A stretch of DNA of 64,000 bases. It comes from Takakia lepidozioides. Lineage: Eukaryota > Plantae > Bryophyta. Positions 1 through 64,000 of this stretch are shown in pieces. Numbering within the stretch: position 1 is the stretch's first letter; the number at the start of each line of letters is the position of its first letter. The notes under the pieces are model-generated. The model saw only the letters and a list, made by a program, of their open reading frames with translations. It searched no databases and was not told the DNA's origin. The translations under genes and the position numbers were made by a program. The stretch is from positions 56,048,001-56,112,000 of the forward strand of contig CM060734.1 of the NCBI GenBank assembly GCA_030704615.1, read 5' to 3'.

Positions 1-252
1 GGATTCTCCACAGCTTGGGGTGCACCGGGCTCGATTCCTGTTTTATGAGTGAAATGTAAGGTTCTTGTTGTTTTATGTCTGATATCACTCGAGAGAGATG
101 AGCTTTACCACGTCTGCCATGAAGATAAATCACGCCCAGGGGCCAACAAATCTCTTGATCCCTGGATTTACACTTGGATCAAGCCCACATGTCAATTATA
201 AAAATTAGTTATATATTAGTCAGTTTCACACTACTAGTAAATTAACTTGACA
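1..252 (-). repeat. Diverged homolog of the 'B' segment of the Gypsy terminal repeat (61305-61617), partly inverted
   Basis: Positions ~87-252 align in direct orientation with ~61456-61617, and both end in AACTTGACA. Positions 1-~80 match the reverse complement of ~61340-61418. Confidence 0.7.
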
Positions 253-255
253 TAC

Positions 256-590
256 CTGTAAATCCAAATGGCTGAATTTATCCAGGCGTAGGGCCATCAA
301 ATGATTTCATATCACTTATCAGATGACATTGGGTTGACTGCCAATTACTGTTTTTCTACAAATCCCTGAACGTCTCATCTTCCATGAGTTGAGACTCTTT
401 CAACATGTCAACAGTCAGATTATTGCTATACAATCCCAACTTACCCATGGGATCATCATCTGAGAAACCATCCAACTCACAATCCCCTTCACTAGCAGAA
501 TCGCCAATATATAAATGTCCATCCTCCCCATCCCAATCACTATCATTATCTCAATCTGGAAGGAGGGCGCTTCCTAGTTATCATTCCTGA
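256..590 (-). pseudogene. Possible N-terminal fragment of a piggyBac-like transposase
   Basis: Manual minus-strand translation gives an acidic tract (DNDSDWDGEDG...SDDDP) followed by NWQ...FDGPTPG, with stops. This resembles the N-terminal W...FxGPxPG region of piggyBac-type transposases. Confidence 0.35.
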
Positions 591-777
591 CGTGACGTGG
601 CTCGGACACGTCAGACGTCACGTCACGTCATGTCGAATCCGGACGTTTACCCATGTAATTTTTTATATATATATTTGACTTTTACGATTTACTTCTATCC
701 TTTGTAATGATATGACAGCCACGGTGTAAAACAGACGTGGCCAATTATTAAAATTTATTACTTCATTTAAAAAAATA

Positions 778-2495
778 CGTCCGCCCATATTAGCGGTCGC
801 TTAAAAGTTATTATTTTTTAAATCAAACGACCACCCATATTGGCGGTCGCTTGTAATTTAATATTTTGTTAAATTAAGCGACCGCCTATATTGGCGGTTG
901 CCGGCAATTTATGAAGTTTTAAATGAAGCGACCGCCCATATTGGCGGTCGCTTGCAATTTATTATATTTTAAATTAAGCGACGGCCTCTAGGTATTGGTG
1001 GTCGCTTGAAAATTATTATTTAAAAAAATTGAGCAACCGCCCAGATTGGCAATCGCTCGTAGTTTAAAAAATATTAAAAAAACATACAGCGACCGCCATT
1101 CGCCGGCCGTCGCATATTTTTATTTTGATTCTAAAATTAAACGACCGCCGTTTGGAGGTGGCTTCTTTAATGTTTAAAAAAAAATGCAACGACCGCTATT
1201 TGGGCAGTCGCTCGTTTTGTCTTTTTAAATTTAGCGGCTACCATTTAGCGGCAGTGGTTTTTTTTATAAAAAACTTTAAATGAAGCGACTGCAACTACGG
1301 CAATCGCTCTTTTTTTTGAAAAAAATATGAAGCAACCGCCAATACGGCGGTCGCTCTTTTTCGTTTTTCAAAATAATGAAGCAACAGCCAATACGGCGGT
1401 CGTTGTTTTTTTTTTAAAATTTTTAATGAAGCGACCGCCACTACGGTGGTCGCTCATTTTCGTTTATTTATTTTAAAAATGAAGCGACCGCTATATGGGG
1501 GTCGATCTTTATCGCTTTTTAAAAAACTGAAGCGACCGCCAATACGGCGGTCGCTCTTTTAAGTTTTCTTTATTTTTTATTTTTTTAAAAATCATTTAAT
1601 ATTTAAAATTTTAAATAAGTTTTTTTAAATAAAAAAATGAAGCGACGGCGGTCGCTCTTGCTTTTTAAGAAAGTGAAGCGACCGCCAATACAGCGGTCGC
1701 TCCCTTATTTTATTTTTTTGATATAAATTAAAAAATTTAAAATATAAGTTTTTTATTTCTTTTAAAAAATGAAGCGAACCCCAGGGCGGTCAGTCTTTTA
1801 CGCTTCTTAAAAAACTGAAGCGATTATTGGCGGTCACTCCTACAAGTTTTTTTCTTAAGAAAATAGTAATAAAGTCTTAATATTTAAAAAAATGAAGTTT
1901 TTTCAAAGAAAAAAAATGCAGCGACCGCCCTTTGGCAGTCGCACTTTTTCGATTTTTAAAAAACTGAAGCGACCGCCATTACGGCGGTCGCTCCTTTAAG
2001 TTTAAAAAATATATATATATATTATAAATTATATAAATTTGATTTTAATTAAAATAAAAACTGGAGTGACCGCCGTATGACGGTCGCTCTTCTTGGCTTT
2101 TTAAGAAACTGAAGCGACCGCCAATTCGGCGGTCGCTTGTTTACTTGTTTGCAATTTTTGTAATTTATATATTTTAAAAAAAATGAAGCGACTGGCCTAT
2201 GGCTCTCTCTGTTTTTCGTTTTTTTTTAAATGAAGCGACCGCCACTACGGCGGTCGCTCTGTTAAGTTTTTCTAAAAAGTGAAACGACCGCCCTATGGCG
2301 GTCGTTTTTTTTTTGTTTTTTAAAATGAAGCGACCGCCAATACGGCGGTCGTTCTTTTCGGTATTTGTTTTAAATGAAACAACTACCATATGGTGGTCGC
2401 TCTTTTTGGTATTTATAAAAGATGATGCGACCGCCCAGTGACGATCGCTCTTTTTTGTTTTAAAAGAAAATGAAGCGACTGCCTATACGACAACG
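778..2495. repeat. Array of ~30 GC-rich palindromes (consensus AGCGACCGCC-N4-5-GGCGGTCGCT) separated by A/T tracts; probable DNA-transposon subterminal region
   Basis: Units such as gaagcgaccgccaatacggcggtcgct recur with ~50-bp period, occasionally ~100 bp. Confidence 0.9.
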
Positions 2496-2549
2496 ACACG
2501 TTAGTTCCGAAAATTTTGCTACTTATGAACAGGAAGCGGCTTCCGCTAC

Positions 2550-3410
2550 GTGATGCTCCAGCCTCATGGAATAGCTCATACGTGTAGTCGTCTACCTTGC
2601 AAAGTCTTGGTGACCACTGCTTCCACCAAGCGGTTGATGGAGTCTTCGGAAAGCTCCATGGTCGCCGTTGTTATATTTCAAACGTTGGGGTTTCGGGCAC
2701 TTTTTGGCCATGTGTCTAGTCTCCCCGCAATTAAAGCACACCCCATCAAAGGTCGTCATCTGCCCGCCATGTGTGGTCGCACCTATTTTTCCTTTCGGAG
2801 TACCGGGTGTCGCCCTGGCGTACGAAGGCCCTCCCTTCGATCTCCAATTGTCATTGGCGCCGTGTGGCTTATCCCACTTCTTTTCCAACCGAAATCAATC
2901 ACAGTCCCGTCAGACCTTCTTGTGGTTCAACTCCGTACGGCCCCATCTTTCGCCCTTAAAGACATCCGAGAAGCATTCAGCTTTTTCAATGGCCTCGTTC
3001 AAAGTCTTTGGTGGCCTCTCCTCCAATTTCCGCCTAGCCCATGGGGTCAGTCTCGCCACAAAGTTGAAGACCATTTCTGGTTCCGCCATGTCCGTGACTT
3101 CAAGCAACAATACATTGCCTGAACATATCCTCGAATATCATCTTTTCCAGAAAGTTGGTGGCATTAGCGGCATTTGTTGGACTAGCGGGTATCTCGGAGA
3201 GTCCTCAGGCTCCGACTCCCCAAATGTCTCTTGCTCTTGAGCGGCCTCACTTTCAGAAGCATAAATAGCCTATTTCGTTTGCCGCTCCGGCATCGCGTCG
3301 GCCCCACCGGGCTCACTAGGATCATCGGCTTTCGGGCCGTTGCGCTTTCGCTTGATCTTGCTCGGCCCCATGGTGAGGCCGATCCCAAGGGCGATCGCAT
3401 ATTGAACTCT
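2550..3410 (-). pseudogene. Degenerate gag of an LTR retrotransposon (capsid C-terminus + CCHC zinc knuckle)
   Basis: ORF 2910-3110 (PKTLNEAIEKAE) and ORF 2592-2888 (CFNCGETRHMAKKC). It lies directly downstream of the PBS and LTR. Confidence 0.85.
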
Positions 3411-3412
3411 AG

Positions 3413-3424
3413 GCTCTGATATCA
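3413..3424 (-). promoter_or_regulatory. Primer binding site (tRNA-iMet type)
   Basis: The minus strand reads TGATATCAGAGC, one mismatch from TGGTATCAGAGC, 2 nt after an LTR end (...GCAACA). Confidence 0.85.
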
Positions 3425-3426
3425 AG

Positions 3427-3954
3427 TGTTGCGCACCTCACTTTGGTAAACTCCCCTTCAAGTCATACTTAATCGCTTTGATGCGCGTGCCTAACTCTCA
3501 ACCTGACAGCCGGACCAACTCGGAGCTTCGGCTTCTCACCGGGGCATAACGGTCCCCATTGCTCCCACACAGGACCTTCAAACTGTCGGGCCCAATGGAA
3601 ATTCCTTTTGGTTAATGGCAGTCCGGAATAGATCCCACACCTTGGTCGCTTTCCGGATCGCTTGCTTACTCACTAGCTTTTGATCACTCAACGGGCTTGC
3701 ACTGTTCTCGGGGTTACTACTCCATATATATATTTTTGTAGGTGCTGACGGGGGTTTCGCAAATAACCAAGTCCTTTTATGGTGAACCACCACCAAGACC
3801 CTCGATTCCCTGTGATGAGTCACGGTGAGTCTTGGCCCACCTGGTACCACGGCCTAATGGACCGTGATGAGCCCCTAACGTTGCCACTACCCCCACCACA
3901 GGGGCAGCCCCTCTTGTGTTCTGACCCCCGCCCTCAAGGCAAAGGGCCGCCCCA
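3427..3954 (-). mobile_element. 5' LTR of the gag-bearing retrotransposon (outer boundary approximate)
   Basis: CA end at 3427 next to the PBS, a TATA-like run at ~3725, and an abrupt switch to tandem repeats at ~3955. Confidence 0.65.
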
Positions 3955-5713
3955 AATCGAAATTCATTCAATGGCCCAACGGACGGTTGCCCATCCAGAT
4001 GAGTTTTGTTTGCTTTCAAACTTCAGGCCAGTAGGTTCCACATACCATAAGACGGGTCCCAATGTAATATGAGATGAAACGAAATTCGTTCGATGGACCA
4101 ACGGATGGATGCCCATCCAAATGATTTTCGTTCGTTTTGAAACTTTAGTAGCGTCTTCAGAATACCGTCTCATACGTCCCTGAGTAATATGAGATGAAAC
4201 GAATTTTGTTCAATGGGCCAACGACGTGTTCACATGTCATCCAGTTTTGCTCGCAGCGAAAAAGAAATCTTCTCATGCGTGCACGCCTATTGCATCGATG
4301 AACGGATGTGGTTGACGCTCAACTTTAGCCCGCATGGGCTTGAATATGTGTGTAACACATGCGTAGAGATTCAAGAGAAAAACAAACCATTTGCCCCCCA
4401 AACGACGCAGTCCCCCTTCGAACAATTTTGAATTAACTCGATTTTCTTGAATTTTAATTCAATAATTAGACTTAGAATGTCTGTGATTGCGGGTTTCTGC
4501 CACTCAATGATATTGTTTCTGGGTCAATTTTGTTTTGTGTATTCAACCCTCACACCTGTGCATCCTTGCAAAAATTTGGACCAAAGAAAATTGGAAAAAA
4601 AAAAAAAAAAATGTTCACTTTGTTCACTATTCTAGAATTCTCTATGAATAGTGATAAAAGTTGAAGACGAATCCACTTTGGAATGCAAATGGGTTGCGAA
4701 AATCGTGGTTTTGGGTCCAAATGACTTTTGATCGCTCCCAAATTTTGCACGCACATTGCACATGGTGTCCCTACGTCAGTGGTTCAAGAATGGAGCAAAA
4801 CAAAAAAACATGAGCAGGCGAAACGCAGTCAAACAGGTCCCGTAGTCAGACGAGATGAAAGGAAATCCATTCGATGGGGCAACAGATGGTTGCCCATGCA
4901 AATGATTTTTGTTTGTTTTCAAACTTTGCCAGTATGTTTGGTACCCCGTCTCGCACGTCGCGGATGAGTACGACATCAATCGAAATTTGTTCAATGGCCC
5001 AACGGATGGTTGGCCATCCAGAAGAGTTAAGTTTTCTTTTAAACTTTGCCAGTATGTTCAACATATCATAACATGGGTCCAGTGTAATATGAGATGAAAC
5101 GAAATTTGTTCGATGGGCCAACAGATGGATTCCCATCCAAATAATTTTTGTTCACTTTGAAACTTCTGCAGCGTCTTCAGTATACCGTCTCACATATCCC
5201 TGAGTAATATGAGATAAAACAAAATTCGTTCAATGGGCCAACGGCGCGTTCACCTGTCATGGAGATAGAGAGTTCTACAATAATGAGCGAAGACAACATT
5301 TTTATTTTTATTTTTTATTTATTTTTTAATTTGAGTGCATGAAGTTGACGACAAATCCACTTTGGAGTGCAAATGAGGCGCAAAATCGCGATTTAGTATC
5401 CAAATGACTTTTGATTGCTCCCAAAGTTTGTATGCACATTGCATATGTTGTCGTCAAGCCAGTGGTTCAAGAATAGAGCAAAAAATAAATCATGAGGAGG
5501 CGAAACGCAGCCCAGTACATTTGGTACACCCTCTCACAGGTCCCGGACTAATATGAGATCAATCCAAAATTCATTCGATGGCTGAACGGATGGTTGCCCA
5601 TCCGAACGATTTTGATTCGCTTTCAGACTTTGCCAGTGTGCTCAATGTACCATCTAAGAGGTCCCAGAGTAATATGAGATGAAACAAAATTCGTCCAATG
5701 GGCCAACAGATGG
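3955..5713. repeat. Degenerate ~120-bp tandem repeats with higher-order duplication
   Basis: aatatgagatgaaacgaaattcgttc(a/g)atgg(g/a)ccaac recurs. 3955-4240 resembles 4975-5260, and 4660-4830 resembles 5340-5510. Confidence 0.85.
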
Positions 5714-8183
5714 CATACATTCCCTTGTCCTCATCAAGTGATGGCACGAAGTAGGAGAAAATATGCCTCCAGGACATTCTTAACCAGCATGTCATGAGCA
5801 ATACATAGACTTGCGACAACTATAAAATTGGATATGACATGCCAGAATGCTCCATTGTAACTCCGATTATAGGTCAGGGACAAGGTTAACGAGAGGAGGA
5901 CTATACTTTTTCAACACAAGAGCAGCTGTGGTAAACAGACACCACGTTAGGGGAGACGCAGCAAAATGTGTCTTCCTACTCAAGGGAGCTAAAGAGATTC
6001 ACGGGAGGAAAGGGGGACAGAGACAATAATGCAGAGGGGTCGAAAGCGGGAGCGGGGGAGCAACGAGGCTAGGTACAGGCCGTAGCCCTTGTTCTCGATG
6101 TCCCGCGAATTGGAATCGAATCGGAACATATCCCACGTATCGCGGAGTGAGGCGTCATGTGTGAGCTCATGTCATGTTTGGCCCAGTTTGAAGGATGGTA
6201 GGTACATGAACGACGAGGGAGCTCCCGTCGCCATGTGCTCGTTGTTGGTTGGTCCTGCTTAACCAAAGCACTTCACACCACCAAAAGTGGAGGGTGTGAA
6301 ACAAGACGAGACGTCGGTACGTGGAGGTCTCTTTTGAGATATCGAGGGTGCTGTGTATTTTTACTACCTAGTAGCTTACCGAGGTTTGAACACCGACATG
6401 TTTGAAATGCTGGGTATGTAATTTTGTGACCGTTAGATGCTAACTAGTACTGGCATATCGCGGCTGTCCATAATGGCGCAATTCACCGTTGTAGCGCACC
6501 AGTAAGTAAGCGGGTATAGCCCAGGGTTTTTTTTGCTTTAAAAGGGATTCACGCTACTCGGAGGCACTTGTGTTGTCACTTGTGTTGAGAAAAGAGGGTA
6601 TACAGCTTAGGATCTGATGTGTGCGTGATAAAGATTAGCTCAGGCAGCGAGAGCTTACTGCTTGAGCGGGCCGATCAGATACACGAGGGAGAGGGGCTGC
6701 TTGGTTGCTCTAGGCTGAAGCGAAGGAGCTGGTCAGAGCGATGTGGAAAAAGCTGGAATCCCCGATGGTTTTTGTCATGGTTTCCATCATGATTGCCCAT
6801 GCGCTGGGAAGAGCAAAACGCTTACATCAGAAACATGTGGTTCGGCCTCTTGCCTATGGCTGCACGGAGTACATGGTATGCTTCACCACCTGATTAGATA
6901 CTTGATTAAGTCCATGTGAGTCGTCTTGTTGTACCACAGATGTTAATAACTTGTGCATCCGAAACTCACTAATCTTTGAGAGTACAAGCTGCTACAGGCT
7001 TATCTAGAAATAGATATGCATAATATGTACGTACAGCACTCGGCAAATTGATCATGGACAAAGAATTGATGGATAAGGGATCCGTGTGTAAGCTGCAAGT
7101 GCAATTACATGACGGCCATGTGTCGCTGATGCATCGGTTGGATCACTTAGCCATGCGAAACAAGAGTCAAGCATCGGCGCAGTCTGGCAGCACGATACTG
7201 CTAATGACTGCACCAAGCTTTGGTGGAGGTCTCGTGATCAAGTGCGACCAACATCAAGTTGTTTCATCTGGTAACGTCGGCATGAACAAATAGCGGTCTG
7301 GCAATCCACGGGTAAGCTCGCATGACAATGACATATTATTGGTAGGGCCAGAGAAATCTTCAAGAACCGTGACAATGAATTCTTCGAACATAGACTGATG
7401 TGAGGGCAATAAATTTAGAATTCAAGATGTATCTTTAGAGCAGCTTTCTGTACTGACCATGACATCGGATGTTGTGGTGAATTGTAACAGCCTATTGCTC
7501 ACGATGGTTCAATTCAATCGAGGCTATTTCTCACCCAAGCAAAGAAGTTAGTTTTGGAGTTTCGTCACACACATGCTGACCAGCTTGTGAGGAGCGAGGG
7601 TAATTTTGATGGACCGGCTTGCGAGGAGCGAGGGCAATTTTGATTAGCCTCTAGTGACTCTTCAGAGATCATGACTCTATAAATAAATTTGTAAAATTTT
7701 GTAAGGCTAGTTTCTATCTAGCTCGACAGCGGTAGTAAGTAGGAGTACAACTTAGCTTGAGCTTATGTAGTAGGAGCAAGGTAGCACGCGAGACCACTCG
7801 TCGCTGGAGCTCGACGAATTGATGTACTCATGGTGTGTTCCCATGGAACCCGGGCGTCAAAACCCGCCATCTACATTGTCCAACAGCCAGCACCTGAAGG
7901 TCCCGTCCAAGAGCCCAAGTTATGGAACTAGCATGGCCTGTGTTCCCCTGGAACCGGGGCGTCCCTTATTCGGACGACATGGCGCGGGGCGTCAAAGCCT
8001 GGTCGTTCCTATCGTGTGGCTTCTTGGAGATGCGGGTACCCTTTTTGCAGAGACGGGGAGGAGCTGCAAGGCTTGGAACCGGCGTTTGCGACCACACCAT
8101 TATGACTGCCAGTAACTGCAGTCTGCACTGAGCGGCTTCCGCGATGATGCACAAGTGGGCTTTACCTCTGCAATGTTCGCTTG
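5714..8183. mobile_element. Unclassified ~2.8-kb dispersed element, copy 1 (left end truncated)
   Basis: Colinear high similarity to 14161-16950 and 36628-39387, with a shared right end ...CAATGTTCGCTTG. Confidence 0.9.
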
Positions 8184-11100
8184 GATATTGGCACTATAGG
8201 GAGGACTATATCTCCAGTGAGTATGAGAAGAACATGCCGCATAGAGGGCCTCACATCAGCATCAGGGTGAGAGCAAAATAAACCTAGACACAACACTCTG
8301 GTAACTTCATCAACATCATATACTCCCGCAAGCTTAGGATCAACAGTATCTAATAACCGTGACATACGCCACTGCTCCCAAACATAATCTACCAGCACCG
8401 CCACGTCCTCAGATTGGCTATTGATAGGTTTCCTTCCGCATGCCACTTCCAACAAAAACACTCCAAAACTGTACACATCCGTTTGCTCCGTTTGTTTTCC
8501 TGCAAATTCAGAAGTTGACAATTGAATAAAATAATAAAGGCAGTACCCAGGATTGGTTTCTCAACTACAACTTGCCTCAAATCTTGACAGTAGAGGATCA
8601 TTCACTGAAACAATGAACATCAATCAGTTTACATATCCCTTATGTCAAATTTCCTCACCCAACATTAAGTCAAACTTCATCCCATTTGGTCTCTTCAAGT
8701 CAAATTGCAGTATGAATCTCCAATAGGAGATTGTCAGACACACATGAATGAAATTAGAGTACCTAGGATAACATTTGAAATTAAGAAGGATAACTGATTT
8801 GAACACAACTTCATACATGCATTAGGGTAAAACACCCTAGGACAGTTATAGTTCCTATGACCGTTCACCTCATAATTGCTTGGGTCAGGCCTGCATGAGC
8901 GACCATGGCTGGGCCCAAGACTGCTCATTTTTGCCACTTGGCAAACAGTTGTTTGATAGAACCCCCAAGAAATATGAGTGGTCATAGGGCTCAAACTTCA
9001 CACGGATTGGTTCAACTTTGAAACCCCATAACATTGTGTGGATTTCATGAAATCAGGCACTTCCAAATGTGTTGGGATGCCCCAGATGTGGGGCATCTTA
9101 TCAATTTATCTGGGGTTAAAACGACAAAAATTCACCGTTAGATCTTCCGCCATCTTTAGATGAACGGTCATAGGGTGTTCTACCCTACAGAATAGATTAG
9201 GTGAGTGACTGTCAGAGTCTGAGAATCAAGAATAAGAGTAGAATAGATTATCCAAAATCAAGCAAGTAGAAGAATTCAGAAATGTACATAATCCAATGGA
9301 ACAAAACATGCAATCTGGAGCTAATATCCCAGTTCTACATTCAGAACTTAAATCGGACCTTAGGTGACTGAATATGAAAACTGAGAAAGAAGGGGTACTT
9401 GACTGCATGCACTCACTGCACAACAAAATGTAGGAGGTTCAAGCAATCACAATCTATGAGGCTGGAAGTGACTGACAGATTAGGCTCATCATAGTATATG
9501 ACATGGACGTACAAGAATATACAAGAAGCAGGAAATCACTTGGATCACATGATTTGTCCGGCCCTGATCAAGCTACAATGTTGGATGGATAAAGACCACC
9601 CTTTTCTCACACGAAGCCAACAATCTAGGAAGGTGTGCCGACCTGTGTGGTATAATTCGGGGGCCAAGTACCCCAACGTGCCTGCCACATTGGTGCTTTC
9701 AGGAGTTAGCAGACTATGCTGATACGACCGCGCTAAGCCAAAATCCCCCAAGCGTGCGTTGAATTTAGCGTCCAACATCACGTTTGCTGCTTTCACATCT
9801 CGGTGAATGATGCGTTGTTCGCATTCGTAATGTAGATACACAAGAGCTGAGGCTACGTCCTGCATGATCTTAAACCTGTACACGGCACCCATATGAGGCC
9901 GACAGTGTCATCTAACCCCAGATCTGACCCCATTCACCCAGCCTACCTCCAATTGGTAATTTCAAAGACGATCACATGCATGATTCCTCAATTTTATAGA
10001 CGTAATCAGAGGACTTGAATATTTTACCTTCTTTGCCAAGGGAATCCCATATTTCCCTCAAGGGTGTCTGGCTCTGCGGTCGGCGCATGGTCAGCAAAGA
10101 GAAGCTTGTCAAGGCTGCCTTGGGGCATGTAATCATACACCAACAACAGCTCTCCTTGTTCGTGACACCAACCTTGCAACCTCACCAAATTGCGATGCCG
10201 AACCCTGCCAATGATCATTACCTCCGCCAGGAATTCGCGTTCACCTTGTTTAGATTCTGGGGACACTCGTTTGATTGCCACATATTGCTTGTTTCCAGGC
10301 AAGAAACCCTTGTACACGCTTCCAAACCCACCACGCCCCAAAGCTTGCGTCACACTGAAATTGTTCGTGGCGAGGGCTAGTTCTTTGTATGAGAACTTGT
10401 GAGGACCCTCTTCCAGATCGGAGTCGATATTGAACCTCCACCTTCGTCTTTCATCCCACCGGGCATAGAAGGAGTGAGCTACACCGGTGATTACAGCGGC
10501 ACACAACAGACCCACCAGCGAAGGAACCAGCGTGATCACGAATTTATGTCGCTCAAGGTAAGTCAACAGGGACCGGGGTAAACACGGCAATGAAGAACTG
10601 CGCGCACTGGAGGTGAAGTTGGCAGTGCTAAAACTCCATGCATACACCCCAGCTGAGTACACACTTGCCTTAGTCAAATGGAAAGCTGGGGACCGGGCTG
10701 AAGTGAAACCGACGTACATGTATTCATTGAGAACGTCTGAGAGGTCGATTGTCATACTCAGAGAGTTGTTCCTATCTGCAGTAGGCATAGGAACAGGACG
10801 CTCCTCATTCCTGACGGGGCAAATTCTTTGTGTAACGTCCAAAGTGGTGACATTCAGCATCTGCGTCGAACTGTCATAATCTATCCAGACTTGCAGCTCC
10901 CATATTTTTCCGTCATCTGGGTCCACATAGATTAGATCATTGGGACTGTCTACAAGAGCCCAATCAGATGAATTCATGCTGTTAATGTCGACTCCAACAT
11001 GGTAAGACGCGGGGTCTGCAAATTCAGGATTCTGGACGGTGTCAATCTCTACTGCAAATGCGTGCGACTGAGGGTTCCCATTCGAAGTTGCATTGAGCAG

Positions 11101-11575
11101 GCCGAGGTATCCGCCTTGGCCTCCCACCGATTCATTGTAATTTACAGGGAGAATGGCAAAGGCAAACCCTTCCAGACTATTTGTTTCTCTTCAATATCCT
11201 CTCTGCTCTTTCCGTGGCGATCCAAGTATCATCACAGCCACAAATACAGTGCTAAAAGAGAACACAGAGCCTGAAGCGTCCTTGAATCGAATGGGTGTGG
11301 GATGCATACACCTCCCAGTCGAAGGGGAAGGGTGTTGATCAAACCATATATATTCAAACCACTGAGGTGATTCGAAACAAGTTTGACTACGAACCTCGTA
11401 AGGGCCTCCACCCCGTTCAATTGCTTCACCTTGCAAACCTTCAAATATTTGCGGTTCTATAAGTGTGCCATTAGTGGTGGGGTAGGTGAAGTCGACGAAT
11501 GGCGCAGACGAAGTGAGCACCACCACTGTTGAGCAGGAAAAAACCGAACACGAAGACAATGGTGAAGAGCCTCAT
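8162..11575 (-). pseudogene. L-type (legume) lectin receptor-like kinase, probably pseudogenised; exons 11575-10028, 9875-9643, 8499-8162
   Basis: Signal peptide MRLFTIVFVFGFFLL, lectin motifs (FSFSTVF, GFAF, FAVEIDT, HVGVDINS, YVGFTSA), a TM helix, and an RD kinase (GRGGFGSVYKG, HRDVKAANV, DFGLAR, GTLGYLAPE, DVYSFG) with GT-AG introns. There is a 1-nt frameshift near 11497 and an in-frame TGA at 11191-11193. Confidence 0.9.
8825..9185. mobile_element. MITE in LecRK intron 2
   Basis: Imperfect TIRs (gggtaaaacacccta...tatgaccgttca / tgaacggtcatagggtgttctaccc) flanked by TA on both sides. Confidence 0.6.
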
Positions 11576-12783
11576 TGAGTAGCTATATCAGCCGGGATTC
11601 CTTTTCTGTGCACTTATCGCCTGTGTACAAGAAAGTGCCCAACGAAAGCAAGCCGAAGTACTACCTCACAGTTACACTGACGTTCAAATGAGAATTTCCC
11701 TTCAGTCGCCCACCCCACCACACAGAGAAACGACAGAAATGATGGAAAAGTCTGTGCACACATGCATAGAGTCTTCAGTACTGCTACGTCCCTATCGCTC
11801 TCAGCATCTCATTGCACAACCTTAGGCATATTGTCCAGAATAGAACCCGGCGGATTGCAAAACTCTCCTCCATTAGAAGCTTCGTCGCAGTGTAACAAAC
11901 TGAGAAGCCTTGATGTCGACTCTGTTTGTCAAAGTCACTTGAGTCCAACCCACTTCCCTGCAAAATTGTCGATATATGTAGAGCCTCTGTTCCAGTGATT
12001 AGTGTCATGTCCACATTTCTCAGCACAGACGGAAACGAAAGAGAGGCAAAGTTAGTCCTGATCAAGTGAGCTATTGGCTTCGCAGTCATTCATGTGGTGG
12101 CTTCATGGCCTGCCTTTGATGGTGTCGGTAACAAGTGTCGATAGCACAGCCATGGCACAAGTGTATGGCAGACACTAATCAAGCCTGATTGCACCTTTCA
12201 AGTGTCGGTATGCAGGGACACGCAATAGTGTAGGCAGGAACACGGAGTGAAGCGACTTTGTCATCACCTACGACTGCCTCCCTCTCAGAGATTCCTCCGA
12301 CACCCTTGGAAGCTTCATACCAGTCAGAAATGGCTTCACTTTTGGATTTTGCCAATCACTAACGTAGACAAGAGCGTCTTCATGTCGTGAGCCGTGACGA
12401 CTTAAAGGTGGGCGAACCCACCACTGTCACTAAGTCCACGATATTAGCCTCCATAGAATTACTAGTTCAACCCATTCAGACACATCTCCAACCATGTAAG
12501 TCCGGGCTATCTCAGAATCAGGGGCTGGGACAAGAGTCACACTAGTGCGCACATTCTATATAATACCACTCCTCAGCTAATCCCTGCAACACCATGTCGT
12601 TGAGAATAGTAAGTTAAGTGCTCCTGGCCGATTTGCTCTAGATACTAGATTTTAGTAGTTCAGGATCACGTAGTTAACCAGCGTGGCCACCATCAATATT
12701 TGAAATGATGATGAATTACCCTTATTAAACTCGTGTGAACACTACCTATCCGGTAGAATAATCCGAAATGCACGCGTCTGCAC

Positions 12784-13603
12784 CAGTGTTGGGCGGTTCT
12801 TGCATTTGTGAAGGAACCTTCGGTTCCGGTTCCAAAATTATTTCAAGAGACGGTTCCGGATCCGGTTCTGGTTTTTTTTTATTGAGCCGGTTCCGGTCCG
12901 GTTCCGGATCCAACTTTTAAACATGGGGGCGGTTCCGGTTACCGGTTAGTTGCTGATAAAAACCATCGGTTCCGGTTAGGTTCCGGTTCTATTTTAAAAA
13001 TATATTTGTTTAATTTAATTAGATTTAAAATATTTTATCAGTCCGGTAGATTAAATAGCAGTGTATTCACATATTTGAACTAAAATCCAACGATTTTGTT
13101 AGTTTTCACTAACACAAAAAAACAAACAAAAATACTCTAAATAAACTGGTAAAAGAAAATGGGTAAAATTTTATGGGTTGAAAGTACTATTCAGCTACCT
13201 GGCAAGTATTGGCATCTTCAAACATTTTATTAATGAACTTAGCCAGGATATCATGGAGCTGGAGATTGAACCCAAGATCTCATGGCGCTGAAGCATTGAA
13301 CATAGAATCTCATGGCCTTCAAGCATTGAACCCAGGATCTCAGGAGCTTAAGAGCATTAAATAAGTTTTTCCCTGGGCCCACCAGCCCCACCAAGTGGTC
13401 AAGAACCAAGAACCGGAACCGAACCGCTTTGGAGCTGGAACCGCCGGTTCCCACACATGTGGTCGTAGCTGGAACCGCCGGTTCCGGTTCCCACACAATC
13501 CCCAATGAGCGGTTCCGGTTCCGGTTCTGCACAGGTGGGTCCGGTTCCACATAACCGGAACCGGCGGTTACCCGGGGCCCAGGCGGGTAACCGCCCAACA
13601 CTG
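12784..13603. mobile_element. Non-autonomous hAT element (820 bp)
   Basis: Perfect TIRs CAGTGTTGGGCGGTT / AACCGCCCAACACTG, an 8-bp TSD GTCTGCAC (12776-12783 and 13604-13611), and GGTTCC subterminal repeats. Confidence 0.95.
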
Positions 13604-14160
13604 GTCTGCACCATCTTAGAGCTATCCATTTGTAGCTCAAGTAAATGTTGTGCACACACAGATCGTCCGTACATATGTAAATACGATCATATCATTTGTC
13701 AATGTGAAGAGTACGACATGGTCAAAACTGAACTGAAAATGATTTGAGTTAGTAATGCAGGGGTCTCACCTTTTTCCATCCATTCTATGAGTCTCTTCGA
13801 TTTAATGTCCGTGGGCATCAGCTTCCAGCTTCTTGACTTTCATTTCTGTCAATAAAATTCAGAACTGAACGAGGATACTTGTATAATAAAGTGGGACTGT
13901 TTCTTGAAAGTTCTTGAGGTCAGACCTTACAGGCAGGTCATTCTGAGCTTCCGGGTTGGGACATCTACAGAAGATTCAAAGGAGTCAACTGATGTATTCA
14001 TGGACTTATGATCAACAGTTATGCACAGGTGCCCACTACTCAGTCCCCTTGAGAGCCCCAGGAACACAAGCAGATATATAAATTTTGACGATAGACAGAC
14101 ATCGGTCTAAAAACGTGCCTAGTGCGCGGGCACATTCTTGTCCTCAAAGTACTTGTTGGG

Positions 14161-16950
14161 GACCACATTATCTATATGAGAATTTCTAATTCGGTAAAAC
14201 AACTAGACTTAAGGGAAATCAAGATCAGCTGCAAACTGCTTCAAGAATTAGTTGACTCCATTTGTACGTACCAGTTGCGCAATGACTACAGCTGTGCAAT
14301 TGTTACAGCCTCCGGCCTCATAGCCTGTGCGTGATGTGTTGGCACAGGCGTCATGGTTCCTTCTTGTGTATAGCTCTACTGCCTCGAGCATACGCACTGC
14401 TCACTCGAGTGAAAGATCAAATGTCACGGCCACAAGAATGTGAATTCTTGCTCTTCCTACATTCACACATGCCTTGTCACAAACACCAATGTCAAACCCT
14501 GTCTTAGCATGTCAAGTGACATGCAATTCTGGGATAATGTCCAGGTTCATACATTCCCTTGTCCTCATCAGGTGATGGCACAAAGTAGGAGAAAGTATGC
14601 CTCCATGACATTCATGTCATGGGCTATACATAGACTTGCAGGCAATTATAAGATTGGATATGACATGCCATAATTCTCCATTGCAACTCCGATTATAGGT
14701 CAGGGACAAGGTTAACGAGAGGAGGACTATACCTTTTCAACACAAAGAACAGCTGTGGTAAACAGACACCACGACAGGGGAGATGCAGCAAAATGTGCCT
14801 TCCTACTCAAGGGAGCTAAAGAGATTCACGGGAGGAAAGGGGGACAGAGACAATAATGCAGAGGGGCCGAAAGCGGGAGCGGGGGAGCGGCGAGGCTACA
14901 GGCCATAGCCCTTGCTCTCGATGTCCCACGAATTTGATCGAATCGAATCGGAACATATCCCGCGTATCGCGGAGTGAGGCACCAAGTGTAAGCTCATGTC
15001 ATGTTTGGCCCAGTTTGAAGGATGGTAGGTACACGAGCAACGAGGGACCTGACATCGCCACGTGCTCGTTGTTGGTTGGTCATGCTCAACCAAAGCACGT
15101 TAGACCACCAAAAGTGGAGGGTGTGAAACAAGACGAGACGTCGGTACGTGGAGTTCTCTTTCGAGACATCAAGGGTGATGTGTATTTTTACTACCTAGTA
15201 GCTTACCGAGGTTTGAACACCGGCATGTTGAAATGTTGGGTACGTATTTTGTGACTGTTGGATGCTGACTAGTACTGGCATATCGCAGCTGTCCGTAATG
15301 GCGCCATTCACTGTTGTAGCGCGCCAGTAAGTAAGCGGGTATAGCCCATGGTTTTTTTTTGCTTTAAAAGGGATCCACGCTGCTCGAAGGCACTTGTGTT
15401 GCTGCTGAGAGAGGAGGGTAGACAGCTTGGGATCTGATGTGTGCGTGATAGAGATTAGCTCGGGCAGCGAGAGCTTGCTGCTTGAGCGGGCCGATTGGAT
15501 ACACGAGGGAGAGGGGCTGCTTGGTTGCTCTAGGCTGAAGCCAAGGAGCTGGTCAGAGCGATGTGGAAAAAGCTGGAATCCCCGATGGTTTTTGTCATGG
15601 TTTCCATCATGATTGCTCATGCGCTGGGAGGAGCAAAACGCTTACATCAGAAACATGTGGTTCAGCCTCTTGCCTATGGTTGCACGGAGTACATGGTATG
15701 CTTCACCACTTGATTAGATACCTGATTAAGTCCATGTGAGTCGTCTTGTTGTACCGCAGATGTTGATAACTTGTGCATCCGAAACTCACTAAACTTTGAA
15801 GTACAAGCTCTTACAGGCTTATCTAGAGATGGTATGCATAATATGTACGTACAACACTCGGCAAATTGATCATTGATAAAGAACTGATGGATAAACGATC
15901 TGTGTACAAGCTGCAGGTGCAATTACATGACGGCTATGTGTCGCTGATGCATCCGTTGGATCACTTAGCCATGCGAAACAAGAATCAAACATCGCAGTTT
16001 GGCAGCACGATACTGCTAATCCACGGATAAGCTCGCATGACAAGTATATTACTGGTAGGGCCAGAGAAGTCTTCAAGAACCGTGACAATGAATTCTACGA
16101 ACATAGACTGATGTGAGGGCAATAAGTTTAGAATTCAAGATGTATCTATAGAGCAGCTTTCTTTACTGACTATGACATCGGATGTTGTGGTGAATTGTAA
16201 CAGCCTATTGCTCACGATGGTTCAATTCGATCGAGGCTATTTCTCACCCAAGCAAAGAAGTTAGCCTTGGAGTTTCGTCACACACACGCGGACCAGCTTG
16301 TGGGGAGCGAGGGCAATTTTGATGGACCGGCTTGCGAGGAGCGAGGGCAATTTTGATTAGCCTCTAGTGACTCTTCACAGATCATGACTCTATAAAAAGT
16401 TTTTGCAAAATTTTGTAAGGCTAGTTTCTATCTAGCTCGACATCGGTAGTAAGTAGGAGTAGCAATTTAGCTTGAGCTTACGTAGTAGGAGCAAGGTAGC
16501 ACGGGAGACCACTCGTAGTTGGAGCTCGACGGATTGATATACTCATGGTGTGTTCCCACGGAACCCGGGTGTCAAAACCCGCCATCTACATCGTCCAAGA
16601 GCCGGCACCTGAAGGTCCCGTCCAAGAGCCCAAGTTATGGAACTAGCATGGCCTGTGTTCCCCTGGAACCAGGGCGTCCCCTGACCTGACAGTCCGACTG
16701 TGTCCAACAACCTTATTCGGACTACATGGCGTGTGGCGTCAAAGCCTGCCCGTTCTTATCGTGTGGCTTCTTGGAGATGCAGGTCCCCGGGCCGTTGTCA
16801 CCCCACCCTTTCTGCAGAGACGGGGAGGAGTAGCAAGGCTTGGAACCGGCGTTTGCGACCACACCATTATGACTGCCAGTAACAGCAGTATGCGCTGAGC
16901 GGCTTCCGCGATGATGCACAAATGGGCTTTGCCTCTGCAATGTTCGCTTG
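14161..16950. mobile_element. Unclassified ~2.8-kb dispersed element, copy 2 (both ends present)
   Basis: Starts GACCACATTATC as copy 3 does and ends CGCTTG as copies 1 and 3 do; flanks are unrelated. Confidence 0.9.
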
Positions 16951-19900
16951 CTCTAGATACTACCTATAGAAGTTATGAGTAGAGGTCCGGACGATCGATG
17001 TTCTTGCTGCTTTCGGTGTTTCTTTCTGCAGCACAGAGAAGTTCATGTTGTCCTTTAAGCTCTATGAGCTTTTCATTCCATTTCTCTTTTGCTTTTTGCT
17101 TTGTAGTTCCTCTTGCTCCTTGTTCCTCTTCCATTAAAGTAGGAACTGGTGTGAATGAAGGCTTACAAAAGACTTCCTTCCCATCTCACCAGTGTGTACA
17201 GTTTCAGTAATTTTGACTGAACTCTACCCTGCAAGTATCCTTGTGGATGCAATGAAGACTTGGAAGCTCTCTTTGTGCATATCCAATTAGTTTGACAAGA
17301 ATCTGTTCCTGGGACTCGTTTTCGACAATACATCCTGCTAATGAGCTCATCCCGCAATACTGCAGATGGCAGCCTTTGAACTTAATTTTGTGGGGTGGGG
17401 AGGAAAGGAAAGGAACACACTTTACTTACCCAAAGGAGGCCAAAACTTTGCAAACTCCACAGATCTCTCTCCACCAGTAGAGGGAGGAGTACACTTTGGC
17501 AAGCTACTGCATCTGCTGTGTTGTCATGAATTGTATCATAGGACATTTATGCACAAAGATCCATGCTGGTGCATGAACATGCATGTGCTCACTGGAAAGC
17601 CTCAAGTGAAGACGCCCTAGTTAGTAGTTTGTTAGAACTCAAAAAAAGTGATGGTCATCCTACTTGTTTCACAACCCACATAAATTTCCAGTAAATCTTG
17701 TTTCTGATAAGGCACATTTAATTAGTGGCACTATTGTGAGCTCAGTTTACAGATGTAGATCTTGAGAAAGCACAGAATTCTCCAGTTTTCTGAGAGCTTG
17801 GGGTTGTGACTCTCGGAGTCGGGCACCGGTTGAATCTACTCGAATTGGTCTCCTGGAGCTAGCTTCATCGAAGGGCAAAATTGGTGCTACAGACTGGACA
17901 GTTCTGTGCGGAAGAAAGGGAAGTCACCATCTCTATGATCCTTATTACAGTCAGTGCCATTGCAAACCCAGAATTATCTGCTCAAAGGCTCAAGTTACTT
18001 GAATTCGTTTATGCTTATAAAAACAATGGTACATGAGGACTCCACAAGACTGCACCTCAACAGTAGCTCTTTTCAGGACACTTACACGCTTATTGAAAAG
18101 CTTCACATCACAGACTTTACTCCCTGACTAATTAGATATGTTCGTAAGTCACAAATTACCAGACATAGCAAAAAAGATAGATTGAGCGAGTAAGTTCATA
18201 ATTGAGAACACTACATGTAGTACTCTGGAAAAAAAATGAAGCGCCCAACATGACGAAGGGGAACAATAGGACCTCTCTGCAAGGCCCCTGCACACTACAA
18301 TTCCTTAGAACCAAGCCAAGACCAAGCCAAAATTGCAAGCTAGTTATAGCTTTCTGGTCCTAACTCAACTCAATAAAATGTGAAAAGATGTGTTCTGCAG
18401 AACTAATGGATTGCATCTTTGTTGTGAAGAGATCCAGGCTCGGCCTCCAGTCTTGGTAAAGGGCTCTAAAACAACCTGACACAGGAATGTCAAAACACTT
18501 TGTTGACAACAGCCTTGGGACAGACTGCAGTGAATAGAAGTGGCACAATACCATCCATTCAAACAAACCAACACACCAGACCTGTCCTCACGAGTCTCTG
18601 GACATCTATTAGAAACCCTGAAAACAAAGACTGTCAAGCACAAATAATGAATCTGCAAAAACATACGACTAGAACAGGGAAGTTGAAATTTTACTACTTT
18701 GATATAAAAGCAATCTGGAGCATTTTCACAGTTTCTGGTATAGTAGTGGTCAAAATTTGTTAGCCTCGCTATCTGAGTGAACTAACCATGCCTGCCACCC
18801 AAAATGCCCACAAAAAAACCGGTAGCAATTCTGAGTTCAGCTCCTCTACAAGGAACAGATGACAACAGTTATAGACATACAGATTGTAAGAAAGCGAAAG
18901 CAGACAGATCATCAGATATATGGAAACTGCAGCTGCGGACCATCAAAGTGGAGCTTTGGAAGGTGCAGCAAGGCCTCAGGACTGTGAGAGCAGGTGTCAA
19001 TGAAGGTTGTCAATAGAGAAATTGTTGAGCTTTCATCCACAGCCTGAAACACACCCACATACATCTAAATGTGAAAAGAAGTATACCACTGGGGGTCACA
19101 GGCTCTGTTCCTGCAGCAAGCCTAGAAGCTGGCACAAGTTCCTTACAACCGGCAGCACATAAGGAAAGGGTCCCAGCTACACCACGTAGGCCAACTGCTA
19201 GATTAAACTCTGACAACTGTTGCCTAGAGTTTGTCTGCCGATTCTCGCCGAAAAAGCTGTCTGATTCACTTCTGCACTCGGAGGCTAATGAGGCTATTTG
19301 GTCCAACCAATTCAAAAAATTCACATAAACATTCACAAATGTATGTTGGATGAGAGAGAGGGAAAGAGAGAGTCCAACACCAAAGCCAGCCTAAAGTAGG
19401 ACTGCCTCCTCTCACAGGTACTGCTCCCTGCTTGGGGTGGGCTCTATGTGCTGGAAGTGCTAAGAAAATAAAATCTGCAATCTAACCTCACATGCTTGGA
19501 ATACTGCAGGTTGATCACGCCAGGAATTGTCAGGGAAGATCCACCCCTATTTCTCAATGAACTATGGACAAATAGTGTTTGGTATAAGGTTTTTCTCCAG
19601 TTAGAAACAGGCTCAGTGGAATCTTCTCCCATTCTCCTTGGCTCACTGATGTGCTTGCTAATGACAGGCAAGGGTGAGGAGGAAGGGGAAAAGCTTAAAT
19701 CCGAGACAAAAGCAGCGCTGTTGTGGTTGTTGGAGCCCTTTCAAGACCTTTGCTGCACAAACAGGTCTGTCTATTTTGGTTTGGTTTTTCTGACATGAAG
19801 GCAGCCGACGTGGGTGCAGATTTGGTTGGCAAAGTGGAACTACGACAGGATTTCTGTGGGGTGTACCCAAACAATGTGTGCAGCCTGAACAATGCGTCTC

Positions 19901-20466
19901 TCTCAAAAGAGCAACGAGTTCTCCGCATGCAAACACCTAACTCTTCACTTCACTTTTCTCCTCACTGGTGTCATCGCTACTCCTCTTGTCTCATCACTGC
20001 TCCTGGCCTTTGTCTCCTCATTGATCCTTTGGCTATGGCGTAAAGGAAGGAGGCGAGGGAAAATGGCGAGGAAGTCGGGCACGGGCAGACAAACGTGTGT
20101 TTAAAACTAACATTACGCACTAAAACCTGTTAAGCTAAAACTTTAGTGGGGCAGGCATTGTGTTAGTTGGAGCAGCTGTTAGGAAAACAGGCTTGCTAAG
20201 CCGTTAGCAGGTGTTCTACGCTAGCAGTGCGGTGCGGCCGGGGCCTAACCATGTTGCCTCACAGACAGACTTTAAACCTCAGAATGAATCTTCTTACTGA
20301 GACTTCAATGCTCTGCAGATAACACAAGCGTGGGCAAAAATCCAATATATTCAAAATTTGGCTTTGTTACGTGGCAGCCCTGTCAACCGCAATACATTGC
20401 TTAATTGGGGCAATCCATGCACGCAAAAAAATTGACGAATCAAAACTTCTGTCAACATGTCAGGAA

Positions 20467-22273
20467 CTAGAGAGAAGGTTGAGATCTTGATGTAGAAATA
20501 CTTTCACAACCAGGACAGTTATGAAGGCTCTCATGAATGTAAAGGTCACATTCAAAGCAGAAGTGCTGCCTGCAGCTTGGACACATGAGCCGCACCCCGC
20601 TTACCTTGCCCCCTGTCATACAAACAAAACAGCAGATTGATGAGCATCCTGTGCAGAAAAAAATGATAAATGCCAGAGAGAGACAACTTGTGAAAGAGGT
20701 ACCTGTGAAAGGGAGTTCCTGCTGGCAGCCATAACAGAGAAGGGCTATGCTTTGCTTCCCATTTGCCTCCGCCAAATTACCAAACTCCTCAAATGGGGGC
20801 ACTGGAAAAAGATGGTGATAAGAGCGTGCCAAGTGGGGAGATGAAACCAATGTCAGCCCACATATGTGACACTCAGTGGGAAGGTCACATACACGAGCTT
20901 TGCAACGTGGGCAGGTGTAACCTCCCCCTATCTTCACTTCTCTGTGGCAAGCACAGAGTGCCACTGCATCTTCTGCACCCCTTTGTGGAAAGCCCATTCG
21001 TACTAGGCTTGCTATAGCTGTCTCTGCCAGTGCTGGAGGGGGTGGGGCATGCTCCATTATAAGGTCTTTCAAGTGGGCCTGTATGAGAGCACATGTTGTG
21101 CTTAGTGTATGTGACCAAGAGAAGTGGGCGAAGTAAGAGCTATGAGCTCCCCAAGAACTCAAATGCTCCAAGTAATGAATGTATCAACTGCACTGGTATT
21201 GCAGAGAATTCAAAAATGAGAACCACAAGGGAACACTGAAGTTGGATTTGAGGAGGTATTAGTTCCACCATACAATGGAGGTCACATTCTACTTGGACAA
21301 GGGTCTGCAATACCAATGATGCACTCAAAACTTGCCAATGACGTAAAAAAGCTGATACTGTAGCCCACATTCTTTCCACAAAACATACATGGTGATGAGA
21401 AAGAGAGGCCAGCACCCACAAACCTCGCTTGTTGCAACGGAATAAATCCCGCTCGTTCGTTCACATAAAAGTTTACAAATGTAAACTTCAGCAGCCAGGC
21501 CTACAACAGAGCATCGGATATTAGCCTCCTTGCACTTCTGGATTGCCTCCATGATGTCTCCAGGGTCACAGGTGCTAAGTGCTGAAAAGATGAGCACCAT
21601 CTCCCGGTGCCCATACGTGGGTATTTGAGACAAAAAACCTCTGGCCAAGTCAAGTGCATTCTGTATCGACACATCCCCTGTGCACTCAAGATTTCCCCTG
21701 AGTGCCTTAATGTGGGTTTCTGGACTCCCACTCAAATCTGTCAGACGGTGGGCAACACCATTGCGTAATGTAATCACCCCAAGATGACTCAGAGGATTTT
21801 GGTCAAAGAACTCCCGCACAAAGGCCTCAACACAGTTGGCCACGATTCCCATGCGGCTGGGCCGGAAGTCCATCTCCGCAGCCGCCTGGGCAGGCATCCC
21901 ACGGTCCCCCAGTTTAGAATGAGGCATTCATCCTTTCCTCCAAATTCTGGCGCTGGGGTTTAAGGACGAAAAACTTGAAGTGAAGTTTGCGGGATCAACT
22001 CACTCGGGAGAGATCGACGAGGAGGTAGAGGTAACGGATGATGCCGCGCTGGATGTGAGGCCCAGCCATGGCTGCAACCTTCTTTCGATGCTGGCGCTGC
22101 TGCTGTACAACATCCACAGGTCGCAACAATCCAGCCTCATCCTCTTGAAGAGCCTCCCAAGACCGATCGTCCGCGTACGCCCGCTCCCAGGCCTCCATGT
22201 CCCGCCCGGCTTCCTCAGCGTCCATATCTCCATCATCTTCCACACCGTATGCCACATCTTTCTCTCCACCCAT
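20467..22273 (-). CDS. GTF2H2: General transcription factor IIH subunit 2 (p44/Ssl1); exons 22273-22004, 21885-21424, 21078-20703, 20612-20467; ~417 aa
   Basis: WERAYADDRSWEALQED, vWA-like Ssl1 domain (FFDQNPLSHLG, STCDPGDI), C4 finger (CPRCKARVCDLPTECHICGLTLVSSPHLARSYHHLFP) and C-terminal CFECDLYIHESLHNCPGC. The spliced length of 1254 nt keeps the frame. Confidence 0.97.
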
Positions 22274-22591
22274 GTGTCTCTTTGGACAAACTATTTGCTT
22301 GCTGTCTGATGGAAGACGAGTGCCTCAGTCTAGAGATTGCTGTGCTGTTGCTGCGAATCCCTTCTCAGAGCTGGCCGGTCCGCATGAGCAGATCGGAGAG
22401 AGACTAGAGATACTAGACATGGCCTTCCTCTTATTCTGCTCTCTGTTCTCTTCCTCAACTCTGATCTTTTGTGACGAGTGAAGCCTCGTTACTCTGCCTA
22501 ATGATTTTGTAAGGTTCTTTTATCCTTACTTTTCTTTTTCTTCTTCTTCTTCTTCTTTTTCTGTTTTTTCCTTACTTATAGCTTATACCGA

Positions 22592-22814
22592 TATGCAGTA
22601 GCTCAGTTGGTAAAGTGTACTAAGTGCCACCCTGATGATACTGGGGTCAAATCTTGCTACTGACGGGTGTGGTATGGTTTCTGGGTGTTGCCCCATTCCT
22701 TCGCGCCCCAGGGCGGGTTACTGTGAAAGAGGTTATTTTCTCCTCTCACTATCAAGGGGCCTGGTTTGTGAGCTGTCGATCCCAGGTGTTTTCCCCTAAG
22801 ATTTTTTTTTTTTT
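22592..22814 (+). mobile_element. tRNA-derived SINE-like element
   Basis: A-box TAGCTCAGTTGG, degenerate B-box GGGTCAAATC, no intact cloverleaf, and a T-run at the end. Confidence 0.6.
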
Positions 22815-25699
22815 ATCAGGGCTACAATCCATCCTCCTGTTAAAGTCTCTTCCTGTAGCAGCGAGTCTAGTCAATGTCACGAATGGAATTCTCAAGCCTC
22901 ATTACCTCGTACAACAATCGGAGTTGTAGACGTGTTTCAATCCTCTAGTCGTCAGCCAAATGTAGAGCGATTGCATCCATGATCAGTGTGCAGGTACAAG
23001 GAGAAATCTTCAGATTGAGGGGAACTGACAAGGAAGGGTTTTTTCCCAGTTTTGAGATGAGGATGTAGAAGATTAGGAGACGGGCATGCATACTGGAAGT
23101 CCTTGGCTCATAGAACCTAGATACCTTCATCAGATAACCAGTTTTACGTGTTTCCCATTCCCTGTTTACAAATACTGAGCATCGGAAATCGGTAGTTCAA
23201 TATACCCTTCGGCAGTAGCAAACTCCATCATTGAAATCTAAGGATGCTATTGCATAGGGAGTGACGCACACTCTTGATATAAGTGGGGCGGCACTCTGCA
23301 TGCAACGCAGAGCCCACTCTATCAAGCAGTGGCAAAGGGTTCTCCTTCCTAAATTTGGAAGTTTTGTGCGTTAAGGTCCAGCCAAGAGTCGTGGGTGGAT
23401 GTAATAGAAGGCTCTTTGTTTCACATGTGTTACTTGCTGAGCTACAGGCAGATCCCTTCTTCTCTACTTGCTGATATGCTATGCTTGTGTAAGTAAAGAT
23501 CTCAGTTGTGCAAGATAGCAATTGCATCTCTTAATGTTTTGTTCTAAGGGCCAGGACCCCTAGTTGGATGTCACAACTGCAGAATTATGCAGGAGATTGA
23601 TTGAGAAAGGCAGAGATGATATTCTCCTGAAGAAAGTGTGCTGAATTGCAAATTTTTCGCCCAACTCATGTTAGCATTTCAGCATAGGGACTACTGTGTG
23701 TTCCGTAGGGTTGCGTTGTTAGCTAGATAATCTTAGGTTGTCATTGTCAGGTAGCAGCATGGGGGAGGATCCTTGCATTGTTGTTGTCGAGGCAGGGATA
23801 GCTGAAGGAGGCAGGTATGGTGTGGGTTCAGCTCCATCCAAGAGGGCCGGATTTCAAGCATAAGAATCCCACTGAGCCATCAAGGATTGATAACTACAAG
23901 ACACCTGCATTTGTAGATGGTCAACTGGATGCAGCAGCAGCAGCACAAGTAGTACACTCAGGCACCTCCACCATGACAACCGATCCCAAACAAGGACCAA
24001 GACACAAGGTCTCTTCTGGCACTTGTGGATAGGTGACTACTGTTCTTTCCAAAGCTTTTCCTCATCTTTGTTTTTTATTTTCGAATATTAACCTGCAACC
24101 CATCCCTGTCACATGCCAAAATAGTTGTAACCACCAGAGATCCACCTGATGAGCTAAATCATAGAACTCATTACCAACAAGTAGGGACACATCTGAGGGA
24201 AAGTACAAAACTAGCCTAAATGTACTGAAAAACAAGGCGCCCTCACCACATTGTGCTTGACCTCGTGTCATGGAAGCAGCTAGCTTGGAGGATTCAACCA
24301 ATCCTCAATCCAAAGGACCTATTGTGCACTCTCCTTATCTTTGTAGTCTGGTGATCTCTGATTGGTCTGTGAAAACGTGCAGCTGAGCGGCCATGGTTTT
24401 AAACATGGCCTCCTAAGACCAAGCCACCCCTCCCAAGTACCTGGTACACCAGGAGAAACCCTTGGGCAATGCATCTTTACATGTGCCACTTCTGCTGGCA
24501 CTGAAAGGGCAAAGGCCATTTCTGCTAACTCCTGAGCTTTGACTTCAAGATCCTGAAGTTTGCGATGCACCAGTTGCTGTGCTCTATGACATTCCTTCAT
24601 ATCCACCCCAAGTCCCCAATTCTCCATGTCTGCCAGCACTCCTACCTGACCACATGTGTCTTGTCACACAGCTCACCTCCCTTTCTCCGTGACCATTTGT
24701 TGCATTCAGAAAGTTTCCTCTCAAGCCATTCCATAAACCCGATTAAATAATGGCTGATATAGCTCCTTCTTGTCATTCTCTCTGAGATTCCATGGATGTC
24801 ATGGAATTACTTCCTTCCTTTCTTTCACTTTGCTAGTGTGCTCCCAAGACAATATTTTCTGTTGCATCACCAAACTCACGCCTCCTAAAATAGCCTGTGA
24901 CTAGAAGCGAATGGAAGCTTCAGATTTATGCGAGGTATCCCTTTGCCTAAATTTGCACCTACTTATCTGGAAAGGAACAAAGTTTTTTTATGCTGCCATG
25001 ATTTATGACCTACATCTTAGGGTGGTGTTACTTATAGGGATCCTTCATTATCTTTAACCTCGTCACACTTCACTTGAAACACACTGATTGAGAGGCAGGT
25101 GATGCGGAAAGCATCATTGAATGTTCAACGAGAGTTGCCCAAATTGCGAAGGATGGAGGAAAAATATTACCAAGGGCATTTCGAGTTGAAGGAGAGGATG
25201 GTCGAGGCCCTCTGTCATTAACAGCTTCCAAAAAGCCAAATGCAATGCCCACACTTGTGCTGCCCCACGGCAGCAACCATTACCTGCCACACAACCCATC
25301 TGGTTGCCCCACCTTCCTGCCCTGCTGGCAGCAGCTGCAACCTCACCAGGCAATCTCTTCTTTACTTCCTCTCAGATATATTAGCAAAACACTCGTCAAC
25401 CTTCATTCATCATGCTGCAACCTACATCTCACCTGCTGGGAAGAGGGAGGAAAGAGAAATCAAGTTGAATCAAGGCCTTGCTTTGCATACTATGTACACA
25501 ACTTATCTCCAAAGAAGTCAAAGATTCAGGTATTACCAGGTCATCAATGCACGAGACACTCAGCGTGTGCAGACAACTGCCCAAGGAATGCACAAGATGA
25601 CATAATTTTTTCTTTTGTTAGCGCTTCACTTTCCAGCTACAAACTTCTTAAGAAGGAACCATAGCTTCAAACATCAGATATAGGTAGTTTGTGTTTAGC

Positions 25700-27522
25700 T
25701 TGAGTGGCTTATACTTACGAGCAAAATCTCCACTCTAGCCCTTGTGAACCTTCAAGAAATGGGTTTATCTACTGTACCACCTGCCTCCCAAATAGCTCGT
25801 CAATTTCAGCATATTCAACTTAGACATCTAAACCATTTGCTGCACCCAACCACAGTAAAGAATCCATTCCCTGTGTCGGCTTGCTTAGTTCATGACAAAT
25901 GGCTCACAACAATAGGGACAATTGTTGACAAATAGGCCTCTACCTTCAGCTCAAGTCATCGCATGCTATTAGAACAATTGTAAGTTTCTGGAGACACATA
26001 AACAAGCATTGCAACAAGGGTAGTCAGCTGCTCAAGGGAAGCCAGGCAGCAACACGCACATCAACCATGGGCTCCTGTAGCTTTACAGCCGGTAATGCCT
26101 TGAGCTGGCTCCCTTGTGGCTTCAACTCAATTGTATTCTCTAGGGTGGCAAATTAATTAAGCCCTGGTCTACCAAAAGCATGAACTTGGCTCTTAAGATC
26201 CCAGCCAATCTTCTTTACGCCCGTGTTGGTTGAAGCCTGGGTAACCTTGTTCCATCGTGTCTTATTTATGTCCTCCCAAGCATTGGATTTGTAATTTATT
26301 GCCACCATGGGCACTTCCACCACATCTACTCAATGACCTGAGTTGGTAAAAAAAGTTGATGTAGTAAACAGGTGAGTCCTTCCAACCAAGCCCATGTCTT
26401 TCGAGTCTTCCTGCCCTGGATTTTGGCACTGCTCCTTGTCTTAATGTACAACATCGGAAGTAAGGTACCTTGCAGACATTCGTCTCCATCAAACCAAAGA
26501 GAAACTACCTTTCTTTAAATACTCTCAATGGCTGGCAAGTGCATGTACTTGACACTCAGATATCTGGCCTTCATAGCGGTTCTAAATAGAAGTTGCACTT
26601 CCTCGAGGTTGTAAACACTGAGGTACTTTCTTCAGAAATGAAGGCTACATACAATAAAGTTACATGTCCTAGAAGCTTGCAAGGTGTCATTGGAGACAAG
26701 ACCCAGAAACACTTAAGGTTGAGGTGCTTCATCTTTTCACATCTTTCATGCACCTTTGCATGCCTAAAGAAAGAGGATTAAAGAGACATTGTACACAAAG
26801 TACCATTATCATCTGAAGCTGTCCAAGCTCCAGTGTCTGCATGACCTTTGAAACCACATAAATTGACTGTGCGTGCTATCTGAACAGGTTCTATGTAGCG
26901 CCTTCACCAGGTGGACTTGGTTTTGCTCCAGCTGCTGAAAGGTAATTTCTTCTAGACTTTGTCCCTCTGTCTACCTCTGCCCTCCCACGTATCATTAGCC
27001 TCTATAGTGTGACATCGAGTGCATTTGCAGCCACATGTATCACATTGGTGTGAAGGCAAAGTAGTCAAATAGCTCTGCCAGAGTTAGCATTCTGCTACAT
27101 AGGAAGATGGAATTGCCAGCCATTACATAAACATTCAACAACCCCTGTAGCAGCGCCTCCTGGGTTGTGAGTTGTGAGCACTTCTGAAACAAATTTGTGC
27201 TCTGGTATAAACTGGTGGGTCGAACTGCTGCCTCCTGGAGGGTCCTCAACGGTGTGGCATAGCCAATGTTGACAAAGAAATGGGTGCACGGCTCACATGG
27301 TGTGGTGTGTTGTAAAGGCAGGTTCGTGAAAGTGTTCGCAATGGTGTGGCCCCGTTTATATCCTCTCAGGGGCCCTGAATCTGGGCAATCGATATGGGAT
27401 AATCGAACCCCAATCATATTGCACCAGGTGGCGGAGAGAATACGCCACCTGCTTTTAACGCCAGAGAACGGGCCGTGTTTGGCCGATTCTGCCCTGTGCG
27501 CGGCCATAGGGCGGCTAATCAC
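25700..27522 (-). pseudogene. Highly decayed KDZ (Kyakuja/Dileera/Zisupton)-like transposase remnant, tentative; duplicated at ~31860-33681
   Basis: CxC-like segment CEPCTHFFVNIGY...RPTSLY...LF, followed in order by weak LERHGL, GWDLKSQ and GAHG*CAC motifs; many stops. Confidence 0.3.
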
Positions 27523-28598
27523 AAAGCTGTTGCGGGCTGGTGGGTATGGCTCGATTGCTGCTCTCGTCTTTGTTTTGTCTTGGAACAGACTGCTAGTTGC
27601 TGCATCTTTGATCGCACCCGAGGAGAGATTTGTCTGTGTGCCTTTGAAAGCATTGAATTGTCAAATGTCTGATTTATCAGAAGAATGCAATGTAGGCTCT
27701 CAAGGTCTAGTTAATATGCATGCCTGTCCTACTGCATCAGAACAGATAACTGATCAGTTTGCGAAGTGAGCAGTTTGAGCTGTCTGTAAAATCGTTTTTA
27801 TCAAATAAGTACCCACAACTCAGATGTGTTCGCTTCTTTCTATGCACATTTTGCAGAGCATAGGCCTTAGCTCCGGTGGTGGACAAAGGGTTGAAGTTGT
27901 TCACAGTTTATTTTAATTCCAAATCGCAACTCCATGTATATTTCTGTTTCTGCTTGATAGATTGTTGCAAGTCCTTCTGCCATTTTACCTCTTGGTCATT
28001 TTTTCCAAGGGTTATGCAACATAAGATCTGAGTTTTGTCTTCACTATGTCGCAGGTTGCTAGTTGTAGAGGGGATAGGGTTTCAAGGTGTGGCAGTTGGG
28101 TGCATGTTCACAACCAAATATATGGCACTCGCTGTGTTCCTTCCTCGCTTTTCCTTTCCCTTCCCTTTTCCCTTTCAAAGATTTAGGTGGTAGTCTTAGT
28201 GCTGGAGTGACAGTCTGGAATAAGAATAAACATTGTTTTGCAATACATTGCTTAAAATGTCTGCACCTCTAGCAGGATTTCCACGGACTATGCTTGAGCT
28301 GGCTTGTCTTAACTTTCACCCTGATAGGAAACTGGTGAGTATTTCCCCAAAAACAGGGCATACCGCAGGGGACATGGCTACAACAACACATGAGTACCTC
28401 TCTGTTGTCTCACGCAATGAATGGAACAAGGAAAAATGCGAGATAAGACCAAATATTGAAGGAGCTGATGGAAGAAGGATAGATGTGCCAATTCTAAGGA
28501 GGTCTCAACGGGAAAGAAAAGCTCCTAGTAGGCTGATTACATCTATGAGTGCCATTGAAGCTATGGAAGAAGCATCAGAAGTGGTTGAACCTGTTGCA

Positions 28599-31500
28599 CT
28601 CTGTTCTCTTCCTCAACTCTGATCTTTTGTGACGAGTGAAGCCTCGTTACTCTGCCTAATGATTTTGTAAGGTTCTTTTATCCTTACTTTTCTTTTTCTT
28701 CTTCTTCTTCTTCTTTTTCTGTTTTTTCCTTACTTATAGCTTATACCGATATGCAGTAGCTCAGTTGGTAAAGTGTACTAAGTGCCACCCTGATGATACT
28801 GGGGTCAAATCTTGCTACTGACGGGTGTGGTATGGTTTCTGGGTGTTGCCCCATTCCTTCGCGCCCCAGGGCGGGTTACTGTGAAAGAGGTTATTTTCTC
28901 CTCTCACTATCAAGGGGCCTGGTTTGTGAGCTGTCGATCCCAGGTGTTTTCCCCTAAGATTTTTTTTTTTTTTATCAGGGCTACAATCCATCCTCCTGTT
29001 AAAGTCTCTTCCTGTAGCAGCGAGTCTAGTCAATGTCACGAATGGAATTCTCAAGCCTCATTACCTCGTACAACAATCGGAGTTGTAGACGTGTTTCAAT
29101 CCTCTAGTCGTCAGCCAAATGTAGAGCGATTGCATCCATGATCAGTGTGCAGGTACAAGGAGAAATCTTCAGATTGAGGGGAACTGACAAGGAAGGGTTT
29201 TTTCCCAGTTTTGAGATGAGGATGTAGAAGATTAGGAGACGGGCATGCATACTGGAAGTCCTTGGCTCATAGAACCTAGATACCTTCATCAGATAACCAG
29301 TTTTACGTGTTTCCCATTCCCTGTTTACAAATACTGAGCATCGGAAATCGGTAGTTCAATATACCCTTCGGCAGTAGCAAACTCCATCATTGAAATCTAA
29401 GGATGCTATTGCATAGGGAGTGACGCACACTCTTGATATAAGTGGGGCGGCACTCTGCATGCAACGCAGAGCCCACTCTATCAAGCAGTGGCAAAGGGTT
29501 CTCCTTCCTAAATTTGGAAGTTTTGTGCGTTAAGGTCCAGCCAAGAGTCGTGGGTGGATGTAATAGAAGGCTCTTTGTTTCACATGTGTTACTTGCTGAG
29601 CTACAGGCAGATCCCTTCTTCTCTACTTGCTGATATGCTATGCTTGTGTAAGTAAAGATCTCAGTTGTGCAAGATAGCAATTGCATCTCTTAATGTTTTG
29701 TTCTAAGGGCCAGGACCCCTAGTTGGATGTCACAACTGCAGAATTATGCAGGAGATTGATTGAGAAAGGCAGAGATGATATTCTCCTGAAGAAAGTGTGC
29801 TGAATTGCAAATTTTTCGCCCAACTCATGTTAGCATTTCAGCATAGGGACTACTGTGTGTTCCGTAGGGTTGCGTTGTTAGCTAGATAATCTTAGGTTGT
29901 CATTGTCAGGTAGCAGCATGGGGGAGGATCCTTGCATTGTTGTTGTCGAGGCAGGGATAGCTGAAGGAGGCAGGTATGGTGTGGGTTCAGCTCCATCCAA
30001 GAGGGCCGGATTTCAAGCATAAGAATCCCACTGAGCCATCAAGGATTGATAACTACAAGACACCTGCATTTGTAGATGGTCAACTGGATGCAGCAGCAGC
30101 AGCACAAGTAGTACACTCAGGCACCTCCACCATGACAACCGATCCCAAACAAGGACCAAGACACAAGGTCTCTTCTGGCACTTGTGGATAGGTGACTACT
30201 GTTCTTTCCAAAGCTTTTCCTCATCTTTGTTTTTTATTTTCGAATATTAACCTGCAACCCATCCCTGTCACATGCCAAAATAGTTGTAACCACCAGAGAT
30301 CCACCTGATGAGCTAAATCATAGAACTCATTACCAACAAGTAGGGACACATCTGAGGGAAAGTACAAAACTAGCCTAAATGTACTGAAAAACAAGGCGCC
30401 CTCACCACATTGTGCTTGACCTCGTGTCATGGAAGCAGCTAGCTTGGAGGATTCAACCAATCCTCAATCCAAAGGACCTATTGTGCACTCTCCTTATCTT
30501 TGTAGTCTGGTGATCTCTGATTGGTCTGTGAAAACGTGCAGCTGAGCGGCCATGGTTTTAAACATGGCCTCCTAAGACCAAGCCACCCCTCCCAAGTACC
30601 TGGTACACCAGGAGAAACCCTTGGGCAATGCATCTTTACATGTGCCACTTCTGCTGGCACTGAAAGGGCAAAGGCCATTTCTGCTAACTCCTGAGCTTTG
30701 ACTTCAAGATCCTGAAGTTTGCGATGCACCAGTTGCTGTGCTCTATGACATTCCTTCATATCCACCCCAAGTCCCCAATTCTCCATGTCTGCCAGCACTC
30801 CTACCTGACCACATGTGTCTTGTCACACAGCTCACCTCCCTTTCTCCGTGACCATTTGTTGCATTCAGAAAGTTTCCTCTCAAGCCATTCCATAAACCCG
30901 ATTAAATAATGGCTGATATAGCTCCTTCTTGTCATTCTCTCTGAGATTCCATGGATGTCATGGAATTACTTCCTTCCTTTCTTTCACTTTGCTAGTGTGC
31001 TCCCAAGACAATATTTTCTGTTGCATCACCAAACTCACGCCTCCTAAAATAGCCTGTGACTAGAAGCGAATGGAAGCTTCAGATTTATGCGAGGTATCCC
31101 TTTGCCTAAATTTGCACCTACTTATCTGGAAAGGAACAAAGTTTTTTTATGCTGCCATGATTTATGACCTACATCTTAGGGTGGTGTTACTTATAGGGAT
31201 CCTTCATTATCTTTAACCTCGTCACACTTCACTTGAAACACACTGATTGAGAGGCAGGTGATGCGGAAAGCATCATTGAATGTTCAACGAGAGTTGCCCA
31301 AATTGCGAAGGATGGAGGAAAAATATTACCAAGGGCATTTCGAGTTGAAGGAGAGGATGGTCGAGGCCCTCTGTCATTAACAGCTTCCAAAAAGCCAAAT
31401 GCAATGCCCACACTTGTGCTGCCCCACGGCAGCAACCATTACCTGCCACACAACCCATCTGGTTGCCCCACCTTCCTGCCCTGCTGGCAGCAGCTGCAAC

Positions 31501-34500
31501 CTCACCAGGCAATCTCTTCTTTACTTCCTCTCAGATATATTAGCAAAACACTCGTCAACCTTCATTCATCATGCTGCAACCTACATCTCACCTGCTGGGA
31601 AGAGGGAGGAAAGAGAAATCAAGTTGAATCAAGGCCTTGCTTTGCATACTATGTACACAACTTATCTCCAAAGAAGTCAAAGATTCAGGTATTACCAGGT
31701 CATCAATGCACGAGACACTCAGCGTGTGCAGACAACTGCCCAAGGAATGCACAAGATGACATAATTTTTTCTTTTGTTAGCGCTTCACTTTCCAGCTACA
31801 AACTTCTTAAGAAGGAACCATAGCTTCAAACATCAGATATAGGTAGTTTGTGTTTAGCTTGAGTGGCTTATACTTACGAGCAAAATCTCCACTCTAGCCC
31901 TTGTGAACCTTCAAGAAATGGGTTTATCTACTGTACCACCTGCCTCCCAAATAGCTCGTCAATTTCAGCATATTCAACTTAGACATCTAAACCATTTGCT
32001 GCACCCAACCACAGTAAAGAATCCATTCCCTGTGTCGGCTTGCTTAGTTCATGACAAATGGCTCACAACAATAGGGACAATTGTTGACAAATAGGCCTCT
32101 ACCTTCAGCTCAAGTCATCGCATGCTATTAGAACAATTGTAAGTTTCTGGAGACACATAAACAAGCATTGCAACAAGGGTAGTCAGCTGCTCAAGGGAAG
32201 CCAGGCAGCAACACGCACATCAACCATGGGCTCCTGTAGCTTTACAGCCGGTAATGCCTTGAGCTGGCTCCCTTGTGGCTTCAACTCAATTGTATTCTCT
32301 AGGGTGGCAAATTAATTAAGCCCTGGTCTACCAAAAGCATGAACTTGGCTCTTAAGATCCCAGCCAATCTTCTTTACGCCCGTGTTGGTTGAAGCCTGGG
32401 TAACCTTGTTCCATCGTGTCTTATTTATGTCCTCCCAAGCATTGGATTTGTAATTTATTGCCACCATGGGCACTTCCACCACATCTACTCAATGACCTGA
32501 GTTGGTAAAAAAAGTTGATGTAGTAAACAGGTGAGTCCTTCCAACCAAGCCCATGTCTTTCGAGTCTTCCTGCCCTGGATTTTGGCACTGCTCCTTGTCT
32601 TAATGTACAACATCGGAAGTAAGGTACCTTGCAGACATTCGTCTCCATCAAACCAAAGAGAAACTACCTTTCTTTAAATACTCTCAATGGCTGGCAAGTG
32701 CATGTACTTGACACTCAGATATCTGGCCTTCATAGCGGTTCTAAATAGAAGTTGCACTTCCTCGAGGTTGTAAACACTGAGGTACTTTCTTCAGAAATGA
32801 AGGCTACATACAATAAAGTTACATGTCCTAGAAGCTTGCAAGGTGTCATTGGAGACAAGACCCAGAAACACTTAAGGTTGAGGTGCTTCATCTTTTCACA
32901 TCTTTCATGCACCTTTGCATGCCTAAAGAAAGAGGATTAAAGAGACATTGTACACAAAGTACCATTATCATCTGAAGCTGTCCAAGCTCCAGTGTCTGCA
33001 TGACCTTTGAAACCACATAAATTGACTGTGCGTGCTATCTGAACAGGTTCTATGTAGCGCCTTCACCAGGTGGACTTGGTTTTGCTCCAGCTGCTGAAAG
33101 GTAATTTCTTCTAGACTTTGTCCCTCTGTCTACCTCTGCCCTCCCACGTATCATTAGCCTCTATAGTGTGACATCGAGTGCATTTGCAGCCACATGTATC
33201 ACATTGGTGTGAAGGCAAAGTAGTCAAATAGCTCTGCCAGAGTTAGCATTCTGCTACATAGGAAGATGGAATTGCCAGCCATTACATAAACATTCAACAA
33301 CCCCTGTAGCAGCGCCTCCTGGGTTGTGAGTTGTGAGCACTTCTGAAACAAATTTGTGCTCTGGTATAAACTGGTGGGTCGAACTGCTGCCTCCTGGAGG
33401 GTCCTCAACGGTGTGGCATAGCCAATGTTGACAAAGAAATGGGTGCACGGCTCACATGGTGTGGTGTGTTGTAAAGGCAGGTTCGTGAAAGTGTTCGCAA
33501 TGGTGTGGCCCCGTTTATATCCTCTCAGGGGCCCTGAATCTGGGCAATCGATATGGGATAATCGAACCCCAATCATATTGCACCAGGTGGCGGAGAGAAT
33601 ACGCCACCTGCTTTTAACGCCAGAGAACGGGCCGTGTTTGGCCGATTCTGCCCTGTGCGCGGCCATAGGGCGGCTAATCACAAAGCTGTTGCGGGCTGGT
33701 GGGTATGGCTCGATTGCTGCTCTCGTCTTTGTTTTGTCTTGGAACAGACTGCTAGTTGCTGCATCTTTGATCGCACCCGAGGAGAGATTTGTCTGTGTGC
33801 CTTTGAAAGCATTGAATTGTCAAATGTCTGATTTATCAGAAGAATGCAATGTAGGCTCTCAAGGTCTAGTTAATATGCATGCCTGTCCTACTGCATCAGA
33901 ACAGATAACTGATCAGTTTGCGAAGTGAGCAGTTTGAGCTGTCTGTAAAATCGTTTTTATCAAATAAGTACCCACAACTCAGATGTGTTCGCTTCTTTCT
34001 ATGCACATTTTGCAGAGCATAGGCCTTAGCTCCGGTGGTGGACAAAGGGTTGAAGTTGTTCACAGTTTATTTTAATTCCAAATCGCAACTCCATGTATAT
34101 TTCTGTTTCTGCTTGATAGATTGTTGCAAGTCCTTCTGCCATTTTACCTCTTGGTCATTTTTTCCAAGGGTTATGCAACATAAGATCTGAGTTTTGTCTT
34201 CACTATGTCGCAGGTTGCTAGTTGTAGAGGGGATAGGGTTTCAAGGTGTGGCAGTTGGGTGCATGTTCACAACCAAATATATGGCACTCGCTGTGTTCCT
34301 TCCTCGCTTTTCCTTTCCCTTCCCTTTTCCCTTTCAAAGATTTAGGTGGTAGTCTTAGTGCTGGAGTGACAGTCTGGAATAAGAATAAACATTGTTTTGC
34401 AATACATTGCTTAAAATGTCTGCACCTCTAGCAGGATTTCCACGGACTATGCTTGAGCTGGCTTGTCTTAACTTTCACCCTGATAGGAAACTGGTGAGTA

Positions 34501-34752
34501 TTTCCCCAAAAACAGGGCATACCGCAGGGGACATGGCTACAACAACACATGAGTACCTCTCTGTTGTCTCACGCAATGAATGGAACAAGGAAAAATGCGA
34601 GATAAGACCAAATATTGAAGGAGCTGATGGAAGAAGGATAGATGTGCCAATTCTAAGGAGGTCTCAACGGGAAAGAAAAGCTCCTAGTAGGCTGATTACA
34701 TCTATGAGTGCCATTGAAGCTATGGAAGAAGCATCAGAAGTGGTTGAACCTG
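28599..34752 (+). repeat. Tandem duplication unit B
   Basis: Near-identical to 22441-28593. The junction carries 5 nt (TTGCA, 28594-28598). Unit B runs on into the Copia pol. Confidence 0.97.
28750..28973 (+). mobile_element. tRNA-derived SINE-like element (duplicated copy)
   Basis: Same as 22592-22814 with one extra T. Confidence 0.6.
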
Positions 34753-36553
34753 CGACATATGAGGAAGCGATGCGCTCTCCAGACAAACTACAATGGGAAG
34801 AAGCAATCAACTCAGAGTTGGATTCATTGATGCAAAACAAAGCGTAGACACTCACTAGGTTGCCTACAAGACGAAGAGCCATTGGTTGCAAGTGGATCTT
34901 CAAGTTGAAGTACAAAGCTGATGGATCTATTTACCGGTACAAAGCTCGCCTTGTAGCTAAAGGCTATGCACAAGTTCAAGGAGTGGATTATAATGAAACT
35001 TTCTCATCAGTGGTGAAGATTTCTTCTATCAGAATGTTGTTAGCTCTTGCAGGTCAACATGATCACGAAGTTCATCAAATGGATGTTAAGACGACATTTC
35101 TGAATGGAGAATTACAATAAGAGATCTACATGAGACAACCTGAAGGGTTTGTACAAGCAGAAAGTGATACTGTGTGTAAGCTGCAAAAGAGTTTGTATGG
35201 TCTCAAACAAAGTCCTCCAGCTTGGTATGCCAGGATCGATACTTACCTCTTAAAGGCAAGATTTGAACGAAGCATTGCTGACACAAACATCAATGTGAAA
35301 AAAATGGGAGAGTAATTTGTGGTCATAGCTCTATATGTGGATGACACAATCATTGTCACCAACGATTGTCAAAGATTGTTGCCAGAAACCAAAGCACTGT
35401 TGAGTGCTGAGTTTGCCATGACTGACATGGGTGAGATTCGGTTCTGTCTTGGTATTCAAATCAGCAGAGATCGAGTGAACCATACAGTATTGATGCATCA
35501 ACAACAATACATTGAGACCATTCTAGAAGCAAGAGGATATGAGGAAAACTCCTTATCAAAGCGCAATCATCAGTTTGATGTATTGCATGGTTTGTACTAG
35601 GCCAGACATTGCAGTGGTCTCACAATTTCTTTCAAATCCCGGACAAACCCACTGGAAAGCAGTGAAGAGGATATTTCGATATCTAAGAGAAACATCAACC
35701 TCTGGTCTACTCTACAAGAGAGTGGAAGATCCAAGCTTGTTGGGGTTTGCTGATGCTGACGGGGCAGGAGACGTTGATAGTAGAAAATCAACTTCAGACC
35801 ATTATTTTCTCCTAGCAGGTGGAACTGTATCTTGGTCTAGCAAACGACAAGTTGCAACAGCGTTGTCATCAACAGAAATTGAGTACATGTCCATTACATA
35901 AGCTGCAAAGGAGGCTATTTGTTTACGGAAGTTGCTTGGAGATTTAGGTCATCTCCAATCATTACCTACGACTCTCTATTGTGGCAATCAAAGTGCGATT
36001 GCACTGAGTCAAAACCCGAAGTATCATTCAAGGACGAAGCATATTGAAGTGCAACATCACTACATACGGGAAGTTGTATGCAAGGGAGAGATCAAGGTGA
36101 TCTATTGTGCTACAGAAGATATGGTTGCAGATGTTTTGACAAAGAGTCCACCACAAACAAAACACATGAAGTGTTCAGCCTTACTTGGTGTGTCTTCTCA
36201 AAAGACAAACGAAGTAGCTCAATGATATGGTTTAATTGAGTGTGAATGTTGGAAGTAATTAAACATATCTAGAAGACTAGGAGTCTTGAAGGCCAAAGGT
36301 TTAGAAGTCTAAGAGACTATCTTGTTTAATTCACCTTTGGAAGGTGAATGGCTAGAAGGTGGATGGTCACCATAGTGGAAGTAGAAGTGACCAAGTAGGA
36401 CTTCCTAGAGACCTTCTTGTACAAGCTCGGGGGTGAAGCCACTAGTCTAAGTGTAAGAGTATGATGGTGGCTTCTATGGTTGGGAGGAGAGCTTTAGTTT
36501 TAGCTTTAGTCTAAGACTTTAGTTCTTGTTCATGTTCTTGCTCAATTCTAACA
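34560..36553 (+). mobile_element. 5'-truncated Ty1/Copia retrotransposon: RT + RNase H pseudogene, PPT region, 3' LTR
   Basis: EPATYEEA, KWIFKLK, YKARLVAKGY, HQMDVKTTFLNG, LYGLKQS, LYVDD, VSWSSKRQ, HSRTKHIEVQHHYIRE and ADVLTK, with several in-frame stops. Confidence 0.95.
36247..36553 (+). mobile_element. Copia 3' LTR (307 bp)
   Basis: TGTTGGAA...TTCTAACA inverted ends, just downstream of the pol stop and a degenerate PPT (ttgagtgtgaa). Confidence 0.8.
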
Positions 36554-36627
36554 TACCCCTGATGTAGCATATGTTGAACACGGCGATGCGTAGAAAATTT
36601 CGAGTCTGGATTGGACAAGAAACGGTC

Positions 36628-39387
36628 GACCACATTATCTGTATGAGAATTTTTAATTATTCTGAAGACAACTACCTAGACTTAAGGGAAATCAAGATCA
36701 GCTGCAAACTGCTTCAAGAATTAGTCGACTCCATTTGTACGTACTAGTTGCAATGACTACAGCTCTGCAATTGTTACAGCCTCTGGCCTCATAGCCTATG
36801 CGTGATGTGTTGGCGCAGGCGTCATGGTTCCTTCTTGTGTATAGCTCTACTGCCTCCAGTATACGCACTGCTCACTTGAGTGAAAGATCAAATGTCAGGG
36901 CCGCAGGAATGTGAATTCTTGCTTTTCCTACATTTGCACATGTCTTGTCACAAACACCAACAAGCCATGTCTTAGCATGTCAAGTGATATGCAATACTGG
37001 GATAATGTCCAGGTTCATACATTCATTTGTCCTCATCAAGTGATGGCACAAAGTAGGAGAAAGTATGCATCCAGGACATTCGCAACCAGCATGTCATGGG
37101 CAATACACAAACTTGCAGGCAACTATAAGATTGGAAATGACATGCTAGAATTCTCCATTGCAACTCCGATTACAGGTCAGGGACAAGGTTAACGAGATGA
37201 TGACTATACCTTTTCAACAAAAGAACAGTTGTGGTAAACAGACACCACGACAGGGGAGACGCAGCAATATGTGTCTTCCTACTCAAGGGAGCTAAAGAGA
37301 TTCACGGGAGGAAAGGGGGACAGAGACAATAATGCAAAAGGGCCGAAAGCGGGAGCGGGGGAGCGGCGAGGCTAGGTACAAGCCGTAGCCATTGCTCTCG
37401 ATGTCCCACGAATTGGATCGAATCAAATCGGAACATATCCTGCATATCGCGGAGTGACGCGCCATGTGTGAGCTCATGTCATGTTTGGCCCAGTTTGAAG
37501 GATGGTAGGTACACGAGCAACGAGGGATCTCCCGTCGCCACGTGCGCGTTTTTGGTTGGTCCTGCTCAACCAAAGAACTTCAGACCACCAAAAGTGGAGG
37601 GTGTGAAACAAGACGAGATGTCGGTACGTGGAGTTCTTTTTTGAGACATCGAAGGTGCTGTGAATTTTTACTAGTATCTCACCGAGGTTTGAACACCAGT
37701 CTGTTTGAAATGTTGGGTACGTAATTTTGTGACCGTTGGATGCTGACTAGTACTGGCATATCGCGGCTGTCCATAATGGCGCCATTCAACATTGTAGTGC
37801 GCCAGTAAGTAAGCGGCTATAGCCCAGGGTTTTTTTTTGCTTTAAAAGGGATTCACGCTGCTCGAAGGCACTTGTGTTGCTGCTGAGAGAGGAGGATAGA
37901 CAGCTTGGGATCTGATGTGTGCGTGATAGAGATTAGTTCGGGCAGCGAGAGCTCGCTGCTTGAGCGGGCCAATCGGATACACGAGGGAGAGGGGCTGCCT
38001 GGTTGCTCTAGGTTGAAGCGAAGGAGCTGGTCAGAGCGATGTGGAAATGAAATGAAATGAAATGGTGCTTTATAACATCTGCGGAAAGCTCATAGAGCTT
38101 ATGGGACAAAATGGAAGAAAACATGAGAGAGGAACAAATCCAGAAACCACAATTAATGTTCTAGCGATTGTCTAAGGATGAAGGCCTCGTGCAGGTAGGC
38201 TGCCAAGCATTTTTGATCCTCATAGTGGAAGACATCAGTGATTTGGGTTCCACTGAATAAACAGTGGAATCTCCCATGGATCTCGTAGTATAGAGGGCAG
38301 TAGAAGAAGAAGTGTTCTTCAGTTTCAATTTCCTTGTTGCGCCCTATGCAAGCTGGACATAGGCGGTCCTCCCATTGCAGGTTTTCCCATCTGCCAGTCT
38401 CTATCCATAGGTTGTGGGAACCCACCCCGAATTGCCCCAATGCCCTCAGGAGGGAAGGAGATAAGGATGCTGAAAGGTAATTTGGTCTCAAGATTCTATC
38501 ATCACGGAGCACCAAGAATGTCTCTCAATAGAAGTGGAGCTTTAAGCTCGCACGACAAGTATATTACCGGTAGGGCCACAGAAGTCTTTAAGAACCGTGA
38601 CAATGAATTCTACGAACATAGACTGATGTGAGGGCAATAAGTTTAGAATTCAAGATGTATCTATAGAGCAGCTTTCTTTACTGACTATGGCATCGGATAT
38701 TGTGGTGAATTGTAACAGCCTATTGCTCACGATGGTTCAATTCAATCGAGGCTATTTCTCGCCCAAACAAAGAAGTTAGCCTTGGAGTTTCGTCACACAC
38801 ACGTGGACCAGCTTGTGAGGAGCGAGGGCAATTTTGATTAGCCTCTAGTGACTCTTCAAAGATCATGACTCTATAAAAAGTTTTTGTAAAATTTGTAAGG
38901 CTAGTTTCTATCTAGCTCGACAGCGGTAGTAAGTAGGAGTACAACGTAGTAGGAGCAAGGTAGCACAGGAGACCACTCGTCGCCGGAGCTCGACGGATTG
39001 ATGTACTCATGGTGTGTTCCCATGGAACCCGGGCGTCAAAACCCGCCATCTACATCGTCCAAGAGCCTCCCATCCAAGAGCCCAAGTTATGGAATATAGC
39101 ATGGCCTGTGTTCCCCTGGAACCGGGGCGTCCCCTGACCTGACAGTCCGACTGTGTCCAACAGCCTTATTCGGACGACATTGCACGGGGCGTCAAAGCCT
39201 GCCCGTTCCTATCGTGTGGCTTCTTGGAGATGCAGGTCTCCAGGCCGTCACCCTTTCTGCAGAGACGGGGGAAGGCTTGGAACCGGCCTTTGCGACCACA
39301 CCATTATGACTGCCAGTAACTGCAGTCTGCGCTGAGCGGCTTCCGCGATGATGCACAAGTGGGCTTTGCCTCTGCAATGTTCGCTTG
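36628..39387. mobile_element. Unclassified ~2.8-kb dispersed element, copy 3 (interrupted by a LINE fragment)
   Basis: Same termini as copy 2 and colinear except for 38048-38542. Confidence 0.9.
38048..38542 (-). mobile_element. 5'-truncated LINE 3' end with (CATTT)n tail
   Basis: ORF 38153-38515 GSHNLWIETGRW...RLCPAC...ETEEHFFFYC (ORF2 C-terminal CCHC) and a microsatellite tail at ~38045-38063. Confidence 0.85.
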
Positions 39388-40339
39388 GGAGTAAAAGTGC
39401 CATCGTTGTAAGGCATGGAATTATAGTTGCAAAACTTTAGCATTAGGATCAATTCATTGTAACATGGCATCATTCACACATGTTTTTGCTCTCTGTTCCA
39501 AGAACTGCCCTACATTTTCCCTCATGGTATCTTCCATGATGCATGGTTTACACTATACACATATATTTTGGGTGATCTGGATGGTGGTGACTTCTGAAAT
39601 AGTCGGCATAGCCCTTGAATGCAGATGTGAAGTGCACATCTGAGTACCATATTACTTCACTCTGGTGGAGTCCAGCGAGCTAGATATGGATTGTCAAGGT
39701 TTGGACACCAGCAGCAATTTTTTTTAATCAACCTTTTTCAGTTCCCACCGTCTGCTTGGTCACTCAGTTGGCAGAGCATCGCTAGAGAGAAGTAACTTCC
39801 CTTTTCCAGTCGGACTGACTAGCAGAATTGTAGGCAACCTATAGGTAGACAACCGGCTCGAAACCAGGAGTTGGAAGGGGAACAGAAACCAAGTAGGCTC
39901 AAAAGAACACCACGAAACCATGAGCTTGGAAGGGAACAGAAAGCCCATGAGCTTGCAAGAGCTTGATACAACCAGATGCTTAGCCTCTTTCAAACTCACA
40001 TTTCAGAACCTAAAATTGTGTCCAAAACAATAGGGTAGTTTTCAACAGTTCAGAATCATGTCCTAGCTTCAACTGTGCAAGATCATTACGGGTGGGGCAT
40101 TGACCTAACCAAACCTTCAAACTGAGATCTGAATCTAGTACTGGACCGTGTATTCAATCTCACAGCATGTGCGGCGTCTAGTAGTTATGTGCATCTGGCC
40201 GACAATATCAACATGAGAGTCGATTTGAAGCCATAGTTCTCTAATTACTACTGGCCAGACGAAGTCATTCAGTTTTTCAGTCTGATACTGCTCCTTGTAA
40301 GCAGGTACCCATCATTTCGCAAAAGCTTGCAGTCTGAGT

Positions 40340-43500
<3,161 letters not shown>

Positions 43501-44301
43501 GGCAGACGAGAAGAATGGCCCAGGCCGCAAGGAGAAGCTCCCTTCAATCAGCAGGCTAGGTTATATCAGTCTCAATCTCTTGCTAATCTCTCACTCACTG
43601 ATCTATGCTGCCCTGCTCTTTCACGTACACACACTCCGCCCCAGGCAGTTGCTCACATCCCCTTATATATGCACACGCTTACCCAGCAGACTGGGAGGAC
43701 GTCGACTCAGCAAAGTTTGCAGAGCCCAAATAGTGTGGTGAGGCATTGACCTGCGGCCCTGCGCTGCCAGATCACACTCTTATTTTGCTGCAAATCGTTC
43801 GTGACTCATCAGCGGCAACACAATCTTATTTGGTTAGGGTCCACGTTCCTGTTTTGGGTATTACAGTGGGGCCCTGCCCTGCATGCAGAGCCCTCAGAGT
43901 AGTGACTAGTGAGTAACAAGTAGGGAGAGGCCATGCACAGCGAGGCCCTCCCTCGCTTAATATACTTGACAGCGGCGGGCCCGAGCCAGAAGGCACGCCT
44001 GCAGTCCCACCCTTCAATGAGTCTTGAAGTTATTATGAATGTGCTTTCTTTTAGTTTAGATTCTCTTCGTCTTGTTATGCAGATGCAGCTATTCTTTAGC
44101 TGCCTTGCTTTTGCTGCAATCTTCCCCCTTAGGATTGCAGCTTCTTCTCTGGTTCATGTAGCTTAGTTCCTGCTTTTCTCCCCCCTCTCTTTGATTTTCT
44201 GGTTCTGAGTGGTACCTCTGTAATCTGCCTTCATGGCTCTTGTAAGGTTATTTTTTCCTTGCCTTAAATAAGGTTTCCAGGGCTACAATGCCCCTGTTCT
44301 A

Positions 44302-46579
44302 TTTTTTTTTTAAATGTGCTTAAATGTATATATTATTTTGGTTTTCTTAGAAACAGCCTGGGACGGCTGAAACTTTATTATAAGATTATTGAAGGGAAAA
44401 AAATTAAACCCCTCGAGTGCCCTCAGGCTGCCATAAGGCTTGTTCTCAAGACAGGTCGTGCTGGATAACTCACGAACGGTGACTGAGAATAGATGGACAC
44501 CATGGAAACTTAAATTCGACGCCATTAAAACTGGGAGGCCAGACTGCCTCAAGAATACCCAGCGCTACCTTGTGAGGACGCTGCAATACGGATGAACGAA
44601 TGACACAATGCGGGAGCCTTTAGCGGCGAAGAAGAGGGCCAGCAAAAGCCCTAACAAGTGATGAGGACAAAGAGTGGACAGAACGGAAGGACGGAGAACC
44701 CCTCACAAGGAGGGCCGATTGAGCTGGGTAGCAAGAACTGGGAGGGAGGAGCGAGAAGGGGTGGAGAGGGGACATCCAGAGAGTTGAAACACAGGGATGA
44801 AGCTACATAGCGGAGTATAAAAGACGGAGAAACTATGTATGGAAGTGGAGCCAGCTTGTTGCTAAAGAAGACGACCTGATGTGCTTGCAATTGACCTCAG
44901 ATCTTTCAAATTCTGGGGAAGCCAAAAAGGTGGGTTGTGTGTCCCTACCAGCATGAGGGGATTCTCATGTCCGCCCAAACACAAGAGAGATCATGAGCGT
45001 AGCTACAAACGATCCCATGCTTACCCCACGTTGCTCGGAATGCAAGGAGGAGGGAAGGCTGGCACTCTGGTTTCCTGGCGACCTTTGCACACAATAAGGC
45101 CCAGACTTTCTTAGTAGCCATAGTAAAATGGGAGTAAAATCAAAGGAAACTAACGTAAGGAGAGCTGTAGCATAGGTGTTTTCGTTATTGACGGCCCATG
45201 CATAACGCCCCTTCCATTGATTCCAGAGCACATAACTTCTAAGAGTCTCAAAAACAGGGTAGTCAGAAGCCTTCGATTTCTCCCTGTGATTGTACTTGAG
45301 GAGGATAGCCACGGAGCTGAAAGGCATCTAGAACCCTTGGACCAAGGGCCAGATGGCTCTAGGTGCCAGACAATGGAGGAGACAGTACTCCAGGGATTCT
45401 ATGGTTTGATTGGAACAGCATTGGCATAATAGTACCTCACAAAAGTTTAAATATTGGCCCACCTTAAGAACCCTGTTAGCCACCTGCCAGAGAAAATGCT
45501 CTTATCTTTGCTGGTTTTGATTTTTCCCACAACAGTGACTAGATCCATTTCCAGTTTTTGTCTCTGAAGTTTTCATGCTCCCATTTGTCATGACTCATTC
45601 CATTTCACGGTTAGGGGACTGGCCCCCATAAATGCCCTGTAACCCCTCTTGGCTGAGTAGGAAAAAAAAAAGGGTAGAGGTCAATGTCACCGAATGCCCA
45701 CTTCCATTCCACTGGGTCAAGTTGCAAGGATGAGATGTTAGAGCCTCCAATCAGAGTGAAACTTCCTTGCTTCAGCCAGGAAAGAAGTGACGTCCCAATG
45801 GGGGCAGTGGGGTTGAAAAGCTTTTAGGGGTGGACCAGTGACAGATACGAGCAGGGGCGGCAGTGGCAGATGGGAGAGTTACAGTATGCGGGGTGATGAG
45901 AGTGAGAAAGCTCGAGAGAGCATCCGTCTGATACTGAATGAGTGACCTCCGAAATGTAAGGACCTGTAGGGAGGGGGAATTCGGAGGAACCCATTGGTGG
46001 GGTTTGAACCGGGCACGGCCATCTCTAAGCAACAGTTTCCAGGAATCAGGGATGGACTGGATGATGTGGGATATACCAGAGCGGAGACGGGCAAGCGCCC
46101 AAAGCAAGTTGAAAGGAGTTTGGAGTGTTGTCCCATAAATATTTGACAGTAGAGGTTCTTCTACTCTCTGAGGCTGGCCATTTTTTAGCGGAACTTTGTT
46201 GTGTCATTGATGGGCTTGGTGCATTGAGAAACAGGTGTTGCCTCAATGTTTCCTGAAATGGGGTAGGATCTTGTTTTCTTACGAAGGGTCTGAGGCAGTT
46301 CCACGCTCTCCAAATGGAAGACCAAAGAAGCGAGCCCGAGGATTTACGATTAAATCCTTGAACAATCCCGCGACATGATGTAGGCCAGACAATATGTTGC
46401 AGGGGGGAGGAGGAGAAAATGGTAGGGGTAACCATAAGCTTCACCAGCCCCCTTCAGGCCAAGGTATCTTGGCAGCCATTTCCCTAGCAGTGCCTTGATC
46501 TAGGTCTCAGGGTCAAGGACTCCCAAACCACCCAACTTTTTGGGGAGGCAGATCTGAACCCATGAGACTGAGGTCTCTT
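44302..46579 (-). mobile_element. Degenerate L1/Tx1-like LINE, 3' part of ORF2 plus 3' UTR
   Basis: Minus-strand VSWVQICLPKKLGGLGVLD (~46520-46570), SLLWSSIWRAW, a downstream Cys/His region and an A-run at 44302-44311. Confidence 0.75.
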
Positions 46580-47699
46580 CACTACAACATGATGCGGGAT
46601 TTTTGACTGTCTGTTTTACTGCCAAAATAGGAACGTGATGATTGTAGAATATGCAGATTGGGACAATTTTGGATCTCTTGCTGACATTTTAGGTGCATCA
46701 ATTGTTATAAAACAATTGTAACCAAACTTTGCACGGTTTAATTATCGACTGTTTAGTCGAATTTTGACACTATGGTCTTCTTTTGTAGTGATCTATGCAT
46801 AATTATTGCATGTACTACTGAGTGATTTTGATAATTACAATGAGATATTCATCCACTGTAGGTAGTTATGTGTTTCACCCAATGTTGGTGGTCAAACTTT
46901 CACTATTTTCTTCCCACTATGAAGTTCATTTTCAGTGAGACTTTTCTTTAATCATAGTGAAATGTTATGTGTCTACATTAGACAATGAAATGTTCAACTA
47001 CTCCATTTCACTATGTAGTGCTATATATAACTATAATTGTACACATCATAGTTAGAATTTACACTATCAGTGTTATTCTTAACCACACGATTGTGGCAAA
47101 TGGACGTATATAAGGTCAAAATAAAATAAAATAAAGAAAGAAAAACTTAGACCAACAGTATTTGCAGGTGTTGGGATCCACGATCGTTGACGATCGTGGT
47201 AGCACTACCTTCTGGAGTGTTGTGTTTTGTTCAGATTTGTTTGCACTGTTACTGGAAAAAGTGAGTCTTCATGGACCTACAACTTTTCTGTCAGTCTACT
47301 TATAGTCCATCATGTCTGTTGTTTCTGCAACAGATATGTTCGGAATGTTTTCATCCTTGAAAAAGTTTGGAATGTCATTCTTGATTTCTTGATATTTGGT
47401 CCCACCCTAGGAATCGACGTACAATATTTATAGCGGATAATTTGCGGGACTGGAGTCATGTACATGTAGATGGTACCTGCAATGACTGTCCCCCCCTCCA
47501 CGAGTTGATCTAAAAGAATCATTATGACAACGTTGCCGATCTTGCACCACTCAGTGATCGGGAAATTCATGAGCGCAACATACAAGCATTGGCCGCGCGT
47601 GAGTTTATCAAACATGACACTCCATAGAATACCAAAAAGGACAAGCGAAATTTAAAAGAGAATGAGACCGAGTAGCTTGTGGCCCAACAATCTACCCCT

Positions 47700-48250
47700 C
47701 AACGGTCGGGCCACAATAAGACTGATGCCCAGAAAGAAAATTGATTACCTCGGCTAGTGGAGCGTTCATACAATGTCCGCCCCACCCTTTGAGAGTCATT
47801 TTGCCAAGCCAACAGAAGCTTGTCAACGAGAGCTTCCTCGCCATGGTGGAGACTCGACATGGTTCTTACACGGCACTCTTTCGCCGATGGGGAACACTCT
47901 AGCTCACTCTGGTGTGTTCTACATACTCCATTAATTGACCAGTTAGGTTTGTCTTTGCTGGATAGTTCTATTGCTAGCATCTTTGTAAAATGTAACCTCG
48001 TGATTCGTTGGTTTTTATTTTTTTCCAAATTAAGGACCATCGTGCAGGGTGAACGGTGTGGAGAAGAAGTTTGCGCTATAACTTGTCATTGTCGATATTG
48101 CAGATGGGCAGCTGGTTCCTAATTTTTCCCCATTGATGGTGCATCAACTTAGAATGCTTATGATATTTGATATTGGTCTTGGATATTGGTTCTGCACCTA
48201 CTTTCTTGTAGATGACGTAACTTTGGTGCTAATCTAGTTAGCTTTCTTTG
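47700..48250 (-). pseudogene. Possible decayed piggyBac-like transposase C-terminus
   Basis: ITRLHFTKMLAIEL followed by H...CRV resembles the post-catalytic helix and the start of the Cys-rich domain; heavily broken. Confidence 0.25.
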
Positions 48251-49141
48251 AGTCCCTTCGGGAGTTTGCAACTTACATCAAAACAAGCTCATGGGGCTAG
48301 GCTCACATTCTAGCATTCCCCATCAATCGAACCTCAAGAATCAAGAATCAAACCCTTTGTCGCATGTGTTGCAATCATTTATCCAACACGCTACTCACCA
48401 CTGCATGATACCCAGTTGGATTCTTAAGTATTTAATAGTGAAACCGAGGTAAGAGGGTGTGGGGGGGATTTGACAGGGGCCTTGCCGGGGGAGCCTAGAC
48501 TATCAAAATCCGGCGGAACCATAAGATGGCATGAGTGCATTAAGTTCTTACCGTATTTCTAGTGTCCTCCAAAATCATGTCTGAAATATCTGATTGTCAA
48601 CAATTGTCCAACTGAATGTCATAAAATCTATGTACAGTTTTTTGACAAAACACTGATAGGTACAATTTGACATCGTTCTTGACAGTTTGTTGTACATTAA
48701 AATGTCACTAACATAGTAAACCACAAAGTCTATTGAATTTGACGTTGTTTTGACATGCAATTGATTAAAAACAAATATAAAAAATCACTCATTTCCTACT
48801 AGTGCCTGTTTCTTTGGAGCGTGGAGAAAGAGGTAGTCACCTTGAGGATGACCAAGTGGATTGGGTCTTGGAAGGCTGATCATGGCGCCGGAAGTGAGTG
48901 CATCACTTCCAGTGTGATATGAATCAATCTTGAGCAATTGACACATAGATTGCAGGGCCCACTGCAGTTCATTGTCAGACTATTGGTATGTTCTCAAGTG
49001 CCGTGAAGGAGCCGCTCAACTAGCTACTCTAATACTCTTAACCCTTAGACGACGTATAAATTTCTGTACCCGAAATAAAATCTGACATAAATGATTTGCA
49101 AGATAAAGATTGATTGAGTTAATATGCTATATGTAGGATAA

Positions 49142-52100
49142 CTAGATCACAAGCCTGTTGGCAGCTACTTTCTCTTCACGTGCTTTGTTGGTAGCTGGAC
49201 CTGTCTTGCCAGACCGTTTGTAGTCTCTGATCTGCAACCACATTGCGCAAAGGTCATGTTACAAAGTAGATTTCGAAGACATATCCAAAGCATTACTTGC
49301 AAGATTTGTCTCGGTTTTCACAGATGTTTCCATCTAATCGTCATGTTGAGGAAAGTCAATTGTACACAGTAGCATCGTCTAATTGATCTGTTCACTCACC
49401 AATTTGGCATAGTACTTCTGAGCATGGGTTCTGACTTGAGTGGAGCTGCGTGTGCCAACGAACTTTGCAATGGCAGCAAAGTCTGTCCCGAATCTGAGAA
49501 AGAGATGCACATGAGGACATGTGTTGTATATATGTATATGACGTTATAACTTAATATGTATGATCAGTGTAGGCTCCGTGCTAAGTTCTTTCAGCTACCC
49601 ACCTCAATATTCGATGCATCTGCTCAAGATGATAAATGTCAGAGTTTTCATAAGTAGTACTCACGTCTTCAAAGCCTTTTTGAATCTTTGACGTTCTTCA
49701 TTGGTCCAATATCGGCTCTCAGAAACCTACACATGTACATAGATTTATCCAAGTTGGATGCCATGCTCAACTTCCTACTAGTATATATCAGTGTTGGACT
49801 GGTATATAGGATTAGAGCCCTGGATATCAATCTGGGTATCAACTAGGGTATTAAAGAACTCACCCGGCTGGTATCTACTTTTGTAATACTAGGGTTAAGA
49901 ACTAGAACCCTGGTATTGGTATTGACAAAGGCACAATACCCGTTTTAGGGATAAAAAGAAGACAATGCACGTGGTATTAGTATCAGACAATGTTGGGCAG
50001 CCCCACATCTAGCCCACCACCTGCTCTTTACTATTTCACCCAACATGCCATACCTTGAAGACCTTGTCTCTCCTTGATCAAGAGTTATTGTTCAAACACA
50101 AATATGATGGATGAGAAGAATCTATGCATTGCAGATTTGGCCATCTTGAACCAAGAGACTAGGAACTAGTTTTCCTAACTCATTGCACTTGATTTGACAA
50201 AATATGCATATGTAATGCAAAGGGCTTTTGCAACATTTTTATTTTCTTTGGAGAACGAGGTATACTTATAAATTGGCCCCATATTGAGGCTACCACTTTA
50301 AGTTAAATTAAATTAAATTATTTATACCCAGGTTGGTTATTACAATTGGAAAACCATTGGTTGATAATCGTGGGCAAATTCAAAATCCTGCATCTATTGA
50401 GAAGCGACGGATATTAGAATTTTGGGAGTATTCTAAATCTGACAATATATTGAAAAGTAAATATATTTCAATACCAAGACCCAGCTCGCCCATCATTTGG
50501 TATATACGACTGTTTAGAGTATCCAAATGTACTGGTGGTGGTCTGCAGTGTTCGATGAGCGATGGACATCAACAACTTATCCGGACATGTCCGGATAACA
50601 TACATGAGTCCATTCTTGGATCTGAAAGGAAGATTGACATCCTCAGGTTTTGCATATGGATTCTAGGTGTCGAGTGCAGTTTGAACGATCATAGCAAAGT
50701 GTGATGGACATCAAGATATCAGCTGGAAAATCCTCTTTCACCCTCCCAAATTAAAATGAATCAGAAGAAGGCTCTTTATAATGTCACGCTTGATTATCAT
50801 ATGAATGAGCTACATTATTATCTTTCCAAACGGATTTAAAAGTGAATGTGCATTATAAGTAGAGGCGCAGCCGAGAGTGTGAGTGAAGCTCAATTGATAG
50901 ACTTACTTTACTTTCAGGAGAGGCCGTTTCACGATGTTCTTGTGCTTTCAAAACTAGGATCTGGTGATCAGAGCATCACATACAACACGTCAGTAAACTT
51001 AATGGCTTAAGCTCCGCAATACATCATAGAAAGTAATCGATTTTGGAACCGAGATATAGGACGATCTAAGGAAATTTTTAGAAAAACGGTGATTTCAAGC
51101 ATGTCTTCTTGAGGTCTCGTCTATCAGTAGATTTTTTCAGTACTTAAAGTCTACTGCCAAGAATGTACCTCAAGTCTGACATATAAAAAGGGGTTAAAAA
51201 CGTCGAAGATGATAAATTGATGTAAACATCTGGAGATAGGTAGGGCCATAGCTACCAGACAGTTGAATTAAGTGGTCCGAACTATTAGTGCAATAATCTA
51301 AAGGTGCCCGAACTACAACTAACTAGGTCTCATGGATTCATATTGTATCCTAATTAGTTTGCATGATCCAGCAAAAGAAATAGCATCAGGGAGGTCACTT
51401 GAAAAATCGGGCACCCGCGGCATGCATTGTACTCGCATTGTATTCATTCTAGCTCCCTCTAGAGCTGGAAGGATCATCATTCCTTCTCAGTTTTTTGAAG
51501 AGCAACAATGATGTGGTCGTGGACAGAATTATTTGCACCACCGTGCAAAGGTAAAGTGAAACTGTATCGCGACACCCGATGCATTCAGTCGTAAATAAGA
51601 AAATCGATCTGTGGGATCATCAATCTTTCTCCAACACATGCATCGCACCGACTGTGACTAGATACCCGGCGATATCTACTATAGTCAAGACTTCGATTTT
51701 CTTAGCGTGCTAGTAGCTTGCTGGAACTTCAATAATTTGACCCGAGACTGCCAACACTACAGTGGCTTAATCGCTACTGCATGTACATGATAATAATCTT
51801 AAGATATTTACACATGTAGATAATTAATGGCTTCAGGCAGACTTTGATTCTATCGCAGTCCCCATGACTGATCAACTGATTAGAAATTCAGTATAATCTC
51901 TTGAATTCTCACATTGACCCACATCAGTCAAATGTTGAAAATGCAAATATGTAATAGAAGTGCACATATTTGACAGTTTCTGAAAGTTCCTCAAGAGGTA
52001 TCCTCTTTAGATTTTTCAAAGCAAAAGGCTAATGTTCATGCTGTTCAATTTCATTAAACTGCTTGAAGCTCTAGCAGCTTGCCATTGTGTTATCCCTTGA

Positions 52101-52620
52101 TCCATTGATCTTTCACTACTTCTTTAAATTCATGTTTACAAACACTTCGATCGATTGAATGGTCTTAAAGGTGACAAGTTCCTGGATAACATGATCGTTA
52201 CTGCTGTGTTACTCGATTAATATTGACATTTCAGCATGTCACTAAATCAAACCTTGTCAAGGGACCGACGTTTAATTCGCTGAAATTTCTCAACGTGGCA
52301 GGGGTTCCAGTGATATTCAATAAATGACAAGTTAGCCATGAATACATGTATGCAGTATACACTTCATATATCGTGCGAGCTCAATTGGTTCAATGAGCAC
52401 TGGTGCAAGTACCGATCATTAACTTCTATCATCCCAGTAAACATGTCTACAGGATTTTCAGAACAAAGGTGACCTTCTGCTTGGCTTGTTCCAGTTCTTT
52501 TTCAAGATGCTCCAGTTGTTGTAGCCCCAAAGTGTCCATGTTTTGCAGATAACGCTCTGGCACAGTGCTTTTTGCCGACCTAGCGGAAGGTGCTGTCAGC
52601 ATCATCCCACACTTTTCCAT
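49142..52620 (-). CDS. Small single-repeat Myb (SHAQKY-class) protein with N-terminal coiled coil; predicted exons 52620-52474, 50960-50907, 49726-49665, 49493-49400, 49231-49142; ~148 aa
   Basis: Manual splicing gives ...LQQLEHLEKELEQAKQK-ILVLKAQEHRETASPESK-VSESRYWTNEERQRFKKALKT-FGTDFAAIAKFVGTRSSTQVRTHAQKYYAKL-IRDYKRSG... with GT-AG sites in compatible phases. The Myb exons are firm; the first and last exons are less certain. Confidence 0.8.
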
Positions 52621-54110
52621 CTGAAATATTTGTTTGAATTGAACCTTCCAAATCTTATTAAGATTCAAGTTTCGATGGATGTGTAAATAGGTCTTTGGAT
52701 TAGCCGTGCGTTGGTGATCCGTAAGGGGTGAAGACTTACCCACAGCTGGTTTTGTTTGAAACCCCTCCTCTACAGCCTACTTTCCCCTGAAATTCGATCC
52801 ACGAGAACTTTGTTACAGCCGGGTGTCTCATGTGAATATACAGATGGGAGCACCTATTGATTAAAAAGAGAAGACACATGAAGATCGCTTGACCCGTATA
52901 GTTGGAGACTGAGAGACTCAGAAGAGAAAGGGGAAGATATCAGAGAAGGAAATAGAGTCTAGAGCTATCAAGGACACTTATTATCCCAACGTACTGAGTC
53001 GAGAACGCCTGGAGCAGCACAAAGACAGAACGGAGCTTTACTTGTAACTCGGAGACAGAATGAAAGAGGATGAGTGTAGAGACCAGCAGCGCCAAGTCAG
53101 TGAGGAAGAACGCAATAACGAGATGGAGGGGGCTTCTAGGAGGCAACAACCACCACCCTGAGATGCAGGCTTGCCATGGTCATAACTACCGCCATGTGTG
53201 CACATCTCCCCTTTCGGAATGCACGGCAAAGTCCCACAACTGCCCACCACCCCTCCTTCCCTTCCAGTGTTTTTAAATCTGGCAAAAAATCACCAGATTT
53301 CGACCTAGAATTTATGGGTCGGCTACCTTTATAAAGGAATTATGGGAGTAAAAATTAAAAAATTCGTCAGAAAGCGCCAATGGTTAAAATATCAGGAGCC
53401 AGATTTTTCCTACTTAGACATGTTATATGACACCTGTTATATAGCCACTTTTCTAACCCTGTCACTTCGTTATTGTCGCCATATGGGCACTGGGTAGAAT
53501 TTACATGTAGCCTTTGTGGCGATTTTGATAAAAACACTGTGAATCCCTTCCCACAACTCCGCTCTCTTTTTTCTCTTGCAAATTTGAATTTGAATTTGAA
53601 TTCCATGAGCGAGGCATGCCAAATCTTCCCCACCCTCTCTTGAGAGTGACATGGAACTGAAGGAGCATAAAGTCCAGTCGGGGTTACATTAGGTTACACA
53701 ACGACATGTGTAACTCCACTTGGGGTTACATTGGGTTACCCTAGGTTGATGTCAGAATTCGACACAAATTAATTATATTTTGGGTTGTTGGAAATTTTTA
53801 ATTAACTCAAGTGATATGTCTAAAAATCCAGAAATATTACATACCGTACTCAGCTCGTCCGAAAATAAGAAAATTTAGAAAATCTCAAAAAATCTACTAA
53901 AGGACAGAAATACATACTTGTGCTATATCTACTTTGGACACTGCCCAAATCAAATCTCCTCCAAGTTTGTAGGCTCCAGCTACCCTTGGCCTTTTCGAAG
54001 TTACATGGAGCTCTTGCAAATAGATTGGGATTTGGCATAAAGAGGATTCCAGCTTTCATAATACTAAAAAATATATATATTAATATTTACCAAGTACAAC
54101 AAGTTTTGGT

Positions 54111-57100
54111 CACTACAGGAAAAGGGGGCCTTTGCGACGCCCGCGCCACGCCGCAACGTCGGGAAAACGCCTTTTTCAGGCATGCGGGAGGTGCAGAATT
54201 TGCGACGCCCAGCAGTCGCAAGGGCGTCGCCAAAAAGACGTCGCAAAAATGCGACGTATGGGGGTAGCGAGCCCTTGCCCCAACTCCCGCGACTGTCGGA
54301 CGTCGGTTTTTCAGGCCGTCCGCGCCGATGGCAGGAGCCTCTTCGAGCGACGTCGCGGCCCTCCAGCCGACGGCGTTGGTGGGGGTGCCAGCACGGCGTC
54401 ACATCCCTTTTTTTTTTTTTCTAACCTGCCCGGGAGTCAGCCGGGTGGTACGCCAAGCGACTATTGGGCGTGGCACAAAACAACAGGAGTCGGTCTCCGC
54501 CACGCCCGGGCGTGGGTTGTTGCGACGCTCTGGCGTCGCTTTTGTTTTAAATATAATAATAATAAACGTGGCGCAGGCAGGGTGGCGGTCTCCGCGACGC
54601 CAGGGCGTCGCGGCTTGCGACCCCCGGACTAAAAAACACGTCGCATGGGGTGTCGGGCGTTGCCGCCAGCAAATGGGGTTTGCGACGCCCGACCATCGTT
54701 GCGTGCGACACCCGCCCAAAAAACACGTTGCCATTGGCGAGGTGTTGCAGTCGCGAGGGCAGCCTGGTGGGGGGGGGAGGGTTGGGGGTTCATTTTGGGG
54801 GTGAATTGGGGGTGGTTTTTTGTTTTTTTCCTGGTTCTGTATTGGGGATGGGAGAACTTACAGTTCTATTTCTCTGAGTTAGCAGGTACACAATTGAGCA
54901 AGCATGAATCGAGGGTGAGGACGGTGCGACACATGAATAAGATGGAAGATAGAAAGATGGAAATATATTTACAAGAAATGAGCTGAAAAGCTCACAAGGG
55001 TTCAGTAGACTGACCCTAGGACCTACATGGACTCGGACTAGTCATCCTCATCCTCATCCTCAGTGGATGACTCAGAGCTATCCGATGAGCCTGATGACTC
55101 CGCGCCCTTTGTCAGAGCACATAAATGAGGCGGCGTTCCCCTAAGTCCCACAGAGCTCTCATCTAATCCCTGGGCATGACCCTCGACCTCATCCATACTA
55201 GTGCCCTGTAGTGCACTCATCCCCTCTGTGTTGGCCATGTTCTTCATGAGGGATAGCCAACCATGCTCCTTGGCGTAGTTGTACTCTACCGGAGATGGCT
55301 TCCTCTCAAATGCGCGTTGCTACACATGCCACAAATTAAAGTCAGTTCTTCGTGATGATGGAGCCAGAAAGAAGACATAACAAAATCCATAGGGAAGTAC
55401 GACTTACAAATCGCAAGATAAAACCCTTGGATCCGCCGGCGCCCCACTTGTGTGTGGATTCGTGCTTGTCAAGGCGGACTATTGTTGCTTCGCGTGCCCG
55501 GTCAAATTTGGCCTTGTTTGCGGCATCAGTCTCTCCCGCAATGAGTGCATCCCACGATACTTATCCCCCCCCCAAAACAATTAGTGAATTACACACATAC
55601 GTTGCATCGAATCCACCTCATTAATGCACATGCGACAAATGGAAGGTGACATGATTCAGGATTTGCCAACCTGTGTAATTCCATAAGGTGGTTTGGGTAT
55701 GACCCCATTTTCCATCGCCCTCCGAATGATCTGTCTGGCACGGTACCTCCTGTCCTTCAAGTTTCGCCCCACCATCTCCATCACCCTTGTGTCACTCAAA
55801 TTGCCCGGAAACCGGCGGTCTAACTCACGGGCATACGCCCGCTTCGCGCCAAAGTGCTGATCAGCCCACTCGATTTGCAAAGGGAACCACCTCAATGCGA
55901 GTTCGAAGGCTGGCTTCTTCATAGCCTCCCGGAACGCACCGCAGGGGTCACCATGGCAATTCACCTCCACCGGTGGCACCACGATCTTTGCCAACTCCAC
56001 GTCCTGTATCGCCAAGGCCATCCCACCCTCTCCCTTCTTTGTAGCCTCCTTCCCCTGCTCCTTTGTTACCCCACTGCCCTCCCCCGCATGCACACTCACC
56101 CCTTCTCTCCATGGGACTTCCTTTTCTTCTTCTTCTTTTCCTTCCTCTTCTCCACGACCATCTCCTTCCCCTTCCCCGCTACTTCCTCTCTCTCATTCTC
56201 CCTCTCCCTTCTCTCTCTCTCCTCGGCAGCCCCTTCATTGATGGTAAAAGGGATCTCGGGAGATCGAGGCATCTTCTTCTTACCTTTGGTGTTCGGGTCC
56301 TTCATGAACACCACGTGCTCTCCCTCATTGGCAACCCCACTGGACTGCACCAATGAGGCCAGCCATGTTGCTGCCTCCTGAAGACAAATAACCCCTCCAA
56401 ATTCAAAAAAAGAAACAAACAACAAAGAAAATCATGCATGCAAAGGAAAGGATAAATCATGGAACAAGGTGCGACAGTTGTACCTTTGCAAGCTTGTCCG
56501 ACTCGCCCCTGGTGTCACCCGATGTGGGAGGAGTCCCCGTTTCCGGATGTGCCCGCTCTATCCCCTCCCGGAACGCCACTGGAAGTAGATTCCAGATGTG
56601 GAGCATAGCCGGCGGCGGCGCCCCGTAGTCCAGGCCCTTCTTTGCTGACCGCTCAGGCTCAGGGGGCGATGTCGCTGATCGGCTAGGCTGCTCCAAACCG
56701 GCCCATACCTCCTCCTCCCCCCCCCCCCCCCCAAATGCGTATCAGGGTAGAAGCCCTCACCCGACTTGACTTCTTCGAGGCGCTTCGCTATCTTGGCCAC
56801 TTCATTGGCCTTCCTCGTCTCCTCCTCCCTCATCGACAACAATGGGCTGGCAATGGAGGCTTTCAAAGGCCCTTGAACCTGATGTTGCCTTGGCAAGTGC
56901 AGCCTTTGCTGCGGAGGAAGGGGTCGCTATGGGGGTGACATCCAAAAGGTGCCCATACCGGGCCCCTGAACGGGTGATGTGCTTGCCAAGGTACATTTCA
57001 CCCGTCTTGGTGGCCGGGGGTGTGCTCAACTAAGCATCCGGCTCAGCAACAACCTCCCGAATAGGAGAGCTGGCTGAGCCGGCCCCTGGCGCATCCAAGA

Positions 57101-57300
57101 TGTGGACAAGAGGGGGGGTACTGGCCTCGGGGGGCAGACGAGCCCTCCGGCTGCGGCTGTCGACGGGGCTGGTTAGCCGTGAGACGCCCTGGCGCGTCAC
57201 ACGTGCCGGCAGAGCAAACAGATTGTCCGCCCCTTTCTTTGGGGCAGGGGACTTATTCTCTTTCCCCATAAGATGGCACCTGTCATGCAAACCCACAAGT
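54111..57300 (-). mobile_element. CACTA (En/Spm) element end with subterminal repeats and a spliced TnpA/Ptta-like gene; second terminus not found
   Basis: CACTACAGGAAAA at 54111, dense GCGACG/CGTCGC repeats at 54130-54760, and minus-strand ORFs at 55038-57296 (GDPCGAF...LDRRFPG...GRNLKDRRYR, acidic tail). Confidence 0.8.
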
Positions 57301-57561
57301 TGGCCTCATTAGGAACATTCCAGATCAAAAACAAAAAAAACCAAGCATGTCGGGGACTGAGAGCAGCAAGTGCTCGGGGTCTCGAGAGGGGGCAACAAAG
57401 ATAAAAGAAAAAGGTGGGGGGGGGGGGAAGTGACTGAGCACCACCAGCATCTGCTGAGCACCACGGGCTCAGTCACTCCCCCCCCCAATTTTTATTTTTT
57501 TTGGTTTCCTGATCTCTCCCTCTCTCTGTCCCTCTCTGTCCCTCTGTCCCTCTCCCTCTCC

Positions 57562-57593
<32 letters not shown>

Positions 57594-57654
57594 TTTTGTT
57601 CACAAAAGTAAACAAACCACAAGGGAGAGAGGGTGCAGAAAAAGTTAAAAGATT

Positions 57655-58200
57655 GTACTCATAAGACGTTGTTTGCCGTAGCCTTGTGGCCATTGACCCC
57701 GCGCCCAGTTTGAGCGGAAACAAAAGGGACAGAACCTGCCTCTGTCAAGGGCTGACGTTGGTAGTAAGACTTACCTTCATATATAGAATTAATCTGGGTT
57801 TTCTAGATATCCTCTACAAATCCCTTCACACAAGCATCAAACTGCTGTGTGTGATTTGCCCAATAACTAGGCCTCAGGAGGGCCTGGGCTTTTGGCTCAG
57901 CCTCGAGACTTTCAAAGTTGGTAAACAGGGGTACAGGCACAATTCCCTTGATAGAGTTGAAGAGAGCGTCTCTTTGGTGAGAGAACCCCGGACAGTGTAT
58001 CAGAAAATGAATATTGTCTTCAGATTGCCCACACAACGGGCAATTGCACTCTCCCTTTCCTCTCTGCTTCTGTTTGCTGTTCAAAGGTAGGTAGATAGAT
58101 GATAGAGACAGAATTAGAGGTGTGCTTAGATCAAGGCCTGGAGAAACACCATTACAAGTACTTGGCATGTTAGTCGAGGATGGCTGAGAGCCCAAACTAT
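57655..58200 (-). mobile_element. LINE 3' fragment (ORF2 C-terminal CCHC finger + 3' UTR)
   Basis: ORF 57803-58195: CPLCGQSEDNIHFLIHC...R..LF. Confidence 0.7.
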
Positions 58201-58534
58201 AGTCCCAAGACAGAAATATGAGTGTCAGACAATAGCGTGGTCGAAATACTACTCAGTTGACTCCAACTGGTGAGAGATCCACCTGCATCTGAAGGGAAAC
58301 ACAAACACGTTAAACAAAAAAAAAGTACAGCAAGGGATCCGCTACCAACATAGATGCACAAATTGATATTCCACACGAGCATATCCTAGGGGGCATGCGG
58401 TTGCGTCGAAGGTGATATACTCGTCCAGCATGAAGCAGCAGACAGGGTAGCAGCAGGGCTCAGACGCCATAACTCGCGAGCTCAGCAGCACGAGAAATGC
58501 AGCTGACATCGGGAGAGACACCCTAGGGCAGAGC

Positions 58535-59150
58535 CCGATTTTTCATCCGTAGGATGAATAATCCATACCCTTTCTCTTAAGAACCTGATAGATGTCATCC
58601 ATTAGCTAGGTTTATAGGGTAGGAGTTAGGGTTTCACTCCTTAATTAGCAATAATTAAGGGTAATTAGAAAAATCTCCATGGCCATCATAAGCTGTTTTT
58701 TTCATCCGGTCCAGATGAAAAAATAAATAGGTTCATTTGTTTGGATGAGGTCCATCAGCAGGATGATAATTAATATTAACCAGGGCAACGGTTTTTCATC
58801 CCAACAGGTAATTTGTCATCCCTTAAGAGAAAGCCTCATCCAGTACGGAAAAAAACCGTAAAAGGGGAAATAAAACGAATTCAGATCCTGGTATTTTTCA
58901 TCCGGCATGGATGGAAAAATTATAGATAGGACGCCAGTGTCATAACCCTTATAGAGGTAATTTCTCAGTCTCTAGAGACCTATCTGATATAGATGAAAGT
59001 CAATAAAAGAGGAATGAAAAATTATAAGTCCTTTTTAAAGGTACTTTAGTGTCCACCCAGGTGATTCTTCCGGTAGGGATAGAAGACCTTTACAAGTCGG
59101 GTGAAAACACCTTTTAGAGTCCATCTGGTATAGATGGAAAATCATGAAAA
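58535..59150. repeat. Cluster of short palindromes TTTTTCATCC-N-GGATGAAAAA; probable DNA-transposon subterminal repeats
   Basis: Units at ~58538, 58696, 58792, 58894 and 59120. Confidence 0.6.
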
Positions 59151-59989
59151 GAACATTGATGCAACCGGCCAGTTCTGAGGAGGGAGACAGAGGGAGAGAG
59201 GGGGCAACAATGAAAAAAAAATGGGTTGGGGGGGGGGGAGGTCAGATGGTGGGGTCAACTGCAGCATATGTCCAACACCAGATATCCTAAGTTAATCGAC
59301 TCTATATCTTGGAAACATGACCGCCCACCGACCTGTCAAACAGGCTAAGTCTTGGCAGAAGACAGTAGAAGAGATTCTCAAGGACCTGGACCTGGACGTG
59401 TTCGAGGCTGGTTATTTAAAAACGGTTTTGGCCTTCTGAAGCCATGATTGTGTAAGGGTTAGTTCTTTGTTGCTTTCAAGGTCCATGCTAGAATCTGCAT
59501 CGGCTGGCAATTCATGTCTGAATTTTTTGATGGGGGATGTCACAACACCACATGATTTGCAGCCCTTCATGATAGTAGTGGACATCCCCCCTCTTCCTGA
59601 TGACCTCACTCGTTGTTCTATTAACCAACTCATTTCCAATATATAAAGGTTCGAAGTTATTGTGCATGTATCATATTGATTTGAAAGTCGATACTTGAGC
59701 CATCCGTCAGAAAATTGCTCTCCGCAAACCCTCCCAAGATCCAAAAACAAATCAAACAAAACAAAACAAAAATTTAAAAATAAAATAAAACACAAACAAC
59801 AACATTCAGCAAAAAACCTAAACCACTGGAGAGAACACAAAACGGCGACACTTTCACACACTTAGCGAGCAAAATCGGTTTAAGCGATGATGGCCGCCGA
59901 TGATGGCCGCCGACGAAGGCTAGAAACGAAATCCGCTACACCTCAATGGTCTCTGCAAAATAACATCTGCTGGTTGTAATTTTGAAGTA

Positions 59990-61125
59990 CAATTGGTAGA
60001 TACAAAGAGCACACAAATGAATGGGTTACTCATCTTTTATCCCTGAAAGAAAAGCCTCAGACTTATGTACTGACCATTAACAGTTAATGAGCCAAATCAT
60101 TTTTTGATCCCCAAGCAAATCCATTCTTTCCACAACATCTTTGAAGTATGGCACCAAAATCTTGTGGACAAACTGTTGGCACGTTCTTTGATTGGACCAG
60201 TGATTGTCAGTCATTGTGAAGTGGAAGCCATAGTCCAGGCACAATTTTGCATTTGCCGTTTTTGGTAAGCAACGATCTATTTTGCGTGTGAAAATCACCT
60301 ACATCGGAAGTAGTGTTCCATCACGTGCTGAGGAGACACAAACAGTCACCTATCTCTTATCTTCCATTCCAATGACCTTGATATCTTTTGACCCTTTCCT
60401 CTCCCAAGTGTGCTCTCGTGCCGTGGGAACCAAGTGAGTACCTGTGAAATGAAGCCACATATCTATCAATAAACAAAGAATATGTATGTACAATTTACAT
60501 ATATACCACTGACCAATGACATCTTGTAACCAAAACCCTAAATCAACACATGTAAATTGTGACTTGAAGACAAATATCATAATACCTGTCTGGTCCATGT
60601 TGACAATTAAAGCATGTGGAATGTCATATGCTTTAACCGAATATGCAACCCTGTAAGCCATGAACATTCATTGATTTTCCCAATCTGATGGAAGTTTGCC
60701 ACAAGCTGTGGTAGCACGTCTGCAACTCCAATCCAAGTGAATCTTCATAAAAGTTTGTGTCCACTTCGACGAGATCTTATAATTTTTCCAATATCTCAGG
60801 AGCACGAGCAGTGACAAAACCCAAAATAATGGGTTGAACAATTCCAGCACTCTATGGTTGCCATGCATCTCTCATCCTCAAAAGCAAATCACACAACTCA
60901 CGAATAAGATCTGGTCTCTGAGACAGAGGACCTTTGTGTTGAAAAGCAGCAGTAAATTGAATCGAATATCTTGGCTTCAAGGTACCAGTAGAGATAAACC
61001 ACGGATACAAGGAACTTCTACTCAGCTTCTCGAAAGGCCTTGTACTCTTGTCTGGCTCCCTGTAGACCCGTGCCACAAAGTATGTGAAAATTTACATAGT
61101 AACCACTTTGAGAATCTTAACTTCC
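59990..61125 (-). pseudogene. pogo/Tc1-mariner-like DDE transposase pseudogene with one intron (60585-60442), interrupted by the Gypsy insertion
   Basis: RRATTACGKLP, IVNMDQTG|THLVP, EDKR*VTVC, GTLLPM*VIF, NHWSN and WLINC*SVH-like motifs. The GT-AG intron restores the frame. Confidence 0.85.
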
Positions 61126-61302
61126 TGTCGTGCGCATACATATCGCTACACAACTACATCGTTGTCCAAAACCACACAACACATGTGCACACCACACACT
61201 AGTATACCACTAGTCCAACCACTAGTCCAACCACTAGGCTACAACTAGTCAGTCACTAGGCTGCCACTATGCTGCCCACTATGGCAGTCACTAGTCCACA
61301 CA
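61126..61302 (-). repeat. Terminal repeat A' (177 bp, TG...CA)
   Basis: Direct repeat of 61620-61796, with one mismatch seen. Confidence 0.95.
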
Positions 61303-61619
61303 ATAAAGAAGAAGAATACAAGCACGAGCTCATAAATCTGAAGCATAAACTCATGCATATATAACCTCATCACTCAAATACAAGTCAAGCCAAGTGCACC
61401 CCACGCCATGGGGAATCCACACTACGGCGCCATAGTTAGGCGCGGTGAGGCTCAACTCGAGAAAGATGAGCCTCCCGCGCTTGCCGTGAAGATAACCACT
61501 CCAGGGCCTAAATCTGCCTTGACCCCTGGATTGACACTTGGGCCAATCCCAAATGTCAATATGTAAAAGTTAGCTATTTCCTAGCTAGTTTCACACTAGT
61601 GGTAAAATAACTTGACAGC

Positions 61620-61796
61620 TGTCGTGCGCATACATATCGCTACACAACTACATCGCTGTCCAAAACCACACAACACATGTGCACACCACACACTAGTATA
61701 CCACTAGTCCAACCACTAGTCCAACCACTAGGCTACAACTAGTCAGTCACTAGGCTGCCACTATGCTGCCCACTATGGCAGTCACTAGTCCACACA
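61620..61796 (-). repeat. Terminal repeat A (177 bp, TG...CA), adjacent to the PPT
   Basis: The minus strand reads TGTGTGG...CACGACA immediately after the PPT. Confidence 0.95.
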
Positions 61797-62065
61797 ATCG
61801 CCCCCCTAGCTGGTGCTTAGGTCCCTCTAAGTCCAGGTAGCCACAAGATGTGATAGTGACCATAGCCTCACTAAGTCCTCCACCACTATCCCTACTATGC
61901 TCAAACTCGATAGATCAAGAGGCTGGGTGCAAGAGTTGCCCCATCGTTAGTCGCCGTCTTGCAACCTGTGAACTTGAGCTTGGGATCTCATGTATTGACT
62001 CCTATGAGCTTGGCCTCCCATGTCTTGTTAGCTGCCTCCAGTCGTGTCCACTGCCACTATCCCAA

Positions 62066-62199
62066 GCAGTGTGGACTAACCAATCTCCGTCAGGAACCTT
62101 CTCAAGACGTGGTGTCAAGCATCCCATATGCCAACTCTTTGAGCATCGATCACACACCAGCATGGTGGCTGCCCCTTTGGCAGACCCACAGAGCATGCA
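62066..62199 (-). pseudogene. PHD finger at the integrase C-terminus
   Basis: CMLC...MLVCDRCSKSWHMGCLTPRLEKVPDGDWL. Adding one base restores the final CPHC (TGG TTA [T]GT CCA CAC TGC), giving C4HC3. Confidence 0.9.
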
Positions 62200-63118
62200 C
62201 CTCAAACCTGCAGGTACCACTGCCAAGTTTGGGTCAACTCTGCCATCGACATTGGGAAGGTGACATGCACAATTACGCACATGGTCCTTCCAAGTCATGC
62301 CATCCCGACCCTCCAAGATCAGGACCCCTGAGGGCAACACCTCTCGAACCCTCAGAATAACACGCCCTGCAGTAACATCCAGAGTCGTAGGAGCAGTCTG
62401 CTGCAAATAAACATAGTCACCAGGGCTAAACCTCCGAACCCCATGACGATATCCTCCACCACGTATAGTGGCATACCTTAACGTATCACGGTGTTGTGCA
62501 ATGGCAAGGTTCTCAAAAGCCATGGGCATGACTTTCTTGAACAATTCTGCATGCTTCACATGCACGTACCCACACGTCCGGATCATCAAGGTTAAGGACT
62601 TGAGCAGTGTCCCTACGAATGGCTGCAGGCAAATCCGGCTCTCGGCCAAAGAGAAGGAAATATGGTGAGAAGGAGGCAAGTGATGCTTGTTTGCTGAACC
62701 TGTAGCCCATGGCTAACCAAGGAACCTGAAGATCCCAATCTCCTAGGTGTCCCTTCTGCAAGCCATACTTGCGCAAACCCCTCTTCACCGTCTGAACAAC
62801 TCTCTCTGCCAAGCCATCGGCCTCAGGATGATCCCAAGAAGTGGTGCGGTGGTCTATCAAGGCTTTATCACACAAAGCCTGAAACTCCCCCAAGAACTCT
62901 CTCCCTTGGTCCGTAAGTACCTCAGCTGGAGCACCAAATCGGCTAAGCACACGATCCAAGAATGCATACGTAGCCCCCTCACTAGCCTTGTCAGGCAATG
63001 GAACCAACTCAATCCACTTGGAGAAGTGCTCCACCATCACCAACACATATCTGTGGTGGCGCATAGTCAGTGGCAACGGTCCTGCGAAGTCAAGACTCCA
63101 CATGTAGCCCAATCCCAA
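62200..63118 (-). pseudogene. Retroviral-type integrase core and C-terminal region (frameshift near 62560)
   Basis: WSLDFAGPLP, FSKWIE, LTDQGREF, HPEADGLAERVVQTVKRGL (D-D-E triad), SPYFLLFGRE and FSPGDYVYL. Confidence 0.95.
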
Positions 63119-63393
63119 CCTGCCACTACTAGATCAATGGAACCAACCCGCTCCAAATCCTGCGCCCCCAGCAACGAAATGTCTGCTAGCAAGGCCTAAT
63201 GATATCCACGAATTGCAGACACCGACAACAACTCAGCGTACCGCTGCACCAATTGAGCAACATGGCGAAGTGAAACGCGTCGTGCAGTCTCATCCCTCTC
63301 CACATACAGGTAACGCCGAACTCGTACACCTGCCTGTAACACAACAACCAATCCGGTGTTGATCCCGCCAAACAAGTCTAGAAGACAAATGCC
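63115..63393 (-). pseudogene. N-terminal part of a DNMT3/DRM-like C5 cytosine methyltransferase domain
   Basis: Motif I LLDLFGGINTG, motif II YLYVERD, motif III ADI and the start of motif IV SIDLVVAGW, in one frame through a single TAG (63196-63198). Confidence 0.85.
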
Positions 63394-63789
63394 TTCATCC
63401 GGATACTGCCACACAATAGGTGTGGTGTCCAATGGAGACAACTGAGGTGGTCCTGGTGCAATCCCCGCACTCTCCTCCTCTCCTGACGGTACAAAAGCCT
63501 CCACCCAAGCTTGTTGCACCCGTCTATCAGCATCCCGCTACAAATCCTTGCTCGTGCTCCACAATGGAGTCTGAGCAACCATGGTAGGCAACTCCGCCAT
63601 ACCATACATGTCATCCTACTCTCCCGGAGGTGGCACATCCTCTGAATGAGCGTTGCCCTCAAGTAACTCTCTAGGCCAACTCACTGCCGTTGTGAATGCT
63701 GCTAGTGTCGGCATCTTGCCTCGCTGGGCAACCGCAACTCCTCCTATGAACGTCACAGGGAGCTGCACACGCCGGCCCTCCCCTGACTG

Positions 63790-64000
63790 TCATGCAGGCC
63801 TATAGGAAGCTGACTCCTCCCAAAAATCCAAGGTGAAGCCCATGGGGTACAACACTGCCCCACCAACCGGGACATCGTATGAGACCGCGTCTGTCACAAT
63901 GGCCTTGGCTCGCATCATTGAGCCATCTGTAGGATGATCCGGCCGTAGTCTGATAGCTAACTCACGCCGGGTCATGCCCCGAGCCTGCTCCGATCCTCCA
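63790..64000 (-). pseudogene. C-terminal part of a retroviral-type aspartic protease
   Basis: AIVTDAVSYDVPVGGAVLYPMGFTLDF resembles the protease C-terminal D-x-(I/L)-(L/V)-G motif and is in the same frame as the DNMT segment. The catalytic DTG/DSG would lie outside the window. Confidence 0.6.

Follow-up and report, generated by a model that had tools for sequence, protein, structure and literature searches.

A dead retrotransposon copy in the Takakia genome

At the end of the window, i.e. the whole 64,000-nucleotide stretch of Takakia lepidozioides DNA analysed here, we found a decayed copy of a retrotransposon (Table 1). One minus-strand frame, interrupted by four stop codons, runs from the C-terminal part of a protease (63999-63796) through a linker into motifs I-IV of a C5 DNA methyltransferase (DNMT) and stops at 63115. 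The DNMT motifs (motif I LLDLFGGI, then YLYVERD, ADI and IDLVVAGW) lie where a first-pass annotation of this DNA had placed them, and the frame from 63999 to 63115 reads as claimed there. That annotation had also attributed the stop codons to single transitions, and most host contigs indeed have the corresponding G or C at all four positions. The DDE integrase and PHD finger that it had named next are both recovered by Pfam (PF00665 and PF00628). Its proposed 'TG...CA repeat' holds for the termini, which are TGTC...GACA, and not for the arrangement, which is a split B-A-B repeat in place of a plain LTR.

Table 1. Features of the element copy, in window coordinates
Feature	Position	Strand	Evidence or remark
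Aspartic protease, C-terminal half, cut by window edge	63796..63999	-	tblastn 54% to family protease, E 5e-21; alignment
Stop just downstream of protease segment	63790-63792	-	
Protease-to-methyltransferase linker, same frame, 3 stops	63394..63795	-	
DNMT3-like C5-methyltransferase motifs I-IV, 1 stop, ending just before catalytic Pro-Cys	63115..63393	-	76% to P0004, E 9e-42
Junction of ~3.0 kb deletion, 3-base overlap	63115..63117	-	host-contig loose ends at 63115 and 63117; comparison with 8 loci
DDE integrase core	62618..63103	-	PF00665 E 6e-14
Integrase C-terminal segment (presumably GPY/F-like)	62230..62535	-	frameshift near 62555 upstream
PHD finger	62062..62211	-	PF00628 E 1.7e-8; last Cys pair out of frame
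Polypurine tract, immediately 5' of repeat B1	61799..61807	-	kept in other loci
Repeat B1, terminal GACA	61620..61798	-	99% to B2
Palindromic B1/A2 junction GACA-GC-TGTC, putative internal attachment site	61614..61623	-	
Repeat A2 (copy of the element's left end in full-length relatives)	61305..61617	-	
Repeat B2, closing with ...GACA and forming the element's right end	61126..61304	-	many-contig cover ends here

The copy is dead and internally deleted. Compared with seven of eight other loci, 2,985-2,991 bases (approximately) are absent at the deletion junction; the eighth locus carries an extra insertion. The deletion removed the rest of the DNMT, including the catalytic PC, ENV and RxR motifs, together with the reverse transcriptase (RT), the RNase H and the integrase zinc finger. 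Host contigs that diverge at 63115 continue into the catalytic Pro-Cys motif, and those that diverge at 63117 lead to the sequence preceding the integrase core. Two frameshifts, near 62555 and 62077, add to the damage, and the second one shifts the last Cys pair of the PHD finger out of frame. The left end of this copy lies beyond the window, and the target duplication and primer site described below were read from other loci. A second A fragment at window position 252 has the same TGTC start and an unrelated flank. The family is very repetitive in its host: in a single run, 31,231 contigs lie over 3.5 kb of the element versus one over the flank, a figure that gives depth and not copy number.

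The read-through translation of the window matches the rve and PHD families of Pfam, as the first-pass annotation had anticipated. The DNMT fragment matches no family, PF00145 included, though PF00145 is found in 15 of 19 longer homologs. A profile made from 22 relatives, with the window row excluded, matches the DNMT segment with an E-value of 6e-47, and this is its sole match in the six frames of the window. Compared directly with DNMT3A, the fragment alone gives a weak match (E 0.11-0.25).

The gene neighbours are of the land-plant type, as had been noted before. The window's TFIIH p44 exon matches Sphagnum at 85%, Ceratodon at 84%, liverworts at 79-81% and a lycophyte at 79%, followed by Chara at 70% and flowering plants at 63-72%. 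These identities point to a moss-like bryophyte as host. The window also contains an L-type lectin receptor kinase.

Distribution and gene order of the family

A search with the DNMT segment yielded the 19 longer homologs at E 4e-23 or better, and the named ones are from Marchantia polymorpha, Calypogeia fissa and Sphagnum. Two of them also contain RT and RNase H. A further search added relatives from Sphagnum fallax, S. jensenii and Closterium. From metagenomes, 90 loci chosen by their DNMT were confirmed, and 80 of them were kept. These loci have the order Gag-zinc knuckle-protease-DNMT-RT-RNase H-integrase-PHD, and relatives in Marchantia, Calypogeia and Sphagnum likewise read Gag-protease-DNMT-RT-RNase H-integrase-PHD. 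Motifs I-IV are present in 79 of the 80, among which the loci long enough to be scored have DNMT motifs IV-VIII in 66/66 cases, RT in 36/45, integrase in 23/28 and PHD in 15/22. Some loci are the same insertion in different assemblies (L066/L068 and L024/L051), so that such counts overstate independence.

Since these loci were chosen by DNMT, they cannot show how often the domain is absent, and a search based on the integrase was therefore added. Among 150 representatives, 34 have at least 900 residues before the integrase, and 32 of these 34 contain a DNMT; the two lacking it are 39% and 28% identical. A PHD finger was found in 88 of the 105 representatives with at least 200 residues after the integrase. 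In many of these relatives, for example in the chlorophyte Tetrabaena, the DNMT has its place after RNase H and before the integrase. The DNMT thus travels with this integrase clade.

The locus L082, found through its integrase alone, has all the domains, spread over two long open frames with nothing but the conserved stop codon described below between them. Its DNMT is about 50% identical, matches PF00145 and contains the FGG, PC, ENV and RxR motifs. GWPC, ENV and RxR, listed in the first-pass annotation as motifs to look for between protease and RT, are found in the intact relatives. L082 comes from a bacterial genome bin and is probably misbinned. Its apparently circular form is explained by a 127-base assembly overlap, and circles were not encountered at any other locus either.

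In a DNMT tree of 41 rows (93 window residues, midpoint root, without host DNMT3), the window sequence clusters with the Marchantia, Calypogeia and Sphagnum sequences in one clade (100/100), and the Closterium relative lies outside this bryophyte clade on a long branch. The RT of the relative P0022 is closest to the Ty3 RT (E 6e-60), and the order protease-RT-RNase H-integrase is that of Ty3/Gypsy elements. In viral contigs, the DNMT query found no relatives among 11 candidates, and the integrase query found only one distant locus (L001, 34%), which was left out of all counts. Matches in the ESM Atlas were limited to PF00145 and rve+PHD clusters.

A DNMT3-like enzyme under constraint

When the family profile was compared with solved structures, DNMT3A, DNMT3B and DNMT3C were the best matches, with E-values from 4e-12 (DNMT3A) to 6e-8. 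The next structure was 4onj (2e-5), which we take to be a DRM, followed by bacterial enzymes. The predicted structure of the relative P0023 (pLDDT 72.6, pTM 0.75) matches DNMT3B/3A with an E-value of 1e-15, and the DNMT motif order in the family is unpermuted. Judged by its profile and the structural model, the family enzyme is DNMT3-like. The 'DNMT3/DRM style' of the first-pass annotation can be narrowed accordingly, as the unpermuted motif order and the DNMT3 best matches rule out a DRM-type enzyme. The domain searches of the homologs and L082 revealed no targeting domain attached to the DNMT.

Decayed loci keep FGG in 72/78, PC in 61/64, ENV in 63/69 and RPR (the RxR motif) in 33/67 cases. 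Among decayed copies, the median dN/dS is 0.49-0.65 for the DNMT versus 0.34 for RT, and the comparison of the window with the loci over motifs I-IV gives a pN/pS of 0.31 with pS near saturation. By these substitution ratios, the DNMT is under real constraint, which is weaker than that on RT. The C>T decay of the copies amounts to 0.205 in CG, 0.239 in CHG and 0.066 in CHH contexts. This pattern shows methylation, not which enzyme made it, and the heavy CG and CHG decay fits ordinary host silencing and does not require the element's own enzyme.

A conserved stop codon and a PHD finger on the integrase

All 27 loci whose spacer between DNMT and RT is in frame have a stop codon (TAG or TAA, then CAA) at one site. 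The stop context of L082 matches the read-through motif of tobacco mosaic virus. The position of the conserved stop after the DNMT indicates that the DNMT belongs to the Gag-protease frame and that RT-RNase H-integrase-PHD is likely produced by read-through. The first-pass annotation had proposed that intact members encode PR-DNMT-RT-RH-INT-PHD; this domain order is found in the relatives, and the stop in 27/27 loci argues against a single main polyprotein.

The PHD finger lies at the C-terminal end of the integrase, and the frame closes 4-11 residues past it. Its C4HC3 ligands are kept in the family, and there is no Trp two places before the His, a residue typical of PHD fingers that read H3K4me3. 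The nearest structures include CHD4, KDM5B, DPF3, WSTF and ATXR5. As the finger forms the tail of the integrase, the mature reader and the mature writer are probably two different proteins, and the PHD finger would guide the integrase, not the methyltransferase. In this respect the earlier idea of a self-contained writer plus reader lacks support in its original form.

Split repeats, target duplications and self-priming

The 3' end in the window consists of B1, a GC dinucleotide, A2 and B2. Full-length loci also carry A at the left end, which gives the layout A...B-A-B in L013, L026 and L038. Another five loci (L014, L017, L055, L062 and L066) have the form A...B with a target duplication. These layouts reject ordinary two-LTR ends. 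The 4-bp target duplication matches at all four bases in seven of eight loci and at three of four in the remaining one, versus 6 of 334 wrong pairings; L038 is outside this count because its left end is truncated. The palindrome GACA-GC-TGTC at the B1/A2 junction is found in the window, in all six loci with that join, in L082 and in L083, and the deviations are all G>A or C>T.

B1 begins at the purine tract, and A1 ends at an 11-mer that forms the primer site. This 11-mer is complementary to a site 31 bases past a TATA box, with at least 9/11 pairs in 12 of 17 loci in an alignment-based comparison and at most 7/11 in the remaining five. A poorly anchored scan gave at least 10/11 pairs in 4 of 13 and was unconvincing. 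In L082, a pairing of 12/12 is kept with a different sequence. Judged by sequence complementarity, a self-priming signal appears to be present. The A2/B2 join is flush in three of five loci and contains filler in two, as end-joining predicts. Possible sources of the A...B copies are circles with one repeat, a double cut, or recombination between B1 and B2 at a later stage.

A possible replication cycle and its alternatives

We consider it probable that the window contains a dead copy of an abundant Ty3/Gypsy family whose intact members encode Gag, protease and a DNMT3-like enzyme before a stop codon and RT, RNase H, integrase and a PHD finger after it, and likely methylate their own new cDNA. 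The RNA would start in repeat A about 31 bases past the TATA box, and its first 11-12 bases would pair with the site just behind A, allowing reverse transcription without a tRNA. Read-through of TAG-CAA would supply a small amount of RT-integrase-PHD, and the methyltransferase would be made at the level of Gag and packed into the particle. The resulting cDNA would carry B+A at both termini, with the polypurine tract and the primer site as its limits. The integrase would then disregard these termini and cleave the palindrome that lies within the repeat. If the cDNA ends are joined into a two-repeat circle, one cut there would yield A...B-A-B, which could replicate again, and A...B copies would be dead ends. 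The PHD finger likely tethers the integrase to nucleosomes with unmethylated H3K4, and the methyltransferase would not be steered by it. Methylated cDNA would be marked before it enters heterochromatin, and the benefit of this is the least certain step.

Self-primed cDNA, end-joining to a circle and an internal cut at the palindrome are the simplest reading of the ends. For this part of the cycle, it is less probable that no circle is needed, with the integrase cutting linear cDNA at both internal palindromes or with later recombination between B1 and B2. The five A...B loci with a target duplication would be explained in this way, whereas A...B-A-B with exact duplications (L013 and L026) needs a join of the A end to the B start, which is sometimes ragged.

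As for the enzyme, an active methyltransferase might have another target, such as element copies in the chromosomes, the site of insertion or competing elements, and so limit or redirect transposition. We find this unlikely: the DNMT has no detected targeting domain, and packaging with Gag would put it beside the cDNA, even if the abundant first frame would yield enzyme in excess of what one cDNA requires and self-limitation is offered as a possibility in the discussion of PMC5890265. More improbable still is that the domain has lost its methylating activity and survives in the particle as a module that binds DNA or has a structural role. FGG, PC and ENV persist in over 90% of decayed copies and also in the intact L082, whose DNMT is so divergent; what speaks for such a module is the weaker constraint relative to RT and the related enzyme of Klebsormidium nitens, which produced no methylation in yeast in a test that its authors call inconclusive (PMC5890265). 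The truncated window DNMT without a Pfam match could suggest a fragment of host DNMT3 fused to one Gypsy copy, an origin that the first-pass annotation would have accepted if other copies of this integrase family lacked the DNMT. This one-off chimera is already refuted and has a negligible probability, as host contigs run on from 63115 into the catalytic motif, many loci share the architecture, and the tree places the window DNMT among those of other bryophytes.

More tentatively, and with less confidence than for the family itself, the relatives may represent an old Gypsy clade of the green lineage, from chlorophytes to mosses and liverworts, whose replication cycle our searches did not turn up elsewhere, with self-priming, an active DNMT3 made at the Gag level that pre-methylates the cDNA, circle integration through a site within the repeat, and a PHD-guided DDE integrase. 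If this is true, genomes rich in copies of the family would have in it a mobile source of de novo methylation.

Relation to known elements

The kind of element is already known from a charophyte, and the window family is a new land-plant member. The closest known element is KnitGypsy-Dnmt3 of K. nitens (de Mendoza et al. 2018), for which cDNA methylation was proposed (PMC5890265). Both are Gypsy elements with a DNMT3-like domain that is unpermuted and intronless and, according to the legend of Figure 4 in that paper, with DIRS-like repeats; this likeness is taken from the published description, as no K. nitens sequence appeared among our matches. The host of the window family is, in contrast, a land plant. 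The text available from PMC5890265 does not mention PHD or moss, and its sections on KnitGypsy-Dnmt3 are without the target duplications, self-priming, palindrome and stop codon that are described here for the window family.

EpiLTRs (bioRxiv 10.64898/2026.05.21.726589) similarly join DNA methyltransferases and a chromatin reader in an LTR element. Their domains are DAM, a DNMT4-related enzyme and a chromodomain, whereas the window family has a DNMT3-like enzyme and a PHD finger, and they are called distinct from the streptophyte 'Gypsy-DNMT3' in the part of the preprint consulted. The Ty3/Gypsy chromoviruses Tf1/Sushi and moss Tcn1 are likewise predicted to prime themselves and to dispense with a tRNA (PMC6317226). 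Those end in a chromodomain, unlike the window family, which ends a few residues past the PHD finger; the domain search of L082 gave no Chromo match. PHD and methyltransferase go unmentioned in the available text of PMC6317226. PHD fingers on retrotransposons are called widespread in the accessible part of PMC6673714.

The A...B-A-B layout is also that of DIRS/PAT elements, which have a proposed circular intermediate and integrate by a tyrosine recombinase. The window family differs from them by its DDE integrase and 4-bp duplications, and the domain search of the two L082 frames found an rve integrase and no recombinase family. Foamy virus integrase cleaves the palindromic junction of two-LTR circles (PMC1180852); there, the palindrome is the join of two cDNA ends, whereas in the window family it lies inside the repeat. 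Troyka elements, described in PMC12440569 as having CG...CG ends and a 3-bp duplication and as restricted to animals, are excluded by the TGTC...GACA ends and the 4-bp duplications.

Methyltransferase transposons were stated to be absent from land plants such as tracheophytes in an excerpt of a 2019 opinion paper (PMC6338049), and the host wording seen in PMC12344493 is only 'streptophytes'. Our literature search, which covered the text of openly accessible papers, found neither the family described from land plants, bryophytes included, nor the mechanism at its ends.

The role of cytosine methyltransferases carried by retrotransposons has been a question since 2018, one reason being that the known hosts do not lend themselves easily to experiments. 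The copies in Marchantia polymorpha make this role directly testable, and methylation mutants of this species de-repress transposons, as far as the consulted part of a preprint states (bioRxiv 10.1101/363937). The value of the family lies in its host range, this testability and the integration route we infer, for which the split ends point to a DDE integrase acting on a circle at an internal site. As A...B copies have no terminal repeat, programs that find LTRs probably overlook them. Some of the public bryophyte gene models annotated as DNA methyltransferases belong to this element.

Domain order and deleted copies among the relatives

Many relatives (proteins P0209, P0216, P0060, P0066 and others, including Tetrabaena) carry the DNMT downstream of RNase H and ahead of the integrase; the domain has changed its position within a single integrase clade. 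P0060 and P0066 have EC in place of the catalytic PC motif found in the others. At three relative loci (L018, L038 and L066/L068, the last being one insertion in different assemblies), the RT, or the RT together with RNase H, is missing, while the DNMT and the 3′ end are retained. Non-autonomous derivatives may be common in the family. Copies of the element, which is eukaryotic, are also located in bacterial genome bins (loci L082 and L083 and protein P0033), and one of them bears the annotation of a DNA cytosine methyltransferase from bacteria. Contamination is the likely explanation for these copies.

Sequence context in the window

The second piece of repeat A begins exactly at TGTC and its flank is unrelated, consistent with repeat A being the left end of the element in the Takakia host. 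The element itself inserted into a sequence that resembles a decayed DDE DNA transposase, with an …IVNMDQTG… motif; this flank has no Pfam match. Inverted and repeated short motifs of 20–30 bases each occur at 58695–59141 and may be the subterminal repeats belonging to some DNA transposon. The tandem duplication is either an assembly artefact or very recent.

Other features of the window
Feature	Position	Strand	Remark
Host genes: L-type lectin receptor kinase, TFIIH p44 (Ssl1), alcohol dehydrogenase	8162–11571, 20467–21927, 41379–43217 (-)		
Truncated second piece of repeat A	87–252	(-)	78% to A2 (61305..61617)
Repeat, three copies	5714–8184, 14161–16950, 36628–39388		82–91% mutual likeness
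Tandem duplication, 6.16 kb	22437–28593, 28595–34752		units 99.97% identical
Decayed DDE DNA transposase-like flank	60080–61100	(-)	…IVNMDQTG… motif
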